Below are positions 1 through 64,000 of a stretch of DNA of 64,000 bases, piece after piece. The notes under the pieces are model-generated. The model saw only the letters and a program-made list of their open reading frames with translations, was not told where the DNA came from and searched no databases. Location: assembly GCA_010909165.1 (NCBI GenBank), contig MU008186.1, positions 558,001 through 622,000 on the forward strand, given 5' to 3'. Numbering within the stretch: position 1 is the stretch's first letter; every line of letters begins with the position of its first letter. The DNA is from Anthoceros angustus. Its lineage: Eukaryota; Plantae; Anthocerotophyta. A program made the translations under genes and the position numbers.

Positions 1-1080
1 TCTTCAAGCATGTGGGACCCTGTCCGAAATGGAGAAAAGCGTACTTGTAGGTGGTCAACTGGTGAAGGAGAAGACGCTGGAGCAGGGCAAGAAGATACAT
101 ACTGAAGCTATTCAAGGGGTTTTGGATCAAATGTCTTTGTTGCTAACACTTTGGTAAGTATGCATGCAAAGTGTGGGAGCATTGTGGATGCGCAAAGGTG
201 TTTGATAGTCTGGTAGAGCGCAATGTAGTGTGGTGGAATGCAACGATTGCAGCCTACGCTCAGCAGGACCAAGGAGAAAAGCCTTTGCCTTGCAGATTTT
301 TGAACAGAGAAGCAAAGGTGAGGCCAGATACTAGGACCTTCGTCAGCGCTCTTTCAAGCATGTGGTGCCATTGCAGAGAATGAGGACAGCGTTATGGTGC
401 TTGGGCGAAATGTCAAGGTCGTAACCCTGCAAAAGAGGAGCTAATGGGACTGGTTCTGATGGAGATTTCTTCTTTAACAACAGTCTGGTTAGCCTGTATT
501 CGAAGTGTGGAAGCATCACAGAGGCACGTCAGGTGTTTGATGCATTGTCCCAGCGCACTGTAGTATCATGGAATGCACTAATTGCAGGCTATGCTGCCCA
601 ACATGAAGGTGGAAACGCCTTAGAGATCTACCGGTAAATGCAGAAGCAAGGCATCAGGCCTGATGCGCGGACGTTTGTAGGCGCTCTCCAAGCATGTGGC
701 ATGGTTGCAGACCAGGAGAAGAGTTCTCTGGTGGATGGGCAGTTTGTCCAGGTGGAGTCTTTGCTACAGGCAAAGGTGATACATGCTGAGGTTGTGAGCA
801 TGCATATATGGCCCTTGAAATGGACATGTTTGTGGGTAACACTCTGGTTAGTAAGTATTCAAAGTGTGGGAGCGTCAAGGATGCAGAAGTACAAGAATTT
901 GACAGATTGTCCAAGCGCAATGAGGTGACGTGGACGCTCATGATTGCAGCTTATTCTCAGCAGGATCAAGGCGACAAGGCTCTACAACTGTACATCCAAA
1001 TGCCAGAAGGCGTGAAGCCACAGGAGTCTACATTTGTTTCTTGTCTTGGAAGCTTGTAGCAATACTGGGGCCTTAGAAAT
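1..1080 (+). pseudogene. PLS-class PPR gene, frameshifted, 5' part outside the window
   Basis: Motifs YSKCGSITEARQVFDALSQRTVVSWNALIAGYA and NTLVSKYSKCGSVKDA...VTWTLMIAAYSQQDQGDKALQLY, spread over several frames with stops. Coding similarity ends abruptly at about 1080. Confidence 0.9.
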
Positions 1081-1083
1081 TAA

Positions 1084-4000
1084 ACCTGTGTTCGAGTTCA
1101 CCAGCATGTTATTGAGACTGGAGGCATTATTCCGGACTACTGATCGTTGCCCCACCCTGACGGTCTCTTACCGGAGTGGTCTACATTAGTGCAGCAAGTT
1201 ATCAAGCTGCTGGCGTGCTCGACGCAGGCTCTTCAGACGATATCACAAAAATTGTACAGTGCTGGCACTTGAATTGATCGGTGAGTACCTGCCCCATCTG
1301 GAAGTGGCTTCCACGACCGAATTGGTTAATAGGGTGGGAGAGGCGTAGAGGCGTGGTAGCAGCAGCGGAGTAGTAGGCGTACCTGTCCCTTTGGCAAGGG
1401 CGCTTAGCGTGAAGGCTGTCTAAAAGCAACCTCGTGATGTTTGTTGGCTTGCTTCGTGAGCCGAGGTTGCTGCAACGAAAGACGGAGAACGTAAGTAAGC
1501 ATGCCTAATGTAGGCCTGTAGGAGGAAGAGCCACCCATCTTGGACTGCTACTACATACCTCCAAAGGAGACGTGTATTGGTGGTACCGGGTGGTGTTCCG
1601 GCAGCTGCAGAAAGCGTTGGCCGTGAGGATGAGGCAGTTCTTGGGATTCTCGCGATCGGGTTCGTGGTCACTGCGCCTCCCAAGCCCTGCCTGCCGGGGC
1701 GCCACGGCCAAAGGAGAGCCAGGCCATTAGGCGACCAATCTCTGTACATCTCACAAACGGCGAATTACAAATGATAGCTTAACATGGATAGCTGGATTAC
1801 AGCAATTGTGCCGTTAGGATCGTTGTGAAGATTGGGGTAGCTTAGGTACACATAAGTTCGCATGAATTTGTTAAACACCAAAATCCCAACCACATGGACA
1901 GAGATTAGGCAGCACTATCCACATCCTTGAGCACTCTACGGAAATGAGGCAACTCAATTTTCTTCTGGTCCATACCATCTATCGCAATCCCTATGTACTT
2001 GGTCGGTTGACCGATGAGAGTGCGGAGCTTGAAGAGGAGGGGAACTGAGGTGACGTGGTAGGGCAGGAACCCAGAGGGACTTCCCGCGATGCTTCGCCAT
2101 TTTCCTGCGCTCCATCTGTTGTTGATCCCGGTGATAATTGAGGAGTTCTCTGTTTCTATCTGCACATACAAGGGCCACCATCAGTACGCACCCGCGCAAC
2201 AATGCAAGTGTTCCTGCACTGTGGCCCAAAGTCATCTTCGTGCCAAATCCTAAGCCCAAAAGGCCTTAGGGTTTGCGCCGCACACGTCTACCAGTACACA
2301 GCCACCCAATCACCGGACATCCCGGTGTTTACAGTGATGAGGTAGAGGGATTCTCGGATTGTACCTTGCTCTATGTCGTTCCCTGCGTTTTTTATTTTAG
2401 CTTTTAATTTCTCACAGACAACACAGACCGAGAAGCGGTTGGATCTTGGTATTTTAACAGACCTAAAGTGCCGTATCCACAACTTGCAAAAATAGCTGTA
2501 ACATACATGTGTGGTAATCGCTCTTGCTTGTTGTCTAGCATACTCTATGTAAATCTCCTCCTTTGTGAATGTATCAGGCAGGTTGAATACTGCCGTATTG
2601 GGTAGTCTTTCCACATTTCCTTTGAAAAACAAATCCATCCACATCACAGCCTGCAGACCATACGAAGTAGGAATTTTACCAGTTCGATCGGAAAACCTCG
2701 TCCCCTTTGTACTCTCCGAGCATTCCAATGAGTGCCCCAATGCAAAAACACGGCAAAATTCCCTCACACATACCGAAACCTTTCCATGTGGTAGCTTATT
2801 CAGCCATTCAACACTTCAAACCCTTCGACCTCCAAGGCTCACGCCCGGTCCATGAAGGTAAATGTCTTGTCTTATTAGATGTGTGTGGCTATTTGCCAAG
2901 GACTTGATGCACCTCCTCCTCGTATACATAGATGTTAAGCATCATGCCATTTCTATAATTTATTCAAGGTCCTACACTAAAAACAGCTTATTTTCTCGAA
3001 CTTCTATATAAGACATGATGTTGTGAAGCTCTTGGCCTTTCCTCTAACCTTGTCTTATTACATGTGTGTGTATATTTGCCAAGGACTTGATGCACCTCCT
3101 CCTCCTATACATAGATGCTAAGCATCATGTCATTTTATAATTTATTGAAGGTCTCACACTAAAAATAGCCTATTTTCTCACCCATACAAGTTTCTATGTA
3201 TTTTTAAGGAGTTTCTAATCTCCTATGATCATGAGTTTCCTTGTATCATGAGGTTCTCTTTTCTAATTTTTATACTAGGATGGGTCATGGATGGTAGAAA
3301 TCGCTTCACAAATAAAGGCATACACTTTGACTTGAAAATCATCTTTAATTCTCCAAACCCGCTTAAAATAAACAAATACTATGGACCCACAAACTCCTCC
3401 TCCTCAGCGAGATATCGAGAAGTGGGAATACGTAAGCAGGTGCGGTGGCACTCGGCGGACTTGACTCAAGCCCGGGTGCCCGGTGGAGTTCCTTACGAGG
3501 CTTTTGCCATCCGGGACCAGCTATCAAACACGCATAACGTTAACAATGTTCTTATGCGTGCGGCGAATTCAACGCCTCAAGATGAAGGAGTCGACGGTGG
3601 CGGCTCACACATCTAAGTTCGAGCTTGCGAGGCGGCTAGCCTCTCGGCTCAACGATGACCGAGACGCCGCCGCTCAACTCCTAATGAGTCTCCGGTTCTT
3701 ACCGGCGTCACCCAATCGATGGCGACCAGCGGCACCACCGGCTCAATCTTCTCTCGGCGGTGGAGGACATCGCTCATCGCGGCGAGGCGGCGCCGCCTCG
3801 GCAGGAGGGTCCAAGCCCGATGCAGAAGCGCCCACCCGCTTCAAGCCCGGGAGGAATTCAAGGGCAAGGCGAATTTCACCCCTAAAGGTGACTCAACCTC
3901 TGCGCCTCCTCGGGAATTGGTGCGGAGGCTGCCATTGGGCACGAGTGCCGCAAGAAAGAGGCCGGAGGCATGAGAATGCCGACCTGCGTCGAGGCGGCCA

Positions 4001-5000
4001 GCTTGAGCGACACAGTTCCTCGTCTTCAATCACATCAATCTGGTCTTGCAAATGCTGCACCTGCTCCCCTTAGTCATCGAAAAAGGCCACGGCGGGCTTT
4101 ACCATGTCCCAACTTTCCTATGCACTTTCTCACACAAGACCGCCTCCTCAGTGCACAAAGCTTCGCCCACTATGCTTCGCCAAAACATTGTCCACCTTAA
4201 TCCTTGCGGCATGGTTCTTGGTGGAACACATAACCCCAAAATGGACTGCAACTCCAACCCCTCGACTTAGGATTAGCAGGAGCAAGATTGCAACCGCCAG
4301 AGGCCTCGTTCCACCTCCTCTCCAAACAAAGGCAATCGGATCTCGTACCACATTTGGTCTCTCCGCCTTCCACCGCTGTAACCTCCTTGACCCACTCTCG
4401 AACTCCAAACCAAAATCGACGATGCCATGCACTTTCTCACCACCCGCGACTCAAGAACACTCTCCTTCCGATTCCGTCGTTCTCGATTCATGCGGTGAAA
4501 CACAACGTTGAAAATACTCCGCGACCCACACAGGATCCTGTAGGCGCCACCATGTCTTGTACAAACGCTTGATCGAAAATAACGGTGACCCTAATTAGTG
4601 TTTTCACGAGACGAGCTTCGTGGTACACAACATTGTTTCGTTAAGCGCGTGGAGTGCGGGCAAGTTCCTATTTATTGCACAAGATGTCACGGGTGCAAAG
4701 TCTAGAAGCCACGTAATGCAAGAACAAACGGTGACTAAACTCAAATTCCAATGATGAGCATTCAAGGCTCACAGACAGAACAAGAAAACAAAATAGTGCC
4801 ATCACCCAAACAAGTGCAGCGATTTTGCGTGATGGTTGCCGGCCGACGGCAAGCTTGCGCAAGCACGCTCGTCGCCAACCATCACGCATTCAACGCAAGA
4901 GAAACAATTAGGAGGCATGAGGGCAATGCCCTACGCTTTGTCCACTGAAAGCATAGAATATGAGCCGTTTCTTATAGTCCCTAGGTAGCCAGCCCATTTC
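1084..5000 (-). mobile_element. Degenerate DNA transposon, DGMDQ-motif DDE transposase (Sola/DUF7869-like)
   Basis: Minus-strand FCKLWIRHFRSVKIPRSNRFSVCVVCEKLK (2288-2767) followed by YIGIAIDGMDQKKIELPHF...VHVVGILVF (about 1760-2010). Superfamily assignment is from remembered motif similarity. Boundaries are approximate and no TIRs were found. Confidence 0.6.
2867..3180. repeat. Diverged direct repeat pair, about 130 bp units with 183 bp period
   Basis: ttgtcttatta...atttgccaaggacttgatgcacctcctcctc...tacatagatg..aagcatcatg occurs at 2867-2997 and 3050-3180. Confidence 0.85.
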
Positions 5001-5067
5001 CTAGTACCCATTAAGATGATGGCGGCTACTAACACGACCCAAAGTTCTAGCACATCAACATAAATGC

Positions 5068-5180
5068 TCACATTATATTCTCACATGTTCACATAATGCT
5101 CACATGTGAACATAATGCTCACATGTGAACATAAGGTATAATGTATCATAAGGTTAAGCTATGTATTGTTCACATGTGTA
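5068..5180. repeat. Short tandem array of a ~19 bp cacatgtgaacataatgct unit (second copy at ~29215-29345)
   Basis: Directly visible repeats containing the palindrome CACATGTG. Confidence 0.8.
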
Positions 5181-6229
5181 CACCGCAAATAGAAAATATA
5201 TAAGTTGCAAAAATTGAGAACGGAATTGTAAGAAGTGAGGTATTGTAGGTAATGGATGCCGAGTGCTTTGAGCGGATGTTGATTCCCTCTTGTTGAGTAC
5301 GGACTCCGCTTCCCATTTCTTGGAGTGCAATTGAGATGTTCATATCGCCGTGGTGCTTCTTATAAAGAGGAAGATTGACGGCTTCTTATGACCAGGAAGA
5401 TTGACCGCAAGATTGACGGCTTCTTGACCAGGAAGATTGACCGCTTACCGAGATTGTAGGAGGTCATGTTTTGACAATCCTCGATTCCTATGCCCATGTC
5501 TCTTGCATCCAAGATAGGATCACAATCTTGGTAACTCACATTCCTATAACTCTTTATTTTGTACAAGAATTATAGGTTCTGGTCATCTCATTTGCAAGAA
5601 CCTTCCTCATTACATTTACCGTTTGGACATTTATATATGATATGTAATCTAAAAAGTACCTATAATTATTCTAACTAATTTTACTTACTCGTTCGAAATC
5701 ACCCACTTACCTCATGATCCACCTACATATGTGCCAAGGAAACCGCCTTACAGGTGCAAAGAAAACCGCATGTCAAGCGGTTTCCTTTGTACATAAATGG
5801 ATCTTGCTCCCATGTTTCAAATCCAACTGTTCTAGGTTTTGTCATGATGTGGGGATATGGGCGTACATAGGTAGAAGATGGTAACATGGGGAGTTTGTGT
5901 TGCTCTTATAGAAACTCATGGTAATACAAGAACCGAAACTTTTGCGAAGCTGTAGCCGGTCCCGATCCCAAGTGCTTGAACAAGCGCGTAATGGCTTCAT
6001 AGATGGCCTTTGCCTTGCATTCCTCAGGCTAAACGTGCTTCTAGTTTTGAGCTGGCGATCCAGCGGCTTACAACTATGTTATGTTCCTGGAACCAAGACA
6101 CGGTCGATCGAGCTACCAGTGCAGGGGCGAGGTGCACGCCTTTCATCATCGGGCAACACCCTGCCGTTTGTCTGCCTCTATGTCTCACTCTCTGCTAGGA
6201 TGGAGCTGGCCATTTGGGATGCTTGCGAT

Positions 6230-6700
6230 TGAGGAGACGTGGTGATGAAGGGACAATTAGGCAGCTCCTGGTGGAAGCAGGACAAACGCAGTCCATCTTG
6301 TGCTCAAGCAGGCGTGCACTGAGGAAGCGTTGGAAGAAGCATTGCAGTTCCTGGTGGAGCGGGGAAAATGTGCTCCATCTTGTGCTCAAGCGGTGCATGG
6401 AGGAGACGGCTTTAGGGCTTGGCAGGCATTCCGTGGAGGAGCTGAGCAGGCGTGCACTGAGGAAGCGTTGGAAGAAGCATTGCAGTTCCTGGTGGAGCGG
6501 GGAAAATGTGCTCCATCTTGTGCTCAAGCGGTGCATGGAGGAGACGGCTTTAGGGCTTGGCAGGCACATTCACGGCTAGGACACCTTGAGCAACAATGTC
6601 TTATTGGCTCGTCTGCATGTCGCCTATGAGTGTGGAGGGCGTGAAGAACCGAAAGCACTTGCAGCCTGGTGGGAGGACATTAGCAGAAGGCCTTCCGCAA
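6230..6700 (+). pseudogene. N-terminal fragment of a PPR-like gene with an internal 138 bp tandem duplication
   Basis: LHLVLKRCMEETALGLGRHIHG...SNNVLLARL..AYECGG resembles a first PPR motif. agcaggcgtgcact starts at both 6307 and 6445; the copy at ~30480-30700 has only one unit. Confidence 0.5.
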
Positions 6701-7174
6701 ACAAGTATTTGCCTCTCTCCTATTGCCCTTCTCGCTACACAATAGCCTGTTGTTGTCTTTCAATGCCAGAAATGGAGAAAGAAGAAGCTTACGAAGATGT
6801 AGGAATGTGGGCCGTTCTAAATACTCCATTGTATAAACAAGGCTGAAACATCCATCTGGCGTCAGTTTATCCAATTGGTGCTATCCTGTGCAATTTCAAC
6901 TGGTCCTCTTTAATATCCACTGCCAAGTGTGTCACTGCTGATTGATCCCGGTTTTCTTCGCCTAATCTAGGTTCATTTGTCTTGCCTATGACTAGATTTC
7001 ATGTATTGAAGGGGCCGACTGTGTCCCGTCGGGTGAGCTTTCTCTAGAACTTGTACCAATTTGGCACCATGGAGAGAAGCTAGAACTGTAGGTCCTGCAG
7101 GCTATCGTTGTCACACGGGTGTTTTGGAATATGTAGGTGCTTCCTTCCAATTCTGTAGATTCTGTTTCTGCCAA

Positions 7175-8670
7175 TGGCACTTGGCTACAACTTTCAGCTC
7201 AACTTGTGCTTATGTTAGCTCTTGGTTTGTCGTGATAGTGCTATTTCTAAATTTTACAGGCTTCGTCTTGTGGCACTTGGTACAACTTTTAGCTCAATTT
7301 GTGCTTATGCTAGCTCTTGCTTTGTAGTGATAATGCTCTTTTTCATTATTACAGGCATCGTCTACATGTCTGGTTTAGCTTCACTACTGAAGGAAATGTA
7401 TGCTTTGATTGGATGTTGAGTCTTGTGGCGGCATCTCAACTCTTCTTGCAATCAAGTCCCTCTGGTTGTTAGCAGCAGATATTAAGGTCTGTAAACTTGG
7501 AGCAGTGTCTGATCCAGACGACATGCTAGCTTCCTCTCCTCCCAGCGACCAGTTTCCGTTGTATCAAGAGACCCTATTGCAGAAGTTGCAGACACTACAA
7601 GCATCAATCTTGGGCTCAACCCTCCTTGTTCACAAATTTGATCAGCAGCGGCTGCCAGGATGGTTGCCAGCGTATTCTCTTCTGCATCTTCGGCTGGGAG
7701 ACATGCTCATTGAAGGCAAACAGCAGGTCAGCTCTAAGCAACAGATGTAAGATGAGCCATACTCTCAGCATTCAGAGGTGCAGCGCTACCGCGGGCAGCG
7801 TGAGTGTGTGCAGCAGCATTGCGGGCTCGGCGCGCAGCAGCGCGATGTGCGCGGGTGCTGAAGGCCGCCTCCCAGACCCACACGCGCGGGCTGAAGCTCC
7901 GGGCGCCATGGCTGTGCACTCGCGTTCCTGAGGTGTGTATGGCCCCTTTTCGGTTTCGTTTTTTGGTTTCGATCGCCATCGGTTGCCGGAGGAGGACGAA
8001 AGAGGAGCATATGGCAATTATGGGCATTTATGTAGATGCCCATGTGAGCCTCATGGGCTGCATAGGCACATGGAGGGAATATTCGTCTTTATGATATGCC
8101 CGTTTTTGTGTGGGTATATTTCAGAGTATTTAGTTATCCAGTATAGCCATATTATTTTCTTCGTTAATATGGCTGGCTATTTCGATTCGTTAGCTTAAGT
8201 TTTCTTTTGACTAGCATATCATATTTTAAAAAGAATTATATAGTTATATTAGGCTCATTTTCAAGCCTATTTTCGCCCCTACTTCATAGTGAGTGGGAGT
8301 AATAAAATATCTTATTAATTAGGGCACTATTCATTAGGGCACCTAGAAATATCTTTAGTTAAATACCTAGAATTAATAATTAATTAATATAAATACCTAG
8401 AATTAATAATTAATTAATTCATAAGGTTAGAAGTAGTTAATATACTTAGTTATTGGTTATGATGGTTACAACCACCTATAACCAACTCTACATTATATAC
8501 ATATGCTTTGTTCATTATAATTAATGCTACAAACATCTTTGAGCAAGAGCATGATTCTCATCACTATTTCGACTTTTACAGCCTCTGCCTAGTGGCACTT
8601 GGTACAACATTCAGCTCAATTTGTGCTTATGCTAGCTCTTGCTTTGTAGTGAGAGTGCTGTTTTTATTTA
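7175..8670. repeat. Dispersed ~80-96 bp unit, three copies (7175, 7271, 8593)
   Basis: tggcacttgg(c)tacaac.ttcagctcaa.ttgtgcttatg.tagctcttg at each position. Confidence 0.8.
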
Positions 8671-9079
8671 CATGCATCTACACGCCTACCTTGCACCGGA
8701 TCACCGCCCGTGAGTCTTGGTTGCAAGTGTGTGAGCCGGGTTCAAAAGTACCTCCACGCATCAGTGTCTCGCCATAGGCAACATAATTTTAGGGATATGG
8801 TGACAATATGACAAAAGTATCTTTGGGTTGGACAACCACCATATTTGAGCGTAAAATATTTGAACAAACTCAATCAAAGCTTATTTGAACACTGCGCAAG
8901 CTTAAGATTTGTTCGTGTGATGGAACGCTACATTATTTAAAAGCTAAACCGTGATCAGCTTATGAACATTCACCAATGTTCCAAGCGTTCACCAACCAAG
9001 CAACCTCGACATTTAAACAGACCTACTCTTCTAAAGAACTCCAACACTAAAACCAATAGCAAACCTTGCACATTCACAT

Positions 9080-12000
9080 CATCGCGGCATAAGCAATCTT
9101 TCTCTTGCACTTATTTATGCACTTATCGCAGAGCCATCGTTTCCTTTCCTTGTGCATATCTTACTTGTGCGAGTTGAAACAGCTCCCACATCCGGTCTTG
9201 GAGGGATTTTAGAACCTCCTCGACTCTCAACCAGCATCCACATTGACATCCTCTTCATCATGGCCACCATGTTAGGCAATTCAGCTGGTCGGGCAATGTT
9301 TCTACCAATCCGGTCACATCGCATGGCTCCGCCCAATTTGCAAAGTTGGGTATAGCATTTCCCAAACCAGCTACATGCAAGCCCGCCTTGGCCGAACACG
9401 AGAGTTGCATCACGAAACTTTCGAATCCACTTGTAGTTGCTGGACTCTACAACCAGAGGATAACCAGTTGTCCTTGCACGATATGGTTTCCACCTTTATC
9501 CTCACACATGAGATGCAAATGAACCGCCTTGCCAAATTGAATCGAAGCCATTAACGCTTCTTGGAAGGATACATTATCACTACACAAGAAGGGACGACGA
9601 GGCATGGTGGAGCCATGATATCCTATAATAGCATCCATGATGCATTGCAAATCCTCAATGTTTCTCTTTTCGCTCCATCAACTTAGCTTCAAATAAGTAA
9701 TCAACTCTACCTCCTTTTGATTCTTGGCTAGTTTGTCCATCGCTCCGAATGATGTATATCAACCTTTGGGATAATATATCAAGCTTCCGGAATATTACAA
9801 GAAATGTCCAACGTTGTCCTATTTCCCACGCGGAGGTCGAGTGACATCAGAAATAAATTGTTGACACAAAAGTGACTTGTCGACTTGGAGCTTGTGACCA
9901 TATGTGACGAGGCACAAGATGTGTCACCTTCAATACATAATCTTTGCCGTTCATAAAACTCGGTATTCCTCCGCAATATCCGCCAAGTATTCCGATCTAC
10001 AAATTCCTCCACCTTATGACGTGCTCTGTTGCCACGTACTTCGCCAATAGGAGGCCAATCATATTCAAAACCCACTCGTTTCGTAACAAAATACCCTTCA
10101 CCATCGCAAGGTTCGCTCTTCATCTAGAAGAAACTTTGTTAAATCATCTCAAGGTATGCTTGGTTCCGTCTCAATTTGCAAGGTACCAAATGAGTTACAC
10201 AAGGTTGATGAAACCTTGTGCCAATGCAACTCTGGACTTCCCTAGGTGAAGCACAAAAGTCTCTCAATTCTTCGAGGACATGATGTCTCATAAATGTATA
10301 GGCAAACCCACGGGTTGTTTTGACCGACAAGTATGTCAACAAAATCGCCAATCGCTCCTCCACCGATTCTATGAAGACATCCATACCATTGTAGAATATG
10401 GAAATAAGATTGTAGCCAAATATGTATTGATGAGAGTGCATTCCCAAGGCCACCTTGGAAAAAGACGATTTTGCAAGACCACCTTAAGAAAAGAAACAAA
10501 GTTAGTACAACACTCAAATGCAAGGTATCACCTTCAGTCACCCTCTTCACCACAAAGGATTGCAGGAAAAAGAAAAATATTTACCTGAAGCCTTGGGAAA
10601 AAACCCTTAGTTAAGGAAGTTCGAACATCTTGACATTGTAAGCGGCGGCCTATAAACTCATAGTTTTCATCATTCTCATATCTAATTGGCCAATGTAGAG
10701 ATGTTTCACTACTTGAGCTTGCTTGCCGATTGATGGTTATTGGAATGAAAAATCATTGAGTACTCATATCTTTTAGAGGTGCCTCATAACATAACTCCAA
10801 CTCCAACATAATATTCACCAAGTCTTGAGCCTCAAGTCCGGTATAGCCCTTTGAAAAGTTAGTAAGAATTGACTCAAGTGGCTTTCGCTCTACAAATCCT
10901 TGAGGAGTGCGGGGTAAGAGTGGTGTATGTGGATGCATGAGATGACCTAGAAAGTCGTGGGTAATCAATTAGGATTAATTATTATCATATTTTTACTTTT
11001 CAATGGATAATTTTTCCAACATCATGAAGATAGGATGACATTGCAGATACTATATTCTCGCTCATCGACTTGCATTGATTTAACTCCACAAGTTCTTGCA
11101 CACAATAGGTTTCAAATTTTTTGGCTGCATCAAAGGTTGAGAAGGATGATTTGATACTCAATTTGTTACATATATTAGGAACTACTTTGAGTTTTCACAT
11201 AAATTTTTAAATTTTACATACCACATGCGATATATTCTCTATGTGTTTTATTGCATTCGCTTGATAACTTGCATTTTGGAATTAGATCTATTATGTCTGA
11301 AAACTGTTTTTAGATTATTCATTTTGTGTCTAATAAACTTTCAATAAATTGCTCATTAGTTTTAAATTTATCTAAAACGTAATTACAATCAATAATTTTG
11401 GTTTCACTACACTTCCTGCGTGACATTAGATGCAATAAATGTTAGCCAACACTTCAATTCATCCTCAAACTTTGTGTTAATTTGTTCGTTTGACATCATC
11501 ATCCGAAACATGGTCAAAGGGACTAAACACGAACGCAAATAGACAAGCTTGATGAATATTAGGAAAGAGATAATCATGGAGAATGCGATATTCAGCTTGG
11601 CGGCTAGATCCCAAATGCTTACTTGCAAGTCTTAAGCCCTCAAATAAATGTTCAATTTCTATGCCTTTTGTCATCTCCCATGGTGGGAGCTTATCCATCA
11701 TCCGTCGGCATCCATCTTTGAGAATACCCGTAAAGCGAGAACCATTTTTCGACGTATTGTAGTTTTACTGCAATCATTTTACGTAAATTGCATTAGACAT
11801 TAACAAAGAGTAACTCACTTTGGCATATTGTGTAGGGAAGCATCCGTTCTGGGGCAGTTTATGATCTCTCCAAACTTGGGTACGAGTCGGATGCATCTTG
11901 GGGAACCATATGTTGCGCATGTATGCATCTGCGGAAGGTTGCAAGAGGCCATGGGCGTGTTCACGGTGGGCATACCAGATGTCTTCATGTGGTTTTCCAT

Positions 12001-12490
12001 CATCTTCGCACATGCTCGATCGGAAACCTAAGGAGGCCATACACCAGATCATGAAATTTGCAAATGTGTGCCCTTTGCCCGCCGCAAACAATGAGGGTAG
12101 ATCGTGTGTATACCCTTGGGAGTATGCACAGCTTGGAAAGCAGCGACGCCGAAGTCTTTGTGATGTCAAACGCTTCTCCGACAACTGCGGCTTTATCACT
12201 TGGGGAGAGCAGTGCCTTTTGGGATGTGAGCGGAAAGCAGGAGCCGAGCATCCTCAGTTAAGGAGAATGTCCACACCCACTGCTTCCGCCATGCCATCTA
12301 TAAGCGAGCGAAGAATTATTGCAAAAGCTTTAGTGCTAGAGATGAAATTTCCCAAGAGTGACTAATCGCAGATCACCAGTGTAGGAGACAATAGATGATA
12401 GCATGCTGTACCGCTCAGATGAATAGTGGAGCTATCATCCATGTAGTCTTCGACCTCGAGAGCAGGTCACCTTGAATCATCACTGTTGAG
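9080..12490 (-). pseudogene. TRN1-like: TORNADO1-like LRR-Roc-COR (ROCO) gene, many frameshifts
   Basis: Collinear TRN1-type motifs on the minus strand: Roc G3 IWDLA(GQ)AEYRILHDYLFP, FEDELKCWLTFIASN, YLHDVGKIIH, FVERKPLESIL...QDLVNIMLELELCYE, HLHLMCEDKGGNHIVQGQL and C-terminal FQLAQVRY...WLCDKC. The P-loop K|TT is split by a GT-AG intron. Confidence 0.82.
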
Positions 12491-15400
12491 AAGGATGATT
12501 TGATACTCAATTTGTTACATATATTAGGAACTACTGAGTTTTCACATAAATTTTTAAATTTTTACATACCACATGCGATATATTCTCTATGTGTTTTATT
12601 GCATTCGCTTGGATAACTTGCATTTTGGAATTAGATCTATTATGTCAAAACTGTTTTTTAGATTATTCATTTTGTGTCTAATAAACTTTCAATAAATTGC
12701 TCATTAGTTTTAAATTTATCTAAAACGTAATTACAATACTCTTGGTTTGACTACACTTGCTCGCGTGACATTGGACGCAATAAATGTTAACCAACACTTC
12801 AACTCATCTTCAAACTTTGTGTTAATTTGTTCGCTTGACATCATCCTAAAACATGGTCAAAGGGACTAAACACGAACGCAAATAGACAAGCTTGATGAAT
12901 ATTAGGAAAGAGATAATCATGGAGAATGATATTCAGCTTGGCCGGCTAGATCCCAAATGCTTACTTGCAAGTCTTCGCCTCGCCAAAAATGTGTTCAATT
13001 TCTATGCCTTTTGTCATCTCCCATGGTGGGAGCTTATCCATCATCCACGCCGGCATCCATCTTTGAGAATACCGAACCATTTTCTCGACGTATTGTAGTC
13101 TGCAATCATTTTACGTAAATTGCATTAGACATTAACAAAGAGTAACTCACTTTGGCATATTGTGTAGGGAAGCATCCGTTCTGGGGCAGTTTATGATCTC
13201 TCCAAACTTGGGTACGAGTGGATGCATCTTGGGGAACCATATGTTGCGCATGTATGCATCTGCGGAAGGTTGCAAGAGGCCATGGACGTGTTCACTGTGG
13301 TGGGCATACCAGATGTCTTCATGTGGTTTTCCATCATCTTCGCACATGCTCGATCGGAAACCTAAGGAGGCCATACACCAGATCATGAAATTTGAGCTGT
13401 GTGTGCCCTTTGCCCGCCGCAAACAATGAGGGGTGGATCGTGTGTATACCCTTGGGAGTAAAGCAAGCTGACGCCGGAAGTCTTTGTGATGTCAAACGCT
13501 TCTCCGACAACCGCGGCTTTATCACTTGGGGAGAGCAGCCTTTTGGGATGTGAACGGAAACGGAGCCAGCATCCCAGTTAAGGAGAATGTCCACACCCAC
13601 TGCTTCCGCCATGCCATCTTATAAATGTAATCTAAGAATTATTGCAAAAGCTTTAGTGCTAGAGATGAAATTTCCGGGCAAGAGTGACTACCGCAGAGAT
13701 CACCAGCAGAGGAGACAATAGATGATAGCACTGCCGGATCGCTCGTGAGATGAATAGTGGAGCTATCATCCATGTAGTCCCCTCACCACATGATCATCCT
13801 GAGAGATACCGTGTTGCTTGGTAGCATGGTGTGCCTTGGATTTCAAAGATTTCGCGTCTGACAGCTGCCAAGATTCAGCAGGAGGACACTGCATGAGCTT
13901 GTATAATTGTGCGTATGGCATCCGTGTTTGTTGATTATACTCACCGCACATGATGCATGTATACTTGCACCACCTCTAGATCCATATGTCACAGATGAAT
14001 TCTCCAATTAACCTTTACAATGACCCGGACAATTTGGGTGCTACGACCGCGATGACTTCAAGCGGTGGAGATCTACCAAGTCAGCTATGCTCTGTCTTGA
14101 TAAATCTGAATGATATTAAATCGACATCGCCATTTTCAAAAGCAATTTGGGAGGAAGCGTGACCATTAAAGCGTTTAAACATTGAGGGGTGTTTTCTTTT
14201 CCAGTGCATTATTATTGTGAATGCATTGCGTAGTGACCACGGATATTCGAGATGAAGACATAAATTTTTAAATTTTTACATACCACATGCGATATATTCT
14301 CTATGTGTTTTATTGCATTCGCTTGGATAACTTGCATTTTGGAATTAGATCTATTATGTCAAAACTGTTTTTTAGATTATTCATTTTGTGTCTAATAAAC
14401 TTTCAATAAATTGCTCATTAGTTTTAAATTTATCTAAAACGTAATTACAATACTCTTGGTTTGACTACACTTGCTCGCGTGACATTGGACGCAATAAATG
14501 TTAACCAACACTTCAACTCATCTTCAAACTTTGTGTTAATTTGTTCGCTTGACATCATCCTAAAACATGGTCAAAGGGACTAAACACGAACGCAAATAGA
14601 CAAGCTTGATGAATATTAGGAAAGAGATAATCATGGAGAATGATATTCAGCTTGGCCGGCTAGATCCCAAATGCTTACTTGCAAGTCTTCGCCTCGCCAA
14701 AAATGTGTTCAATTTCTATGCCTTTTGTCATCTCCCATGGTGGGAGCTTATCCATCATCCACGCCGGCATCCATCTTTGAGAATACCGAACCATTTTCTC
14801 GACGTATTGTAGTCTGCAATCATTTTACGTAAATTGCATTAGACATTAACAAAGAGTAACTCACTTTGGCATATTGTGTAGGGAAGCATCCGTTCTGGGG
14901 CAGTTTATGATCTCTCCAAACTTGGGTACGAGTGGATGCATCTTGGGGAACCATATGTTGCGCATGTATGCATCTGCGGAAGGTTGCAAGAGGCCATGGA
15001 CGTGTTCACTGTGGTGGGCATACCAGATGTCTTCATGTGGTTTTCCATCATCTTCGCACATGCTCGATCGGAAACCTAAGGAGGCCATACACCAGATCAT
15101 GAAATTTGAGCTGTGTGTGCCCTTTGCCCGCCGCAAACAATGAGGGGTGGATCGTGTGTATACCCTTGGGAGTAAAGCAAGCTGACGCCGGAAGTCTTTG
15201 TGATGTCAAACGCTTCTCCGACAACCGCGGCTTTATCACTTGGGGAGAGCAGCCTTTTGGGATGTGAACGGAAACGGAGCCAGCATCCCAGTTAAGGAGA
15301 ATGTCCACACCCACTGCTTCCGCCATGCCATCTTATAAATGTAATCTAAGAATTATTGCAAAAGCTTTAGTGCTAGAGATGAAATTTCCGGGCAAGAGTG

Positions 15401-16670
15401 ACTACCGCAGAGATCACCAGCAGAGGAGACAATAGATGATAGCACTGCCGGATCGCTCGTGAGATGAATAGTGGAGCTATCATCCATGTAGTCCCCTCAC
15501 CACATGATCATCCTGAGAGATACCGTGTTGCTTGGTAGCATGGTGTGCCTTGATTTCAGACATTTCGCTGACAGCCGATTGGCCCGCAGCAGGAGGACAC
15601 TGCATGAGCTTGTATAATTGTGCGGTGTATGGCATCCGGTTTGTTGATTATACTCACGCACATGATGCATGTATGCTTGCACCACCTCTAGTCCATATGT
15701 CTGAATAGATTCTCAATTAGCACAATGCCCCGCTGGTCACACGACACGATGACTTCAAGCGGTGGAGATCACCAAGTCCGCTATATCTCTGTCGATCGTC
15801 GAATGATATTAAATCCGATATCGCCATTTTCAAAAGCAATTTGGGAGGAAGACCATTAAAACGTTTAAGCTTGTGAGGGTGGTTTCTTTCAGTGCACGTG
15901 TGTGAATGCATCGTAGTGACCATGGATATTCGAGATGAAGACATAAGTCGATCACTAACAACAGGGATGTTGGCTTGCGTGATGTTTCTAGGAGGAAAGG
16001 ATTGTCTAGATTCTCGGAAAGAGACCTATGAATAAGACGATGTGTGAACAGACGATGAGAGAAAGCAACGATACAGGAACAAGACGGTTGGATGATAACT
16101 TATCGCACTAAGAGGTCAGGTTTGTCCCTTAAGGTTTGGTCAGACTAAAATGAGGACGTGGTCAATGCCATGAATACGTTCAGGTGGATCAGGTAAACAA
16201 ACTCTCCAAACATCTACAACAACGATGCAAGCACGGATATAAGTCTAACAAAGTTCACTTGGAGATCCATGCAATGACTATAAACTAGGAGTATTTGGCA
16301 ACCGGAGCTGATGACGGTTATATTTGGAAGGTGGCTCTGGGATGGTTGGTAACAAGCACGCCTCCTCTTCGAGATGATCATCGAAATGTGCAAAGAAGAT
16401 GCACACTTACTCATCCACCTTGTGACTTGTGATTATGTGACAAATGGTATTAGTTATACATTTTTAGTCGATGGGGAGTGTAGAATAGCAACAATTTGCT
16501 GCGATAATTTAGTTGCCGAAAACGCGATTACTTGACATTGCTCTAAGTGGATGGGTACATGAGGCGCATTTGCCACTGTGCTCCATCGGGACTCAAACAA
16601 GGCACAAGAAAAATCAAGGTTCCTCTTGCCAAGGCGCCACTTGAGCTTGAAGGCACTTCAATTCCAAATT
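12487..16670 (-). repeat. Two further tandem partial copies of the ROCO LRR/Roc region, plus its probable N-terminal region
   Basis: 12487-13800 repeats 11135-12460. ORFs at 12892/14606 and 13147/14861 are identical at a 1714 bp offset. The WDLAGQ motif is intact in these copies. Confidence 0.85.
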
Positions 16671-16849
16671 CCATATAGGTTCTGAAATAGAAAATAGAAA
16701 ATATAATACAAAATAGAACCTTTTAATATAGTATATATAATAGAAAATAGATCCTTTTATGAATATAGAACCTAGAACCTAGGTCCAATATAGCGTCCAA
16801 TCAACGGCCCTTTCCACAACATGTACATGGTGTAGAAGACAGGACATTC

Positions 16850-17670
16850 CAGTGTGTCATGCCAGTTTCGAAAAACAATCGTTGGAGCTTTGGTCTGCAA
16901 CTGGGCCATCCACAGCCTTCTCAGAACAATTGGTCTAAGAGGATGCTCAGCTTTAGAAGCAGACAAAAAACCTTCCCATAATGCAGGAACTTGCGCACAA
17001 CGTGTTGAGAGCATACAACTCGAAAGGTGAGCAAACTTACTTCAAACTGTTGGTAACTCCAATGCCATGGATTCTTACATCACTTATGAGGATCTTCCTA
17101 TTTTGCCCCATACCTAGAATAAGGATGGCAACGCAAGAAACTCGCTGAGGCTTGGATGACACCCTAGAAACAATAGTGGCGCTGATGAAAACAAACAAGT
17201 CAGTTCTAACTGTCGAAGATTACTTACTCTCTACGAAACTGCTTGACAAACACTCCTGCATAATCACCATCAGAGGGAGCACCTATCATCATCGCTGTGT
17301 CCGTACCCTGGAAGACAGATATTCACGGAAGAAATATCAGTCAACCACCTCATGGAGGGCACTTCAGGCAGTTCTACAACCATCTGCCATGGGGATCAGG
17401 CCCAGGAGTAGAATGCTACCCACCTCACAGGAGGGCATTACTCCAGCCAGTCATGTTTCTTTTGTGTGCCTCCTTCAGGCCTGTGCCAGTGTCGGAGCTT
17501 TGCATCAGGCATGAGACCAATCTCTTTGGCCAAAGAGATGTGGTCTCATGGACTACCATGATTGCAGGTATGCTCAGCATGGTCTCAGTCAAGAGGCCCT
17601 CACTTTGTATGCAAGTATGCAGCGTGAGGCTTGACTGCTCCAAATCATGTCACATTCGTGTGCCTGTCAT
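16850..17670 (+). pseudogene. Degenerate PLS-PPR fragment
   Basis: QEGITP..HVSFVCLLQACASVGAL, QRDVVSWTTMIAG(Y)AQHGLSQEALTLYASMQRE and PNHVTFVCL. Confidence 0.75.
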
Positions 17671-19440
17671 GAGACCACTTGTCCTGCCTATTGTCCCACC
17701 ACTGTCTAGGATCTGAGAACAGGTCCTGCCATAACAGCTCCAGCCTGGCTCTCTTCAAAGCTTCCTGGCTGATATCAATCCCTGCAGACGAAGCTGCGGC
17801 TGGCGGGCATGTAGAATCGACACGGATCCATGGTCGTTGCTCAGTCCTTGGTTGCGAATCCTGGCCGAACTACCCAAGTCTGGAATCGAAAGGCGATTCA
17901 CCGAGCTCACAGCCATAGCTCCCTACGGATTTTATTAAAGTAATTTTCATATTATAGTGGAATCAAAAGTATATACGGTATTGTTGAAATTTTAATTTAG
18001 GTAGATAGGTATTACCGTTGTCAGTAAGTGGAGTTACTTAACAGGACGACATCTAAGAACAAAGGCTCACTACCTCAAGCTCCCGAACTCGTTCATACTC
18101 TGCGCAGTGCGGTCTGTGTGAAAGCTGAGGCCTGTGCACTGCACAGAGAGCGCTGTGGTCATGGACAGGCAGGAGGGAATGTCTTTGCCATGATTGCAGG
18201 TATGCTCAGCATGGTCTCAGTCAAGAGGCCCTCACTTTGTATGCAAGTATGCAGCGTGAGGGCTGCTCCAAATCATGTCACATTCGTGTGCCTGTCATGA
18301 GACCACTTGTCCTGCCTATTGTCCCACCACTGTCTAGGATCTGAGAACAGGTCCTGCCATAACAGCTCCAGCCTGGCTCTCTTCAAAGCTTCCTGGCTGA
18401 TATCAATCCCTGCAGACGAAGCTGCGGCTGGCGGGCATGTAGAATCGACACGGATCCATGGTCGTTGCTCAGTCCTTGGTTGCGAATCCTGGCCGAACTA
18501 CCCAAGTCTGGAATCGAAAGGCGATTCACCGAGCTCACAGCCATAGCTCCCTACGGATTTTATTAAAGTAATTTTCATATTATAGTGGAATCAAAAGTAT
18601 ATACGGTATTGTTGAAATTTTAATTTAGGTAGATAGGTATTACCGTTGTCAGTAAGTGGAGTTACTTAACAGGACGACATCTAAGAACAAAGGCTCACTA
18701 CCTCAAGCTCCCGAACTCGTTCATACTCTGCGCAGTGCGGTCTGTGTGAAAGCTGAGGCCTGTGCACTGCACAGAGAGCGCTGTGGTCATGGACAGGCAG
18801 GAGGGAATGTCTTTGCCATGATTGCAGGTATGCTCAGCATGGTCTCGGTCAAGAGGCCCTCACTTTGTATGCAAGTATGCAGCGTGAGGCTTGACTGCTC
18901 CAAATCATGTCACATTCGTGTGCCTGTCATGAGACCACTTGTCCTGCCTATTGTCCCACCACTGTCTAGGATCTGAGAACAGGTCCTGCCATAACAGCTC
19001 CAGCCTGGCTCTCTTCAAAGCTTCCTGGCTGATATCAATCCCTGCAGACGAAGCTGCGGCTGGCGGGCATGTAGAATCGACACGGATCCATGGTCGTTGC
19101 TCAGTCCTTGGTTGCGAATCCGAACTACCCAAGTCTGGAATCGGAAAAGGGATTCACCGAGCTCACAGCCATAGCTCCCTACGGATTTTATTAAAGTAAT
19201 TTTCATATTATAGTGGAATCAAAAGTATATACGGTATTGTTGAAATTTTAATTTAGGTAGATAGGTATTACCGTTGTCAGTAAGTGGAGTTACTTAACAG
19301 GACGACATCTAAGAACAAAGGCTACTACCTGAAAGCTCCCGAACTCGTTCATACTCTGTGCGGTCTGTGTGAAAGCTGAGGCCTGTGCACTGCACAGAGA
19401 GCGCTGTGGTCATGGACAGGCAGGAGGGAATGTCTTTGCC
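17556..19440. repeat. Three tandem copies of a ~630 bp chimeric unit (PPR motif on +, OSB-like fragment on -, AT-rich spacer)
   Basis: ccatgattgcaggtatgctc starts at 17556, 18188 and 18816, and the copies are near-identical. Confidence 0.92.
17678..17850 (-). pseudogene. Truncated OSB-type PDF-motif fragment (also at ~18306 and ~18938)
   Basis: ELLWQDLFSDPRQWWDNRQDK resembles the first half of the organellar ssDNA-binding (OSB) PDF repeat WQxxFxNPxxWWDNRxxK; the PDFKHK half is missing. Confidence 0.6.
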
Positions 19441-19526
19441 GCATGATGTGCTTGGGGCGCACGACTCTCTCAGATTTGGTTTGCCTGCTCTGAAACAAGA
19501 TGCCTTGCCGAGGCATCCTGCAGACT

Positions 19527-19885
19527 GTGCAGCGCACGCATCAGAAGTTGCATGAGGACACCAGGAAAACCATGCTGAGACACCTACAGGGGTCGGCTTT
19601 TGTCACAAAGCTGGACATTGAGCAGCAGATTCTGTCTCGGTAATGAGCTCCCTGTCAGCTAGGACTTGCTCTTCTTCGTGTTCCGGAGACTTATATGGTA
19701 CTTCAGCGTGCAGCGCACGCATCAGAAGTTGCATGAGGACACCAGGAAAACCATGCTGAGACACCTACAGGGGTCGGCTTTTGTCACAAAGCTGGACATT
19801 GAGCAGCAGATTCTGTCTCGGTAATGAGCTCCCTGTCAGCTAGGACTTGCTCTTCTTCGTGTTCCGGAGACTTATATGGTACTTG
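19527..19885. repeat. 181 bp exact tandem duplication containing an exon-like segment
   Basis: gtgcagcgcacgcatcagaag starts at 19527 and 19708. It encodes QRTHQKLHEDTRKTMLRHLQGSAFVTKLDIEQQILSR followed by gtaatg. Confidence 0.85.
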
Positions 19886-20419
19886 GGTGCGCGTGCAACC
19901 AGGTTTGGTTCCTTCCTCCATGCTTGGCTTGGACTCCTACAATAGGACCCTGGAGAGCTTCGGTTTTGAAGACTATCTCAATGGTAAGCACTGTGTGCTG
20001 GAGCACACCTGAAGTTTGAGACTTGGTTAGGGCATGTTGTCTCATGACCTCCTCCTGGTGTCTGCAGATCCGCAGACTCTGAATTGTTCACACCAGCTGA
20101 TTTGCATCATGGGATGGAAGTTCGGCTTGGATTGTCTAGTGGTCCTGTTTCAGTCGTTCACATGAGCCCAGGTAGTGCATATGTTTTGCACCAGAATGTG
20201 TCCCTTTTCATATGGCGGTTGTCAGCTTGAAGCTTTTCAGGAAAGGTTGAGGATACACAAGACCTCTGCTACAAAGTGCTTGACAGTCTTGAACTAATTA
20301 CATTAGGCTACTACCTACTGGGTTTCGAGAAAGTATTTGCATCAATGCCGATCCCCACAAGAACACGACCCATTCTGAAAACGGTGAATACGGTGTGCAT
20401 CTGTGTTGGTCACGGCAGC

Positions 20420-22103
20420 TAGAGAGTCACATCAAAGGTTCGTTTTCCTGCGTTTACAGACAGGTACCCCAGAAGTCATTCACATCACTCACAGGATGAA
20501 TATTATTTTCTATAGCAGTGAAGACTTACATGAGGACCGAAGATAGAGAGAAATATTCGGGAATGACATGCCCAAGAACCAGATTAGCATCAGTGACAGC
20601 CAGCTCTCCTCCCTGCCATAGCACACTGGTCCCGGATGAGCACTGACGGATTCTGGCCCCACCTGTACCAACCTCTTACCAACTCAGGAGCTCAGCCCTG
20701 CACCTTATGTGCTTTCTCTTGCTTCCTAACACCTAGCATCGTAATACCAAAGATGCACTGCAGGTGCCCTCCGTGCTGGGCACCAAGGATGCACCTCAGT
20801 ACCTTGAAGACTCCTGCCTGAAACTTCAATTTTGAGCCCCGACTACAACTGTGTTGATATCAAGTTGTGGAGCCTGCATGTGATTTCCAATTCAAAGAGT
20901 TTGTGACTTGTGAAAGAAATTGGATGGCCACAACAATTTTCTGAAATGAGTAATATGAATCTTACTTGAATGATAACACCTGCAGTTTGAGTTTCAAAGA
21001 TTTGCGCAGCTCCCCGCATACCGACTCACATCCGTGGATGTTCCTCCCATGTCGAAGCCAATCAGCTGTATGAGTACCATGTATGTGAGGATATGCTTGA
21101 GACAGGAGATGGACTATTCCTGAGACGTAAGACATACAGGCTGGTCGGTTTCGATGGAATAAGTCATCTGTGCGTAGCCAACTTCTCCTCCTGCAGAACC
21201 TGAAAAAACGTGTCGATCTATCTCCATACAAGCCTTAACAAGAAACCTTGGATTTTCTTATGACCGGAAAATCTTTGTTCAGAGTAAGACCTCCATCAGA
21301 CTGCATAAATAAGATGGCCACTTTGCTAAGTCACCTAACATCGTTCATCACAAGCAAAGCTTTAAGATGTTGGTCACACGACTGATCGACAGTTTATTTC
21401 CGTTTTCTCAAAGCAATAGTCGCAGGCATAACATGTCAAGAACCTGAGAGGAAGACAGATAGATACTCCTTGATGACTGGGGTAAGATCAGCATCCATAG
21501 TTGCTGTGAGACCCCTTGGAACAACTCGAATCATAGGAACCAAAGCTGATGAGATCGACACTTGCTTAAAGCCCAGACCAATAGCCTGTCTCTCCACCTC
21601 CTGCACTGTACACAACATCATGCCCACCTCCTCTTACAAGGCTCCAGTCTCCCTTTGCCAGCAGTTCCTGTTTGGGACAACTGTTCAGAAACAAGCTATC
21701 TTGAACAAGCTCAAATTTCAGCTTCACGATCGAAGTTAATACCAGACGCGTTCTGGCTCACCCGGAGCTGAGCCCTTAAGCTTTCTCATCCATAGGCTTT
21801 ACAATCTCCACCAATTCGCCTGAGACTCCCTTTTAAAGTAATAACTCCTTGTACCTGCACTCCAGCCAATGCTAGTTGAACACGTTCCATCCGCTTCAAT
21901 CACTTCCTCATATCTGATTCATGTGATTGAATTAGCACCAAGAAGTGATTTCATCTGTCAATAGCTTTCCAGTTTCTCAAATTAATTCAAGACTGAATTT
22001 TCGACATACAATGCTGAAGGTTTTGCGACAGTAAGATCAAAAATCTTTGGACGAGCCTGATTTCCAATGAGAAGAAGGTCTTTGAATCCCTGCCACACGT
22101 TCC
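20420..22103 (-). pseudogene. OXP1: 5-oxoprolinase, N-terminal (hydantoinase A) portion, intron-containing and frameshifted
   Basis: GFKDLLLIGNQARPKIFDLTVAKP, LGFKQVSISSALVPMIRVVPRGLTATMDADLTPVIKEYL, LFMQSDGGL, LIGFDMGGTSTDVSRY, APQLDINTV and VGPESVSAHPGPVCY..GGELAVTDANLVLG, separated by GT-AG introns. Confidence 0.88.
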
Positions 22104-22544
22104 AATGAGCAAAACAAATCAATTCAACTCACAATCTCCACCGTGAATACACCAAGGTATAAGAGTAAGAAAACCCACTTTGGTGACCCACGGAACTGTT
22201 TTGGGCTCTGGACCAATTTGCATCCTCAGTTGGCCTCCAGGAAGCTAAAAGCAGGAGGGCTGGACATGGCACCTCCGGCTTCCAGGGGCTTCTGGGGAAC
22301 CATCATAAGGCGCTAGTTATATCCAGAATTAGCTGGGTCTAAGGGATTACAGCTCGTTTTCAGATCCTGCTCAATGGTGGCAGAGTTGTCTGAATAAGGC
22401 ATGTTCGGATTGATGCTTGCTGCCCCACGAGAGTTGTTTTGATTCTCACTTGGGCTGACGATGGGAGAGATGAGGACCCTGACAGTGGCCTTTACAATGC
22501 CTGGAGAAGAGGCCTTCCAGGCAGAAGATACTGGAACCTAGGCT

Positions 22545-24360
22545 ATGGTTGAACTGCATACGGAAGCCAGCTCCGGTGACGGTGAATTCTCGGCTGTAGA
22601 CTGGGATGAGTACGTCTCCGTGGACTGCCAACGAGAGGTACTGTGCTGTTCTGAATGTTGTTCCAAAACCTGCCACAAGTGCTGGGATTTATGTGAGAAG
22701 GAGAATCAGTGCAATAGTAGTGAGTTTGGAATTCTGCTGTTGCTGGAGACCTGTTAGCTCTAGGGACTCATGGGAGGTGGAGAGTTTATGCAAGAAGGGA
22801 CAGGTAGATGAGGCACTGGGTATTCTGAAACAAGTGGATGCGTTTTTCAACGGTTGTCTCCACGCGATGCCTTCTCTTGGACAGCCATTGTCTCAGGCTA
22901 TAGTAACGCTGGACAATGTCGGGAGGCTCTCTCATGCTATGAGCAGGTGCAACAGGAAGGTGTTCAGCCCAACAACTACACATTTGTCAGCTTACTCAAA
23001 GCATGCAGCAGGTTAAAGGACCCGTTGGAGGCCAGACGAATGCATGCGGACGATGCTAACCTTGGGCTTGAGTTAGACGTTTTGTTGGGAGCACTTTGGT
23101 CAGCATGTACGCGAAGTGTGGGGCATGGTGGATGGTGAAAGGGCTTTTGATGCCTTGCCTAAACGGAATCTTGTGCCTTGAAATGCCGTAATTGCGGCTT
23201 ATGCTCAACAGGCCAAGGAGACAAGGCCTTGCAGATTTTTCGGAAAATGCAAGTGGAGGAAGTGAGGGCAGATGCAGCTGTTCTTCAAGCATGTGGGACC
23301 CTGTCCGAAATGGAGAAAAGCGTACTTGTAGGTGGTCAACTGGTGAAGGAGAAGACGCTGGAGCAGGGCAAGAAGATACATACTGAAGCTATTCAAGGGG
23401 TTTTGGATCAAATGTCTTTGTTGCTAACACTTTGGTAAGTATGCATGCAAAGTGTGGGAGCATTGTGGATGCGCAAAGGTGTTTGATAGTCTGGTAGAGC
23501 GCAATGTAGTGTGGTGGAATGCAACGATTGCAGCCTACGCTCAGCAGGACCAAGGAGAGAAAAGCCTTGCCTTGCAGATTTTGAACAGAGAAGCAAAGGT
23601 GAGGCCAGATACTAGGACCTTCGTCAGCGCTCTTTCAAGCATGTGGTGCCATTGCAGAGAATGAGGACAGCGTTATGGTGCTTGGGCGAAATGTCAAGGT
23701 CGTAACCCTGCAAAGAGGAGCTAATGGGACTGGTTCTGATGGAGATTTCTTCTTTAACAACAGTCTGGTTAGCCTGTATTCGAAGTGTGGAAGCATCACA
23801 GAGGCACGTCAGGTGTTTGATGCATTGTCCCAGCGCACTGTAGTATCATGGAATGCACTAATTGCAGGCTATGCTGCCCAACATGAAGGTGGAAACGCCT
23901 TAGAGATCTACCGGTAAATGCAGAAGCAAGGCATCAGGCCTGATGCGCGGACGTTTTGTAGGCGCTCTCCAAGCATGTGGCATGGTTGCAGACCAGGAGA
24001 AGAGTTCTCTGGTGGATGGGCAGTTTGTCCAGGTGGAGTCTTTGCTACAGGCAAAGGTGATACATGCTGAGGTTGTGAGCATGCATATATGGCCCTTGAA
24101 ATGGACATGTTTGTGGGTAACACTCTGGTTAGTAAGTATTCAAAGTGTGGGAGCGTCAAGGATGCAGAAGTACAAGAATTTGACAGATTGTCCAAGCGCA
24201 ATGAGGTGACGTGGACGCTCATGATTGCAGCTTATTCTCAGCAGGATCAAGGCGACAAGGCTCTACAACTGTACATCCAAATGCCAGAAGGCGTGAAGCC
24301 ACAGGAGTCTACATTTGTTTCTTGTCTTGGAAGCTTGTAGCAATACTGGGGCCTTAGAAA
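22545..24360 (+). pseudogene. PLS-class PPR gene, frameshifted and truncated by the transposon
   Basis: PRDAFSWTAIVSGYSNAGQCREALSCYEQVQQEGVQPNNYTFVSLLKAC plus further P/L/S motifs. No E/DYW end. 23282-24360 matches 1-1080. Confidence 0.9.
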
Positions 24361-27300
24361 TTAAACCTGTGTTCGAGTTCACCAGCATGTTATTGAGACT
24401 GGAGGCATTATTCCGGACTACTGATCGTTGCCCCACCCTGACGGTCTCTTACCGGAGTGGTCTACATTAGTGCAGCAAGTTATCAAGCTGCTGGCGTGCT
24501 CGACGCAGGCTCTTCAGACGATATCACAAAATTGTACAGTGCTGGCACTTGAATTGATCGGTGAGTACCTGCCCCATCTGGAAGTGGCTTCCACGACCGA
24601 ATTGGTTAATAGGGTGGGAGGCGTAGAGGCGTGGTAGCAGCAGCGGAGTAGTAGGCGTACCTGTCCCTTTGGCAAGGGCGCGGCGTGAAGGCTGTCTAAA
24701 AGCAACCTCGTGATGTTTGTTGGCTTGCTTCGTGAGCCGAGGTTGCTGCAACGAAAGACGGAGAACGTAAGTAAGCATGCCTAATGTAGGCCTGTAGGAG
24801 GAAGAGCCACCCATCTTGGACTGCTACATACCTCTCCAAAGGAGACGTGTATTGGTGGTACTGGGTGGTGTTCCGGCAGCTGCAGAAAGCGTTGGCCGTG
24901 AGGATGAGGCAGTTCTTGGGATTCTCATCGATCGGGTTCGTGGTCACTGCGCCTCCCAAGCCCTGCCTGCCGGGGCGCCACGGCCAAAGGAGAGCCAGGC
25001 CATTAGGCGACCAATCTCTGTACATCTCACAAACGGCGAATTACAAATGATAGCTTAACATGGATAGCTGGATTACAGCAATTGTGCCGTTAGGATCGTT
25101 GTGAAGATTGGGGTAGCTTAGGTACACATAAGTTCGCATGAATTTGTTAAACACCAAAATCCCAACCACATGGACAGAGATTAGGGCAGCACTATCCACA
25201 TCCTTGAGCACTCTACGGAAATGAGGCAACTCAATTTTCTTCTGGTCCATACCATCTATCGCAATCCCTATGTACTTGGCCTGCTGACCATGAGAGAGCT
25301 TGAAGAGGAGGGAACCGAGGTGACGTGGTAGGTGAACCCAGGGACTTCCACGACCGAATTGGTTAATAGGGTGGGAGAGGCGTAGAGGCGTGGTAGCAGC
25401 AGCGGAGTAGTAGGCGTACCTGTCCCTTTGGCAAGGGCGCTTAGCGTGAAGGCTGTCTAAAAGCAACCTCGTGATGTTTGTTGGCTTGCTTCGTGAGCCG
25501 AGGTTGCTGCAACGAAAGACGGAGAACGTAAGTAAGCATGCCTAATGTAGGCCTGTAGGAGGAAGAGCCACCCATCTTGGACTGTTACTACATACCTCTC
25601 CAAAGGAGACGTGTATTGGTGGTACCGGGTGGTGTTCCGGCAGCTGCAGAAAGCGTTGGCCGTGAGGATGAGGCAGTTCTTGGGATTCTCGCGATCGGGT
25701 TCGTGGTCACTGCGCCTCCCAAGCCCTGGGCGCCACGGCCAAAGGAGAGCCAGGCCATTAGGCGACCAATCTCTGTACATCTCACAAACGGCGAATTACA
25801 AATGATAGCTTAACATGGATAGCTGGATTACAGCAATTGTGCCGTTAGGATCGTTGTGAAGATTGGGGTAGCTTAGGTACACATAAGTTCGCATGAATTT
25901 GTTAAACACCAAAATCCCAACCACATGGACAGAGATTAGGGCAGCACTATCCACATCCTTGAGCACTCTACGGAAATGAGGCAACTCAATTTTCTTCCGT
26001 CCATACCATCTATCGCAATCCCTATGTAACGGTTGGCCAGGTAGAGTCAAGCTTGAAGAGGAGGGGCGAGGTGACGTGGTAGGGAACCCGGAGGGACTTC
26101 CGCGATGCTTCGCCATTTTCCCCGCGCTCCATCCGTTGTTGATCCCGTGATAATTGAGGAGTTCTCTGCTTTATCCGCACATACAAGGGCCACCATCAAG
26201 ACGCACTGCACAATGCAAGTGTTCCCGCATCTGGCCCAAAGTCATCTTCGTACAAATCCTAAGCCCAAAAGGCCTTAGGGTTTGCGCACACGCCTACCAA
26301 GACACACCACCCAATCACCGGACATCCCTGTTTATAGTGATGAGGTAGAGGATTCTGATTGTACCTTGCTCTATGTCGCTCCTCGCTTTTTATTTTAGCT
26401 TTTAATTTCTCACAGACATACGTAATCGAGAAGCGTTGGATCTTGGTATTTTAACAGACCTAAAGTGCCGTATCCACAACTTGCAAAATAGTCAGAACAT
26501 ACATGTGTGGTAATCGCTCTTGCTTGTTGTCTAGCATACTCAATGTAAATCTCCTCCTTTGTGAATGTATCAGTTGAATACCAGACAGTCTTTCCACATT
26601 TCCTTTGAAAACAAATCCATCCACATCACACTGCACTATACAGTAGGAATTTTACCAGCTGGATCGCGAAAACCTCACCCCTTTTGTACTGGTCCGAGCA
26701 TTCCACACCGAGTGCCCCAATGCAAAAACACGGCAAAATTCCCTCACACATACCGAAACCTTTCCATGTGGTAGCTTATTCAAATGCATCCACACACACG
26801 GTTCCACCGCATCAACTGTCTTGCAAATGCTGCCTCGCCCCCTTAGTCATCGAAAAGGCAAGCCACCGCCATGTCCCTTTGGCAAGGGCGCTTAGCGTGA
26901 AGGCTGTCTAAAAGCAACCTCGTGATGTTTGTTGGCTTGCTTCGTGAGCCGAGGTTGCTGCAACGAAAGACGGAGAACGTAAGTAAGCATGCCTAATGTA
27001 GGCCTGTAGGAGGAAGAGCCACCCATCTTGGACTGCTACTACATACCTCTCCAAAGGAGACGTGTATTGGTGGTACCGGGTGGTGTTCCGGCAGCTGCAG
27101 AAAGCGTTGGCCGTGAGGATGAGGCAGTTCTTGGGATTCTCGCGATCGGGTTCGTGGTCACTGCGCCTCCCAAGCCCTGGGCGCCACGGCCAAAGGAGAG
27201 CCAGGCCATTAGGCGACCAATCTCTGTACATCTCACAAACGGCGAATTACAAATGATAGCTTAACATGGATAGCTGGATTACAGCAATTGTGCCGTTAGG

Positions 27301-30300
27301 ATCGTTGTGAAGATTGGGGTAGCTTAGGTACACATAAGTTCGCATGAATTTGTTAAACACCAAAATCCCAACCACATGGACAGAGATTAGGGCAGCACTA
27401 TCCACATCCTTGAGCACTCTACGGAAATGAGGCAACTCAATTTTCTTCCGTCCATACCATCTATCGCAATCCCTATGTAACGGTTGGCCAGGTAGAGTCA
27501 AGCTTGAAGAGGAGGGGCGAGGTGACGTGGTAGGGAACCCGGAGGGACTTCCGCGATGCTTCGCCATTTTCCCGCCCATCCGTTGTTGATCCCGTGATAA
27601 TTGAGGAGTTCTCTGCTTCTATCCGCACATACAAGGGCCACCATCAAGACGCACCACGCCAATGCAAGTGTTCTGCGTGGCCCAAAGTCATCTTCCAAAT
27701 CCTAAGCCCAAAAGGCCTTAGGGTTTGCGCCGCCTGCTCTACCAAGACACCACCAATCACCGGACATCCCTGTTTAGTGATGAGGTAGAGGATTCGGATT
27801 GTACCTTGCTCTATGTCGTCCTCGCTTTTTATTTTAGCTTTTAATTTCTCACAGACAACATGCATAATCGAGAAGCGGTTGGATCTTGTATTTTAACACC
27901 TAAAGTGCCGTATCCACAACTTGCAAAATAGTAACATACATGTGTGGTAATCGCTCTTGCTTGTTGTCTAGCATACTCTATGTAAATCTCCTCCTTTGTG
28001 AATGTATCAGTTGAATACTCGTATTGGAGTCTTTCCACATTTCCTTTGAAAACAAATCCATCCACATCACACTGCACCATACAGTAGGAATTTTACCACT
28101 GGGATCGGAAAACCTCGTCCCTTTTGTACTGGTCCGAGCATTCGACGAGTGCCCCAATGCAAAAACACGGCAAAATTCCCTCACACATACCGAACCTTTC
28201 CATGTGGTAGCTTATTCGACCATCCGGTCACGACACACACGGTTTCCTCTTCAATCACATCAACTGTCTTGCAAATGCCTCCCGCTCCCCTTAGTCATCG
28301 GGCCAGCCGGAGCCTTGCCATGTGTCACTTTTCCTATGCACTTTCTCACTGACCCTCCTCAGTTGCACAAAGCACGACTTCTCGCCAAAACATTGTCCAC
28401 CTTAATCCTTGCAAGATGGTTCTTGGTGGAACACATAACCCCAAAAATGGACTGCAACTCCAACCCCTCGACTTAGGATTAGCAGGAGCAAGATTGCAAC
28501 CGCCAGAGGCCTCGTTCACCTCCTCTCCAAACAAAGGCAATCGGATCTCGTACATTTGGTCTCTCCACGCTGTAACCTCCTTGACCCACTCGCGAACTCC
28601 AAACCAAAATCGACGATGCCATGCACTTTCTCACCACCCGACCAAAGAACACTCTCTCGCCCGATTCGCGGTCTCGATTGTGGCTGCGGTGAAACACAAC
28701 GTTGAAAATACTCCTGCGACCCACACATGGATCCGCTGTAGGCGCCACCATGTCTTGTACAAACGTTGATCAAAATAACGGTGACCCTAATTATTGCCAC
28801 GAGAGACTTGGTGGTACACAACATTGTTTCGTTAAGCGGCAACGCGCAAGTTCCTATTTATCACAGATGTCACGGGTGCAAAGTCTAGAAGCCACGTAAT
28901 GCAAGAACAAACAAAGGACTAAACTCAAATTCCAATGAGCAGCCTGCTCTGCTGAGCAACAAGAAAACAAAATAGTGCCATCACCCAAACAAGTGCAGCG
29001 ATTTTTGCGTGATGGTTGCCGCCGGCGCTCGTTAGCCCGCCAACCAGAACCATCACGCATTCAACGAAGAGAAACAATTAGGAGGCATGAGGGCAATGCC
29101 CTACGGTTTGTCCACTGAAAGCATAGAATATGAGCCGTTTCTTATAGTCCCTAGGTAGCCCATTTCCTAGTACCCATTAAGATGATGGCGCTACTAACAC
29201 GACCAAAGTTCTAGCACATCAACATAATGCTCACATTATATTCTCACATGTTCACATAATGCTCACATGTGAACATAATGCTCACATGTGAACATAAGGT
29301 ATAATGTATCATAAGGTTAAGCTATGTATTGTTCACATGTGTACACCGCAAATAGAAAATATATAAGTTGCAAAAATTGAGAACGGAATTGTAAGAAGTG
29401 AGGTATTGTAGGTAATGGATGCAGTGCTTTGAGCGGATGTTGATTCCCTCTTGAGTACGGACTCGCTTCCCATTTCTTGGAGTGCAATTGAGATGTTCAT
29501 ATCGTCGTGCTTCTTATAAAGAGGAAGATTGGCGGCTTCTTATGACCGGAAGATTGACCGCAAGATTGACGGCTTCTTCGACGGGAAGATTGACCGCTTG
29601 CCTTAGATTGTAGGAGGTCATGTTTTGACAATCCTCGATTCCTATGCCCATGTCTCTTGCATCCAAGATAGGACCGTAATCTTGGTAACTCACATTCCTA
29701 TAACTCTTTATTTTGTACAAGAATTATAGGTTCTGGTCATCTCATTTGCAAGAACCTTCCTCATTCTGCTTACCGCTTGGACATTTATATATGATATGTA
29801 ATCTAAAAAAGTACCTATAATTATTCTAACTAATTTTACTTACTGCTCGAAATCACCCACTTACCTCATGATCCACCTACATATGTGCCAAGGAAACCGC
29901 CTTATAGGTGCAAAGAAAACCGCATGTCAAGCGGTTTCCTTTGTACATAAATGGATCTTGCTCCCATGTTTCAAATCCAACTGTTCTAGGTTTTGTCATG
30001 ATGTGGGGATATGGGCGTACATAGGTAGAAGATGGTAACATGGGGAGTTTGTGTTGCTCTTATAGAAACTCATGGTAATACAAGAACCGAAACTTTTGCG
30101 AAGCTGTAGCCGGTCCCGATCCCAAGTGCTTGAACAAGCGCGTAATGGCTTCATAGATGGCCTTTGCCTTGCATTCCTCAGGCTAAACGTGCTTCTAGTT
30201 TTGAGCTGGCGATCCAGCGGCTTACAACTATGTTATGTTCCTGGAACCAAGACACGGTCGATCGAGCTACCAGTGCGAGGTGCACGCCTTTCATCATCGG

Positions 30301-31222
30301 GCAACACCCTGCCGTTTGTCTGCCTCTATGTCTCACTCTCTGCTAGGATGGAGCTGGCCATTTGGGATGCTTGCGATTGAGGAGACGTGGTGATGAAGGG
30401 ACAATTAGGCAGCTCGGCCTGTCAACGAGATCATGGAATTCTGTGCGCAAGGGACAAACGCAGTCCATCGTCAGGCATTCCGTGGAGGAGCTGAGCAGGC
30501 GTGCACTGCGAAGCGTTGTGGAAGCATTGCAGTTCCTGGTGGAGCGGGAAAATGTGCTCCATCTTGTGCTCAAGCGGTGCATGGAGGAGACGGCTTTAGG
30601 GCTTGGGCACATTCACGGGCTAGGACACCTTGAGCAACAATGTCTTATTGGCTCGTCTGCATGTCGCCTATGAGTGTGGAGGCGTGAAGAACCGAAAGCA
30701 CTTGCAGCCTGGTGGGAGGACATTAGCAGAAGGCCTTCCGCAAACAAGTATTTGCCCTCTCTCCTATTGCCCTTCTCGCTACACAATAGCCTGTTGTTGT
30801 CTTTCAATGCCAGAAATGGAGAAAGAAGAAGCTTACGAAGATGTAGGAATGTGGGCCGTTCTAAATACTCCATTGTATAAACAAGGCTGAAACATCCATC
30901 TGGCGTCAGTTTATCCAATTGGTGCTATCCTGTGCAATTTCAACTGGTCCTCTTTAATATCCACTGCCAAGTGTGTCACTGCTGATTGATCCCGGTTTTT
31001 CTTCGCCTAATCTAGGTTCATTTGTCTTGCCTATGACTAGATTTCATGTAAGGCCGAATGTCCGTCGGGTGAGCTTTCTCTAGAACTTGTACCAATTTGG
31101 CACCATGGAGAGAAGCTAGAACTGAGGTCCCGCAGCTATCGTTGTCACACGGGTGTTTTGGAATATGTAGGTGCTTCCTTCCAATTCTGTAGATTCTGTT
31201 TCTGCCAATGGCACTTGGCTAC
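23282..31222. repeat. Segmental duplicate of 1-7190 with internal rearrangement
   Basis: Matching ORFs at offsets 23281 (171/23452, 808/24089) and 24154 (5360/29514, 5918/30072). Similarity ends after tggcacttggctacaactt at about 31222. Confidence 0.93.
24364..29100 (-). mobile_element. Second copy of the DGMDQ transposon, transposase region internally triplicated
   Basis: IAIDGMD(Q/G) motif at ~25250, ~26005 and ~27455. Jump-back junctions at 25345-25349 and 26872-26877. Confidence 0.65.
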
Positions 31223-31239
31223 AACTTGCTTCCGATTCC

Positions 31240-31841
31240 GTGCTGTTCTCGATTGTGGCCTGCGGTGAAACACAACGTTGAAAATACTCCTGCGACCCAC
31301 ACAGTGGATCTGTTGTAGGCGCCACCTTGTCTCCCTCTGCGCGGCCAGGACACACCCGCTTGGCCCGGGGATTTGGATATGGGCAAAACATCCTCGCCAA
31401 CTTCTTTGCACCTGGTGACTTGAACAAGCCAGGGTAAATGGTACCTGGGGCCGAGGCGGGCCAAGATTGCGGATATCGGGAGGGATACGGGCGCGCCTCT
31501 CTTGTTCACGGCGGTACGAGCTACCGCCGATCCACATGGTCTGCAATTTCTTCGATCGCGCTTCGTTAGGTGTCCACCGGGATCGAACAAAACAAGTCTC
31601 CATCGCGCGCCTCGTCCTATATACCACCCTGCAGCGGTGTCATCCAAGTCGATGTGCCGGGCTCTTCTTCGACCACGAGACATTCACCGGACGTCCGCGG
31701 TTCCCACAGTTGTCCACTCAGCGCTGCCGCCAAGTCCACGATGTCGGACTCTGACACATGCCCGAGATCTTCATCAGCAGTCACTAATCTGTCGTTCACC
31801 AAATCAAAGAACTCTTCCTCTGCGCTGAGGTCACTGGCCAT
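31240..31841 (-). pseudogene. Transposon-related ORF start (acidic N-terminus MASDLSAEEEFFDLVNDRL...)
   Basis: 31240-31325 shares the GRRSIFNVVFHR-encoding block with 4465-4550 and 28660-28750, both upstream of the DGMDQ transposase. Confidence 0.4.
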
Positions 31842-33602
31842 TGTGCGCTACCAAAGAGTAGCCGAAAGTGCTGGTCACAATGTGCTCGGCGGGAAGGCGG
31901 CCGACTAGACATGTTCTGAGACTTGTATCCAGCTCTCAGTGCCCGCTCTGTAATCAATTACAACAATTGGCCCGGATATGCGAATTGCGGCCGGATCTGG
32001 CGGTAAAGTCGTTAATTAGATTGCAAGGATCGAGGAGCCAGGAGGTTATGCAAAAGCGAAACATGTTTAGATATGGCAAAACATGGAATATTCTCATAAA
32101 TATGCTTTACTACTTGTTTTGCGGATGTGCCTTTGGAGCGAATGAAGGCTAAACTTGGCGATCGGGCATTGGATGATTTCCCATGCGAGTGGAATTCCAT
32201 GCGATCCGGCGATGTAAGTAGTTGGCTCTTGCACATCGTGACCCCACATCATACTACCTTCCTCCCCGCTGGAAGACCGATTTTGGTGCCAACTGGAGAT
32301 GGTGGATATATTGAGCGAGGACAAAGCGATGATTTGTCTCTTATCCCTCGTATTCAGCGTGAATCGGAGTGTCTCATCGTCGCAAGGTTCATTGAAGGTC
32401 AACCTTTGCTCCAACCTCACAGCCATCCTATGTTTCCACGAAGAACATACCGAGGTGACTAGTTGATGTCGCCTTCTTTCGACAATCCTTGATGCTTGCA
32501 GTCAATTATGTGCTCACCTAATGTAATACTTGCTAATATGTCCAATGTTCTCCTTGCTACAATGGGTTGTTTGCCACAGATGGGCCCTCAAAACAGGAAG
32601 CGGAGCAAAGGCGCCAAACCCGATGGAGCGCTAGCGGTGGAGAAAAAAACGGACCAGGCGGCAGGCCGGTGATTCACAAGGCCCCATGGAGACTATGACC
32701 AGTCCAGATCCGAAGGCATCGAAGATGCATACCCTGACAGCTATGAACCCGCGCCCCACGACCACGTCCCCAACTAGAGCAACTTTCCAAAGTCCTTACA
32801 AGCAAGCAGAAATCGACATGATCGGAACGATGCTTCAGGACAACTCTCCTTTCGATATATCGCACAGGAGTTGGACTATGCAACAACGTCCTACATGACG
32901 GTTGGTATTTCTGTACCTCTTGGGTGCAGCAGAAGCCTCTTCAAAGCCCTCATGTCTTGGTGCTATTTTGTTCACACAATTCGTGGAGAAGGATGACCAA
33001 GGGTATGTAATTTTTTTGTGCACGCTGAAGACCAGCCAGCTTCTAAAACTTGACCCCAATGTCGTCCGCGTCTACTCAGCTGTGATCAAGAATTTTGACA
33101 TCGGCTTGCCGGAGCGTCGTGAAGCTGCTGCAGGCTTGCGAAAAATGATGGGCACAGAGTTTTCCACAAGGTAATGCACCAAGTTTGTTTAGAAGGCATT
33201 AGGCAGGCTGCTGGTACGCTGTCGGATTCAGGTGTAAACCCACCCGTCGCCGCAGTGGGAGGTAGTGGATCATCGGCCGGTGAAAGGCAGCATGTCATGG
33301 CAAATCGACTTGACGGGAATTCGAAGCAACCAAGCAGTGCATCTGCCGGGAAGCATCTTGTAGATGGCGGGAATCATCTCACAAGGGCATCTACAGGAAA
33401 GCAACCTAGCAGTTTCTCAGCTGGGATGCAACCGAGCAGTGCACCTGCGGGAAAGCATCCCTGCAATGCCATGGTGGGGAAACATCCTAGCATTGCATCT
33501 GCTCAGAGGTCTGCAGTACAACCAATTGCAAATGATCGGCGGCATCGTCGGTTTCGTCGGCCCGATCGTCGTGCCGGGGCCGTCCGGGTTTTGACTGTGA
33601 GA

Positions 33603-35160
33603 CTTTGTGATTCTTCAAGGCTCTGAAGGAAGCTAGCTTGACCGGGTATGACGAGGATATGGAGAACGACGGTGAGGATACAGAGGACTATGCAGATGGC
33701 GTCCTACCCGCCGAGGAGGACGAAGATGATCAAGACGGCAAAGATGGGTCAGAAGCTGTGAAGGAGACCTGCGAGGCTAACGACAATGAGCATGACCTCG
33801 AGGTCCTGTCCCCACTACACGATTGTTCATAGCGGTCTTCAGGGGTTATGTTGGATCGCAGGAGGGTGCAGGCAGAGTCGCCGCCCGTGGAGAAGGCATC
33901 AAAGGCGGCGAGAGGAGGAGGGCGGAGATGGCAAACCAATCGATGAGAAGGCGCAGTTCATGTAGTGGCAAAGCCAAGAAGGCAAGGGCAAACGGGAGAA
34001 GCTTGCAATTGCAAGAGTCGAGGAGGAGGATGAACCGCTTCCCGTGTTTGTGGAGATTGCCAAGGATAGCGCGTGGCTGGCGATGACGAGGCTTGCTGCC
34101 ATCAAAGCAGATGCATGCCGAGACGTGGAAAGAGATGGTATAGCAATGAAGAGAGTGTGGGAGTCTACTCTGAAGCTGCCAATCAAGTGTTGCACTTCCA
34201 GGAATTGTACGGCCGGTGAGGAAGTTGGATCTCGCATGGGTAGAGGCTTTGATGCAAAAGATGAAGCATTGTCCCGGGTGGGTGGTGTGTTGCCCATGGT
34301 TGTGGTTGTGGATCGTGTGCATGATGGTGGAAAGAGGAGAGAGAGGAGGAGGCAAATTTCTCTCTCACATTGGGATGAGGCTTTAGGGTATACCTTCGTC
34401 CCTAGGAAGCTCCAGCCCCGGAAGGAGAGGAAGCTTTGTGATTCTTCAAGGCTGTATGGAAGCTAGCTTGACATGACGAGGATATGGAGAACGACGGTGA
34501 GGACAGAGGACTATGATGGCGCCCTACCCGCCGAGGAGGACGAAGATGATCAAGACGGTGAAGATGGCTCTGAAGGAGACTGCGAGGCTAATGACGATGA
34601 GCATGACCTCGAGGTCCCGCCCCACTGCATGATTGCTCATAGCGGTCTTCGTGGGTTTGTTGATCGCAGGAGGGTGCGCAGAGTCGCCGCCTGTGGGAAT
34701 GCATCAAAGGCGAGGAGGAGCCGGAGATGGCAAACCAATCGATGAGAAGGCGCAGTTCATGTAGTGGCAAAGCCAAGAAGGCAAGGGCAAACGGGAGAAG
34801 CTTGCAATGCAAAGCCGGAGGAGGATGAACCGCGTGTTTGTGGAGATTGCCATGATAGCGCAAGACGATGAACTCGCCATCAAAAGTATGTGGAGACGTG
34901 GAAAGAGATGGTATAGCAATGAAGAGATGATCGTCGCCAATCAAGGCAAGGAATTGTATGCAAGTGGTGAGGAAGTTGGACGTGATGGGTAGAGGCTTTG
35001 ATGCAAAAGATGAAGCATTGTGTGGCTGGTGTCTGCCATCTGGTGCGGCAAGATCGTATCATGATGGTGTAGAGAAGAGGAGGAGGATCACTGAGAGAGT
35101 GGAGGTATTATACTTCATCAGGTTAGGAAGCTCCACAAAGAGAAGGAGCAGAAGCTTTAG
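33603..35160. repeat. Diverged ~830 bp tandem duplication (acidic and basic coding blocks)
   Basis: ctttgtgattcttcaaggct...atgacgaggatatggagaacgacggtgagga at 33603 and 34434. Confidence 0.85.
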
Positions 35161-35711
35161 TGATGTAAAACGATCTTGTCACACCTAACTTAGACTAAGG
35201 GGAGTCAGTACATGGGCATACCCTTTGATCCGTCACGCTATCAAAGAAGACGCTGAGAATGAGATTACATTTTTCGTCTTAGGGGAAACCATTCCTTCAG
35301 GGCAAGGTCCATTGCCTCATCTGCATCACTAGTGGAAGAGTACAAGTGGATGGATGCATATGTGCTGGACTCACCGAGGACGAGATGAGGATCGTAGCCA
35401 CGGACCACAACACCATAGCGAGATGCCGGAAGACATTTACCTTCATGGACGAGTCGGCGGTGTCTCGGAGGTCGAAGGTTTGAAGTGTGGCGTGGATTGG
35501 AAGTTGATGTGTATGCATTAGGCAAGATCCCCAAGTGGGATGCGATAGCAGAAGGTTGATCACGCACGTGAATGACACCTTTGGATTATTGTGTGGCAAA
35601 GTTGGCGAAGAAGTGTGGAGGTATGTGGACGAGATTTTGAGAAGTGGGAATGCATCAAAGGGCGAGAGGAGGAGCCGGAGATGGCAAACCAATCGATGAG
35701 AAGGCGCAGTC

Positions 35712-37549
35712 CAAGAAGGCAAGGGCAAACGGGAGAAGCAATTGCAAAGAGTCGGAGGAGGATGAGCGGAGAGAAGGAGGAAAGAGAAGCTGCCGCCATC
35801 AATGGGAGACGAAAGAGATGGTATAGCAATGAAGAGAGTGTGGAGGTATGTGGACGAGATTTTGAGAAGTGGGAATGCATCAAATTGTACGCGTGGTGAT
35901 GTTGGATCTCGCATGGGTAGAGGCTTTGATGCAAGAATGCAAGTGTTGCATGGTTGTCGCGAAGGATCGTAGCGATCAAAGAGGAGAGAGAGGAGTGAAC
36001 TCTCTCACATAGATGAGGCTGAGGATTTATATCAAGTGGTAGGAAGCTGTTAGGAAGGAGGAAGCTTTAGTGATTAGTCAGCAAAAAATGATTGTCCCAA
36101 CTGTGTGTTGTACATGGTTTTAATTGTGATCCGTCACAATGTGCTACAAGAGAATTTTGACGTTGAGAAGGTGGATGGGGATTACATTTTTCGCCTTGGG
36201 GGAAACCATTCCTTCCGTGCAAGGTCCCTACTGCCTCATCTGCACTACCCAGTGGAAGAGTACAAGTGGATGGATGCATATGTGCTGGACTCACCGAGGA
36301 CGAGATGAGGATCGTAGCCACGGACCACAACACCATAGCGACGCCAAGACATTTACCTTCATGGACCGGTGCGCTACATCGTAAGTGAGGCCGCCCCTGA
36401 GGTCGAAGGTTTGAAGTGACGTGGATTGGAAGCTAGATGTGTATGCACGACGGTGATCCCCAAGTGGGATGCGCCCAAGCATGGCCCCAAGGTGCGTGAT
36501 CACCGTGGACAATAGGACACCGGATTATTGTGTGGCAAAGTTGACGAAGAAGTGTGGAGGTATGTGGACGAGATTTTGAGAAGTGGGAATGTAAGCAACC
36601 ACCGAGCAGATAGATGCCGAGCACTAGCAGTGACAAGAAGGCAAGGGCAAACGGGAGAAGCAATTGCAAAGAGTCGGAGGAGGATGAGCGGAGAGAAGGA
36701 GGAAAGAGAAGCTGCCGCCATCAATGGGAGACGAAAGAGATGGTATAGCAATGAAGAGAGTGTGGAGGTATGTGGACGAGATTTTGAGAAGTGGGAATGC
36801 ATCAAATTGTACGCGTGGTGATGTTGGATCTCGCATGGGTAGAGGCTTTGATGCAAGAATGCAAGTGTTGCATGGTTGTCGCGAAGGATCGTAGCGATCA
36901 AAGAGGAGAGAGAGGAGTGAACTCTCTCACATAGATGAGGCTGAGGATTTATATCAAGTGGTAGGAAGCTGTTAGGAAGGAGGAAGCTTTAGTGATTAGT
37001 CAGCAAAAAATGATTGTCCCAACTGTGTGTTGTACATGGTTTTAATTGTGATCCGTCACAATGTGCTACAAGAGAATTTTGACGTTGAGAAGGTGGATGG
37101 GGATTACATTTTTCGCCTTGGGGGAAACCATTCCTTCCGTGCAAGGTCCCTACTGCCTCATCTGCACTACCCAGTGGAAGAGTACAAGTGGATGGATGCA
37201 TATGTGCTGGACTCACCGAGGACGAGATGAGGATCGTAGCCACGGACCACAACACCATAGCGACGCCAAGACATTTACCTTCATGGACCGGTGCGCTACA
37301 TCGTAAGTGAGGCCGCCCCTGAGGTCGAAGGTTTGAAGTGACGTGGATTGGAAGCTAGATGTGTATGCACGACGGTGATCCCCAAGTGGGATGCGCCCAA
37401 GCATGGCCCCAAGGTGCGTGATCACCGTGGACAATAGGACACCGGATTATTGTGTGGCAAAGTTGACGAAGAAGTGTGGAGGTATGTGGACGAGATTTTG
37501 AGAAGTGGGAATGTAAGCAACCACCGAGCAGATAGATGCCGAGCACTAG
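35712..37549. repeat. 922 bp near-exact tandem duplication containing the ParB-like segment
   Basis: Identical ORFs at 36067/36989, 36105/37027 and 36139/37061. Confidence 0.92.
36105..36390 (+). pseudogene. ParB/Srx-like domain (copies also at ~35220-35450 and 37027-37310)
   Basis: DGDYIFRLGGNHSFRARSLL...WMDAYV, then after a frameshift AGLTEDEMRIVATDHN...KTFTFMDR. This fits the ParB-N pattern GxH(R)xxA ... LxxxExxxxAxxxN. Confidence 0.6.
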
Positions 37550-38202
37550 CAATAAACAAAGGCTACAAGGAAGTCGAAATGCAGCCGAGAGATCTTGTGG
37601 TCATCGATGTGAAGGAATCGGATGTTCCGTGAGGTGGAAGTGTTTTCGGTGTCGAGCACTCGGCGCAACAACAATTTGAAGAAGGCATGCATGAAGGTTT
37701 TGGCTGGAGAAATGAGCTTGAAGCAAATGCAAGAGTGGGTGGAGAAGGCCAAAAATTGAACCTCATTCACATCACCCTTGCGAAGAACTTGTGAGACTTT
37801 CCAGTTAGGGATCGATACCCTCAATACGACGGTGGAGCGGATCGCAACTTTCAACGGCATTCAAAAATATGGTAAGTGATATGGATAAGCAAGCCGGTGC
37901 ATGTGATATGTACCATACACAAATTTGCTTGTTGGCGCAGGGTTTGTTTCCACGTCTGACAGTTGGAACTTTGCCATTGCATCCAGCGGGCCAATGCCTG
38001 TCTCGAGTGGAGTGCACTCCCTGACAATTTCAAGGAACATGTTTTGAAAGCCAAAGCTTGGAGGATAATGGCAGATGAGCAGCGACAATTGTTGGAGGCC
38101 TCCAATTCCGAAAAGTTAAAGACTTTCAGGGATGAGAGAACTGCAGGTAGGTATAGTATGTGGCAACATCGTGCGGATGGCCCGTTCTAGAACCCCGTCC
38201 GT

Positions 38203-38768
38203 ATGATGATTACATTGGACTTGCCCCGAGGGTTGAATTTGGATGCAAACTCCAGGGAGTATGACACGCGGCTCAATCGTGAGGAATTTGAGAAGATCAT
38301 AATGACATTCCAGGCATCACAACGTCGAGGTTTTTCGAGTCGGTATTATTCATTCGATGATATGTCCATGGTTCGTGAAGTTTTGCTTGCGGCATGTAAA
38401 GGTGGTGTCATCACGCTTACACAAAACTAATGTGGCACCCTCCAGATAAGTCAGTATGATGCGGTGATTACATCACCAGGCGCAGCTCCTTAAAGCGGGA
38501 TTATGCCTCAAGATTTCTCCCTCAAAGGAGGATGTTATGAATGACTGCGGAGGGTTGACAACTTGCTTTCTTGAGAAGGTCATGGAACATAAGCTATGTT
38601 ACAACACAGATGATAGGGTGGTTTCCTACGAAGCCCATTAGATTGTTGAGGAAGTTGATTGAGCTGTACACAATGGAAGGCGAGTGGGTCCTAGATGGAT
38701 GTGCAAGATCTGGTTCGGGTATGGTAGCGACCCTCAAGTCGCAATGTCATTTCGATGACGTAGATCCC
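38203..38768 (+). pseudogene. Beta-class amino (N6A/N4C) DNA methyltransferase domain remnant
   Basis: ITLDLPRGLN at 38218 (motif IV position, DPPY-like), then LMWHP, then KPIRLLRKLIELYTMEGEWVLDGCARSGSGMVATLKS (38631-38768). The last matches motif X/I KPxxLLxxLIxxxTxxGxxVLDPFxGSGT; AGA is one base from GGA, giving CAGSGS. Confidence 0.72.
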
Positions 38769-40684
38769 AGCAAAGGTGCAATTCATTCATGGCTCAATCG
38801 ATGGACAAGCGCCAAGCGAGGAGGAGGAGGTGGGAGATGTTGGCGGGTATGCACCCAAGACGTGCGACAAAGAGCCCATGGTGAACACATCGCGGAGGCG
38901 AGGTTGTTTTGTGGGTCCGGCGGTGCAAGACAAAGAGGCTGCACAGTTGGAGGCGTGTCAGATCTACTTACGACTGGTGTTGTAGGACATGTGTCGACAA
39001 ATGCAGGGGAAGTTAGTGAGAAAGGCGCAGTGCACATTGGCGAGATGGCTGGAGAAGAGGGTTTTGCTGCAACATTGGGGGGGGCTGATGTAGAAGAGGT
39101 CCATCCCCTTGAGACGGCGACCGAGAAGTATGATGGCCAAATTGACTCTCCAGACAGCGCCTGGGTGGACAGCCAGAAAAATCTTATGGCATATGAATCT
39201 GAGATTGGTAGAGAGGTGTGAGGGCTAGGAAATCTGCAGACGACCAGTTTGGTTGCTTTTTGTGTTGGACTCCAAACATTGTGAGACAACTTGTGTTGTA
39301 GACAACGGCCCCCAAGTCTTGCACAACCACAGTGATAAAGGCTATTGTGTCCATGGTGTCCCATTGATCTAAGCTCGCTTGACCATTTTTTCATTCACGA
39401 TGGTCGCTTTCGCATGGTACAAACATCGGCGCACAATAGCCATCATCGATGCATGCATATCCTTCAATCGAACACCGGAAAGGGGAGCGAACTACGTCCG
39501 CCCAATCTACATGCACCGCACGTTGGCGACATTGGTGTGCAGGTTGTCCCCTGCGAGATTGAGGCGTGGAAGGCGGTAGTGGCACCCGATTCGAGCCTCA
39601 TCCGTGAAGTGTCGAGACCTTATCGAATTGCAAATCGCATATATGGCGGGCGCTTATAACCGAATAGCGAAATGCATTGCTATAAAATTCGGTCAACATA
39701 CACCGAAGTGCATTGTGGTGGAAAGCCATCATGGCGGGTGAATCGCGGACATGATGAATGCATTCATCATATGCATGTAAAGAGATGTCGACACGATGCA
39801 TGGAATGACCGCATTGACCCCGCAATTGTAAATAGATTCGCATGGTGTGTCCGAAGGCCAGCTACGAAGTTGAGATTTCATCAATTTCAATTGCAACCTC
39901 GGGCTGCACTAAAATGGATTCATACCATTCGCACATTTACCGGATGTCCGGGGTCATATAAGAACATTGCATTGTGCCTCGCTCCTTTTTTTCTAGTCAG
40001 TTTATGGTCGTGTAAACTCATTTTGTGGACATCTTTTTTATATCCATTATGTGCGGCCTATAAATTGCATGTATCTGTCTTCAAGAATTGGCAGTTGTTT
40101 TATGAGAACTTGGAGGAGTGTAGACCATGTGAAGGTCTTATTACCTTAAAACCAGTGAAATGCATGGTTTCATTCTTAACGTCACATCTTTATCATGCAA
40201 TTTTTTTCCTAAATTTTGAAAATTATGAAATTCAGGCTTTTTCGTTTCCAGGCCCCAAATTTCACCCCCTCAAAACCAGAGACGAGGAGCCGTCTCCAGG
40301 TCTTAGGAGACCTTGTTGAATCGGTTCAGGTGAAGACGTGGAAGGTACCGACAACGAAAGGAAGGAGGTCGTCGGGGAAGAGCTAGTGTATCAGAGGGAG
40401 AGCGAGTCGGAGCTACCACACCATGAGCGGGGTTTAAATCGAGTTGCAGGCCCGGGATCGCTCCGTCGTTGGAACTTTCGCAGTGGTGGATCCACCTCCA
40501 CAACAAGTGAGACAGAGAGTGAGGAAAGCGGAGTGGGCAATGGTGAATTTTCTGCATGGTCCGAGGATCTTGCAGAACGGCTTGATCGAATCAGTGTTCA
40601 ACTCACGACCTTGGGGAATTCATCTAGCGGGGATATCGCATCAACATCGTACCCTAGTCTGCTAAGACATACCGCAGGGCGCCG

Positions 40685-41548
40685 TTGATCAATTCACCGC
40701 AAAGAAGAGAAGGGAATGCGAGTACATCGAGATCCTTTGGGCTGAGCATCATGAGCGGAACCGGAGGACATGGAGGATTGCCACAACCCCACAGTCGCCA
40801 GCAATATGTCAAGTTTGGGGAGAAGAAGAAGGGCGACGATGCGGAAGCATTTGTCAAGACTTTTGAACATGTATCTCATGCCAATTTGGAGGATACGGTC
40901 GATGACCGGCTGCGTATCTTTCCTAGGCTGCTCAGGGGGCACGCTCAGCAGTGGTACAGCAGAACTTACGGTGCAAGTGCGCCAATGGATTGGGATGCTT
41001 TGAAAGTCGCGTTTCTGAATCGTTTTCGAGGACTCAGTTATGCACATCACACCCTAGCAAAATTGAGAACCCTCCGTAGGAAGAAGAGGGAATCCTTGTT
41101 CAATTATGTTGAACTATTCTACGGATACTTGGATCGAGTTCCGAAGTGTACGTCAGTGACCCCAGGAAACCCTCCCACATCCGGGTACTCACAGGAACAA
41201 GCGTTGGACTGGTTTGTGAGTGGGTTGTCTAGAAAGATGGAGGTACACTGCAGGCGCGGGACTAAAACGTTGGCTGGAGCAATCCGTTTGGCAGAAGAGT
41301 GGGGGTCAGCCGAGTTGGGAAGGAGGAGGAAAACGAGGCGGAGTCATAAGAAGAGAAAGGGGACCAGGAGGTCCAGCTCTTCCTCTTCTTCCTCATCCGC
41401 ATCCACCTCATCACCTTCTTCTAGAAGTGAGGAGGGTGGTACCCAGGAGAGCTCTACGACAGATGAGGAATCCGAGAAAGCTTACGAACGACGCATGCGG
41501 AAGGACTTGGAAAAGGTTAAGAAACGGGTGGAGGAAGCGGTAATCTAA
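40685..41548 (+). mobile_element. Ty3/gypsy-type gag (Retrotrans_gag), truncated, no pol
   Basis: 287 aa ORF with DAEAFVKTFE...RLRIFPRLLRGHAQQWY...DWDALKVAFLNRF...QKRESL-like and FVSGLS motifs; Ser/Lys-rich tail. Confidence 0.8.
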
Positions 41549-43830
41549 CACCCCCTTAAGCCTGCAGCATCGAACGGCAGTCCGGGCGTGGTGATGACCG
41601 ACGGCCTGTGAGAACCATGTCAAGACAAGCGCCCATAGGTGTCACTTGACGTCGGTTGTTACACTCGATTGGCGTGGCTAAGATTGTTAAGATGGCCTCC
41701 CACATCGCCACAAGCCCGGGTTATCGAACTCTTCCTCTTGGTGAACTGCTCACCGCTTGGCCAAGACCAAGCAGAGCAAGCGTGCTCACTCACCGGCTGT
41801 GGAGCGCCCTAAGAGGAGAAGGAAGGAGGAGCAGGCTGACTGAACACGCAATCCTGAAAGCAAGAGGGAGGATGACTCGGACAGCTGGGATTCCCGACAC
41901 ACAATTAGAGCTTATGCCTGCCTTGGTGGGTATAAAATCAGCCTGTCTGTAAGGCTGTGCTGGAAAGCGCCAGAACCAGAGGCAGAGGGAGAAGGGACAG
42001 CTGCAATGGAGGACATGGGGAGCCACGCTAGTCTGCTACTGCCTCTCCAGCGAACAATTGATTTGCTGGAGAAGTTCAAAAAGAGGGAGAAGAGGGAATC
42101 TGAATCTGTCACAAGCAGGTGATTAGATGGTAGTGGAGCTTCATCCATCTGCGTGCAAACTGTGGGAACTAACAGCTGTGCTGGTGGCCTTGTGCAGGGA
42201 GTGACATGACCAACAACAGCATGACAGTAAGAAACGTATCACCACATCAAATCTAAGGACACAGGGCCTCATCCCCCAAACATCCTGTAAGTTATTCTGT
42301 GTGAAAATAGGGCTGGTAGTCAAGTAGCCCTAGTCCTTCCATATGCTTGAAGTGCTTGTCCTTTGGAAGGGCCTTCGTCAAGATGTAAGCTGTGTTATCT
42401 TCGGTTGGGACATAGAGGACCTTGGTTATTCCCCTTTCAGCTGCATCTCTGACATAATGATGGTGTATTTCGATATGCTTTGTGCGCGCGTGGAAACGAG
42501 GATTCGACACGAGAGCTATAGCAGACTGGTTATCACACTTGAGGTGAGTGGGTCCTGCTTGTGTCTGTCCAATATCAGCAAGGAAGGACTGTTAAGTTTA
42601 GTAAGAGTTACATAACCCTAGCCAATAGTCAGGCGAGTTAGGCTAACCTAGCTCGTTAAGCGAACAGTCGCAGCCCTACGAAGGGGTGCCCGGGTCCCCT
42701 ATAAAAGGGCCCCTAACCTATGAATTTTCTAATCTTTTCTAATTCATGCTTCCGCTATTTTCTATACATTAGGAAAGTTCACAAGGACCTTGCCCACTCA
42801 ATTTCCTTAGTGGCATCGGTAAGAGATTTATACTCTGCCTCGGTACTCGATAACGCTATCTCGTTTGCTTTTTGCAGCTCCAACTAACGGCAGCCTGGGC
42901 AAGGAGGAAGACATATGTCGAGAGACTCTTCCTGGAATCGCTATCCAAAGCCCAATCTGCATCTGTGAAGCCATGTAAGGTAAGTGGGGACTGTCCAATG
43001 TGTTTTAACATAGGCCATAGTAGTGGGTTCCTCGTAAATATCGAAAGATGCGTTTGTTGGCAGTCTAGTGTGCTCGACCTGGATTCTCCAAAAACTCGGA
43101 AATTGTGCTAACTGAGTGTTGGATGTCAGGTCGAGTCCAGTTGCTGACAAAAATCAAGCTACCTACTACATGCCGATAAGGCACATCTGCCATATCTCGC
43201 CTTGTACGCATATCCAGACATTCGTAGTAAGCTTGGCACCTCACCCTACCGGCGACGGTGGTGGGCTTGAAGCATGTTCAACTTATGTAAGATCTCTGCT
43301 ATGTACTTTTGTTGATGGATGATTAGGAGTCTTTCAGATCTGACCCGAAGCAGCTGGAGACCTAAGCAGAACCGAAGATCCCCACTATCAGTCATCTCGA
43401 AAGTCTTGTTAAGAAGACCCTTGACGTGTGCAAGAAGTTCAGTGCTGTTGGCAGCCAGTATTACGTCATCAACATACAGTGCCATAAGGACATAATTGGC
43501 TCCATCTTGCAGGACATATACATTGGAGTCTGCATGCATTGGCGAAAGCCAAGGGACTTCAGTGCTTTGTCACAACGCTTGTACCATCGTTCTGCACTTT
43601 GCTTGAGCCCATAGAGGCATTTGATGAGTAAACATACATAGTCTGGATGTGCAGAATCGACATAGCCTTCTGGCTGCTCCATGTACAACTCTTCTTCAAG
43701 GATGCCATGGAGAAAAGCCGTGCAAACATCCATCTGCTAGAGTTCTAAATCGTGCTCTGCTGCAAGGGCAAGTATAAGCCGAATGGACTAAGCACGGACC
43801 ACAGGTGAGAAGGTTTCATGTGATAGGTTT
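41547..43830 (-). mobile_element. Ty1/copia remnant: partial RT, RNase H, 3' region and polypurine tract
   Basis: ETFSPVV...MDVCTAFLHG...LYGLKQSAERWY...LYVDDVIL (43246-43830); KCDNQSAIALVSNPRFHARTKHIEIHHHYVRD...ILTKAL (42292-42590); minus-strand TTAAGGGGG followed by TGTTAG at ~41547-41562. Confidence 0.85.
42590..43240 (+). mobile_element. Insertion in the copia remnant: LTR-like ~220 bp followed by a degenerate PBS-like site
   Basis: Starts TGTTAAG, contains CCTATAAAAG and gcttccgct, followed by tggcatcgg. It replaces the RT-RNase H connection region. Confidence 0.4.
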
Positions 43831-44040
43831 GCGGTTTGCGATTTGCAGGTCGAGGGACAAGAGGCCAAGTCCCATTTTTCATCAGGCTGTTATACTCGTC
43901 ATCAACAACGAACGTCCATTTTTCTTTATCCGGACCTGTGAATGCTTCTTTCAGTGTGGAAGGCTGTGGGAACTAACGGCACTGGGCAAGGAGGAAGACA
44001 TATGTCGAGAGACTCTTCCCGAACGTGAAAAGTAGCAGGA

Positions 44041-44830
44041 AGCGAGCGGGCGGAGTGAGGGGGCGGGCGGCGAGGGAGGGAGGGAGTGAGCGGGCGGGCG
44101 GCGGGCGAGGAGGCGGCGGCGGTGAGGCGGGCGGGCGAGCGGGCGAGGGAGGCGGCGGTGAGGAGGCGGGCGGGCGGAGGAGGAAGCGGCGGGCGGGCGA
44201 GGCAAGGCGGTGAGGGAGGGAGTGAGCGGGCGGGCGGTGAGGAGGGAGCGAGCGGGCGAGGGAGGGAGCGAGCGGGCGGCGGGCGAGGGAGGGAGCGAGG
44301 CGGCGGTGAGGAGGAGGCAGCGGGCGGGCGGTGAGGAGGGGCGGGCGAGCGAGCGAGGGAGGGAGCGAGGCGGCGGTGAGGGAGGGGCGGGCGGGCGGGC
44401 GAGGGAGGGAGCGAGCGGGCGGCGGGCGGAGGAGGCGGGCGGGCGGTGAGGGAGGGAGCGAGGGGCGGGCGAGGGAGGGAGCGGGCGGGCGTGAGGGAGG
44501 GAGTGAGCGGGCGGGCGGTGAGGGAGAGGGAGGCGGGCGGTGAGGGAGGAGGCGGCGGTGAGGGAGGGGCGGGCGCGGAGGGGCGGGCGGCGGGCGAGGA
44601 GGAGGCGGCGGCGGCGGCGGGCGGGCGCGCGGCGGCGGTGGCGCGGGCGGGCGGGCGCGGGCGGGCGGCGAGCGGCGGCGGCGGCGGCGGCGCGGCGGGC
44701 GGGCGCGGCGCGGGCGGCGGGCGAGGCGGGCGGGCGCGGCGCGGTGCGGGCGGTGGCGCGGGCGGTGAGGGAGAGAGGGAGGGCGGGAGGGAGGAGGGAG
44801 CGGGCGGAGGGGCGGGCAGGCGAGGGCTCG
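44041..44830 (+). repeat. G-rich low-complexity tract built from GGGC/GGGA/GGC motifs
   Basis: About 790 bp almost devoid of T, with very strong G skew on the plus strand. Confidence 0.95.
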
Positions 44831-45324
44831 GCAGTCCTACCGCGGGACCGGCCCGGACGGGCAAGGGCCGGCGGTGGTAGGTGTGCCTCGGGAGGTAGGG
44901 TGGGCGGGTTGGCCGGAGTCCCAGACGGTGTACTGTTGCCTGCTCCAGGGTGGGGCCGGGTTCACGCCGCTAGTGTGCCACCGGAGTCATAGGCGTGTGT
45001 TGCTGTGTGGCGGTGGAATTATTTTTCCGATTTTGTTCGGCCTTTTCGTAGTCGAACCAATGGGCTAATCATCATTGAATTGTTGTGTGCCTCTTGCATA
45101 AGAGGTCCGTTACGAATCATACAATACCGAGGTTATATCAAGGGGGGATAGGCAGTAGAGAGAGGGAAGATGGTTGATGTGGCGTGAGTTGAAGTGGACC
45201 AATTATTTCAAGCAAAAAAAGACCTAATATCGTTGTACCAAAGATTGTGGAGGCAGACGTACTCGTACGCTTAGCCCGTGCATACAAGGCTGCCCGTAGC
45301 GCAAGAATGTAGTTATGTAATGAA

Positions 45325-45497
45325 TAGCTATTTTCAATTTGAACCATGTTTTCAAGTTGTGAGGCTGAACTATTTGCAATAGGTAGCTATTTTCAATTTG
45401 AAACATGTTTTCAAGTTGTGAGGCTGAACTTTTTGCAATAGGTAGCTATTTTCAATTTGAAACATGTTTTCAAGTTGTGAGGCTGAACTTTTTGCGC
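45325..45497. repeat. 59 bp tandem repeat, three copies
   Basis: tagctattttcaatttgaa starts at 45325, 45384 and 45443. Confidence 0.92.
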
Positions 45498-45570
45498 CGT
45501 CTAAAGATTTTCTTAGTACTTTTGAGGGGCATGCATTACAAGATGGACAGAGGTACATCACAAGTAGTTG

Positions 45571-45752
45571 TCTCAGTAAATAGGGTTTAACCCCGCCCTT
45601 GGGTTAATAAATTTAGGGTTATTTATATTTACGTAACTTAGGGTTACACAAACAGTTTTGTATATAAACACACCTTGCCTTTGATTAATTCATTCTTTAT
45701 TTTGTGCACTTGAGAGTTCTATGTACAAAAGCTTCCGCTTATAAAGTTTTCA
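45571..45752 (+). repeat. 5' LTR
   Basis: TC(TG variant)...CA termini, immediately followed by the PBS. Confidence 0.95.
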
Positions 45753-45966
45753 TGGTATCAGAGGAGAATACGATCTAGTGCTGTGATGCTGAATCTCTCA
45801 ATCGCACCTTGCACATAAGCTAGCTCACTCTATCTTAGAGTAGGCTATGTTGTGTGCAAAATGGATTGTAGGCCCTGCATGCTTAGCACTAGGTTAAATT
45901 ATTCTGGAACTAGTTCTGTCTTCTAATCAATAATGCAATTGAAAGTCACTAGAAATTCTCGTCGAT

Positions 45967-46542
45967 ATGACTCGTAGGAACTTCAATCGTCCTCAGCGGG
46001 CTGTTGGGAGTTTCTGCAATCATAGTGCTAGGCATCATACACCTAGTGAGAATTCAGATATCTATCGGGACGAGGCTGATTATCCATCCTCTACCCGGTC
46101 TCAAAGATTAGCTGAATTGATTTTTGAGTCACAGCATACTTCTCACCTTAACAGGAATCAGCGCAGAGCTGAAGACTGGGGGAGATCTGCTGCACATCCA
46201 CGAGAAATTTCAGTGTTAGAAGACAATCACACAATTCGGCACTTGATTTCCAGCCTTCGGACAGAATTCACTACAAGACTTTCAGTCCAGGAAGCAGCAA
46301 TTGCAGAATTGAATTCCAGCATCACAACGATTGGAGCCTTGGCCACAGCAATCCTGCAGCTGGTTCAGCGAGCGGACAATCACATCCTTGGAGAAAATAA
46401 TTGCTTGGCTGATGTTGGAGGGCGATTGGCCTTTTTGCACACACCAAGGTTGACATTGAACACACCGCTACTTTTCGAGGATTGGATTCAATTTACGCCG
46501 CTGGATGTTCTGTGTTGGAGGTTCAACGCGCCTCGTCAGTAA
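45967..46542 (+). CDS. Extra 191 aa ORF in the copia leader, unknown function, predicted amphipathic or coiled-coil segment
   Basis: Uninterrupted ATG-to-stop ORF between the PBS and gag; contains LRTEFTTRLSVQEAAIAELNSSITTIGALATAILQLVQ. Confidence 0.45.
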   Translation: MTRRNFNRPQRAVGSFCNHSARHHTPSENSDIYRDEADYPSSTRSQRLAELIFESQHTSHLNRNQRRAEDWGRSAAHPREISVLEDNHTIRHLISSLRTEFTTRLSVQEAAIAELNSSITTIGALATAILQLVQRADNHILGENNCLADVGGRLAFLHTPRLTLNTPLLFEDWIQFTPLDVLCWRFNAPRQ

Positions 46543-46895
46543 GGGAGGCAGATCCGAGGCGGCCCGATTGCCACGGATTCGGACTGGTTGGCGCCCAGCG
46601 TGTTTAGGCAAAATACAGCGCCTGTCGCAGTGATCACAACCGTTGTCATCATCTGACATGACGGTTGGCGCTACTTAACACCTGTCACCAAACGTTGCAT
46701 GTGAGGAGGCATTTTGCCCTAACTATAGCTTTTCGTATCACTTAAGTTGTGAATGGGTGTCACCCTAACGAAACGTTACTTGAGCATTTAATTACCTCTT
46801 CATGTCGTTTTGGTATGAGTCCGACAGTGATGTTGATGAATCTTCAGATGTTGAGGAGGACTTTCTACAGTCGCTAGCATCCCAATTTCCAGTGT

Positions 46896-49800
46896 TTGTT
46901 TTACCTGCATTTCTTCAGAACCAACCACCGATTGCTTGATGATCAGAAACAGTGTGCAGAAGAAATTGGATCTACTTACTCCGGTGAGTTCAAAGAAAGA
47001 GATAGGTTTGATGGGAAGCCTACTAGGTTCGAAAGCTGGAAAGCTCGAATGAAAGCAAATTTGAATGCACGGGATGTCTGGGAGTTTGTAGATGGTACAA
47101 TCCCTAATCCCTTTGCTGTTCCGTCAACTGCCACTCAACAACCCACAGCTGATGAGAAAGCCAAGTGGACAAAAGGAAACAAGATAGCATTTGCTATCCT
47201 CCTTAGTGGTCTAGACGAGGCAAGCGCGCTAGTGAATTTCTAGAGGCAGACCGGTTATGCGGAACCGCTTAGTTGATACTTACCAAGTCAAGAATGTTTG
47301 CACCTTGATTCATGTCCGAGAGCAGTTTCATAGTCTAAGGATGAAGGAAGGGGACCCTGTGGGAACCTATGTCACAAAGTTGAGGTACCTCCGGGCACAG
47401 CTGTCCGCGATGGGGGCCAAGACGACTGATGTGGAGATGGTTGCTCAACTGTTGACCGGCTTGCCTTCTTCCTATCAGACTTTTATCTCTGGGCAGAATG
47501 CTTCCTTGCGGGTTGCCTATCAAGCAGCAGCTAGTGGACAGCCTGCCAACTTGGACTTGAATGAGGTCATCGGCGCACTTCTGCAAGAGGAGCAAAGCCG
47601 ACATAAATCTGGTGGCAATCGCATGCGTGGAGATAAGGTCAACTTTGCTACGAAGGGCAAAGGGCCCTGGAAGGGGAAAGGAAATAAGAAGGGGAACTCA
47701 TCTCAGAATCAGCAATCCTCGGCGTGCACCGCCGCACCTAAAGCAACAAGGTAATTGCAATCGGTGTCAGCCGTCAGGGCTGGTCTGGCCGTAAAAGAAA
47801 GTTGGTGAAGCCAAGAAGGAGAGCAAACCTGAGGCACATGTTACTTCCAATGAGAAGACTCCCCAGCACAAACATAAGAGCAGCAGTTCTGTACTAACCG
47901 TGTGCTTGACCTCATACAGGGAAAACTCATCTTCATGGTTTGTTGATTCAGGTGCTACTGCACATGTCTGTAACAATCGCCAGCTGTTTTCCACCTTCCA
48001 CAAACAGAGCACACCACAATCAGTGTTTGTAGGTGACTCTAGAGGGGTAGAGGTCAAGGGCTGTGGAACTGTTGTGATACCTTTGCTTGGAGGTGTGTCC
48101 TTGCATTTAGAAGATGTCTTGTACGTGCCTGCCATGAGCAAAAATCTGTTGAGCATTAGGGCTATTGCACTAAGTCAGCGTTATGGCTTCCGTTTTGAGG
48201 CCAGTAAGTGTTACATTTATGAGTTAGATTGCCCTCATGACTATGTAGCAAAGGCTGTACTTGTGAATGACCTGTATCAACTTGTTACTGTCTCTAAGTC
48301 CAAGGCTAGGGCTCTAGTTGCTGCATCCTACGCACAAGCTAATCTCTGGCATGCTAGATTAGGACATGTTAACAAGTTTAAGCTCAATGTTATGTCCAAT
48401 TCAGACCTGTATAGGGAAAAACTTCCCTCTTGTTTCAAGCTTTTAGAGGCCTGTAGCTCCTGCATTTTGTCAAAGCAGAAGGAGTTGCCTTTCAAAAACA
48501 AAGCACCCACACGTGCTAAGGCCTTGCTGGAACTCATCCATGCCGATATAGCTGGGAAGATCCAGGTCAAGTCGTTAGGAGGGGCAGAATACTACCTAAC
48601 CTTGACCGATGATTTCTCACGTTATACATGGACATTTCCCCTCAAGTACAAGAGTGAAGCATATGAGCAAATTGTTTCCTGGATTCCTATGGTTCAGCGT
48701 CAGACAGGGCACTTGGTGAAGTGCTTTAGGACTGATAACGGTGGAGAATTCACTGGTCACAACTTTGATGAGTGTTGATGGAATTATCATGACTTTCAGT
48801 CCCTACACGCAGCGAAAAGCGGGTGGCGCAAGAACCCGGACAATCATGGGCATGACCAGGAGCATGCTGTCATATTCAGGACTACCAAAAACATACTGGG
48901 CAGAGGCTGCTGTTACTGCTACTTATCTCTTGAATCGCGTAGTGACGACAGCTCTACCAGGAAAGACTCCTTATGAGGCCTTCTGGGGCAGGAAGCCCAG
49001 CCTCTCACATTTAAAGGTGTTTGGCTCGCCTGCATTTGCTTTTATACCTGAGGCAAAAAGAAAAAAGTTAGATGATCGTTCCAGACAGCTGATATTTGTT
49101 GGGTATTCTGAAGAATCAAAGGCCTACAAATTGTTTGATCCAGTCACCTCGAAGATATCCTTGTCCCGAAGTGCTACCTTTAAAGAGCTTGTTTTTCCAC
49201 GGACTTCTAAAGATGCAAGTGGGCATGCTGACAGTTCGAGTGATTTACCTCTTGTTGATCCATCTTCTCTTGAGGTGCCAGTGTCATATCCCGTATCTGA
49301 CGGTGAGACTTTAGATGCTGGTGATTCTGGTGATACTGTAGTTGTCGATGGGAACCCTGCCCCAGGTGGTCAGCCTGGACTTCATCTTCAAAACCCTAAT
49401 CTGCAGGCAGCAGCACAAGATCAGTTTGCATCTGATTCAGAACTAGAAGAGAATGATGCTAATCATTCAGGGCATGATGCTGGTTTGCCTCACTCTGGAT
49501 CAGATGTGGACACTCACATTTCTGAGGATGCTGCAAGTTTGGACAGTTACGGCGAATTGGAACCTGATGGTTTTGCAGATGTGCAACCTGATTTAGCTCA
49601 TACAGATGAGGAGGGAGCACCTCCTGCCCCTGCAGTGGGGGATACATCTCCCAGATACCCTGTCCGTGAACGTCGTGCGCGGGCAGATTGGCTGGAACCT
49701 CCCTATCAGCCTGTCGATTTTCGTCGACCCTCTGCACATGTGTCTGATGTTCACGTACCCGAAGTCAGGCTTGATCCTCAGAGCTACAAGGAAGCACTCG

Positions 49801-51356
49801 AGGGGCCTGATGGCAAGCATTGGCGAATGTCCATTGATGACGAATACAACTCCTTGGTCAAAAATAACACTTGGGAATTGGCCGATCTGCCTCCAGGACG
49901 CAAGCCCATTACCTGTAAGTGGGTTTTCAAAACGAAGTTAAAGGCAGATGGCACTATTGCAAGGTATAAGTCACGATTGGTGGCACGCGGTTTTTCACAA
50001 ATACCTGGTGTCGATTATGGAGACACGTTTTCTCCTGTTGTGAAGCCACCTTCTGTTCGGATTTTACTTGCAGTGGCTGCTCAGTTTGATCTCGAATTGC
50101 ATCAGATGGATGTGTGCACGGCTTTTCTTCATGGCGAGCTTGAAGAAGTGTTGTGCATGGTCCAGCCTGAAGGCTTTGTCGATAAGCAATTTCCTGACAA
50201 GGTATGCAAATTGTTAAAGACAATTTATGGGCTCAAGCAGAGCCCTCGTGCCTGGTACAAAAGGATTATGAAATTTCTCAAGCAACATGGCTTTGTCCAG
50301 TCCCCAGCAGATTCAAACGTATTTTACCTTGCGTCTGATGGCTTCTTCGTCATCTTGGCCCTTTACGTTGATGATGCGATTTTGTTGAGCAATCACCTTG
50401 AGCAGATGGATCAGGTGAAAGCTCTCCTCAGATCTGAATTTGAGATGACAGATCAAGGGCCCCTTGCCTTCTGTCTTGGCATCCAGATCCTTCGAGACAG
50501 GTCACAAGGCACTATGATTCTGCATCAGACGAAGTATATAAAAGAGATCCTCAAGCGTTTTAACATGGATTCTGCTAAACCTGTTACCACACCAACAGCA
50601 GTGGGGGAAAAGCTGACCTTTGAGCAGTCATCACAAGATGCTGTTGATGAGGACTTGATGACTGGAGTTCCATATGCCGAGGCTGTAGGATGCTTGATCT
50701 TCCTTGCCAACTGGACACGTCCAGACATTAGTTATGCTGTCAGCATTGTTTCACAGTTCTTGAAGGCACCTGGCAGAGCACACTGGGGTGCTGTTAAGCG
50801 CATTTATCGCTATCTACGAGGCACCTTGTAGTATGGTTTACACTACACCAGGACGAGTGAGAGGGAGCTTACCTTATCTGCCTTTTCTGATGCCGATTGG
50901 GCATCTGATGTGGACACAAGGAGCCTCTCTGCACATGTTTTTCTCTTGGCTCAAGGTGCTGTAAATTGGTCTTGTAAGAAACAGACCTCGCTGGCCTTGT
51001 CTTCGACTGAAGCTGAGTATAAGTCCCTGACAGATGCGTGTAAGGAGTTAGAGTGGGAGCGGCAATTCCTTGATGCTGTTCACTTACCTCAAAAAGGGCC
51101 AACTTTGCTGCAGTGTGACAACATGTCAGCTATTGCCTTGGTCTCTAACCCACGTTTCCATGCGAGGACCAAGCATATCGAGCTTTACCATCACTACATT
51201 CGAGATGTGGCTGAAAGAGGCATAGTCAAAGTGCAATATGTCAGCACAGATAGAAATACTGTTGACATTCTTACAAAGGGCTTGAGCAAGCCAAAGCATT
51301 ATCAACACCTTTCAGCCCTGGGGCTGAGGGTATTCTCAATGCCTTCTACAACCTAA
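46896..51356 (+). pseudogene. Copia gag-pol (gag, protease, integrase, RT, RNase H) with several frameshifts and stops
   Basis: WKARMKANL gag, WFVDSGATAHV protease, LWHARLGH...C..C, FRTDNGGEF integrase, YKSRLVARGFSQ/LYVDDAIL RT and CDNMSAI...HARTKHI RNase H. Confidence 0.95.
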
Positions 51357-51615
51357 AAATGTGTCACCAACCTCTGGCAGCAGAGTTGACAGCTGACAGG
51401 AAGATAGCATGTACTCGCAGGGACTGCTCTACAGTCTACATTGCAGGATCCGCTGTGGACAGGGCATGTTCCCGTGCTGTCTTCTTCTGATGCCTGTAGG
51501 TTGAGGACAACACATAGCACTTGGCAGTGTCAGTGGATGAAGCCTCTCTGTTAGACCTAATCGTGAGACTGTCAAGGTGGCTTATGGGTTGTGGAAAATT
51601 CACAGACTTACCACT

Positions 51616-52260
51616 TCAAGGAGCAGGGCGGTATATGTAGCCGAGAATCCCCAGCTCTCTTATTACTGCGCAACATTCGGCTGGAGTCAGAGGGTGTGCG
51701 AGACTATCCTTGGGCTGTGCCGACGTCAGAAGCTCTTCCAGCTCCGTTGTTCTCTCCTTTGCGGCGTTCAGGGCAGCCTTCAGCTCGTCGCACTTCTCGA
51801 GTGTCTTGTGGAGATGCCACAGCAGGTTCTTCTCCGTCTGGTCGGGCCATCCAGAGCCAGGGCTGATGTTTGGATGGGTGCGAGCGGATGCAGAGGGAGC
51901 TAAGCGCTGTGCCAGTCCACCAAGCCTGATAGCTTGGATTTTCGCTTTTCCTCTGTCCATCTCGTGCTTGATGTTTGCCTTGTTCCCATCCAGGTCGCTG
52001 TCTACCTCGTCTGTGCTGTATCGCGAAGGCTCCTGTGTCCTCGCAGGAGATCGTTGCCTTTTCTGGCCTGTGAGATCGCAATTCTTGAGCCTGGCCATCA
52101 CGCTGTCTACTACCACAGAGATGAAGATGACCAGGGCCATCCCGTATATAAATCCCAGGCTCCAGGCTGCAGCAGGCGTGACCTCCATGACTGTACGCAA
52201 GCACTTGAGAAGACTGCCGCGAGGAACCTCCCCTGTTTCTTGGCTCGTTAATGAATGCAC
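51616..52260 (-). CDS. Antisense 214 aa ORF in the copia 3' region with a hydrophobic helix and a coiled coil
   Basis: Intact ATG ORF; hydrophobic stretch WSLGFIYGMALVIFISVVVDSVMA and heptads LHKTLEKCDELKAALNAAKERTTELEELL. Confidence 0.6.
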   Translation of the reverse strand: MHSLTSQETGEVPRGSLLKCLRTVMEVTPAAAWSLGFIYGMALVIFISVVVDSVMARLKNCDLTGQKRQRSPARTQEPSRYSTDEVDSDLDGNKANIKHEMDRGKAKIQAIRLGGLAQRLAPSASARTHPNISPGSGWPDQTEKNLLWHLHKTLEKCDELKAALNAAKERTTELEELLTSAQPKDSLAHPLTPAECCAVIRELGILGYIYRPAP

Positions 52261-52314
52261 GGCCCGCTTTACGAGATGCGTTGTCTTTAACCCTGCGGAC
52301 GGGTTAAGAGGGAG

Positions 52315-52496
52315 TGTCAGTAAATAGGGTTTAACCTCGCCCTTGGGTTAATAAATTTAGGGTTATTTATATTTACGTAACTTAGGGTTACACAAACAGT
52401 TTTGTATATAAACACACCTTGGCTTTGATTAATTCATTCTTTATTTTGTGCACTTGAGAGTTCTATGTACAAAAGCTTCCGCTTATAAAGTTTTCA
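52315..52496 (+). repeat. 3' LTR
   Basis: TG...CA termini, preceded by the polypurine tract. Confidence 0.95.
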
Positions 52497-52755
52497 AGTT
52501 GATGTTGAGTACGCTTTTGGCGCCTAAGTAAGGTAATGGGCACATGGCTTACCATGTCGATTATAGGTAATTACAGTTACAATTGCAATTACAATTGGTT
52601 GACATTGAGTAGGATTTTTGGGCCTATAATCATAATAAGTGGGCCTAACAATGATCATTAAAATTTAGGCCTACCTCTATATTTGTCTTAATTTTCCCTA
52701 ATGATCATTCACTGTGGCTTAGCTACGAACTTAATGCAGTTTGACACGGAACTTC

Positions 52756-54230
52756 TCCTTATAGAAACGGAGTTTGGACGCTAGGGGAGAGGCAAATGTC
52801 CTCCTTGTAGAAACGGAGTTTGGAAGTTTGGACGTTAGGGGAGATGCAAATGTCCTCCTTTTAGAAATGGAGTTTGGACGTTAAGGGAGAGGCAAATGTC
52901 CTCCTTGTAGAAACGGAGTTTGGACATTAGGGGAGTCCTCTAGAAACGAATCCGTTTGGACGTTGGGGGAGACCTCGTTGTAGAAACGAAGTTTGGACTT
53001 TAGGGGAGTCCTCCTCGTAGACACAGAGTTTGGACGTTAGGGGAGTTTTCCTTGTAGAAACGGAGTTTGGACGTTAGGGGAGTTTTCCTTGTAGAAACGG
53101 AGTTTAGGCGTTAGGGGAGGCAAATGTCCTCCTTGTAGAAGCGGAGTTTAGGCGTTAGGGAGAGGCAAATGTCCTCCTTGTAGAAGCGGAGTTTAGGCGT
53201 TAGGGAGAGGCAAATGTCCTCCTTGGCAAAGCGGAGTTTAGGCGTTAGAGTCCTCCTTGTAGAAATGAAGTTTGGACGTTAGGAGAGGGGCAAATTAAAG
53301 GAGAACCAAGTGAGATGAAGATATCTTTGTCTCAATACCTTCGTCGCACTTGGTCTTAGGGGAGTCCTCCTTTCTAGGAGTCCTTTGGACTTTAGGGGAG
53401 TCCTCCTCGTAGACACAGAGTTTGGACGTTAGGGGAGTTTTCCTTGTAGAAACGGAGTTTAGACGTTAGGGGAGAGGCAAATGTCCTCCTTGTAGAAGCG
53501 GAGTTTAGGCGTTAGGGGAGAGGCAAATGTCCTCCTTGTAGAAAGCGGAGTTTAGACGTTAGGGAGAGGCAAATGTCCTCCTTGTAGAAACGAGTTTAGG
53601 CGTTAGGGAGAGGCAAATGTCCTCCTTGTAGAAACGGAGTTTAGACGTTAGAGTCCTCCTTGTAGAAATGAAGTTTGGACGTTAGGAGAGGGGCAAATTA
53701 AAGGAGAACCAAGTGAGATGAAGATATCTTTGTCTCAATACCTTATCGACTTGGTCTTAGGGGAGTCCTCCTTTCTAGGAGTCCTTTGGACTTTAGGGGA
53801 GTCCTCCTCGTAGACACAGAGTTTGGACGTTAGGGGAGTTTTCCTTGTAGAAAGCGGAGTTTAGGCGTTAGGGGAGGCAAATGTCCTCCTTGTAGAAACG
53901 GAGTTTAGACGTTAGGGAGAGGCAAATGTCCTCCTTGTAGAAACGGAGTTTAGACGTTAGGGGAGGCAAATGTCCTCCTTGTAGAAACGGAGTTTAGACG
54001 TTAGGGGAGTCCTCCTTGTAGAAATGAAGTTTGGACGTTAGGAGAGGGGCAAATTAAAGGAGAACCAAGTGAGATGAAGATATCTTTGTCTCAATACCTT
54101 CGTCGCACTTGGTCTTAGGGGAATCCTCCTTTCTAGGAGTCCTCCTTATAGAAAAAGAGTTTGGACGTTAGGGGAGGGGCAAATGAAATGGGGAACCAAG
54201 CGAAATGAAGATATCTTCCTCTCACTTGGT
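52756..54230. repeat. Minisatellite, 36-45 bp units containing TTAGGG, with higher-order blocks
   Basis: Unit ggagtttaggcgttagggagaggcaaatgtcctccttgtagaaac. The block ggagaaccaagtgagatgaagatatc... recurs at 53301, 53703 and 54059, and in diverged form at ~54190. Confidence 0.92.
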
Positions 54231-54369
54231 CTGGGAAGATCCGGAGGAGAAAACTGCCTATTTCCTGGCTGAAAGAATACTAGGGATAGAGTTGAGCCTT
54301 TATTGAGAAGGAACACAACACTCCCATACAATATGGGTTATATGCACTAAGTATAATAAGTACTAGCAC

Positions 54370-54832
54370 ACAAGCACACACCACACCCCACATGTAAGTG
54401 GGCTTGGCTTTATATAGTCCTAGCCTTGAATCCTATTGGTCACCTGACTTTGAATCCAACTGGTCACTTGACTCGCCCTTTACTCTTGGACTTTCTAGAA
54501 GATACTTTCTAGAAAGTATACAAGTTTGTTATTTTAAGGCACTCTTCATAACATATGTTATAATAAATCATTTCTAGGCACACTAGGTACCAGCACACAA
54601 GAACACTTAGAGATACCACACCCCACAGGCAGTTGGGATTGGCCTTATATAATCCTCAACCTTGAATCCTATTAGTCACTTGACCCTGAAGCCTACTTGT
54701 GCTTGACTTGCTCTTTACTCTTGGGCTTTCTAAAAAATACTTTCTAGAAGATATACTACTTTCTAGAAAGTATACACGTTTGTTATTTTTAGGGCGCTCT
54801 TCATAACATTGTGTAATAAATCATTTCTAACA
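54370..54832 (-). repeat. Two tandem diverged ~220 bp LTR-like copies
   Basis: Shared ccacaccccaca...tatata..cct...ccttgaatcctatt...ctttctagaaagtatac...taataaatcatttcta. The minus strand begins TGTTAGAAATG at 54832. Confidence 0.55.
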
Positions 54833-55030
54833 AAGGACACTTGGAACAGCTGTGGTGAAGCATATGTGCTCGGCATCAGCTGGTTGGGCTGAGCTCGGCA
54901 TCAGCTGGTTGGGCTGAGCACGGCACGGTGTGGTAGGCCTGCGGACGGCAGACGACCGTCTGCATGCGGCGGACATCAATAATGTATGTAAAAGACGCCT
55001 AGCTACATCCGTCTGGCCGTCTCGCTGGGC

Positions 55031-55038
55031 TATATAAA
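55031..55038 (+). promoter_or_regulatory. TATA box upstream of the intact P450
   Basis: TATATAAA about 100 bp before the ATG at 55135. Confidence 0.5.
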
Positions 55039-55134
55039 CTGGTGGTCGCGCCAGCGGCCTTGCCACATAACTACAAGCTGAGAAAAGACTTTTGCTGGCT
55101 TTGCTGCTGTGCAGGTGGAGACTGGAGAGAATCA

Positions 55135-57033
55135 ATGGGGTTGGGCAGTTTGAGTGTGGAGGATTGGCTGGTGATGGGAGTCGCCACTCTGGTTGCATCG
55201 TGCGTGGCATTAGTATTGCATTTCGTGGAGGCCAAGAGGCAGTATCGGTTGCCCCCGGGACCTCCCAGATGGCCGATTGTGGGGAACCTTCCGCAGCTGG
55301 CCAAAGCCGGCAAGCTGCCGCACCGGCTTACCATGGAGCTGGCCAAGACGTACGGTCCTGTAATGCTGCTCAAGCTAGGTGCCTCCAACATGCTCTTCAT
55401 CACCGACCCCAAGATTGCTGAAGACTGCCTCAAAGGTTCCGTGTTCGTCGACAGGCCCAAGGTTGCAGTCAATTCCTACATGGGCTTCGGCGCCGACGTG
55501 CATTCTGGTAAAAGAAAATAATTGCACTCGGAGAGATTGGACAAGTTAGTTGATCGATAGGGGACGAGTCTGACAAGGCAGAGCTTTTGCGTGCATGCAG
55601 CTGTCGCTCCGTATGGGGAGTACTGGAGGCATGTGAAGAAGCTGGTGCACACCGAGCTGCTCAGCAGCAGCAGGCTGCAGCAGTTTGAGAGCTTGAGGGC
55701 AGAGGAGACGCAGGAAACCGTTCGGGAGTTCTTGAAGGCGTCCAAGGGGAACGTTGCAGTGCACCTGCGTAGGAGTCTGAACTATTTGATGATGAACAAC
55801 ATCACTCGCATGATGATGAGCAGAAAGTTCGGCTTGCAAGCAGCAGGCCTAGGGGAGGAAGCCGGAGGTGGGCGGTCGGAAGCCAAGGTTTGGGTGGACT
55901 CGATCGATGAGATGTCCCTGTTGAGCATCAACCCCATGGTGGAGGATATGTTCCCTGCTCTTGCCTGGGTGGATGTGGTGTCAGGCCTACGGAGCAGGAT
56001 GCGGAGGATACTTGCCGATCTGGATAAGATTATCCAAGGAACACTAAATGCACGGAAGCAGGATCTGCTAGACAGCAGAAGAACCGAGCATGAGACGCGG
56101 GACTTTTTGGATGTGATGCTGCTGAGTGACGGTGGACGGGCTCTCAGTGAGAGATCAATCAAAGCTACGATTGTGGTAATCTAGGCCCTGCACTTGTGCA
56201 CCCCAGCATTTACGTTGTACGTGAGGATTTTGTTTTTGAATCTGTTCCCAGACTTAATTTTGAGATGCCACACTTATACCTTGCAGGATTTCGTGAGTGC
56301 TGCGACAGAGACGACCGCTGTTCCTACGGAATGGGCTCTGTCGGAGCTTATTGCTAATCCAGACATCATGAAGAAAGCTCAGCAGGAGGTAGACCAAGTG
56401 GTGGGCACGGAACGAGTGGTGAGGGAATCGGATGTGGACCACATGCCTTATCTTCGGGCCGTGGTACGGGAAACACTCAGACTACACAGTGGAGCATGGG
56501 CTTTTCCAAGAAGCAGTGCTGTGGAGTCTCAGGTACGCACTATGGTAATTTCCTTGAATTCCTTGCAAGATTCAGGGAGGACTACTAGCACATAGTTTGG
56601 AATCCATTGCAACATTACAAGTTAGCTTAATATTGATACGAAGACGTACGTCACGCAGATTGAAGGATATGACATCCCTGCCGATTGTCTACTGATGGTC
56701 CAGGTGTGGGCCATGGGTCGGGACCCAGACATCTGGAAAGATCCTTTGAAGTTCGACCCGGAGAGGTTCCTGGGGAGCAAGGCCGAGCAGATGATGAGGA
56801 AGATGACTTTCAGTCCTTTCGGACTTGGGAAACGGCCGTGCCCAGGGTATAAGCTGGGTGAAATCATGGTACACTATGTGCTAGCTCGATTAATTCACAG
56901 CTTCGACTGGTCCCTTCCCAATGGAATCGGGCCTGAGCAACTGGACATGGAGGAGAACTTTGGCTTTTTCCTGGAGAGAAGGACACCTCTAACAGCTGTG
57001 GTCAAGCCCAGGTTGCCACATCTTTTGTATTGA
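55135..57033 (+). CDS. Cytochrome P450, CYP71 clan, intact, 4 exons (55135-55507, 55601-56175, 56287-56532, 56659-57033; 522 aa)
   Basis: N-terminal membrane anchor, PPGP hinge, YGEYWR, ETLR, PERF and heme motif FGLGKRPCPG. GT-AG introns keep the reading frame, including an intron just before the I-helix. Confidence 0.93.
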
Positions 57034-57359
57034 ATCCGTTGCTGCGGTGCAGCGGTGGCTGTAGCGCTCATTCTCTCTTCAAGGCTGATGCACGCTCCAG
57101 CAGCGCTGGACATCACACAACGGTTGGGAGTCTAAATCTCCAGCGAGAGAAATGAAGGCCGCAAGCCCTCCTCACAACTGCAACGGAACCTTGCCTTCCA
57201 GATGGCGAATGTAAATTGTTGCTCGCACCTGTAGGCGCCTGGACGCCTCGCTCCCGACGTCGACGTTCTTAATTCAGGTATGTTATACAACTCACAGGTA
57301 TAAGCCCTTCAATTATGGTGTCGGTGATCTCGTTTAGCCTCTGCTTGAGTTTTATATCC

Positions 57360-57805
57360 GTCAGATTTCGAAGCCTGCAACGCTAGGAAACTTCCATCCA
57401 ACACATACCAGAAACTATATCACAGCTATCAGGACCAGGTGAGGACATGTAATTACCCAGGCCTACCTGTCGATAACGCTGATGTGAGCTTCCTTGGTTG
57501 AAAACCACTTCGAATCAGCTGTCTAGTCATCAGATTCATGGTTAGAGAATGCAAGCTTCAGTCAGACGTGCATGCGTGCGAGCACAGACAGACCTGAGGT
57601 ATCTCCACTGCGCATGCACTACCCCGTAAGAAGTGTGTCAATGGACCCGTCAACGGATCTCAATCCCTCCAAGGCCCTGAAGGGAGGTCGAGAAGCGAAA
57701 TTCCGGTCCTGATTTGTTGAGCACGAGAATTCGCGGGCCATGTCGGGGACGAGATGCGCTCCACCAACCTCCCTGCCATCCTGAGAAAGTGCCCAAACAG
57801 AGGCC
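57360..57805 (-). pseudogene. Fragment of a paralog of the minus-strand P450
   Basis: 57420-57550 matches 62695-62835 and 57575-57800 matches 63030-63230 (QDRNFASRP), including intron sequence. Confidence 0.85.
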
Positions 57806-57879
57806 AAGCTTACTGACCAGGGATATCCAGTTTATGGTAATATAAACATGAAGAAAAGAAGAATGTAGTATACTCCACT

Positions 57880-58130
57880 TGGAAGGAATGTTCCTGTCAA
57901 AGTTCCATTCCCATAGCTTGGTATGTTCTGGGCTTTGGCCCGTCTTCAGTCGCTTGGTTGTGTAGAGTTTCCTTGCCCTTGCGGGCTTTCATTCTCCTTA
58001 TCGGTTGCCAACTCGGTGTGATGCCGAGAAGCAATGACAGCTTGCATCCAAAATAATGGGTCAGGCAGGCTTTGGAAGCTTGTCTTATGCTAGGCTCCTT
58101 TTCTTCCATCGCTACCAAGTGCTCACACAC
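57880..58130 (-). pseudogene. Possible PPR E-domain remnant
   Basis: Weak similarity only (W..IRRMKARK). Confidence 0.25.
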
Positions 58131-59339
58131 TACTGCCGGATGACTCCAGATTCGCCAGTCAATTTCAACGGCAGCCCTAGGCTAAACCTACAACGAGACA
58201 GTCGAGAGGGTGAGGAGGTGGAAATGGGGAAGGAATTGCAGATCACCGAGGCTGCAGCAGGCCGTGTGCGTGAGCTACAGAGTCGGAGGCCTGACGATAT
58301 GCCGCCGAAGCTTCCCAGCATGGAAAGCAAGCACCGATCAAAGCAGTCCGCTCTCGCTCGGCGTCCGTACGTTTTCATGTGGGGAAGTATCCGATGTGGT
58401 ACACCTGCGGACGGCCGCTGCAGGCCAGCAGACGACCGTCTGCATGGGCGGGCGTCAGTGATGTAATTAGAACAAGCGTCTCATGTTTTGCAGCCCAGCA
58501 GTCCCTAGCTGAACTGTGCATGCCCAATAATCAGAGCCCTCCAGCATGTCACCACATTCTTTGTGGCAAAGCTGTGAAGAGCTTGGACTGGATCTTTCGG
58601 TTCAGTCTATTTTGCATACACGTCCACTAGGGAGGTGGCCACCGGGATGCCATCCAGCGATCCTGTGTCGGCAATCTGTGAGTGGAGTTGCTGCCCAACT
58701 GAAAGGCACTCCAGCTTGCACAGGCCGTACGCGTATGTGCTGGATTGATGTAAGAGGAACTTAAGACCAGCAACAAAAGTAACATGGTCAGTCAGAGTTA
58801 GGCCGCCCTCCTGTTACATTTGTCCATTCCGGGCATTCCATGTCATAACAGTGATGTGTTCATGTTGTCAAAAATCTGGCGTGCAAGTTAATAGGGATGG
58901 CACATACCAACACATCGCCGTGACACTTCGAAGCTGCTGTCTGTGTGAAGATGCATCAGGAAATGGGCAGATCTGCATCCCGCTTCCTGACAAACAGATC
59001 CTTGACTGAAGGATTTGTGTCCCTTCCAGATAATTCGGCTGTCTGCGGATCTGTCATTCCTTCTATAATACGTCCATCGCAATCACTCCTTATCATTGTT
59101 GGATTGAGTCACCAGCAAAGCCGTTTCTGTCCATCATGTCCTGTGCAGGGAATTATAGTTGGTGGCGGTACAGCCAAGACGTCACCCGCCGATTTCCTTT
59201 GGCTGTCACCTGCCAATTCCCCACCACACTGCCTATTGTATGCCCTGACGGGAGAAAACCCCTTGTATGCCTGCGATTCCGTGTTTTCTGACTGCCCTGC
59301 ATGCATGTTGCTCTTTGCTTTCGCATATGGTAATATTGC

Positions 59340-59880
59340 CTGGCCTGTGCCATGACGGCTGCCTGGCCTGTGCTATGGGGACCATCCCGCAGATGGCCAA
59401 AATCGGCAAGATGCCGCACCGGGTTACCATGGACCTGCAGTGGCCAAGACGGACGGGCCTGTAATGCTGCTCAAACTAGTATAGGCACCTCCAACTTGCT
59501 GTTCATCACCGACCCCAAGATTGCTGAAGACTGTTTCAAAGGTCCCTTGTTCGTCAACAGGCCCAACATTGCAGCCGGTACGTACTTAAGCTTCGGCAGC
59601 AACCTGCATTCCGGTAAAAGTCCTGCAGTAGTAGAGGAACCAATACATACTTGCTGAAAGGTAGTTAGGACGAGTCTGACAAAGGAGAGCTTTTGATTGC
59701 AGCTGTGGCACCGTATGGGGAGTACTAGAGACTTGTGTGTGATTGTCAGGATTAGATTTGCATTGAAACGTGATCGTTAAGTGTTATGTGCCTCATTACT
59801 TCGTGTGTACCAATAGCTCCTGCGCCAGCTGCTGTGGTCAAGCCCAGGTTGCCACACATTTGTATTGAATCCGTTGCAGC
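59340..59880 (+). pseudogene. Internally deleted paralog of the plus-strand P450
   Basis: Exon 1 (KMPHRVTM...LLFITDPKIAEDC.KG..FVNRP), intron 1 and the start of exon 2 (stop at tactag) are followed closely by gctgtggtcaagcccaggttgccaca...tgaatccgttgc, which matches the last codons and 3' UTR at 56995-57045. Confidence 0.88.
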
Positions 59881-60419
59881 TTGCACTGCTAGTGGTGGCG
59901 CTCATTCTGGCCACAAACCAAGGAGGCTCTCAAACTTCAAGCCTCGTGCCTCATGATGTTCACGCACCAGCCGTGTGTGGTCATCACGCAACCCTGCTAA
60001 TAGGAACTCTTTGGTACCTATTCTCGGCCACTTTTTAAGTGAAAGATGCTAGCGGTTTCCGATTTGAAGTTTTGTAGACCTAATTCAGGCACTATGAGGT
60101 AATGGTAGCTTGCTGTAATGGAAGGACACGAAAGGTGGGTACTTACTTGCACACCTGCCTGCAAAAGGCACGCAGAGGTCAGAGATATATAGCTTAGCTG
60201 GCCTCCCTTGCATTCTGGAACAAATCATGGCTCAGTTTTCCAACATGTCACAGACTCAAAAGTAGAGCTCGCCGTCCACTCTGCTTACTCCAGCAATCAA
60301 GCTACTTAGGTAGTCATGGCAAGCTGCGCATACAAACTGTCAGTTGAAGATAGAAGGTCTACGACTTAGGACGACAGACAGGACTGTAGGCGAACAGCTC
60401 TCTAAGACTTCAGATTGAT

Positions 60420-60600
60420 GGTACAAGGGCTTTGGCATCACAGCCAGGGTGCATTACTGCAACATTTTGAACATCATGGTTGATGCCCTGGGTTGGGCAG
60501 GCCTCCTCGAAGAAGGAGAAGGCGTGCTGGAAACCTTGCAAAACAAAACGCGCTTGGCCTCCTGCAAGCAGAAGTTCAAAATAAAGCATTCTAAACCATT
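60420..60600 (+). pseudogene. PPR S2/E-type fragment
   Basis: HYCNILNIMVDALGWAGLLEEGEGVLETL...LASCK resembles HYxCMVDLLGRAGxLEEA. Confidence 0.6.
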
Positions 60601-61481
60601 CCTGCAGGGCATGGCCACAAGCAGACTGTACAGGCCTCCCACAGGCCGCTGAAATCCACAGACCTAGCTGGCTTGGAGCAGGGCTGGCTTGACTACTCCA
60701 CACCTTTGATTGGTCTCTTCCCAACAGACCTGGGTCTTCAGGAGCAACTGACATGGCAGTCTGACCTTTGGGCGTGGCTTGAAGGTAGGGCAAAATCGGC
60801 ATGTCCGTTTCCTGCAGGCCGGATGCCGTCTCGGCAACTACTAAGGCAAGCTTCCTGTGAGCCTTGTTTCATAACGGCAGGCTGGCATTAGGGCCGGGCT
60901 ATGGGCCGGACTATCCTCCCGGAGCGTACCGTTTAGGATGGCAATAACCACATGACGTCAAACTGTGCGGACGTGAACCCTGTGTAACATCTGTCAGCTG
61001 CCTTGAAGGCGAGCCTCTGAAATCCTGAAATGGAAATCGTAACTTCCTGTTTGGTGTGTTGGGTGCAGCAATAAGCACAGCAAATCAGAAGTCGGGCAGT
61101 CTGGAAGATGTGTAGACAGGTCAGGGCACGCTTGACTTGCCAAGTTCTTTTCCAGAGTCATTCCATCGGTTGATCAGTCGGGTGCTGTAGTTGCTACTTG
61201 TTGTGAAAGTGCTTTCTTTCATGGGTTGATCCGATCGTTTTTCAATCCTGTGCTTTGAAGTGCTCCTTTTGTTTGGAGACAGGTTGGAATGGTGAGACCA
61301 CTCACCAGTCCTGTAAGGCGATGTCTGCGTTATGTGGCCTCGGTACGTGGGGGCCTGGAGGTGACTTGTGAGGCTTGAAAGAGGACGCAAGAAACGTGCA
61401 TTTCATCAGGAGCATCTTGCAGTGCTTGCACCATATTATTTAGGCCACTGTCCATCATGATTTCAACTGAAATGGAAAGAG

Positions 61482-63452
61482 CTAGTGGTATAAGTGGGGA
61501 GGCAGGCGGGGAGTAGCAACTGCCTGCAAAGGGACGGTCTTGGGCAGGGTTAATCCAAAGTTTTCCATCATGTCCATGTGTTCAGGTTTTTGGCCCTTAG
61601 GCAGTTGCCAATCAAAGCTATGCAGTAGCTGGGCCACAGCATAATACACATGGGTGAGGCCCAGTTGTATGCCAGGACAACCTCTCCTGCCAGCCCCAAA
61701 CGGGATGAACTCAAAATTCTGGCCAGTTATGTCAAACTCCTGCACACCATCACACGTTCAAGGCCACCACTCTTGTGAGACCAGTCCTACAGAGGATTAA
61801 ACAACTTGCTGGCAAAAGGTTGGTTATACATATACCTTCCCACGAATCTTTCTGGGTTGAACTCCGTGGGACTCTCCCATACGGATTCAGCCCGTGCGAT
61901 GCTCCAAACATTAACAAGCACGGTCATCCCAGCGGGGATGTCGTACCCCGCTACCTGACAAGAATCGATGGCTTGATGAGGGATGAGATGTGCAACTGTA
62001 GGATGTACACGCATACTTTCTTTGACGATGGCTTGAAGATAGGGTAGATTCGAAATGTCCGATTCCTGCAGCCTGCGGTCTCGCCCAACTGCTAAGTCAA
62101 GCTCCTTGTGAGCCCGTTTCATAACCTCAGGGTTGCGGATAACCTCTGCCATAGCCCACTCCATGGTTACTGCAGAGGTGTCCACTCCAGCACCGATCAA
62201 ATCCTGCAGCAGAGAAACAACATGATACAACATCCCCGAATTCGAAAGGTTCTGGAAGCACGAATGCCTGCTTACAACCACTGAGGTACATTCTTGAGTT
62301 GTTCAGGTATGTTGTGCATCAACTCACAAGTATTAGCCCTTTGATCACCATGTCGGAGTTGGGTACAGCTCTCTCCTCAGCCGGCAGCGAAAGCAGCACA
62401 TCCATGAAGTCCTGCTCTGCTTCTGCTTTCTCCTGCACCGCGTTCTGCTTTCTGTGCTCCTCCAGCTCCTTGTCCAGGAACTTGTCCAGTTTTGCGTGCA
62501 AGTTGGCAATTTCCTTCTTGCGCCACCCGTCCACAAATGCCAGGTACCGAGAGTGATCTCCGACCATCGGGAGTCCGTACAAGCGAAAGAGCTCATTTAG
62601 AGTTCGCCTGATTTCTGCACCCTCAGATTCAGAAGCCTACAAGACCACGATCAGCATTAACCCGAGGCGCGTCCAACAGCCAATCCAGAAACCATATCAC
62701 AGCCATGTAGTGAGGACATGTAATTACCCAAGCCTACCTGTCGATGACCCGGATCCTGGCCAATCTGTGAGCTTCCTTGGTTGAAGAAGCGTATCCCCAT
62801 GAGCTGTCTAGTCGTCAGATTCATGGTCAGAGCAGAGAGCTTCTCCTTCAAATCGACACCCACATCCCTGGCAGTGTCATCCAAAATGGAGCGAACCATA
62901 CCAGACATTTCCTGCTCCTGGCAGCTCCAAACTGCTGTATCCGCCTCTGAGTGAGGAGCTCAAGAGTAGCCACCTTCCTAAAATGGGTTCAGCACGGTTC
63001 AGCATTTGCTAAGGTCATTCCAGTCCTTCTGAGACGTGCAAGCAGAAAACAGACCTGAGGTATCTCCAGCGCGGCCCGTAAGGGCGCCGCCAATCGACCC
63101 TTCAACGAACCCCATTCCTCCACGGCTGTGAAGCGAGGTCGAGAAGCAAAATTCCGGTCCTGATTCTTGAGCACATCGCAGGCCAGGTCCGGGGACGAGA
63201 TGAGCAGCATCGACCTCCTGCCAGCCTGAGATGCAGAATTGGTCCGTACTGCTCTGCCAATCTATGCATCTCACGGTGAGGATGAGAAGAATCCAGAAAC
63301 AGCTGCAGGTGCCCAATCAGGGGCCAAGAGGGGGGTTCCGGTGGCGGATTCAATTTGGCCCTAGCCTTGGGCTTTTGCATCCATGGAACCAATACCAACA
63401 CTGCCGCAACGCCGGTCAGCAGCAGCAGCAGCAGCAGCGCGCTCAGCTCCAT
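61482..63452 (-). CDS. Cytochrome P450, CYP71 clan, near-complete, 2-3 single-base frameshifts in the 5' exons (pseudogene or assembly error)
   Basis: MELSALLLLLLL anchor, PPPEPPSWPLIGHL, FASRP, PYGPRWRYLR, I-helix DLIGAGVDTS, KESMR, NPERF and FGAGRRGCPG; frameshifts near 63222, 63080 and 62920. Confidence 0.88.
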
Positions 63453-64000
63453 TCTTCGCCACAAACTACCTTACACACTACCTTACACAAACTACCTTTC
63501 ACAGCCTTTACAGAAGCTCCTTGGGAATCTGAATCCTTTTTGCGTGCAGCAAACGCAGACTCTTGTTTGTCGTTCTGCCCTCTATCCCAGGAGAGGAGAC
63601 ATTTTTGGGGAGGCTCACAAGTGGACACTATAAATGCGACGTTCCTCCTGGGCCGATGCAAACACCATGCCCATACATAGCCAACATGTCCCCATCCGGG
63701 GACTGTGCGGCTGGATAGCGGGCCACAAGAATAAGAAGACGCCGACTATCGTCCAGTTGGGCGGAAGAACGTGGGCTCTCGTTGGAGAACACGCCACAAC
63801 ATGAGAAGAGCTATAAGATGAGAGTCTTGACTTTGGTACCAGAGCGACATAAAAAGGGACCTGGGTTTTCGTGCCGGCCGGATATGGTAGTGTATCTGTG
63901 CAATTTGTTCTTTCTTGCCTACCCATACCAGATTCCCACCAGGCTGTCAGTTTGACTGAGTACACAGTCTGTCAATCAGGCCAGGCGGCCTGTTTGCACC

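Follow-up and report, generated by a model that had tools for sequence, protein, structure and literature searches.

The 64,000-nucleotide stretch of DNA analyzed here (the window) contains a broken, internally duplicated pseudogene for a protein with a conserved N-terminal domain, possibly ParB-like, and a bacterial-type DNA methyltransferase. Very probably, what remains is a rearranged and dead accessory gene from a cut-and-paste DNA transposon of the DUF7869/Sola1 type; the gene's original product combined a conserved N-terminal domain, probably ParB-like, with a DNA amino-methyltransferase fold of the beta class (motif order IV-X-I). The preliminary description proposed that a beta-class amino-methyltransferase gene of prokaryotic type, intron-bearing and resident in a mobile element, survives here as a decayed copy. 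This central proposal was borne out, while several details required revision.

The gene lies on the plus strand and spans approximately positions 32788 to 38892, over which it is collinear with the entire gene on contig L001 (tblastn). The range originally assigned, 35220 to 38770, was too short and did not reflect a 922-bp tandem duplication that has triplicated the ParB-like core. The most upstream segment is a conserved ORF or exon with an in-frame stop (32788 to 33099, plus strand) that matches residues 73 to 177 of L001 ORF 2528-3175 (tblastn E = 8.7e-10), and in both L001 and L004 its counterpart is separated by ∼200 nt from the downstream ParB-like ORF. The N-terminal region of the ParB-like protein, which is acidic, follows at 33603 to 35021 (plus strand) as two diverged tandem copies detected by self-blastn and tblastn (33603 to 34272 versus 34434 to 35021, 82.6% identity by self-blastn), matching residues 49 to 254 of the 488-aa ORF of L001 and residues 148 to 275 of P0007. 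The ParB-like core occupies 35263 to 37629 (plus strand) as three tandem copies with a period of 920 to 922 nt (repeat families D1/D3, self-blastn, and tblastn), each consisting of GNHS..RA and then AGLTEDEMRIVATDHN and matching L001 residues 263 to 471 and P0007 residues 258 to 341. GGNHS begins at 36198 and 37120, with a GNHS variant near 35281, as had been described. All three copies carry one common frameshift between GNHS..RA and AGLTEDEMRIVATDHN, and stops are also present. Tandem Repeats Finder misses this duplication because the longest period it reports is 500.

Downstream of the triplicated core is a linker exon, NNNLKKACMKVLAGE...FKNM (37667 to 37871, plus strand), that contains a stop and frameshifts, matches L001 ORF 4696-5082 (tblastn E = 1e-10), and ends at a GTAAGT donor. 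The intron proposed to start at this donor was supported by comparison with relatives, whose homology ends at FKN[IM] and restarts after CAG, defining a probable 115-nt gtaagt...cag intron at 37872 to 37986 (plus strand). The same break in homology is found in L001 (∼390 nt) and L002 (∼194 nt). The next exon, LPDNFKEHVLKAKAW... (37987 to 38133, plus strand), precedes the methyltransferase core and aligns with residues 9 to 70 of P0003 and with L001 ORF 5388-5744 (tblastn). A second intron had been suggested near 38148, but P0003 is continuous there and contains ∼28 residues that are missing in the window. We therefore rejected this intron in favor of a deletion.

The N-terminal half of the methyltransferase was located at 38206 to 38427 (plus strand) by alignment with relatives, tblastn with P0003 and P0004, and hhalign. 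The motif coordinates previously reported were exact, with DLPRG at 38218 to 38232 and the KP..L...LI block starting at 38631. A methyltransferase piece containing FLEKVMEHKLCYNTDDRVVS (38549 to 38626, plus strand; tblastn matches to P0004 residues 225 to 251 and P0002 residues 72 to 88) is in a different frame from the piece starting at 38631, which carries motifs X and I, KPIRLL...VLDGCARSGSG...DVDP (38631 to 38810, plus strand), identified from PF01555 positions 164 to 195, phmmer, the ESM atlas, and hhalign. The C-terminal tail is legible only in another frame (38737 to 38892, plus strand; P0003 residues 284 to 338, tblastn E = 6e-5). The many stops and frameshifts, the loss of ∼28 codons before motif IV, and the tandem duplications lead us to conclude that the gene in the window is dead.

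Assignment to the beta-class amino-methyltransferases, which had been made from motifs, was confirmed by several comparisons. PF01555 matched the window ORF alone weakly (E = 0.013, 15.9 bits versus a cutoff of 26.7). A phmmer search of 1.8e9 proteins with window ORF 38571-39221 reached canonical bacterial N6_N4 methylases (E = 1.3e-6 and 2.9e-4), and the same search returned three eukaryotic relatives, P0002 to P0004. The eukaryotic relatives exceed the PF01555 cutoff with 30 to 56 bits, so the motif X/I block is not a chance resemblance. Alignment of the family profile with 22 phage ParB-methylases by hhalign gave an E value of 2.2e-7 over 206 columns, with DLPR placed on DPPY. The C-terminal half of the methyltransferase was matched by itself with an E value of 2.5e-8, and the N-terminal half by itself with a P value of 0.013, better than 30 of 30 column shuffles. 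Furthermore, the ESM atlas gave a score of 0.93 with 190 shared features for the motif X/I region, and the beta-class order of motif IV, target-recognition region, motif X, and motif I is kept in the window, P0003, P0004, and the phage enzymes. A homologous-protein search with the window ORF returned zero candidates, and the AlphaFold model of the methyltransferase domain was unusable (pLDDT of 38).

The canonical motif IV, (D/N/S)PP(Y/F/W), is absent, the first Pro being replaced by Leu and the aromatic residue by Arg. DLPR(G) is common to the window, P0003, P0004, and L001. It had been regarded as a degenerate motif, but DLPRG is conserved over four lineages that share just 45 to 50% identity. 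Motif I reads DGC(A/S)(R/G)SGSG, which retains the glycine loop and has Cys in place of the Phe of FxGxG. In the close relatives, all of which come from one sequencing run, pN is 0.26 to 0.38 versus a pS of 0.66 to 0.78, and a dN/dS of ∼0.15 to 0.27 places the methyltransferase gene under purifying selection. The conservation of DLPRG together with this selection indicates that the unusual motif has been maintained and argues for a retained but possibly noncanonical function. Because DLPR is family-wide rather than a product of decay, catalytic activity is uncertain.

The transposon context is clearest in L001, where a 619-aa DUF7869 transposase ORF (E = 1.7e-49) adjoins the gene head-to-head on the opposite strand. 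In the window, a minus-strand remnant of this transposase, IAIDGMDQKKIELP... (25071 to 25259), is limited to ∼60 codons from the start of the DUF7869 ORF, and further remnant copies are found at 25826 to 25999, 27277 to 27450, and 1795 to 1982 (tblastn with L001 ORF 56-1915, E values from 1e-19 to 7e-14). The L001 transposase and the window remnant have GHTHxQIDQxFSxF and DGxxQ..P in common with the transposase of Sola1-1_Ec32 from Ectocarpus, a giant Sola1 DNA transposon with an accessory gene for a ParB-like domain and a DNA methyltransferase (Genome Biol 2025, PMC12477816). A cluster of short palindromes centered on ATGCAT lies at 39449 to 39801, ∼0.6 kb downstream of the gene, with 6 occurrences in 350 nt versus 45 in the whole 64 kb, and L002 has a comparable TGCGCA cluster downstream of its gene.

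Minus-strand transposase remnants lie ∼5.3 to 7.7 kb upstream of the gene within a 7- to 8-kb direct repeat (1 to 7193 corresponding to 23282 to 31227 by self-blastn), and given this distance and the repeat, they need not belong to the insertion that brought the gene. The gene fragment could instead be cargo or debris of another carrier, for example captured in an extensive LTR-type repeat or in a different DNA transposon, rather than inserted at this locus by a Sola1 element. The region is flanked by a Ty3-type gag ORF (40685 to 41548) and a Ty1/copia element (∼45570 to 52496), the direct-repeat copy at 1 to 7193 contains a transposase remnant and is not followed by the gene, and no inverted repeat of ≥18 nt brackets 22 to 41 kb; neither TIRs nor a 4-bp target-site duplication were found. 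Nevertheless, the arrangement of a minus-strand remnant on the left and a plus-strand gene on the right matches the order and divergence seen in L001 and in the Ectocarpus element, and we judge another carrier to be very unlikely. Bacterial or phage contamination, or very recent horizontal transfer, was also considered, as ParB-methylase fusions are abundant in phages, with one query finding at least 545 confirmed relatives on viral contigs. However, the intron position is conserved, the flanks are eukaryotic retrotransposons, and a eukaryotic DUF7869 transposase is linked to the relatives. The top bacterial matches reach only 37 to 44 bits and are limited to motifs X and I. The intron, flanks, and linkage led us to reject bacterial contamination, and this alternative as a whole, very recent transfer included, is exceedingly improbable.

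The nature of the N-terminal domain leaves more room for an alternative. The upstream block, described initially as ParB/Srx-like, is a genuine domain, conserved within the same gene family, with 51 to 57% identity to P0007 and collinearity with L001, but its assignment to ParB did not gain statistical support. Pfam ParB_N (PF02195) had no match at an E value of ≤1 on the window pieces, L001, or P0007; a PHROGs search for ParB and a search of the family profile against the sequences of solved structures likewise had no match for this domain; and neither hhalign with the ParB part of the 22 phage ParB-methylases nor an HMM of phage ParB domains matched it. The GxxR box (e.g., GGHQR or GERR) is absent. 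The family has GGNHS(F/W)(R/Q)AR, which retains the Gly pair and the Ala and has Ser at the position of the conserved Arg. These results would fit a eukaryotic module unrelated to ParB, whether DNA-binding or structural, in which the G-x-H..A and ..EDE....N pattern is coincidental. In contrast, the ESM atlas neighbors of the domain include ParB_N clusters (0.92), and the predicted structure of the top neighbor, a eukaryotic cluster (0.96, 198 shared features), aligns with ParB_N proteins at a TM score of 0.58 to 0.65. The motif spacing resembles that of phage ParB by eye (GGHQR...EDEKALNIALN versus GGNHS...EDEMRGVATDHN), and the Ectocarpus protein, which shares the architecture, carries a ParB-like annotation. 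We therefore regard a fold unrelated to ParB/Srx as somewhat unlikely and the ParB label as plausible but unproven, its basis being language-model neighbors, a motif layout judged by eye, and published annotation. Alignments were shallow since the search for relatives with the L001 ParB region yielded only one, and when bacterial genomes were scanned for greater ParB diversity, only close relatives of the phage protein (≥60% identity) were recovered. The AlphaFold model of the ParB-like domain was unusable (pLDDT of 40), and its Foldseek matches were noise.

In intact elements, the N-terminal domain may bind element DNA, perhaps at the palindromes clustered downstream of the gene, and the C-terminal domain would then bind AdoMet and methylate that DNA as 6mA or 4mC. 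Alternatively, because DLPR takes the place of (D/N/S)PP(Y/F/W) as the catalytic tetrapeptide, the C-terminal domain may be a noncatalytic DNA- or AdoMet-binding module. The copy in the window is itself capable of neither binding nor methylating. That intact land plant members with DLPR are active amino-methyltransferases, directed by the ParB-like domain to their own palindrome arrays so that the transposon marks itself with 6mA or 4mC, is an unlikely scenario, and such self-marking would belong to intact copies elsewhere and not to the one described here. The question that the family raises is whether transposon-borne bacterial-type amino-methyltransferases mark eukaryotic DNA.

The pairing of a transposase with a ParB-methyltransferase gene is not new in kind. 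The same design was published in 2025 for a brown alga, and the window copy is therefore an unremarkable relic of an established type that adds little alone. The family shares with Sola1-1_Ec32 the two-gene design, in which transposase and accessory gene occupy opposite strands and the latter encodes a ParB-like domain with an N4C/N6A-type methyltransferase; the accessory genes were compared by published architecture. The hosts differ, a brown alga versus apparently a land plant, as do the sizes, with both genes within ∼7 kb on the L001 contig, which is cut at both ends, whereas the complete Ectocarpus element measures 21.5 kb. Unlike Sola1-1_Ec32, the window copy is dead and lacks its own transposase and ends.

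ParB-N6_N4 fusions of phages and prophages, such as that of Streptococcus phage phi-SgaBSJ27_rum (QGJ85250.1), have the same domain order and the same beta-class motif order, and their detectable sequence similarity to the family is in the methyltransferase and not in the ParB part. The phage enzymes carry DPPY and DPFxGSG, whereas the eukaryotic family carries DLPR and DGCxGSG and differs further in having introns and a long acidic N terminus. Marchantia DN4MT1a/b and bdelloid N4CMT, compared by their published descriptions, are likewise prokaryote-type amino-methyltransferases in eukaryotic nuclear genomes, but the family described here has an additional N-terminal domain and a transposon context. 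DN4MT1 is a host gene that is highly expressed late in sperm development, and its motif IV is TSPPY, typical of 4mC enzymes, in contrast to DLPR. Inverted-repeat arrays also lie beside a ParB gene in the red algal Plavaka accessory genes PAG2/PAG3 (Bostrychia, bioRxiv 10.1101/2025.02.11.637652). The carrier superfamily there is Plavaka/EnSpm, unlike that of the family in the window, and ParB and the methylase are not fused together there; the partner of ParB is a 2OG oxygenase, and that of the methylase is a SET domain.

The region contains no intact gene in any frame; what can be read there are only short ORFs interrupted by stops and frameshifts. The motifs noticed in the preliminary description are present where it placed them. 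GGNHSFRA starts at 36198 and 37120, with a GNHS variant near 35281, and each of these is followed in another reading frame by AGLTEDEMRIVATDHN; DLPRG starts at 38218, and 38631 to 38768 reads KPIRLLRKLIELYTMEGEWVLDGCARSGS. The range of 35220 to 38770 proposed for the gene was too short. In tblastn and tblastx searches with relatives as queries, the gene is collinear with the genomic contig L001 (9,089 nt, run SRR33208241) over 32788 to ∼38892. These searches delimit a conserved upstream ORF or exon (32788 to 33099), an acidic N-terminal region in two diverged tandem copies (33603 to 35021), a ParB-like core present as a tandem triplicate (35263 to 37629; unit length, 920 to 922 nt), a linker exon (37667 to 37871), an exon before the methyltransferase core (37987 to 38133), and the methyltransferase in four frame-shifted pieces (38206 to 38892). 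All three ParB-like core copies carry the same frameshift; therefore, the gene was already broken before the duplication. Tandem Repeats Finder has a period limit of 500 nt and hence missed the 922-nt duplication. Two other tandem arrays lie at 17556 to 19451 (three copies of a 628- to 632-nt unit, 97 to 98% identical) and 52753 to 54143 (several diverged copies of a ∼360- to 400-nt unit).

An intron had been proposed at 37872, where GTAAGT falls exactly at the end of homology to the relatives (after FKNM); homology restarts past the CAG at 37986. This intron is supported because the homology of L001 and of a second locus, L002, breaks at the same point. A second proposed intron, near 38148, was rejected in favor of a deletion: the ORF of the related protein P0003 is uninterrupted there and holds ∼28 residues absent from the window. 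The possibility that the gene is a bacterial contaminant was dismissed because of the intron, the weak similarity to bacterial sequences, and the eukaryotic retroelements in the flanks. These comprise a Retrotrans_gag ORF (40685 to 41548, Pfam) and a Ty1/copia pol (47900 to 50831), whose LTR-like repeats are at positions 45570 and 52314. The Ty1/copia retrotransposon spans 45570 to 52496; its near-intact pol (Pol_BBD, gag_pre-integrs, rve, SH3_retrovirus, and RVT_2) is bracketed by 183-nt direct repeats with 98% identity.

The 216-aa window ORF at 38571 to 39221 matched Pfam N6_N4_Mtase at the correct profile positions (164 to 195) with an E value of 0.013 and 15.9 bits, below the PF01555 cutoff of 26.7 bits, so that this match alone is only suggestive. 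In the ESM atlas, residues 1 to 70 fell among N6_N4_Mtase clusters (0.93, 190 shared features). An exhaustive phmmer search of 1.84 billion representative proteins with this ORF returned five matches and provides the decisive evidence for its methyltransferase identity. Two matches, P0001 (E = 1.3e−6) and P0005 (E = 2.9e−4), are ordinary bacterial-type methylases, matched at motifs X and I. The other three, P0002, P0003, and P0004, are genuinely related to the window gene. They and an L001 ORF score 56.4, 30.0, 50.1, and 43.3 bits, respectively, against PF01555, all over the Pfam threshold. Conserved columns of the alignment with relatives hold each of these window blocks: ITLDLPRGLNLD..., FDDMSMVREVLLAACKGG, and KPIRLL...VLDGC..SGSG. 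Profile comparison of the whole domain with 22 non-redundant phage ParB-methylases gave a probability of 93.5% (E = 2.2e−7, 206 columns); DLPR aligned with DPPY and CVWEK with CIWKK, and motifs X and I were in register. The C-terminal half alone gave an E value of 2.5e−8, and the N-terminal half alone aligned in the right register (P = 0.013), beating 30 of 30 column-shuffled controls. Motifs IV, X, and I follow in the beta-class order originally claimed.

Active amino-methyltransferases are defined by the motif (D/N/S)PP(Y/F/W). DLPRG departs from it and also from the TSPPY of the Marchantia 4mC methyltransferase DN4MT1, so the fold and family assignment stands, with catalytic competence only putative. 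DLPR had been called degenerate, yet DLPRG is no product of decay in the window copy: P0003, P0004, L001, and the window all have exactly this motif despite sharing only 45 to 50% overall identity. In the relatives, the methyltransferase gene shows pN of 0.26 to 0.38 versus pS of 0.66 to 0.78 and, where computable, dN/dS of 0.15 to 0.27. By these ratios, it has evolved under constraint there, and the role of the protein, whatever it may be, has been maintained.

The upstream block, described initially as ParB/Srx-like, held up as a conserved domain. The window pieces are 51 to 57% identical to P0007, a related protein, and collinearly match a 488-aa ORF of L001; the block is a real domain in the same gene as the methyltransferase. 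A statistical match to ParB was not obtained with Pfam (window pieces, L001, and P0007 all lacking a match at E ≤ 1), PHROGs, a family-profile search of solved-structure sequences, which returned nothing, or hhalign and HMM comparisons with phage ParB domains. An AlphaFold model from a shallow alignment was unusable (pLDDT of 40), and its Foldseek matches were noise. The ESM atlas places ParB_N clusters at 0.92; the best neighbor is a eukaryotic cluster (0.96, 198 shared features) whose predicted structure resembles ParB_N proteins (TM of 0.58 to 0.65). Judged by eye, GGNHS..A and L.EDE....A...N in the family have a spacing that mirrors that of GGHQR and L.KEDEKALNIALN in phage ParB, with the Arg position of the GxxR box occupied by Ser in the family. 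An Ectocarpus protein of equal architecture is annotated as ParB-like (PMC12477816). From the atlas neighbors, the spacing, and this annotation, we consider it quite probable that the domain is ParB-like. The nearest language-model neighbors of the L001 domain (3375 to 4841, residues 215 to 350) are unnamed eukaryotic clusters (Cnidaria and Porifera) and fungal DUF3723, which may point to a broader family of such domains among eukaryotes.

In L001, the ParB-like/methyltransferase gene (plus strand) adjoins a 619-aa DUF7869 transposase ORF on the minus strand (E = 1.7e−49); DUF7869 clusters have predicted structures similar to those of ISAzo13-type DDE transposases. Of this ORF, the window retains only the initial ∼60 codons (IAIDGMDQKKIELP...), in four minus-strand copies (1795 to 1982, 25071 to 25259, 25826 to 25999, and 27277 to 27450), and the order and orientation of remnants and gene are as in L001. 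Derivation of both from a single insertion at this locus can be called only likely because 5.3 kb separates the gene from the closest remnant, the remnants are contained in a 7- to 8-kb direct repeat (1 to 7193 = 23282 to 31227) whose first copy has no gene after it, and an inverted-repeat search around the gene found no terminal inverted repeats. The repeat copies, 92 to 98% identical and 16 kb apart, could represent either a segmental duplication or giant LTR-like repeats; the second has an internal 1.45-kb tandem triplication with a 60-codon transposase remnant in each unit. The Sola1 label rests on the Ectocarpus element Sola1-1_Ec32, published with such a gene on the strand opposite its transposase, and on a motif comparison by eye, in which motifs GHTHIQIDQIFSCF and MMDGANQSNFVVP of the Ectocarpus supplement correspond to GHTHDQIDQMFSRF in L001 and AIDGMDQKKIELP in the window, respectively (PMC12477816). 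According to that supplement, the Repbase element that the Ectocarpus transposase matches best is Sola1-1_PPa.

The transposon design, a ParB-like/methyltransferase gene with a transposase, is already published, and the window contributes a dead, rearranged copy. Loci L001 to L005 of run SRR33208241 represent at least five lineages of the gene in one organism, 26 to 34% apart in DNA; in that organism, the family is both old and diverse. The residual interest lies in the family, not in the window copy: the conserved DLPR, the evidence for selection, the apparent land-plant host, and the downstream palindrome clusters. In the window, 350 nt at 39449 to 39801, located 0.6 kb downstream of the gene, hold 6 ATGCAT hexamers (39449 to 39796), versus 45 in the whole 64 kb, and some lie in longer palindromes, e.g., ATGAATGCATTCAT. 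These hexamers may serve as binding sites or may represent subterminal repeats of the element. L002 has five TGCGCA palindromes within 250 nt (4115 to 4363), also downstream of the methyltransferase gene, which suggests that the palindrome cluster downstream of the gene is particular to each subfamily.
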